Made by a program: the position numbers and the translations under genes. Positions 1 to 20,000 of a stretch of DNA of 20,000 nucleotides are shown piece by piece. The first letter of the stretch is position 1, and every line of letters starts with the position of its first letter. Where the stretch lies: the IMG/VR virus record IMGVR_UViG_3300033417_000007, one strand, 5' to 3'. Below the pieces are notes generated by a model, which saw only the letters and a program-made list of their open reading frames with translations, searched no databases and was not told the origin of the DNA. The DNA is from an uncultured virus (IMG/VR IMGVR_UViG_3300033417_000007) (lineage: Duplodnaviria; Heunggongvirae; Uroviricota; Caudoviricetes).

Positions 1-277
1 GGAAGAGCGCGCGGAAGCCGCGCCGGATCTTCTCCTTGTTCTCGGACCCCTTCCACCCGTCGTCTCCATTCTCGTGAAGGGCGTTGATCACGCACTTCAT
101 CGCGTCGATCAGGTCGTCGACCCCGTCGGAGACGGGAGCGACGGGCGCTTCCTCGGGCGCCGGCTCCGGGATCTTCGTGATCGCCAGCACGTAGCCGTTC
201 TTGACCCGCGTCAGGTTGACCGCGAGGTCCGCGCTGAACGCCGGAGACCCGCCGGCCACGTAACCGAATTCCTGCAT
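1..277 (-). CDS. Hypothetical protein, 3' end beyond window edge (MQEFGYVAGG...VNLTRVKNGYVL...)
   Basis: ATG at 277 preceded by SD GGAGGT; frame open to the window edge; not in the ORF track. Confidence 0.75.
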   Translation of the reverse strand, partial: MQEFGYVAGGSPAFSADLAVNLTRVKNGYVLAITKIPEPAPEEAPVAPVSDGVDDLIDAMKCVINALHENGDDGWKGSENKEKIRRGFRALF

Positions 278-287
278 CGCCTACCTC

Positions 288-944
288 CTATCTTGAGTGC
301 TTCCTACGGATCTCCCTGACCGCCTGATCATACGATAAATTTCCGGCGGAAATCCCCTGATCCAGGTAGTACGCGTGATAGTAGACGCCCGGGACGTAGA
401 CCCCAGAAAGTCCGCGCCCGAGCATCGTGAGCCAGACGTCCCAATCGACCAGGCGCTTGAGACTCTCGTCGTACCCCGGGAAGGCGTCGCGCCTCATCGG
501 GCTCATGTTGGAGATGTAGTTCGACCGCTGCAGCACCCCCGCGTCGAAGGGGCGCGACCGCCTGAGCCGGACGGGGCCTCCAGGGTGCCGCGGAGCCTCG
601 GGATGCACGATCTCAAGCGCATCGCAGTAGGCGTAGGCCACCGACGGCGGAGAATCCATGAGCGCCGATAGCAGTAGCGGCACGAAGGCCTTTGACATCA
701 GGCAGTCGTCGTCCCAGAAGAGGAGGTACTTCCCGGTCGCCCTTGCTGCGCCGGCGTTCCGCTTGGCGGACGCTCCCCCTTCCCCCTCAACCAGGATCAA
801 CTCCTTCGCCCCGCAATCCCGAAGGAGAGGATGAACGAAGTTGTTGAAGAAGTCCGCGCGGACCTCCCTGTCCGATTGGTGAGCGACCACGATCGACAGG
901 TCGTAGTGCGCGCCCGGAACCTGGGTGACGTAGGGGTCAGCCAG
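288..944 (-). CDS. Glycosyltransferase family 2 (GT-A)
   Basis: DLSIVV first strand, GASAKRNAGA, YLLFWDDD (DxD), DESLKRLVDWDVWL. The track start (890) cuts the first strand, so a CTG start at 944 after SD GAGGTG is inferred. Confidence 0.88.
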   Translation of the reverse strand: MADPYVTQVPGAHYDLSIVVAHQSDREVRADFFNNFVHPLLRDCGAKELILVEGEGGASAKRNAGAARATGKYLLFWDDDCLMSKAFVPLLLSALMDSPPSVAYAYCDALEIVHPEAPRHPGGPVRLRRSRPFDAGVLQRSNYISNMSPMRRDAFPGYDESLKRLVDWDVWLTMLGRGLSGVYVPGVYYHAYYLDQGISAGNLSYDQAVREIRRKHSR

Positions 945-1233
945 AGGTCACCTCAGCGACATTTTGGTCTCGAGGCGCTGGATCGTCATCTCGGCCCCGT
1001 GCAACTCGAGCTTCAGCCGTTCTATTTCCAACTTCCTTTTGGACTCGTGGTACAGCGCCTCTGCCGCTCTCATTACGATCCCTTCTCGCTTGCCAAACCT
1101 CTTTCATTCGCCCGCTTATCTTGTCCCTGTAGGCTTGAGAGATCGGGCGATGGGTGCAAACACCTATAAATTTCCGGTCAGCGCACATCTTGCACGGCGG
1201 TCCTTCGTACTTCCCAACGGCACTTTGATTCAT
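937..1233 (-). CDS. Hypothetical protein with CxxC..CxH and a NUMOD3-like segment
   Basis: CKMC...CTH followed by SQAYRDKISGRMKEVW, resembling the NUMOD3 DNA-binding motif. Confidence 0.55.
   Translation of the reverse strand: MNQSAVGKYEGPPCKMCADRKFIGVCTHRPISQAYRDKISGRMKEVWQARRDRNESGRGAVPRVQKEVGNRTAEARVARGRDDDPAPRDQNVAEVTSG
948..1073 (-). CDS. Small coiled-coil hypothetical protein (41 aa, MRAAEALYHESKRKLEIERLKLELHG...)
   Basis: ATG at 1073 with purine-rich GAAGGGA upstream and a heptad-like pattern; lies inside the 3' half of 937..1233 in another frame. Confidence 0.5.
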   Translation of the reverse strand: MRAAEALYHESKRKLEIERLKLELHGAEMTIQRLETKMSLR

Positions 1234-1243
1234 CGTTTAGCTC

Positions 1244-1669
1244 TTACAGGTTAGGTTCGTTCCGCCTCATCGGACACCCTTCCGCGTGATCGTACCGATC
1301 CTTCAGGCGGATCGGAAAGCAGTAGCAGTTGTCGGCGGCGGGTATCTGCATAACTCCCTTGTCTGTGACCGTCACGGGGTTGTAGGTGTACAGGCCGCCC
1401 GATCCCAGTCGGATTCCGTCGGGCGGCGGGACGCTACCATCGGGAGCTAGGATTTGCGGGGCCTGGTCCCGCTTTTCGATGACGCCGATGGCGTCCGCCT
1501 TATCCAACAGCTTGCAAGCCGCGCACTTCCCGGAGCCCCCACAGTCGCAGGCTCGTCCTTGAAGCTGCTCGCAGATATCCTTAAGTTCGCAAACTTGAAG
1601 AAGCGCGGCGTCGAGACAGCCCCGGCAACAGAGGTCCGCTATGCCGTGCGTCTTGCAAATCGTGTGCAT
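1244..1669 (-). CDS. Cys-rich hypothetical protein
   Basis: ATG at 1669 just after the stop of the upstream gene; several Cys/His clusters (CKTH..CCRGC; CDC..CAAC; CYC..H..C). Confidence 0.7.
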   Translation of the reverse strand: MHTICKTHGIADLCCRGCLDAALLQVCELKDICEQLQGRACDCGGSGKCAACKLLDKADAIGVIEKRDQAPQILAPDGSVPPPDGIRLGSGGLYTYNPVTVTDKGVMQIPAADNCYCFPIRLKDRYDHAEGCPMRRNEPNL

Positions 1670-1679
1670 CGCTTGCCCC

Positions 1680-1967
1680 TTATTCCTCTTTTTCGGCGAC
1701 GACTCCCATAGCGGACTCCGCGATGCCGACCGCTTCCGTCCCGACGTGCTGTCGGACACCCGGGTAGTTCAGGAGGATGCGGATCGCCTTTCGCGCCTCG
1801 CTCAACTGAAGAAGTGCGGCATCCTTCTGGCGGTACGCCTCGTCGCGCTGCGCGATCAGCGCCTCCTTGTCCAGCTTGAGTTGAGCCACCTCGGCGCGGA
1901 GCTTGACGTTCTCTTTTCGAACTATGTCCGCAGCTTCAGCCAAGGATAGCTTTGTCGGATCTTTCAT
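1680..1967 (-). CDS. Coiled-coil hypothetical protein
   Basis: MKDPTKLS start; ENVKLRAEVAQLKLDKEALIAQRDEA heptads. Confidence 0.7.
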   Translation of the reverse strand: MKDPTKLSLAEAADIVRKENVKLRAEVAQLKLDKEALIAQRDEAYRQKDAALLQLSEARKAIRILLNYPGVRQHVGTEAVGIAESAMGVVAEKEE

Positions 1968-1980
1968 ATTCACCAACTTC

Positions 1981-2187
1981 TCAACTGCGCTTACGCACCA
2001 GCCAGTCATTCACCGTCACATGGGTACCCGAGCACTTTGGGCACTCGAAGTCGATCTCGTCGTGATAGTGCGCGTTGAAGTGCGCTGTCGTCCTGATCTC
2101 CCCGTGCGGGCAGAAGAGGACGAATTTTCCGGCCCCTTTGTCGAAGAGTCCAGCCTCGTGCCCGCAGGAGTGACAGAATGCGTACAT
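1981..2187 (-). CDS. Zinc-ribbon hypothetical protein
   Basis: CHSCG ... CPKCSG pairs; fills the gap between neighbours. Confidence 0.7.
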   Translation of the reverse strand: MYAFCHSCGHEAGLFDKGAGKFVLFCPHGEIRTTAHFNAHYHDEIDFECPKCSGTHVTVNDWLVRKRS

Positions 2188-2194
2188 GCTTTCT

Positions 2195-2758
2195 TTAGTC
2201 CGTCATCCATCTGAGGATCTTCTTCGTCATAGCAACCGGCCACGGCAGCCCGAAGTCCCGGCGCTTGATCTTGGCGAACCTCCCGTCCGGATGGTGGAAC
2301 ACGATGCCCTCGATAACCTCCGACGTCAGGTAGGCGCGGAGTCCCTCGAACGTGCGCGGGACCTCACCCTTCACGATCAGCGCGGGATCTGGGGGCACGA
2401 CCCGAACGAGAGTATGATTCGGGAAGCTCTCGGGGTTCCCCTGGATCTTCGGCCCCACGGCCTCGTAGATGCCGTCCAGCTTGGCCGGCAGCGCGTCGAA
2501 AGCCTCCCAGATGTACTTGTCGCCAGGATCTCCGCGCAGGGCCTCGGCGTAAGCCGCCTCGTCGTAGGGCTTGCCGTCCCTCGGCTTCTGGCGCTTGAAG
2601 AGCTTCCCACCCTCGAGCTTGACGTTCGTGCCGTCGAGCTTGCGGGTTGGGATTCCTTCGCCCGCTTCCACCCAGGCGCATTCCGGCTTCACGCCAGGCG
2701 TGACAGGATGGCCTCGCTGAGCTTCGTCACGCGGGTACATCGTGGGGATCTTTTCCAT
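2195..2758 (-). CDS. ATP-dependent RNA ligase-like nucleotidyltransferase (DUF5565 / RLIG1-like)
   Basis: Motif I TRKLDGTN, motif III YEAVGPKIQGNP, motif IV EGIVFHH, motif V KIKRRDFG; SD AAGGAAGG. Confidence 0.8.
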   Translation of the reverse strand: MEKIPTMYPRDEAQRGHPVTPGVKPECAWVEAGEGIPTRKLDGTNVKLEGGKLFKRQKPRDGKPYDEAAYAEALRGDPGDKYIWEAFDALPAKLDGIYEAVGPKIQGNPESFPNHTLVRVVPPDPALIVKGEVPRTFEGLRAYLTSEVIEGIVFHHPDGRFAKIKRRDFGLPWPVAMTKKILRWMTD

Positions 2759-2778
2759 AGCCTTCCTTTCGCACTAGA

Positions 2779-2964
2779 TCAAAACGACGACTCAAAACGA
2801 GTCACCCCATCTCCCTCAGAGGCGAAGTGACACAGCACCGCGTATCGCTCCATGGGCGACATGTGGTCGTAGTCCTCCTGCGGAATGTCTTGCCCTCTGG
2901 CGGCTGTCCTTGAGATTCCGCATCGGTCGATATACTTCACGCCGTCGTCGCTAAGGATCACCAT
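2779..2964 (-). CDS. Hypothetical protein (61 aa)
   Basis: ATG at 2964 with SD GGGAG; non-overlapping part of track ORF 2779..3135. Confidence 0.6.
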   Translation of the reverse strand: MVILSDDGVKYIDRCGISRTAARGQDIPQEDYDHMSPMERYAVLCHFASEGDGVTRFESSF

Positions 2965-2999
2965 GTGCTCTCCCACAAAAAGGTGACTACCTGGCCAAC

Positions 3000-3182
3000 C
3001 TAGGTGGAGCGTTGCTGTTGACGGTGCAGCATCCACCCGTAGGGCGTCCACAGACGTGGCAGGGAGGCCTCGCCCTGCACGCACTCGGGCACCTCCCCCT
3101 TCTTCGCGGGCTTCGGGACCCCTTTCGGAAGCCAACTTTCAGGGATCGGCCCGAGAGCTCCGCGGTACTCCGGCAACGTCAC
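3000..3182 (-). CDS. Hypothetical protein (60 aa)
   Basis: GTG overlapping the upstream TGA (GTGA), SD AAGGAGG. Confidence 0.55.
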   Translation of the reverse strand: MTLPEYRGALGPIPESWLPKGVPKPAKKGEVPECVQGEASLPRLWTPYGWMLHRQQQRST

Positions 3183-3403
3183 ACGCCCTCCTTGAGGGAA
3201 GCCGCCTTCTTCGCGGGCCCCCGGACCACCATCATGGGCCTGCGCTCGATCAGGACGCCCTGCACGACGCCTGGGCCGATCTTGGCGTTGAGCACCGTCG
3301 CCGCGCGCTTCTGGTCGACGAAGTGCTCGTTCCCGTTCTCGTCCTTGACGGTCACCCACTGCCCATCGGACCTCTCGATCCAAACCTCCCAGTTGGGCTT
3401 CAC
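3179..3403 (-). CDS. Hypothetical protein (74 aa, MKPNWEVWIERSDGQW...)
   Basis: GTGA coupling with the upstream gene; protein-like composition and GC-ending codons. Confidence 0.7.
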   Translation of the reverse strand: MKPNWEVWIERSDGQWVTVKDENGNEHFVDQKRAATVLNAKIGPGVVQGVLIERRPMMVVRGPAKKAASLKEGV

Positions 3404-3720
3404 TGGCCGCCGCGCCTCTTGATCGCGGGCGTGATGACCGGGCCGCGCGCCGCCGGCGTCTCGGGGAGATCCTCGTCGTCCACGAAGTCCGACGCATACG
3501 TCAGGCAGAACGGGTGGATGGAGACCTCGGCGGTCTTCACCCAGGCGAGCTTCGGCCTCGGCGCATCGGCCACCGAGACGTCCTCGTCGATGTCCGGGGT
3601 GGGCGCGAAGAGGATCTCGCTGCCGGCGTCCCGGAAGGCGAGCACCTCGCCGTGGACGACCACGCCGTCCACCTCCCTCGACCCAACCAGATTCCTGATG
3701 CACCACTGGATGTCGGCCAT
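3400..3720 (-). CDS. Hypothetical protein (106 aa)
   Basis: Strong SD AAGGAGG before ATG 3720; GC-ending codons. Confidence 0.75.
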   Translation of the reverse strand: MADIQWCIRNLVGSREVDGVVVHGEVLAFRDAGSEILFAPTPDIDEDVSVADAPRPKLAWVKTAEVSIHPFCLTYASDFVDDEDLPETPAARGPVITPAIKRRGGQ

Positions 3721-3786
3721 GAAAATCCTCCTTGCCTTCCTATAAGCGACACACTACTATTCATCCATGACGAGGGTCGGGAGATA

Positions 3787-3911
3787 GACCCAGGGCCCCT
3801 CGGGGCCCGAGCCTCTGTTTCCCCCTCTCTCCAGGGCCCGGTCCTTGTGACCGGGCTCCATTGCGCGGAGGCGGCGACCCCTCCGCGCAATCGAGCCTCG
3901 AGCCTTGGATC
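3787..3911. other. Structured intergenic element with three inverted repeats (candidate ncRNA, regulatory leader or recombination site)
   Basis: Perfect stems at 3860-3871/3880-3891 (12 bp, 8-nt spacer), 3836-3843/3849-3856 (8 bp) and 3793-3799/3802-3808, in the largest intergenic gap of the window. Confidence 0.6.
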
Positions 3912-3914
3912 CCA

Positions 3915-4571
3915 TCACTGCGACCCCACCACAAGCCCAAGCCTGCCACCCCGCAAGACCCGAAGCTCCTCGAAGTACAGGTCGTCGATCGCGTGGCCCC
4001 ATACGCCGTACCGGCGCCACTCGCTGTAGATCCGCCGGTACTCCTGGGCGATCATCCAGAGGACATACCCGAGCGGGGTCGCGCGGCCCTTGACGAGGGT
4101 CCCCTTCGGCGGCCTCCACGTCACGAGCGCCGGCCGGATCGACAGCTCGACGCCCATCGTCAGCGGGTAGGTGATCTGCACCCGGTATGTTCTCACCCCA
4201 AGATCGGAAGCGAGATCCCGGACGCCGCGGATCACCCCGTGGATGAGCCGGCTTGCGTGGCCGACCGAAAGCTCCCCCACCGTGTCGACGTGGTGGTTGA
4301 GCAGGATCGTGTCGCCGACCTTGGACACGGCGCCTCGACGTTCGGTCCCCGGAACGATGTGGTGGAAGCTCGACACCGAGATCTTCTCGAGCGTGCGCTT
4401 GTTCTCATGGTGCGCCATCACCGCCGTCACGAGCTCTCGGCGCTCGAGCCGGTTTTCCTTCGAGAGCTTGAACCGGATGTCCTGGCGCGAAACCCTCGTG
4501 TCCGTGTAGACGGGCGTCGTGCCCATGTTCTTTGGGCGCGGGCCCTTGGCGGGAGGCCAGTTCTCGAGCAT
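3915..4571 (-). CDS. Hypothetical protein with C-terminal YPL...Y..IY...YGVWGHAIDDL domain
   Basis: ATG overlaps the recombinase stop (TGATG). The C-terminal motif resembles an uncharacterised domain I recall from large viruses and bacteria (unverified). Confidence 0.7.
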   Translation of the reverse strand: MLENWPPAKGPRPKNMGTTPVYTDTRVSRQDIRFKLSKENRLERRELVTAVMAHHENKRTLEKISVSSFHHIVPGTERRGAVSKVGDTILLNHHVDTVGELSVGHASRLIHGVIRGVRDLASDLGVRTYRVQITYPLTMGVELSIRPALVTWRPPKGTLVKGRATPLGYVLWMIAQEYRRIYSEWRRYGVWGHAIDDLYFEELRVLRGGRLGLVVGSQ

Positions 4572-5350
4572 CAGATCTTCCCAAGGACGGTTTCGATCGC
4601 GTCGTGGTTCGTGTGGACGTATCGCTTGGCCATCTCGAGCGTCGCCCACCCGAGCTGCTGCCGGACGAACCCCCAGTCCCCGCCGGCGGCGATCAACTGG
4701 CTGGCTCTCGTGTGCCGCAGAAGGTGGACGAGCGATGCGCGGTTGGGCTTTACGACGTCGAGAATCTTTTCGAGCTTACGCTGGAGCGTCCGGCGCGCGA
4801 CCGGGAAGAGGAGGTCGTCGGGCCCCATCTTCTGGGCCCAGGTCTTCAGTTCCTCGGTGAAGTCGTCCTTGTTCGACAGATATACCCTGCGGACGGGCCT
4901 TCCGGCGCGCTTCAAGGTCGGGATCCGGATCGCCGAAAAGACCCCCTTCACGATCTCGAGGTTCGACCTGCGGACCAGAAGCGCCTCCTGCAGCCGGCAT
5001 CCCGTCCTGGCGATGAACCGGATCGTGATTCCTTCCGGATTGTCGAGCTTCCTGGACGCCTTCATCATCCGCGCAAACTCGTCGTCCGAAAGGACGTAGC
5101 GGGGGTCGATCGCGGAGTCCATCGAGGCCGCCGACGCCCCGCGCGCGTACTTCGACCGGCAGCACCCCTCCACGCACGGAACGCTCTTGTCGCGCCTGCC
5201 GGCGACCTTTACGATCTGGTGCTTACAGAGGTGCGACGGCAACGTGCAGACTCTCGCGCGACCCTTCCCCAGGCTGTACCTGGCAAGGAACTTCTTCCCG
5301 CAAACGTGGCAGGTCGACGGGATCCTGTAAAGAGGCCGCGACTTCTTCAT
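4571..5350 (-). CDS. Tyrosine recombinase/integrase catalytic domain with N-terminal zinc-finger-like region
   Basis: TGCR (R), PTLK (K), HLLRH (HxxR), LGW, MAKRY (Y nucleophile); N-terminal CHVCGKKF...RVC...H.C.H...C..GCC. Confidence 0.92.
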   Translation of the reverse strand: MKKSRPLYRIPSTCHVCGKKFLARYSLGKGRARVCTLPSHLCKHQIVKVAGRRDKSVPCVEGCCRSKYARGASAASMDSAIDPRYVLSDDEFARMMKASRKLDNPEGITIRFIARTGCRLQEALLVRRSNLEIVKGVFSAIRIPTLKRAGRPVRRVYLSNKDDFTEELKTWAQKMGPDDLLFPVARRTLQRKLEKILDVVKPNRASLVHLLRHTRASQLIAAGGDWGFVRQQLGWATLEMAKRYVHTNHDAIETVLGKI

Positions 5351-5662
5351 CTACCTCACCCGACCGAGCGCCCAGGCCCCTTCCCGCAGCAGCTTCGCCT
5401 TGGCCTCGAGGGCGCCGGCGTCCACCAACATCTTCCTTGCGACGCGCCGAAACACAGACGTCACGTCGAAACCCTTGGAGGAGCGCGTTTTTCCGTGCTT
5501 TCCGAGGTGATGTCGGACCGTGTTCGGATGCACCTTGAGGCGCTTCGCGATCGCCAGGTACGTCAACCGGGCCTTTCGGAGCGACTTGATCTTCCTGACC
5601 TTCAGCTTGCTCATCGCCATTCTCCTTATGTACTTTCCGACGAGGAAGGTGGGGCGTGGCAC
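5351..5662 (-). CDS. Helix-turn-helix DNA-binding protein
   Basis: KIKSLRKARLTYLAIAKRLKVHPNTVRHHL HTH pattern. Start is GTG 5662 (SD GAGGAG) or ATG 5620/5614 (SD AAGGAG). Confidence 0.8.
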   Translation of the reverse strand: MPRPTFLVGKYIRRMAMSKLKVRKIKSLRKARLTYLAIAKRLKVHPNTVRHHLGKHGKTRSSKGFDVTSVFRRVARKMLVDAGALEAKAKLLREGAWALGRVR

Positions 5663-5892
5663 TAGAACATCTCCTCGCGCCAGAACGTCTCCAGCCTCTC
5701 AACCCTACCTCTCAAATCGTCGGTCTCTCCCCGCAGCCTCACCTCGCGCCAGAACGCCTCCAACTCCTCAACCCTAGCCCTCAAATCACTGATCTCTCTC
5801 CACAGTCTCTTGTTCGATAGATAGAATCCAAACGCAACGCCACAGCCGAATACGAGTAGCACAACCCATCCCAGAGGCCCGTTCATCACCAT
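5662..5892 (-). CDS. Small membrane-anchored coiled-coil protein with a 23-aa internal duplication
   Basis: Hydrophobic LGWVVLLVFGCGVAFGFYL followed by DLRARVEELEAFWRE and DLRGRVERLETFWRE; SD GGGAG. Confidence 0.65.
   Translation of the reverse strand: MVMNGPLGWVVLLVFGCGVAFGFYLSNKRLWREISDLRARVEELEAFWREVRLRGETDDLRGRVERLETFWREEMF
5673..5787. repeat. Direct repeat with 69-nt period
   Basis: 5673-5718 and 5742-5787 match at 40 of 46 nt by manual comparison. Confidence 0.85.
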
Positions 5893-5912
5893 TCTCCCTG
5901 TCGACCTGGAGG

Positions 5913-5941
5913 ATACTACCTCAAGAGCGGCACGAAAGCAA
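5913..5941 (-). promoter_or_regulatory. Putative sigma70-type promoter
   Basis: TTGCTT (5941-5936), 17-nt spacer, TAGTAT (5918-5913) in an AT-enriched gap about 20 nt upstream of the ATG at 5892. Confidence 0.55.
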
Positions 5942-5988
5942 TACAAATGTGCCAATGGTCTTTTGGGCGTTCGGGCCAGACTGTCCCC

Positions 5989-6423
5989 CTAAGGCCCCTC
6001 CAGGCCGATCACCTGTGCGCCTTCGAACTTCGTCAGGATGATCGACAGCGCAGAAGCGGCCGACGCCCCGACCTTCGAGGCGACGGCTGCCGCGACGGGC
6101 GTCGTGGTTTGCCCCTTCGGGCCGACCGATACCCCGCTATCGGTCTTGACGGTGAGGCCGGTGGCCATGAACTCGGACGCCAGCATCACCCGGAACAGGC
6201 TATAGGGCCCCGTCGACGAGAAGTCGCGCTCGGCGTTCGCGACGTCCCCGTCAAGAAGCAGTTTCACCCACTGCCCACGCGCGATGCAGAACTTGTTGCG
6301 GACCGGACAAGCGCACTCCCCCTCGAGCGACCACCCCGCGCTACAGCGCAGGCCTTGGCGGTGAAGCACCCCCAGGATCTTTGCTCCCGCGAGCAGTCTC
6401 ACCCGTGCGTCCTGCATCTCCAT
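5989..6423 (-). CDS. Hypothetical protein (144 aa)
   Basis: SD AAGGAG; Cys cluster C..CAC..C; Ala-rich linker. Confidence 0.7.
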   Translation of the reverse strand: MEMQDARVRLLAGAKILGVLHRQGLRCSAGWSLEGECACPVRNKFCIARGQWVKLLLDGDVANAERDFSSTGPYSLFRVMLASEFMATGLTVKTDSGVSVGPKGQTTTPVAAAVASKVGASAASALSIILTKFEGAQVIGLEGP

Positions 6424-6574
6424 TCTCCTTCTTCACGACCACGCGCCACTTCGACGTCCCGTGCTTGCAGCGCACCCCGGATGGAGTGCGGTAAACGACC
6501 ACTTCCTTCTTGTCGTTGACTGCGGATCCGATCGGACCGCAGATTTCGCAGATGACGAGATGACGGCTCCCCAC
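6341..6574 (-). CDS. Small hypothetical protein with CxxC..CxH
   Basis: GTG directly after the upstream TAG; CEICG...RCKH. Confidence 0.55.
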   Translation of the reverse strand: MGSRHLVICEICGPIGSAVNDKKEVVVYRTPSGVRCKHGTSKWRVVVKKENGDAGRTGETARGSKDPGGASPPRPAL

Positions 6575-6991
6575 CTAAAGGACCATCCCCTGAACGACGA
6601 GGGGCTGGTTCTCGCCTGGGTACTGTCCCGACGGACACGCGTAGATCAGCCGATGACCGGGGTAGCTCTCGACTTCGGTCAGGCTGTAGCCCTGAGCCTG
6701 AAGCTGCTGCGTCTCGGCGAGCATCTGGTTTTCCTGGCCCGGGTAGACCGGGATCGTGCGGCACTGCGAAGTCGGATTCTGCCAACGGGGCGTGAGGCCC
6801 GGGTAGAGGTCGCGCTTGAGGCGCCTGGTCTGCTGGACCTTTCCGAGGCCGCTTCCTTGCGTCTGGAGGATCGTGAGGCCGGCCGCACGTCCAACGATCG
6901 CGCGCGCGACGTCGGAACGCCATCCCTCCCGGACGAGATCCCGGTGGAGGTCGAGGATCGCCTTGTACTGGCCGGCGCTCAGAGCCCTCAT
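6575..6991 (-). CDS. Hypothetical protein (138 aa, Gln-rich)
   Basis: ATG 6991 just after the upstream stop, with GGTG SD-like sequence; part of track ORF 6575..7183. Confidence 0.7.
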   Translation of the reverse strand: MRALSAGQYKAILDLHRDLVREGWRSDVARAIVGRAAGLTILQTQGSGLGKVQQTRRLKRDLYPGLTPRWQNPTSQCRTIPVYPGQENQMLAETQQLQAQGYSLTEVESYPGHRLIYACPSGQYPGENQPLVVQGMVL

Positions 6992-6995
6992 CGCA

Positions 6996-7280
6996 TCACC
7001 GCCCGTACCGACAGCCGTACCCACGACACTGATCTCCGCACACATGCCGCCTTCCGCGCCCCCGCACGGGCTCGACGGACGTGATGAGGGCATCGAACTG
7101 CTCGAAGGCCGGGAAGGACGTCTTGCACCGTGGGCAGACGACGGAGCCGTCTCCCATGAGAAGAGCCTCCTCCTGCTCCGCATGTTCTTCGTCGTGTTCG
7201 TCGCAGTGAGGGCAGATGAGGGGGCCGTAGGCCCTGGTGTCGATCTTCAGTTTCGCGACGGGCGTGTCGGCATCCGGCAT
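6996..7280 (-). CDS. Zinc-ribbon hypothetical protein
   Basis: CPHC ... CPRC; SD GAGGT. Confidence 0.7.
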   Translation of the reverse strand: MPDADTPVAKLKIDTRAYGPLICPHCDEHDEEHAEQEEALLMGDGSVVCPRCKTSFPAFEQFDALITSVEPVRGRGRRHVCGDQCRGYGCRYGR

Positions 7281-7285
7281 CGCAT

Positions 7286-7492
7286 CTACCTCTTCGCTTC
7301 AGCGATCTTGGCTTCGATCAGGTGGACAAGCTCCTTGGCGCAGTCGAGGTGAATGGACTTGGAGACCTTGACGATCAACTTGAACGTGATTCGAAGCATC
7401 TTCGGGTGGGCGTCCTTCTTGATCTTCTCGTCGCAGACGACACACTCGGATTCCTCCGTGTCGACCGCCTGGACGTTGTCCATGTTCAGCAT
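7286..7492 (-). CDS. Small zinc-binding hypothetical protein
   Basis: CVVC ... HLDC (treble-clef-like); start overlaps the upstream gene end. Confidence 0.7.
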   Translation of the reverse strand: MLNMDNVQAVDTEESECVVCDEKIKKDAHPKMLRITFKLIVKVSKSIHLDCAKELVHLIEAKIAEAKR

Positions 7493-9288
7493 GTCTGGGC
7501 CCCAAGCATCTCGAGCGCAGCCTCTACGATATCATCCGGTTCGATGTCCCGACAGATCCAATCGGAACACTTCTGCCAGGCCTTGGTCGACTGGCACGGA
7601 GAGCAGGGGAGCGGCCGGTAGATCTTCCGGAAACGACGTCCCACGGGTTCCCCTTTCACAGGGCTCGTGGCCGTGTAGATCATGACGGTCGGGATCCCGA
7701 GCGACGCCCCCAGATGCGCCGCGCCGCTGTCGGTCCCGATGATGAACGCGCAACCCGCAAGCAGGTCCGGAAGAAGCTCGATCGACGTTTTTCCCATGCA
7801 GTCGATCCCCACAAGACCTTCCCCGAGCGAGTCCCTGTCGGCTTGGGTGCCGATCAGCATCGGCACGTACCCGAGTGCCTCGATCTTCTTGGCGACCTCC
7901 CCCATGCGAGGGTACTTCTTGCGCTCCCACAGATCCCCAGGCTTGCATCCAGGGACGATCGCGGCTCCCTGGGTGAAGAGGCTGTCCGAAGGGGGCTTAA
8001 GGCCCCTGCACCACCCAGACACGTCGGGCTTCGATCCCTTCCAGCCGAAGCTGGATGCCATCTCAAGGAGTACGCTCCACTCTGGGGCGTGGTACAGGGA
8101 TACGTGCTTCCACTTCGACTGGTGCGTCGGAGTGAACCCTCGCGCGCGCCAAGGACCACTCAGGTAGGCGTCGGCCGCAGGAAGAGTCCCGACGCCGGCC
8201 ATCTCGACCACCTCATCCAAGTAGACGCACCTCTTCCATAATTCGGTCGTGGGCGAGTCGGTATCGACACACCCGACGATCTCGAGGCCGGTCGATTTCA
8301 GGGCATGAAGGAGCGGAAGGTTGAAGAGCGAGTTCCCGATCCCGCCGGCGAGGCTCACCGCGACGCGCTTCACCTCCCCAGACGAGATCACGACGGACCC
8401 CGCGGCATCAGGCTCCCCGCGAAACACCCGCTCAATCAAGGAATGCCAGTAGGTCAGGTGCCGGTCGAGGGTGTGGGACACCTCAAAATAACTCGAACGA
8501 GACCGCTTCTCCCGCAGCGCCTTCCTAAGGTGGTGGATGGCGACGTCCGGATCGTCCCGCTTCTTCCAGGGAAACGTGTGCATCCCGCCGAACATGCCGA
8601 CGAACCCGACGTCCGTCGATACGATCGGAAGCCCGCAAGCCTCCGCATCCGCCACCGCATAGGGAGCCCCCTCGGAAAGCGACAGGCACAGGTACGCGTC
8701 GGCCTGCCGGTAGAAGTCTTCCCTGGATTTCTTCTCGGGCGCGAAGGCGAGTTGACGAAACTCGACGTCCCGCATCTTCGCCCGGATGCGCTCGATGGCA
8801 ACCAACCCCTTGTTGGGGTTGCGCCAGTCGCCGATCACGACGGGGCGCACCCTGGACTCCGGCGTCCGCACGAACGGCTCCGCGTAGTTCGGGATTACGG
8901 TCGGACGATAGGGACGCCCGGCGGCCACCTTGCGGAACTCGCCGGCGATCCATTCGCTCGGGGCGACGTACCACCTGTTGGGCAGGCCGAACATCGCGTC
9001 TTGCGCTTCCACGAGGGCAAGCGTCTCAGGGGTCCTCCAGCTGGGGTCCCGCTCGTAGTGGGTCTTCGCACAGCCGTGATGAACCACCACCGTCCGGACC
9101 GACCCCGGGACATCGAGACTCAGGTGGTTGTCGGTGATGACGACGTCCGTTTTCGGGTCGAGATCTGAAGGAAGCTCCCTCACGGACACAAGGTCCAGGA
9201 AGACCTGACGCAGCTCGAAGTCGAACCTGGGCACGCCGCTCCAGGCGCCGTCCTCGTACCGCGACCCGACGTAGCTGAAGATCCTCAA
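7486..9288 (-). CDS. Bifunctional glycosyltransferase: GT4 (GT-B) fused to GT9 (ADP-heptose:LPS heptosyltransferase-like)
   Basis: N-half YLCLSLSEGAPYAVADAEACGLPIVSTDVG; C-half LAGGIGNSLFNLPLL, PG..W.RKKYP, IGTDSGAAHLGASLGIPTV and PCSPCQ..C..C. TTG start at 9288 overlaps the upstream TGA. Confidence 0.9.
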   Translation of the reverse strand: MRIFSYVGSRYEDGAWSGVPRFDFELRQVFLDLVSVRELPSDLDPKTDVVITDNHLSLDVPGSVRTVVVHHGCAKTHYERDPSWRTPETLALVEAQDAMFGLPNRWYVAPSEWIAGEFRKVAAGRPYRPTVIPNYAEPFVRTPESRVRPVVIGDWRNPNKGLVAIERIRAKMRDVEFRQLAFAPEKKSREDFYRQADAYLCLSLSEGAPYAVADAEACGLPIVSTDVGFVGMFGGMHTFPWKKRDDPDVAIHHLRKALREKRSRSSYFEVSHTLDRHLTYWHSLIERVFRGEPDAAGSVVISSGEVKRVAVSLAGGIGNSLFNLPLLHALKSTGLEIVGCVDTDSPTTELWKRCVYLDEVVEMAGVGTLPAADAYLSGPWRARGFTPTHQSKWKHVSLYHAPEWSVLLEMASSFGWKGSKPDVSGWCRGLKPPSDSLFTQGAAIVPGCKPGDLWERKKYPRMGEVAKKIEALGYVPMLIGTQADRDSLGEGLVGIDCMGKTSIELLPDLLAGCAFIIGTDSGAAHLGASLGIPTVMIYTATSPVKGEPVGRRFRKIYRPLPCSPCQSTKAWQKCSDWICRDIEPDDIVEAALEMLGAQTC

Positions 9289-9899
9289 AGGGAAACTCCA
9301 CCGAACAGGACCACCCCGATACGCCCCAACGTCCCGGGAAGATATGTCCCACCGCGCTCCATGATGACGGCTGGAACGCCGCCGTCCCCATGGGAATCCG
9401 GATGCTGGATCGACGCGTCGTCGAAAAATACCACCCCAGGTCCATCCCCAATATCTTCCGCGGCACATTCGTACTCAGCGCCCGCGCTGGAGAAGGAGTG
9501 GTTCCCGTCGATCAGCCACACATTCGGAGTCGCTTCTACGGGGAACGCCCTTCGGTGGCCCTTATTCCTCAGAAGACCGGTCGAATCCCCCGTCATAAAT
9601 TCCGCCACTCCATCGAGTCCGGCCGTCTCCAGAAACATCCGGCCCGCCAAAGACGCGACAGGGTCGATGTCGACCGAGACGAGACGGCACTCCCTCTCCT
9701 GCGCCGCCGCCGCAAGCCAAAGCGCGCTCCACCCACGATACGTCCCGATCTCCACAATCCCCCTGACGTGGATCGGAAGAGTGCAAATCACGCGGTATAG
9801 AAGTTCGATCTCGAACCTCGGAATGGAACGCTTCGTCCGATTGGAAATCTCTTCCTCGGAAACGCTACAGAGAAACCTACGGATGTCGACGAGTTTCAT
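9285..9899 (-). CDS. Class I SAM-dependent methyltransferase (Methyltransf_24 / O-methyltransferase-like)
   Basis: IVEIGTYRGWSA, LVSVDID, GDS, LIDGNHS, GVVFFDD; ATGA coupling. Confidence 0.9.
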   Translation of the reverse strand: MKLVDIRRFLCSVSEEEISNRTKRSIPRFEIELLYRVICTLPIHVRGIVEIGTYRGWSALWLAAAAQERECRLVSVDIDPVASLAGRMFLETAGLDGVAEFMTGDSTGLLRNKGHRRAFPVEATPNVWLIDGNHSFSSAGAEYECAAEDIGDGPGVVFFDDASIQHPDSHGDGGVPAVIMERGGTYLPGTLGRIGVVLFGGVSL

Positions 9900-10444
9900 T
9901 TCGGAGCCTCCGCGACGACCCGGATCGACGGTCCCCACTGCGGGTTGGAGTGGACCGGAGCTTCGGCCCGGACCGACACGAACTTCGCCTCCTTGAGTTC
10001 CATCACGAGCCTCGGAGCGTCCCACCAGGACCCGTTCATCTGCCCGGGATGTTCGTGGGTTCCACCGAACAGCGTGTGCCAGCTACGATGCGAGAGCGCC
10101 GAAGCGGGCTTCTTGACGAAACGATTGGCGGCGCTGTCGGTCCAAGTCCACCCCGCTTCATGCCAGGCGACGTATTCCCTGGCGATCGCGAGAATGTCGG
10201 GACACTCGACGGAGAGCTTCCCGCCCGGCGCCATCGCGCGACGCCAGTGCCGCAGCATCTTCGGCACGTCCCTGTGGCTGATGTGCTCGATCAGGTGGAG
10301 CGACTCGAGTTCCGTAATCGAGCCGTCCCTGAACGTCGCGAGCGTCCGGGCATCGTCCTTGATGACGGTCTCGGAACGCGGGTAGAGGTCTACGTTGAGC
10401 CATCCAGGCCGGATGTTCTGCGAGCACCCGAGGAAAACCTTCAT
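9896..10444 (-). CDS. Class I SAM-dependent methyltransferase (Methyltransf_11-like)
   Basis: KVFLGCS..PGWLNVD, HLIEHI, WRRAMAPGGKLSVECPD; ATGA coupling. Confidence 0.88.
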   Translation of the reverse strand: MKVFLGCSQNIRPGWLNVDLYPRSETVIKDDARTLATFRDGSITELESLHLIEHISHRDVPKMLRHWRRAMAPGGKLSVECPDILAIAREYVAWHEAGWTWTDSAANRFVKKPASALSHRSWHTLFGGTHEHPGQMNGSWWDAPRLVMELKEAKFVSVRAEAPVHSNPQWGPSIRVVAEAPK

Positions 10445-11178
10445 GTTCGCCTCCATCCAGCGACCGCATCGCGATTGAGCGGCGCATCCTCTCCGGCGCG
10501 CTGCTCGTTGTCCCAGGTCGAATCCTGCTTCTTCCACGCGAACGTGCGAACGAGCCCGGGCACGCAGGCGACATGACGCCCGAGCATCTTAACAGACGAC
10601 GGCGCCCAGGTGGCGACCCACCAGTCTACGTTGGAACCGATCCCGCGCGGCTGTCCGGCCACGCGCTTAGGGGCCCCAAGCTCCCGCGTCGGGATCGGCA
10701 TGACGGCTGTCCAGTAGTCCCGGTGTGCGTGCATGTGGGTCGCCCGGCAACTGTCTTTGAAGGAAACGGCGATCCCGTTCATGTTCGTCCTGCGGATGGT
10801 CTTGTGCTCGGCCGCTTCGTGGCCGGTGAGAAGCGGCCTATCCTTCAGGTGCTGCACGTCCCGCAGGATCTCGAGGATGTCCGGGTCGACCTCTACGTCG
10901 TCCTGGAAGTAGGAAATCCATTCCAGAGATCGATCCGCCAGTAGGAAAGAAAGGCCGATGTTGAGCGCGCACGCGAGGCCCCTCTTCCCCTGGATCGGGA
11001 TGTACGAGAACCCGGCCTCGATGGCATACGCCTGATGCTCGACCTGATGTTGCGTGCCCGATGAATCATCGACCACCAGCACGAGTCGGCCGCCGCGGAC
11101 CTTTCGGATCGACTCGAAGGCGCTTCGGGCGTGCTTTGGCCGGTCGCACACGGTGACGAGAACCGCCGTGTCCTGCAT
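10441..11178 (-). CDS. Glycosyltransferase family 2 (GT-A)
   Basis: VLVTVCDRP, LVVDDSS, RGLACALNIGL, YFQDDVEVD; SD AAGGAGG. Confidence 0.85.
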   Translation of the reverse strand: MQDTAVLVTVCDRPKHARSAFESIRKVRGGRLVLVVDDSSGTQHQVEHQAYAIEAGFSYIPIQGKRGLACALNIGLSFLLADRSLEWISYFQDDVEVDPDILEILRDVQHLKDRPLLTGHEAAEHKTIRRTNMNGIAVSFKDSCRATHMHAHRDYWTAVMPIPTRELGAPKRVAGQPRGIGSNVDWWVATWAPSSVKMLGRHVACVPGLVRTFAWKKQDSTWDNEQRAGEDAPLNRDAVAGWRRT

Positions 11179-11392
11179 GTCCCCCTCCTTTTACCACGAG
11201 ATCATCCACGGATCTGGTCTGCTCCGCAAGGGAAGCCTCACGGAGCCCGCGGCGCCACACCTGGATCAACACCTCGGCCGCAAGCGGAATGTGCTCGAGG
11301 GAGTATCCATGGTACTTCACGTCGCCGGCCTCCTCGATCCGGACGACCGCGACGGCCGGCTGCTTGCACCCGCAGACGCAAAGTACCTCCAC
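11066..11392 (-). CDS. Hypothetical protein
   Basis: GTG with SD GGAGGT; N-terminal CVCGC; the tail overlaps the next gene by 113 nt. Confidence 0.55.
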   Translation of the reverse strand: MEVLCVCGCKQPAVAVVRIEEAGDVKYHGYSLEHIPLAAEVLIQVWRRGLREASLAEQTRSVDDLVVKGGGHAGHGGSRHRVRPAKARPKRLRVDPKGPRRPTRAGGR

Positions 11393-11393
11393 G

Positions 11394-12296
11394 CTACCTC
11401 CGCTCGACAGATCCGTTGGAGATGTACTCCTTGCCGGCGTCGTCTTTGACGCTCACGCAGTCGACCCAGGTGGCCCCCAGCGGGGACCGGTTCTGCAGAA
11501 GGACGTCGAACCGATGGGAGAGCCTGGGAACCTTCACCGCAAGACGCACGAGGTTCCAGACCGGCCGATCCGGAGGAATGTTCGCGTCGGTCTGCCCGGC
11601 AAGCGACCCGTCCTCCCTGAAGAACCTGATCCGGAAGGTCCCGTCGCGATCAGTTCCGAGGGAGTAGGCGTAGCAGGACATGACGAGAGTCTCCCCTTCA
11701 TCCGGAGGTGCGACCCTCTCCGTGATGGCCGAGGAGTATTCGGACTTGTCCTCAAGGCCCGTGGGAATGAGCCGGATGGAGTTGCCCCCCTCCATCGCGA
11801 AAGTCGTGTCGACACGCATGATGTCGTTCGGATGGAATCCCATCCACCAGTCAGGCTTCCAGACCGCAAGCTTAGCGGACTCCGCCCCAGGCCGAAGGCC
11901 CGCGACCACCATCATGGTAGGCCTGAGCTTCTGGCGACCTTCGTCCGGTAGTGCGTCCCACGCCAGGCCGTACCAGTGATACGCGCGGCCCTTGATCGCA
12001 GTCCTGTAGTATGGATGCGCACGCATAGACGCCTTCAGCCACGCATGTCCAACCTTGATCGGATCGACCCCCTCCTTCGACTCGAGCTCCGCCGCGCTCT
12101 TGAGATCGCGGTCGAGGCCGGAAGCGAGAAGCGGAACGGCCCCCTCCCAGTTCCCCTTCCTCGCCTCCCAACGCCCCATGATGGACAGGGACTTCCCGTC
12201 GTCGGGCTTTCTCTCGAGTTTCGCCTGGGCGACCTTGACGTCCGGAGGAACGTCCTGACCCGACATCAGCCCCGCCACGAGCAGCATCCAAACCAT
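11394..12296 (-). CDS. Putative exported protein: helical domain plus carbohydrate-binding (CBM4/9-like) beta-sandwich
   Basis: Hydrophobic N-terminus; helical region KPDDGK..GRW..KGNWEGAVPLLA..RAYHWY; C-terminal DTTFAMEGGNSIRL...GATWVDCVSV...ISNGSVE; SD AGGAGGT. Confidence 0.7.
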   Translation of the reverse strand: MVWMLLVAGLMSGQDVPPDVKVAQAKLERKPDDGKSLSIMGRWEARKGNWEGAVPLLASGLDRDLKSAAELESKEGVDPIKVGHAWLKASMRAHPYYRTAIKGRAYHWYGLAWDALPDEGRQKLRPTMMVVAGLRPGAESAKLAVWKPDWWMGFHPNDIMRVDTTFAMEGGNSIRLIPTGLEDKSEYSSAITERVAPPDEGETLVMSCYAYSLGTDRDGTFRIRFFREDGSLAGQTDANIPPDRPVWNLVRLAVKVPRLSHRFDVLLQNRSPLGATWVDCVSVKDDAGKEYISNGSVERR

Positions 12297-12299
12297 ACG

Positions 12300-13196
12300 T
12301 CACCTCCTCGATACGGACTCGACCAACCTCTTCCACCTGGAAGCACACCTTCTGGACGACATCCTTTTGACGATCGACGCCCTGGCATTATAGCCTACCT
12401 TCTGTGCCACGTCACGATTTTCCAAAAGAAATTCGAGGCGTCCCACGGCCTCAGCCTCCGTATCCGCGATGAAGCAGTTCTTTCTGCTCACCATGAAATC
12501 GGAGAGGTTCCCAGGCCTCATCGTGACGACGGGCATTCCGATCGACATCGCCTCGAGGGCTGCGCAGCAGACGACGCCGCACGGATTGAAGTAGGCTCTT
12601 TGGAATTTGAGAGTGTCCACAAGCGCCTCCGGGCTTGGCGCGTGCGGGATGACCTGGATCCCGCTCTCCGTAAGCGCGTCGTTGCCGGTCCCAATACAGG
12701 AAATCTTTACATCCCGAGCTACCCGCCGAAGAACATCAGGCCCCTTCTCCGTTCGGTTCGGGATGAGATGCCCGGTCGTAATGACAGAGTTCGATGATCC
12801 GATGTAGCCGGAGAACAGGTTCGTGTCGATCCCCGGCTCGATGACACAGGCGTTCGGATCCCCTCCCATACTGAAGCGGGAAGCGGACTCCCTGCAGAGA
12901 GTCGTCCACGCTGAGATCCGGTCGTAGACGACCCGCGGAGGCCTTGGCCACTTCCCGAAATCGACGAAGGACTTCCAGATGATCGGGGTCTCCCGTGCCT
13001 TAAACAGGTCGAATCCAACCCTCGAGCAGACGATCGCGCAGTCGTACTCTCCATCCGGACCAGAAACCACCCTTGCGTTTTGCGGTTTCGGGCGGCACTT
13101 GGCGTCCCAGGATGGACACAGGACGTCGAAGTCGAACCCGGACTTCATGATTTCGGAGTCGCAGCTGGTGTGGGATATTTCGAGGAAGACCCTCAC
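12300..13196 (-). CDS. Glycosyltransferase, GT4-like (GT-B)
   Basis: IEPGIDTNLF, RTEKG, YFNP..AALEAMSIGMPVVT, GYNARA; GTG start overlaps the upstream TGA. Confidence 0.88.
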   Translation of the reverse strand: MRVFLEISHTSCDSEIMKSGFDFDVLCPSWDAKCRPKPQNARVVSGPDGEYDCAIVCSRVGFDLFKARETPIIWKSFVDFGKWPRPPRVVYDRISAWTTLCRESASRFSMGGDPNACVIEPGIDTNLFSGYIGSSNSVITTGHLIPNRTEKGPDVLRRVARDVKISCIGTGNDALTESGIQVIPHAPSPEALVDTLKFQRAYFNPCGVVCCAALEAMSIGMPVVTMRPGNLSDFMVSRKNCFIADTEAEAVGRLEFLLENRDVAQKVGYNARASIVKRMSSRRCASRWKRLVESVSRR

Positions 13197-13915
13197 AGAT
13201 ACCTCTGAGATGGAGGCGCGCCGCCCGCCCTCCATTCGACAAGAAGCTGCGGCCAGAAGCCGACGCCATCCCTCGGAAGATTCGCGATGGCATAGTGTTC
13301 GAAAATGTGCTGCCCTTTCTGCGGGAAGGCCCAATGAAGATGGTGATGCGCGAGCGCCTTATCCCGCACGCGTTTCGCGCCGGCGAAGGTGGGGATAGGA
13401 TGGCGCTCCGGATTCCCATCGTAGAGCGGGTGTTTCTGCCATGCCGTGTTCTGAGGCACCTCCATGTGGATGTTCGCGTGCCAGACTTTTCGTCCCCAGT
13501 CTTCCTCGCTGTAGTAGGGGAGTCCGTCGGAACCCCAGTGGACGGTCATGGTCTCGACGTAGGTGTTCGGGGTCGCAAGTTTGGCCTGCTCCAGAATCTC
13601 CCTAGATACGAACTCGTCGGAGTCGAGATCCACGACGACGTCTACGCCCATCGCCATCGCGATCCGGAAGGCGCGCGTCTTTGCCTGGCGGCACATGAAC
13701 GTCTTCCAGTCGCCGCTCTTATAGGAGTCGTCATAGACCCAAACGACATTGTGCGGAAGGTTCCGCCAGGAGCGTCGCTTCGCCGCCGGCGAGACGTCGA
13801 GCACGACATGGAACGTCGAAAGTTTTGAATGGTGTTCGAGCGCCCCGAAAAGGAACTCGAAGTCCACGTCGACCCCGCAGGCGGTCGCGAAGGCGACGGT
13901 AGGCGACGTCTTCAA
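13193..13915 (-). CDS. Divergent GT-A / GT2-like glycosyltransferase
   Basis: DVVVDLDSDEF (DxDE) and a late HHHLH motif; TTG start overlaps the upstream TGA. Confidence 0.7.
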   Translation of the reverse strand: MKTSPTVAFATACGVDVDFEFLFGALEHHSKLSTFHVVLDVSPAAKRRSWRNLPHNVVWVYDDSYKSGDWKTFMCRQAKTRAFRIAMAMGVDVVVDLDSDEFVSREILEQAKLATPNTYVETMTVHWGSDGLPYYSEEDWGRKVWHANIHMEVPQNTAWQKHPLYDGNPERHPIPTFAGAKRVRDKALAHHHLHWAFPQKGQHIFEHYAIANLPRDGVGFWPQLLVEWRAGGAPPSQRYL

Positions 13916-15690
13916 GTGAGTTTCCCCACCATCTCGCCCGCCGTCCGATCCCAAGTGAACCAGCTCCGGATAAACGAAGATCTCCCATGCCATTTCGCCG
14001 GCTTACCCCTAAGCACGCTCACGAGAGCTTCCATCGATATAGCCCCGTACTTCGCGAACCGCATACCAGCGTACCACTCGCAGACCGAATCCCCCTCAGG
14101 ATACCGGGCGGACCCTTCCACGGGAAACATAAACGCCCCCGTCTCCGCGCATTCGGAGTGGGACGTGTGATTCGGCACTATAGCCGGGAGCCCGCAGGCG
14201 ACCGCCTCGAAGAGCGGGAGATTGAACCCTTCCCCAAGAGACGTCGACACGTATGCATCGGCGCCGCAGTAGAGCGACGACATCTGATGCTCCGAGAGCC
14301 TTCCTGAAATGTGGTAGATCCTCGCCTTCTTCGTCGCCGGGTCGTCGAGGTCCGGATAAAGAAGCGGCTCGCCGTCATGCACGCCCGTGTAGATGACGAG
14401 ACAACGATCCCCTCCGGAAGGGAATGCCGCGAGGAACGAGGACACGAGGAACCCCAGACCCTTCCGGAAGGTCGGCTGGCAGACGGTGAGGTACTTGTAT
14501 CCGCGTGGGATCTCGGTCGTACCGATCCGTCGCGTCGTGAGCAGCCTTGCCTTCGGGAGGGTTCCCCTGCGAGGCCTGTAGATCGCAGGGTCGACCCCGA
14601 GCGGGATGACGCTGATCGGGATCGTGACCCCGGAAGCCTTGAACGTATCCCGATTCCACCGGGTCGGCGTCCACAGTTGCGAGTAGTTCCTGTTGATGAG
14701 GGAGACCATCCCGCGGTGGACCCGGTCCGCCGTCTCCATCATCGTGAAGATGATCCGCTCCCCCTTCGAAACCTCCTTCTGCGGAACGTAGAACCGAAGG
14801 AGCGGCGCTTTCGCGGACACTTCCGTTCCGAAGTACGGGTCGAGCCTGCGGCGCGTGTAGTCGTCGACCAGGACCGGCTCCGGATTCGGCGCGCGCCTCG
14901 CCGAAACCCTGACGGAGTTCGCGACCCGAAAGAGCGTCTCGCGGTTCGCTTTCGCGTAGCCCGACAGGTCGTAGAAGTGCCCGGACCAGGCGACCTCAGG
15001 ACCGTCTGGAACGTGACTCTGCGTCGACGGCCCCGAAGGGGTTCCCCACGACGGGTCAGGAGGCGCCTGGCCGATGGCCTTCAGCGCCCTAGCAGGCGCC
15101 TTTTTCCGGTCGAGCCGACTGGCCTCATGGACGATCACAGGGTGCGCCCCTTGGGAAGTCGGGCGCATCAGGCGCTCGATCCAGCAGTATTCGCGCGGCA
15201 GTCTCCGCAGGCGCGACGGATCCACCCTCGAGAGGACCGATGCGAGGTTGACCTGATCGAATCTGGACGGATGCCTGCGGTTTTCCTTCACCCACTCGGA
15301 GAGCACCCTTCTAGCGAGAGGAGATCTCCTCAGATAGAGCGTTCCGTTGAAGACCTTCCCTTGCCCCTCCCAAGCCGTCCCGGCACCGGAGACTTTTCCA
15401 GGGACATGCCGATACACCGCGATGTCGAAAAGGTCGCCGGCAGCGTCGAAGGCCGTCGGCTTTCGAACGAACACAGCATCCGCATCCACCCAGACGACCG
15501 CGGTGCACCTGGGCTCCACCTTGAGATTTGCAAGGAACCTGGCCTTGTGGTGGGTATTCTTCTCCCAGGAACCAAGGTCCCTCACCTTGACCGCGAGCAC
15601 GTCGACCCCGACCTTCTTGCCGGACTGAACAAGCCTCCTGGCGAGCTCCGCGTAACGGCCCGGCGTGTAGCAGGTGCAGTAGAGGATCAT
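13912..15690 (-). CDS. Bifunctional glycosyltransferase: nucleotide-diphospho-sugar transferase (GT-A) fused to GT4 (GT-B)
   Basis: N-half WEKNTHHKARF, VWVDADA, NGTLYL, DQVNL, LPREYC; C-half SGYAKANR, TMMET, WTPTRWN, RKG, TSLGEGFNLPLFEAVACGLP, FTWD. ATGA-coupled to the nuclease. Confidence 0.9.
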   Translation of the reverse strand: MILYCTCYTPGRYAELARRLVQSGKKVGVDVLAVKVRDLGSWEKNTHHKARFLANLKVEPRCTAVVWVDADAVFVRKPTAFDAAGDLFDIAVYRHVPGKVSGAGTAWEGQGKVFNGTLYLRRSPLARRVLSEWVKENRRHPSRFDQVNLASVLSRVDPSRLRRLPREYCWIERLMRPTSQGAHPVIVHEASRLDRKKAPARALKAIGQAPPDPSWGTPSGPSTQSHVPDGPEVAWSGHFYDLSGYAKANRETLFRVANSVRVSARRAPNPEPVLVDDYTRRRLDPYFGTEVSAKAPLLRFYVPQKEVSKGERIIFTMMETADRVHRGMVSLINRNYSQLWTPTRWNRDTFKASGVTIPISVIPLGVDPAIYRPRRGTLPKARLLTTRRIGTTEIPRGYKYLTVCQPTFRKGLGFLVSSFLAAFPSGGDRCLVIYTGVHDGEPLLYPDLDDPATKKARIYHISGRLSEHQMSSLYCGADAYVSTSLGEGFNLPLFEAVACGLPAIVPNHTSHSECAETGAFMFPVEGSARYPEGDSVCEWYAGMRFAKYGAISMEALVSVLRGKPAKWHGRSSFIRSWFTWDRTAGEMVGKLT

Positions 15691-16502
15691 GCCGACCACC
15701 CCTGACAAGGGACGTAGAACGGGCAGTAGATCGCCTTGCAGAGGAAGTGGGTCGGGTTCGTGGGGTACTCGTTGCGCTGGATCTTCCCCCACACGTCGGC
15801 CGCAAGCTCAGCCCATTTGTCGACGTCGTCCCTGGTCAGCTTGAACTCGACGACCTCGACTCTAGGGCGCTCCCCGCGGACGAGGAATACCTTGCGGACA
15901 GGAACGCTGCCCCCGTGGTCCACGCCGTTCTCGATCAATAAGCGCGCGTAGTGGGGGAACTGGATCGTCGACTTCTTTGCGGCGCTCGAGATCTTCTTCG
16001 TCGTCTTCCAGTCCCAGATCACGCCGGACGCGTCGATGACGTCGGCCTTCCCCCAGACCAGGAACTCCCCGTAGTCGCTCGGGTAAAGGAGCTTCACGTC
16101 GGTTTCGATGTCGCGCGGATCAATGAGAGGGATCACCTCCCGTGCGGCCAGCGGGACCAGTGCTCTACACTCCTCCCTCTGCACGTCAAGACCATCTCCC
16201 TCGTCATGAGACCACCCAAGGAAGTCCCTCTTGTGTTCCTCCCTCGCGACCGAAGACTTCCACCGGTTCAGGAAAACGTCATCGAGCTCTTTTTCGGAGG
16301 GGACGCTTGCCCCGAGCTTTTTTGCTACCAGGGCGTACTCGAGGGCGCCGTGGACGGCGATCCCCGACGTCATGACGAGTGGGGACTGCTGCGGGACCTT
16401 CTCCACGTACCGCAGGCGAAACTGCTCGGGGCACTTGAGGTAGCCCTCCACCTTGGACGGGGAGAGGTTCTTGATCGGCGACTGCAGAAGCCCGAACTCC
16501 AT
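15687..16502 (-). CDS. PD-(D/E)XK nuclease, Cas4-like / RecB-family exonuclease with probable Fe-S cluster
   Basis: LSPSKV..YLKCP, G.AVH..LE, E..V, GKADVID, DWKT, Q..HY, C-terminal CKAIYCPFYVPC. Confidence 0.92.
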   Translation of the reverse strand: MEFGLLQSPIKNLSPSKVEGYLKCPEQFRLRYVEKVPQQSPLVMTSGIAVHGALEYALVAKKLGASVPSEKELDDVFLNRWKSSVAREEHKRDFLGWSHDEGDGLDVQREECRALVPLAAREVIPLIDPRDIETDVKLLYPSDYGEFLVWGKADVIDASGVIWDWKTTKKISSAAKKSTIQFPHYARLLIENGVDHGGSVPVRKVFLVRGERPRVEVVEFKLTRDDVDKWAELAADVWGKIQRNEYPTNPTHFLCKAIYCPFYVPCQGWSA

Positions 16503-16665
16503 CCGGATCCCCTTTCTTTTGGTCCCGCGCGGCGCGCGCGCCTTCACATTTCGATTCGTGCTTGAGGCTGCAGTTTCGGAAGCGGTAGTCCTGGCAGACG
16601 CACGCCTTGCAATAAGGGCAAAGCGCGATGCACGGCCAGCCGCACTCGGAGCAGGAGGCGCCCAC
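16279..16665 (-). CDS. Cys-rich zinc-finger hypothetical protein
   Basis: GTG overlapping the upstream TAG; CSEC..C..CPYC..C.C..C..H..C; the tail runs 224 nt into the nuclease gene in another frame. Confidence 0.55.
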   Translation of the reverse strand: MGASCSECGWPCIALCPYCKACVCQDYRFRNCSLKHESKCEGARAARDQKKGDPDGVRASAVADQEPLPVQGGGLPQVPRAVSPAVRGEGPAAVPTRHDVGDRRPRRPRVRPGSKKARGKRPLRKRAR

Positions 16666-17714
16666 TAGAACATCCGCTCCTCTACTTCGCCGCCGCTCGC
16701 GGCGGCTTCCTCGGCGACGACCTCCTTCTTGGCGGCCGGCGCGGGAGCCGGCGCCTTGAAGCCGACCGGCCAGCGCGTCTCCTGCGTCGGCAGGTGGACG
16801 ACGGTGAGGGTCTTGGTGCCGTCCACCGTCACGTCCTTGAGTGCGCACTCGCCGGAGCCCACCAGGCGCAACTGCGGTCCGAGCTTGAGGATGAGGTCTT
16901 CGGTCAGGTCCCGGACGCGGTCCTTCCCGGTCAAGCGCCGAAGGACGTTTCGCTGCTTGGCTTCCGTGTCGAGCTGCGGAACCGCCGCCTTGAAAACGAC
17001 CCAGAACTGCTGCTGCATCGTGAGTTGCCGCTTCTTGGCGGGATCGACGACGCCATCTTGCGCGCCCTTTTGGTCCTGGGCGGGCGCCTTGGTCTCGGGA
17101 GCAGGCTTCTTGGGGCCCTCCGGCTTCTCCTGCTTGCTCGGCGCTGGAGCGTCCTTCATGACGCCGCCGGTCGCCGGGGCTCCCTTGGGCCTGGAGCTCC
17201 CCTTCGCGCCGCCCTTGCGGATGATGAGCTTGATGAACTCGAGAAGGAAGTCCTGCGGGAGGAGCGCCTGCTTCGCGTTACGGACGGCCTGCGACACAGC
17301 CTTCTCGAAGAACGAGGGGTCGGCGCGGACCTCTCCGCTCCTGAGCTTCTCCTTGACCCACTTGCGCTTGGATCCGATCTCGGACCCCAGTACCACGCGG
17401 GCGCCCGTCTGCTTGTCGATCTTCACCCGGCGCGCGAGCACCTGCACCAGGATGTAGTCCGGATCCACCGGGTCGTACCGGACGTCCGCGACCCCGACGA
17501 CCTCGATCACCTCCCCCTGCTCTTCGAGCTTGCGACAGGCGAGCTTGACCGCCCGGTACGTCAGCGCGTAGCCGCCATGGATGGGGAAGATGAACTTGTC
17601 CTCCTCGTAGACGAAGCCGCTGAGTTCGTCGAGGAGCTGCTTCTCGTCTCCGAGCGTGAGGTCGACGTCGTGCGCGGGGGCGGCCGGGAGCGCCTGGTTC
17701 TCGGTCATGCTCAT
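16665..17714 (-). CDS. Putative single-strand annealing / recombination protein (Rad52/Sak-like fold suspected)
   Basis: N-domain ending DPSFFEKAVSQAVRNAKQALLP, Pro/Ala/Lys linker, small helical domain, acidic tail ending in F; adjacent to the exonuclease; SD AAGGAG. Confidence 0.6.
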   Translation of the reverse strand: MSMTENQALPAAPAHDVDLTLGDEKQLLDELSGFVYEEDKFIFPIHGGYALTYRAVKLACRKLEEQGEVIEVVGVADVRYDPVDPDYILVQVLARRVKIDKQTGARVVLGSEIGSKRKWVKEKLRSGEVRADPSFFEKAVSQAVRNAKQALLPQDFLLEFIKLIIRKGGAKGSSRPKGAPATGGVMKDAPAPSKQEKPEGPKKPAPETKAPAQDQKGAQDGVVDPAKKRQLTMQQQFWVVFKAAVPQLDTEAKQRNVLRRLTGKDRVRDLTEDLILKLGPQLRLVGSGECALKDVTVDGTKTLTVVHLPTQETRWPVGFKAPAPAPAAKKEVVAEEAAASGGEVEERMF

Positions 17715-17860
17715 TCTCCTTTATCTGATTCCTTCTTCACCGGGCACGTCTTGTACCCGTGTTCCCATTGACAGTTTCGAGTCTTGCAATAGTGCCCGAT
17801 GTGGTCGCGGGATCGACGCCGACCGCAGTAACGGCAGTAGAGGGGGCACGGACACTTCAT
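17711..17860 (-). CDS. Small Cys-rich protein (49 aa)
   Basis: ATGA coupling at both ends; CPC..CRYC..HYC..C..C. Confidence 0.6.
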   Translation of the reverse strand: MKCPCPLYCRYCGRRRSRDHIGHYCKTRNCQWEHGYKTCPVKKESDKGE

Positions 17861-18030
17861 CGGGTTCGCCCCCAGCACATGGCGAGATGAAGCTCCACGT
17901 TTTCCGCGCAGACCCCACCACGCCAAGCCCGTCGCACAATCCACCCGCACCCGCAACAGCGATAGATGTAGCAATCGTCGCTACCGGCTTCGTTTTTCGC
18001 GAAGCAGTTAATGCAGGAGACTGTGATCAT
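17857..18030 (-). CDS. Small zinc-ribbon protein (57 aa)
   Basis: ATGA coupling at both ends; CINC..CCGCG. Confidence 0.6.
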   Translation of the reverse strand: MITVSCINCFAKNEAGSDDCYIYRCCGCGWIVRRAWRGGVCAENVELHLAMCWGRTR

Positions 18031-18188
18031 CGGGAACGCGCACCTTTCATATCGCGCAAGAACTTCGCCAGCACCTTGTGGGCTTCCTTGTAGGCGCACT
18101 GAGGCCAACAAGAACAGCGACCTACCCCCGCGAGACCGAACAGCCGGTCTATCAACTTCTCGTTCCGCCTCTTCTGCTCAGGCGTCAT
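18027..18188 (-). CDS. Hypothetical protein (53 aa, MTPEQKRRNEKLIDRL...)
   Basis: ATGA coupling at both ends; SD GAGGAGG. Confidence 0.65.
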   Translation of the reverse strand: MTPEQKRRNEKLIDRLFGLAGVGRCSCWPQCAYKEAHKVLAKFLRDMKGARSR

Positions 18189-18331
18189 CGCGCCTCCTCT
18201 TCCTTCAGGCATCGTTCGCAGTAGGGCCTCCAGCCCTTGTAGTAGAGCGGGATGAACGGTCCCTCGTCGTACATCCCAGGGTCCCTGACCATCTTGTGCC
18301 CCAGGAGCCAGCAGAGCAGAGCGCGTAACAT
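18185..18331 (-). CDS. Small DUF1660-like phage protein (48 aa)
   Basis: MLRALLCWLLGHKM...YCERC; below the ORF-track cutoff; its stop overlaps the next ATG. Confidence 0.65.
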   Translation of the reverse strand: MLRALLCWLLGHKMVRDPGMYDEGPFIPLYYKGWRPYCERCLKEEEAR

Positions 18332-18336
18332 CAGAT

Positions 18337-18663
18337 TCACGCAGGCATTGAAATCCCGAGGATCGAACAGCCCTTCTCCCCGATACCCATCTTGATAGCC
18401 TCCTCACGGGAGGCGTGTAGGCTCATGTGAGAGTCGCACTGTCAGCCGTGTCCGGTGTAGTCCTGGGACTCCTCAAGAGCGCCCCATCGGCCATCCTTCA
18501 GGCGGAACAGGGCGTATCCCGTCTCCTCGTCCGGCACGGATGGCACCCACAGCTCGACCGACTCCACCATGTCGTGCTTGTAGTCCTGCGGATGCTCTAG
18601 GCAGCACGACGAGAGGAACTCCAACTCCTTCTTGAAGGCCGCCAGATCCGACTCAGTGGTCAT
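18337..18663 (-). CDS. Hypothetical protein with in-frame TGA at codon 74, candidate selenoprotein (UxC); 73 aa (18442..18663) if TGA terminates, 108 aa if recoded
   Basis: ...ESQDYTGHG-TGA-QCDSHMSLHASREEAIKMGIGEKGCSILGISMPA-TGA; the extension ends 5 nt before the next start codon. Confidence 0.65.
18398..18414 (-). promoter_or_regulatory. Candidate bacterial SECIS hairpin
   Basis: GCCUCC-CGUGA-GGAGGC; the loop begins 33 nt 3' of the UGA, with G (then U) at loop position 2. Confidence 0.4.
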
Positions 18664-18919
18664 TTCTCAAATCCTCCGATTTGCGCTTGGGCTTTGGATT
18701 GGCCTTCGGTGTCTTCTTGAAGTACTTCTCGTCCAGCCATCCGAAGTTGAAGCTGTTAGGGCCGATCCCGTGTAGCCAGAACCGTGCGAGCTTTCTCTCG
18801 TAGGCTTCCCGATGGACCCTTGACGCCTGCGCGAGAATCACCCGATCCTCGTCCGTCTCGGCGTACACGACGAATTGGAGTTCGGGCCAGCCGGTAGCCT
18901 TTGCCGCCTTGATCCTCAT
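18653..18919 (-). CDS. Hypothetical protein (88 aa)
   Basis: ATG 18919 with SD GGAGG; ATGA coupling. Confidence 0.65.
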   Translation of the reverse strand: MRIKAAKATGWPELQFVVYAETDEDRVILAQASRVHREAYERKLARFWLHGIGPNSFNFGWLDEKYFKKTPKANPKPKRKSEDLRNDH

Positions 18920-19089
18920 TTCCCCTCCGAAGTATGCCGCCTGCACCTGAAGCACCAGAACGGCGCGACCGTCTCCGTCGTCCACGCGCACCCCTCGATC
19001 TTGTACTCACCGGCAGGGAAGTAGGTCGGACCAGATACCGAATGGAGATGCCCAACGATCAGGCACCACAGCCTTTTGATGTAGTTCAT
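18916..19089 (-). CDS. Small DUF1660-like phage protein (57 aa)
   Basis: MNYIKRLWCLIVGH...WCFRC; not in the ORF track; fills the gap exactly. Confidence 0.65.
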   Translation of the reverse strand: MNYIKRLWCLIVGHLHSVSGPTYFPAGEYKIEGCAWTTETVAPFWCFRCRRHTSEGK

Positions 19090-19092
19090 AGG

Positions 19093-19431
19093 CTAGACCT
19101 GCGTATCCCCGAGGCCGACATGCGCCGTGTCGGGATTTGCCTTCCAGTCTCGTTGACGCACCTTCGCCCAGGTCGACTCGACGATCTCCTGCATGTCGAA
19201 GCCCCTGGAGGAGCAGTAATCCATCAGGTAGATCACCACGTCCGCAACGGCATCCTTGGCGTTCTCGACGTGGTTCTCGTTTTGACGGATGCCCTGCTCC
19301 TCTTTCAAGTGCGCGTGGGCCAGTTCTCCCAACTCCTCGACGGCCCCGAGGAGGGGGTGGTAGCTAGGGCGTTCCCCGAAGTTCTTCAGAACCCAAGCCC
19401 TCTGTTCTGCCTGGATCTCTCGTATGTTCAT
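19093..19431 (-). CDS. mazG: MazG-like nucleoside triphosphate pyrophosphohydrolase
   Basis: LLGAVEELGELAH (EExxE), KDAVADVVIYL, W.KV..RDW; SD GAGG. Confidence 0.85.
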   Translation of the reverse strand: MNIREIQAEQRAWVLKNFGERPSYHPLLGAVEELGELAHAHLKEEQGIRQNENHVENAKDAVADVVIYLMDYCSSRGFDMQEIVESTWAKVRQRDWKANPDTAHVGLGDTQV

Positions 19432-19441
19432 CGAATCCTCG

Positions 19442-19825
19442 TTAAACGAAAGCCTTCTTTTGCCAACCCGGAGCATAAATCCCGATCATCGCCATGAGAG
19501 GTTTAATCTCGTCGGCCCATCCGAGTTGCCCGGCAATCCCCGCGATGCCCATAGCGGCACCCCGACACCAAGTGCACGCCGAGCACCGGATGTCGGTAAG
19601 TTCGAGCACCTCACAGCCGTGGCATTTCTTCATTTGAATGATGGCGCTCCGAATCTGACGGTGTACGGCCCGGCGTAGTATTTCAATACTGGCGGGCTTG
19701 CCGCCGTCTTGAACGCAGAAGTCCCCAAGGGCCTCAACTTCCCTGCCGTCCTGGCTCGGATGGGCGCAGGTCGGAAACCCCGATAGAGTAATCGGCGGCT
19801 CCGGGAGTCCGTGTTTGTCTGTCAT
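19442..19825 (-). CDS. Cys-containing hypothetical protein (127 aa)
   Basis: ATG 19825 with SD GAGG; CHGC..CSAC..C. Confidence 0.65.
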   Translation of the reverse strand: MTDKHGLPEPPITLSGFPTCAHPSQDGREVEALGDFCVQDGGKPASIEILRRAVHRQIRSAIIQMKKCHGCEVLELTDIRCSACTWCRGAAMGIAGIAGQLGWADEIKPLMAMIGIYAPGWQKKAFV

Positions 19826-19836
19826 ATTTCCCCTCT

Positions 19837-20000
19837 TTAGACCTTCGCAGTTCCCGCCGCCTTCCAGCACGCAGCCCACTCGTCGATCCAGTCGACCGCG
19901 AGCTTCGCCGCATGGTTGTCCTTGGGTTTCTGGCCGGGCTGGATCATCGCGAACCACTGCTCGGCGGGCCTGCTCGAGTCGGGCGTGATCCCCTTGATCT
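19837..20000 (-). CDS. C-terminal part of a phage protein (possibly the tail domain of a pentapeptide-repeat protein)
   Basis: [41 protein letters not shown]...TAA; open from the window edge; family link is recollection only. Confidence 0.55.

What the first reader, a model, noticed from the sequence alone, without database searches (positions are those of the whole stretch)
18337..18663. Candidate phage-encoded selenoprotein: in-frame UGA in a DYTGHG-U-Q-C motif with a SECIS-like hairpin
Seen: the 73-aa ORF stops at TGA (18442-18444) right after a conserved-looking DYTGHG. The frame continues 34 codons (QCDSHMSLHASREEAIKMGIGEKGCSILGISMPA) and ends 5 nt before the next ATG. Neighbouring genes abut or overlap, so a true stop here would leave an anomalous ~110-nt gap. 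A 6-bp hairpin (18398-18414, loop CGUGA) has its loop 33 nt after the UGA. TGA is a normal stop elsewhere in the window (many ATGA junctions), so this is not genome-wide recoding. Known: bacterial Sec insertion needs a stem-loop just 3' of the UGA with a G near the start of the apical loop, and UxC/CxU are typical redox motifs. Recollection, unverified: uncharacterised phage proteins carry DYTG[WH][DG]CQ followed by a similar helical tail. Inference: the phage borrows host SelB/tRNA-Sec to make a selenoprotein of an uncharacterised family, or uses the UGA as a selenium-dependent switch.
Basis: partly seen in the sequence, partly recalled or inferred. Interest (0 to 1): 0.9.

Follow-up and report, generated by a model that had tools for sequence, protein, structure and literature searches.

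The report
Phage gene with a selenocysteine codon
A small phage gene has an internal UGA "stop" exactly where its relatives have a cysteine, and it keeps coding afterwards past a matching RNA hairpin, so it most likely makes a selenium-containing protein of an undescribed family.

Summary
The gene lies on the minus strand at 18663..18337. It has an in-frame TGA at 18444-18442 after DYTGHG, 34 more in-frame codons, and a 6-bp hairpin (loop CGUGA) 33 nt after the UGA.

Comparative evidence supports selenocysteine (Sec):
- Of 148 homologue clusters, 24 end exactly at this column. In the 150-row alignment the column holds Cys in 123 natural homologues.
- Seven further distinct DNA copies (two metagenome, five viral) carry TGA at the same codon. 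All are followed by x-Cys, and six of the seven by a clearly recognisable tail.
- All 8 TGA forms have a hairpin with G in the first two loop bases, 19-33 nt downstream. None of 5 Cys-form DNAs does.
- TGA ends ordinary genes in the window, including this gene, so the code is not reassigned.
- AlphaFold2 folds the 108-residue read-through product with pLDDT 91.8, and the tail forms a sheet strand and a helix.

The family matches no Pfam, NCBIfam or PHROG model and no convincing known fold. My searches found no description of a phage selenoprotein.

Still open: the host and its Sec machinery are unknown, incorporation is not shown, and function is only inferred (a redox or metal centre).

The parts
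18337..18663 (-). Whole recoded gene: 108 codons (Met1 to Ala108, with Sec74) plus the terminal TGA
   Evidence: Translation with TGA=U. Full-length Cys homologues of 105-128 aa align end to end, and P0004 ends at the same residue. AlphaFold2 gives pLDDT 91.8 over all 108 residues.
18673..18677 (-). Shine-Dalgarno-like GGAGG, 9 nt before the ATG at 18663-18661
   Evidence: Read directly from the sequence.
18442..18444 (-). In-frame TGA, proposed Sec74 codon in the motif DYTGHG-U-Q-C
   Evidence: The aligned column holds Cys in 123 natural homologues, and 24 clusters end here. Seven other distinct DNA copies have TGA at the same codon.
18398..18414 (-). SECIS-like hairpin: 6-bp stem GCCUCC/GGAGGC and loop CGUGA, starting 33 nt after the UGA
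   Evidence: Meets the published bSECIS constraints (PMC13188914, Fig. 2 legend, passages read) in my scan, with dG -9.8. It has the same stem length and the same central G-U loop bases as the hairpins of 5 other Sec forms. A possible lower stem extends it to about 18422-18385.
18340..18441 (-). Coding tail after the UGA (34 codons: Q75 to A108), which forms beta-strand 77-83 and helix 86-102
   Evidence: Scores 39.9 bits against a profile built only from Cys-form tails, while the other two frames score -1.1 and -2.1. GC3 is 0.74.
18337..18339 (-). Terminal TGA, read as a stop. It overlaps the GTG at 18340 of the next gene (DUF1660-like, 18340..18185).
   Evidence: The homologue P0004 ends at the same aligned residue.

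Best explanation
The gene at 18663..18337 (minus strand) encodes a 108-residue selenoprotein of an uncharacterised, phage-borne family. During infection the ribosome reaches UGA74. The hairpin in the mRNA just downstream acts as a bacterial-type SECIS and recruits the host's SelB.GTP.Sec-tRNA(Sec). Selenocysteine is inserted and translation runs on to the second TGA, which has no such hairpin behind it and terminates.

Sec74 sits in the loop G-H-G-U-Q-C between two beta-strands. In this subfamily it co-occurs with Cys76, His72 and the Cys20-Cys21 pair. I infer that it is the reactive residue of a small redox centre (a selenylsulfide with Cys76 or Cys20) or, less likely, of a metal site. I also infer that the protein acts early in infection, alongside the replication and recombination genes.

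Shown here: the conserved in-frame TGA, the Cys/TGA pairing, coding continuity, a hairpin specific to the TGA forms, and ordinary use of TGA as a stop. Inferred: that the inserted residue is Sec, that the host supplies the machinery, and the biochemical role.
For: 1) Cys/TGA pair. Of the 148 representatives of 50%-identity clusters, 24 end exactly at [ST]GHG. In the 150-row alignment, column 74 is C in 124 rows (123 natural), END in 24, W in 1 and a gap in 1, and all 24 truncated rows end with a residue in column 73. The window's three closest 90%-identity clusters (72-78% identical) also end at DYTGHG.

2) DNA. The codon is TGA in the window, in L002 and L006, and in L007 (identical to L008), L009, L010, L011 and L012. 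All 6 viral hits to the TGA pattern are true homologues. The same pattern with TAA or TAG gave 1 hit, which is a chance match. U-x-C is kept in 8 of 8.

3) Coding continues. A profile built from 123 Cys-form tails scores the in-frame tails of the TGA forms at 23-40 bits in 7 of 8 (L007 scores 6.3). All 16 out-of-frame controls score 0.4 bits or less.

4) SECIS. Under the strict published model, 5 of 8 TGA forms pass, the window among them, and 0 of 5 Cys forms pass. With the energy limit relaxed to -4 kcal/mol it is 8 of 8 against 0 of 5, with background rates of 3.2% and 13.7% of window positions. Six hairpins with odd-length loops, stacked on the loop centre, share an invariant G-U, pair in 36 of 36 stem cells and show 2-4 pair types per position. 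With the partners slid, only 11-20 of 36 cells pair.

5) No reassignment. TGA terminates at least 9 of the 12 genes I checked in the window, including this one. The window has no tRNA gene.

6) Fold. AlphaFold2 on the read-through product gives pLDDT 91.8 and pTM 0.84, with the tail as strand 77-83 and helix 86-102.

7) Sec and Cys states are scattered over the family tree: 17 changes, at least 4 of them forced by well-supported branches. This is typical of reactive Cys positions.
Against: - The host is unknown and no genome is held for the window, so the presence of selA, selB, selC and selD cannot be checked.
- There is no protein or RNA evidence.
- The window's hairpin loop lies 33 nt from the UGA, whereas the other seven TGA forms have it at 19-23 nt. 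It is within the published 16-37 nt range but is an outlier in its own family.
- The 63 nt after the UGA fold no better than shuffled sequence (z = -0.29 for the window, -0.3 to -0.9 for the others).
- Three of the 8 TGA forms fail the strict -7.5 kcal/mol limit when the stem is taken as a simple contiguous helix.
- Only 5 Cys-form DNAs were available as a control.
- One homologue (P0030) has Trp at the column, which could mean that some lineages or gene callers read TGA as Trp.
- The tail of L007 is barely recognisable.
- The hairpin structure was derived from the same sequences on which it was counted.
Confidence: 0.8

Rival explanations
1. The UGA is read through without selenium. A near-cognate or suppressor tRNA (Trp, Cys, Arg or Gly, or a tRNA-Cys with anticodon UCA) inserts a standard residue, and the hairpin merely slows the ribosome or weakens termination.
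For: Coding continuity and the leaky context UGA-C in 7 of 8 copies fit read-through as well as they fit Sec. P0030 has Trp at the column. No Sec machinery could be shown for any host.
Against: The aligned residue is Cys in 123 homologues, which is the classical Sec/Cys signature. The hairpins match the SelB-type consensus: a small loop, G then G or U at the start of the loop, and 16-37 nt spacing. They are absent from the Cys forms. No suppressor tRNA was found in the window or in the loci held for 7 relatives. TGA ends the same gene 34 codons later.
Confidence: 0.1
2. The TGA is a true stop. The functional product is the 73-residue protein, and the downstream 34 codons are untranslated or made separately.
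For: Gene callers annotate 73-residue products in the window and in 24 clusters. An ATG lies 5 codons after the TGA.
Against: The tail is conserved in frame in 7 of 8 TGA forms but not in the other frames. The ATG is not conserved in the other TGA forms, and no Shine-Dalgarno sequence precedes it. The tail supplies a sheet strand and the C-terminal helix of a confidently predicted single domain. Full-length Cys homologues are single polypeptides.
Confidence: 0.05
3. The TGA is a sequencing error, or a recent nonsense mutation in a decaying gene.
For: The window's own reads could not be examined. The one run found holds only a relative, and its aligned part stops short of the codon.
Against: The same codon is TGA in 7 other distinct DNA copies from different samples with different GC content. 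24 clusters end at the same residue. The downstream frame is intact and conserved.
Confidence: 0.01
4. The phage, or its host, uses a genetic code in which TGA is a sense codon throughout (table 4 or table 25 type).
For: Phages with recoded stop codons are known (recalled, not checked here).
Against: TGA terminates genes whose ends are fixed by family profiles or by ATGA/GTGA overlaps. These include the Cas4-like gene (profile covered to residue 282 of 286), the integrase-like gene, the methyltransferase, the glycosyltransferase, and this gene itself. Only one of the 12 hairpin-associated UGAs has coding sequence on both sides.
Confidence: 0.01

Closest known systems
Bacterial selenoprotein genes with an in-ORF SECIS read by SelB (prototype E. 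coli fdhF; consensus bSECIS model as given in PMC13188914, Fig. 2 legend)
   Same: An in-frame UGA aligned to Cys in homologues. A small stem-loop inside the coding sequence 16-37 nt downstream, with G followed by G or U at the start of a 3-9 nt loop. An ordinary TGA stop elsewhere in the same genome.
   Different: The gene is carried by a phage that shows no Sec machinery of its own. The protein family is not among the described ones. In the window the loop sits at 33 nt, against 19-23 nt in the other members.
Poxvirus glutathione peroxidase selenoproteins (molluscum contagiosum virus, fowlpox virus; passages of PMC8310308 read)
   Same: A virus carries a selenoprotein gene and depends on the host's Sec insertion system.
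   Different: Those are eukaryotic viruses with a eukaryotic SECIS and a gene captured from the host that belongs to a well-known enzyme family. Here the system is of the bacterial type and the family has no cellular members in my searches.
tRNA-Sec genes reported in huge phages (passages of PMC10747093 read)
   Same: They link phages with selenocysteine decoding.
   Different: That paper reports tRNA genes only and names no phage selenoprotein. The phages here are about 46-66 kb, and 5 of 5 records searched carry no tRNA-Sec.
Small Cys-rich bacterial (seleno)protein families of NCBIfam, such as the CC/Se motif family NF041239 and SaoC NF040734
   Same: Short proteins in which a Cys of a Cys-rich motif alternates with Sec.
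   Different: No significant match. The best is NF040734 at E = 0.068 and 12.9 bits, against a cut-off of 80, on one homologue. The motif and the predicted fold are different.

Membership tests
Bacterial-type selenoprotein gene (Sec-UGA plus in-ORF SECIS) | In-frame UGA with conserved coding sequence continuing in the same frame | tested here: met
   the window's tail scores 39.9 bits against a profile of Cys-form tails, and the other frames score below 0.
Bacterial-type selenoprotein gene (Sec-UGA plus in-ORF SECIS) | Cys-containing homologues aligned at the UGA position | tested here: met
   Cys in 123 natural homologues out of the 149 aligned with the query.
Bacterial-type selenoprotein gene (Sec-UGA plus in-ORF SECIS) | UGA recurs at the same codon in independent homologues | tested here: met
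   7 further distinct DNA copies; 24 clusters end there.
Bacterial-type selenoprotein gene (Sec-UGA plus in-ORF SECIS) | Hairpin meeting the bSECIS model: loop 3-9 nt, stem 4-16 bp, G in the first two loop positions, 16-37 nt from the UGA, dG <= -7.5 | tested here: met
   the window has a 5-nt loop CGUGA, a 6-bp stem, 33 nt spacing and dG -9.8. The model is taken from PMC13188914. The scan is my own script, not bSECISearch.
Bacterial-type selenoprotein gene (Sec-UGA plus in-ORF SECIS) | The decoding organism has selA, selB, selC (tRNA-Sec) and selD | not testable with these tools
   The host is unknown and no genome is held. The viral records themselves carry none of the four.
Bacterial-type selenoprotein gene (Sec-UGA plus in-ORF SECIS) | Selenium shown in the protein | not testable with these tools
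   Needs 75Se labelling or mass spectrometry.
Any described protein family (Pfam-A, NCBIfam, PHROGs) | Profile match above the family's threshold | tested here: not met
   The query has 0 families in Pfam, PHROGs and NCBIfam. Of the 150 alignment members, no Pfam family is matched by more than 2, and none at E below 9e-4.
Phage or host with TGA reassigned to a sense codon | TGA not used as a terminator, and in-frame TGAs spread over many genes | tested here: not met
   TGA ends 9 of the 12 genes checked; only one UGA has coding sequence on both sides.
WGR domain / cystatin-like alpha+beta fold | Structural similarity well above background | tested here: inconclusive
   The best match is Z 5.2 (rmsd 4.1, 87 residues aligned, PARP-3 WGR domain), followed by stefin and cystatin chains at Z 4.7. 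The tool's own note puts chance best hits at Z 7-8. Foldseek found nothing at E <= 0.001 in PDB or BFVD.

The most novel reading that the evidence does not exclude
Selenoprotein genes are a regular, overlooked part of phage genomes. This family, with about one cluster in six in the Sec form and at least four independent Cys/Sec switches, is a phage-only selenoprotein with a new fold.

Because these phages carry no Sec machinery, the UGA ties production of the full-length protein to a Sec-competent, selenium-replete host. The 73-residue termination product and the 108-residue selenoprotein would then act as a selenium- or host-dependent switch early in infection.
Probability: 0.2. Interest if true: 0.9.

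Novelty: new variant of a known kind. Interest (0 to 1): 0.8.

Why it matters
If the UGA is read as Sec, this is a selenoprotein family that lives in bacteriophages and has no described relatives. It would extend selenium biology to phage-host interaction.

The current prokaryotic selenoproteome review (PMC13188914) and the BSepDB paper (PMC13326102) each contain 0 occurrences of "phage", "virus" or "viral".

It would also mean three practical things. Gene callers systematically truncate such phage genes. A phage's host range or infection programme can depend on the host's Sec machinery and selenium supply. And the Sec/Cys pair marks residue 74 as the reactive centre of an unknown small fold, which gives a direct handle for experiments.

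Tried and rejected
- The search for related loci on viral contigs with peptide patterns confirmed no relative. The patterns required Q[DN]YTGHG, which the viral copies lack. A DNA pattern then found them.
- Genome contigs: the peptide-pattern scan found nothing. The DNA pattern gave one hit, in a Tropicibacter genome, which is a chance match with no open frame. So I found no prophage copy in reference genomes and gained no handle on the host.
- Cultured phages (INPHARED): no tblastn match for the family, nor for two neighbouring proteins.
- tblastn of 21 window proteins against the loci held at that point (L001-L017), which include the family members' flanks: no hit, so there is no shared synteny.
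- Sequencing runs: no RNA holder is listed. One soil DNA run holds a small share (0.09). Its 972-nt contig is a diverged relative (it reads ...MNESQDYTG, like P0005), and its aligned part stops before the TGA, so neither the window's reads nor the relative's codon could be seen.
- Rfam: no SECIS or other family matched at 18200-18800 (best E 5.6).
- Counting ORF lengths with TGA read as sense was uninformative in this GC-rich DNA.
- MAFFT aligned the hairpins by sequence rather than by structure, so I counted pairs on an ungapped stack in a script. The two hairpins with even-length loops (L010, L011) were left out of that count.
- The protein-atlas search does not take read-through products. 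With the natural Cys homologue P0010 the nearest clusters are unnamed viral proteins scoring 0.89 or less. DUF7574 (on 24% of the members of one cluster) is an unconfirmed lead, and Pfam scans did not recover it.
- A PDB sequence search with the family profile found nothing (best E 0.6).
- Pfam on 16 longer homologues found no fused domain that could hint at function.
- Literature: 8 full-text searches and passages of 8 papers turned up no description of a bacteriophage selenoprotein. Supplementary tables, such as Table S2 of BSepDB, were not opened.

Full report
**Observation.** The feature lies on the minus strand. An ATG at 18663-18661, preceded by GGAGG at 18677-18673, opens a 73-codon frame that ends in ...EESQDYTGHG followed by TGA at 18444-18442. 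The same frame continues for 34 codons (QCDSHMSLHASREEAIKMGIGEKGCSILGISMPA) to a second TGA at 18339-18337. That stop overlaps the GTG at 18340 and lies 5 nt before the ATG at 18331 of the next gene. The hairpin GCCUCC-CGUGA-GGAGGC is at 18414-18398, and its loop begins 33 nt after the UGA.

**Homologues.** The 108-residue read-through product matches no Pfam, PHROG or NCBIfam model, but it has many unnamed relatives.
- A word-index search returned full-length proteins of 107-185 residues carrying DYTGHG-C-QC and a conserved tail (REEAIRLGL...). It also returned three closer relatives (72-78% identical) that end at DYTGHG exactly as the window's annotated product does.
- An exhaustive HMMER search of 1.84 billion cluster representatives gave 148 hits at E <= 0.001. 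Of these, 24 end precisely at [ST]GHG.
- In a 150-row alignment, the column aligned to the TGA holds Cys in 124 rows (one of them the query's placeholder), end-of-protein in 24, Trp in 1 and a gap in 1. All 24 truncated rows stop with a residue in the preceding column. Truncation at contig ends or by random nonsense mutation would not pile up at one residue.

**DNA of relatives.** Six metagenome loci encode relatives. L002 (43% GC) and L006 (59% GC) have TGA at this codon, L003 and L004/L005 have TGT or TGC, and L001 has lost one residue there.
- The DNA pattern for D-Y-T-G-H-G-TGA-x-Cys found 6 places in IMG/VR viral contigs. All 6 are true homologues, 5 of them distinct, and each carries the in-frame TGA followed by Q-C and a tail.
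- The same pattern found one chance match in 185,579 reference genomes.
- The same pattern with TAA or TAG found one chance match in viral contigs.
- The Cys version (TGY-CAR-TGY) found 3 viral copies.
- A profile built only from the tails of 123 Cys forms scores the in-frame sequence after the TGA at 23-40 bits in 7 of the 8 TGA forms (window 39.9, L007 only 6.3). All 16 out-of-frame translations score 0.4 bits or less.

The TGA is therefore conserved, recurrent and followed by translated sequence.

**Hairpin.** The published bacterial SECIS model requires a 3-9 nt apical loop, a 4-16 bp upper stem, a G in the first two loop positions (mostly followed by G or U), 16-37 nt between UGA and loop, and dG <= -7.5 kcal/mol (PMC13188914, passages read). 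I coded these constraints with contiguous stems.
- Strict model: 5 of 8 TGA forms pass, including the window (dG -9.8, spacing 33), and 0 of 5 Cys forms pass. The background is 3.2% of all window positions and 12 of 475 UGA triplets.
- Energy limit relaxed to -4 kcal/mol: 8 of 8 against 0 of 5, with a background of 13.7%.
- In the seven other TGA forms the loop lies 19-23 nt after the UGA and reads GUU, GUU, CGUGU, GUU, AGUU, AGGU and CGUGU. The stems differ completely in sequence.
- Six hairpins with odd-length loops, the window's among them, were stacked without gaps on the loop centre. They share an invariant G-U, pair in 36 of 36 cells of a 6-bp stem, and show 2-4 pair types per position. 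With the partners slid, 11-20 of 36 cells pair. The structure was derived from these same sequences, and the two hairpins with even-length loops were left out.

Two points weigh against. The 63 nt after the UGA are not more stable than shuffled sequence (z -0.3 to -0.9). The window's hairpin is displaced by about 12-13 nt (four codons) relative to the rest of the family. L001, which lacks the Cys/Sec codon, still keeps an 8-bp hairpin with a CGUG loop, possibly a relic.

**Not a changed code, not an error.** TGA ends the integrase-like, methyltransferase, glycosyltransferase, Cas4-like (Pfam profile covered to residue 282 of 286), DUF1660-like and other genes, often in ATGA or GTGA overlaps. 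It also ends this gene, at the residue where the Cys homologue P0004 ends. Of the 12 UGAs in the window that have a SECIS-like hairpin, only this one has long, high-GC3 open frames on both sides. The window has no tRNA gene.

**The protein.** AlphaFold2 with the 150-row alignment gives pLDDT 91.8 and pTM 0.84 for all 108 residues. The elements are helix 4-18, strands 33-40, 49-55, 60-66 and 77-83, and helix 86-102. The part after the UGA thus supplies one sheet strand and the C-terminal helix of a single domain.
- Fold searches gave nothing convincing. Foldseek found no hit at E <= 0.001 in PDB or BFVD. The wide VIA search gave a best Z of 5.2 (WGR domain), then stefin and cystatin chains at 4.7, which is below the tool's chance level.
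- Conservation splits the family in two. An H-subfamily combines C20(-C21), H72, C/U74 and C76. A W-subfamily (DYTGWGCQD, DYTGWDCQS) mostly lacks C20, C21 and C76 but keeps C74. All 24 truncated rows belong to the H-subfamily.
- Residue 74 is thus the one near-universal Cys. On a tree of 121 H-subfamily rows built from the shared N-terminal part, the Sec/Cys state needs 17 changes, at least 4 of them forced by well-supported branches, against a shuffled mean of 23.
- Frequent Cys/Sec exchange at one position is, by established knowledge of selenoproteins, typical of redox-active catalytic cysteines. I therefore favour a redox centre (a selenylsulfide with C76 or C20) over a metal site. This is inference, because I had no access to the model's coordinates.

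**Setting.** The window looks like phage DNA. Genes are tightly packed on one strand and include integrase, MazG-like, PD-(D/E)XK/Cas4-like exonuclease, RNA ligase, methyltransferase and glycosyltransferase genes. The source contig is 65.9 kb long.
- The five distinct viral copies lie in 9.6-51 kb IMG/VR records. Three are estimated complete, and one of those has terminal repeats.
- Their neighbours are replication, recombination and nucleotide-metabolism genes: RecE-, RecT- and RusA-like genes, a replication initiator, a DHH phosphoesterase, an RNA ligase and a NUDIX hydrolase. No specific synteny with the window was found.
- None of the 5 viral records searched carries tRNA-Sec above threshold, selA, selB or selD. 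The one weak tRNA-Sec hit is a tRNA-Thr. Decoding would therefore depend on the host.
- The host is unknown. No genome is held for the window, and there are no relatives among cultured phages or reference genomes.

**Literature and earlier notes.** In 8 full-text searches and the passages I read, I found no described bacteriophage selenoprotein.
- The viral recoding review covers only the poxvirus GPx genes (PMC8310308).
- A huge-phage paper reports tRNA-Sec genes but no selenoprotein (PMC10747093).
- The 2026 selenoproteome review and the BSepDB paper contain no occurrence of "phage", "virus" or "viral".
- A GOS analysis states that the selenoprotein families it examined have few or no viral sequences (PMC9402790).
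- Supplementary tables were not opened.
- Earlier notes of this scan report other candidate phage selenoproteins on other DNA (MuF, and a protein of a huge phage). This family was not noted before. Those notes are unchecked and are not counted as support.

**Verdict.** The conserved in-frame TGA with translated downstream sequence is established. That it encodes selenocysteine through a host SelB-SECIS mechanism is the best explanation (about 0.8). Selenium-free read-through is the main rival (about 0.1). Function is inferred only.

Noticed in passing
window 3860-3891: A perfect 12-bp-stem inverted repeat (dG about -21 to -23 kcal/mol on either strand). It lies 23 nt downstream of the minus-strand ORF that ends at 3915 and close to the integrase-like gene at 4571-5350. 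It could be a terminator or an attachment or regulatory site.
   Followed up: no
L001:1258-1363 (metagenome relative, 49% identical): This family member reads GHG-I-C, one residue shorter and with no Cys/Sec codon. It still keeps an 8-bp hairpin with a CGUG loop 17 nt downstream, possibly a relic SECIS left after loss of Sec.
   Followed up: partly
protein P0030 (homologue, 128 aa): It has Trp at the Sec/Cys column (DYTGHG-W-QC). This is either a TGG codon or a TGA translated as Trp by a gene caller.
   Followed up: no
window 1-20000: The phage-like region has no detectable relatives among 50,697 cultured-phage records for the three proteins tried. It carries two large glycosyltransferase-like genes (13912-15792, 626 aa, and 7486-9468, 660 aa, the latter a weak match) and an RNA-ligase-like gene at 2195-2758.
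   Followed up: partly
L006:2528-2611: ARAGORN calls an unusually long (84-nt) tRNA-Ala with anticodon AGC, about 400 nt upstream of that contig's TGA-form gene. Unchecked.
   Followed up: no
window 18185-18340 (minus strand): The 51-residue gene just downstream, whose GTG start overlaps the selenoprotein gene's stop, matches DUF1660 (a prophage protein) and phrog_2670 weakly and below the curated cut-off.
   Followed up: no
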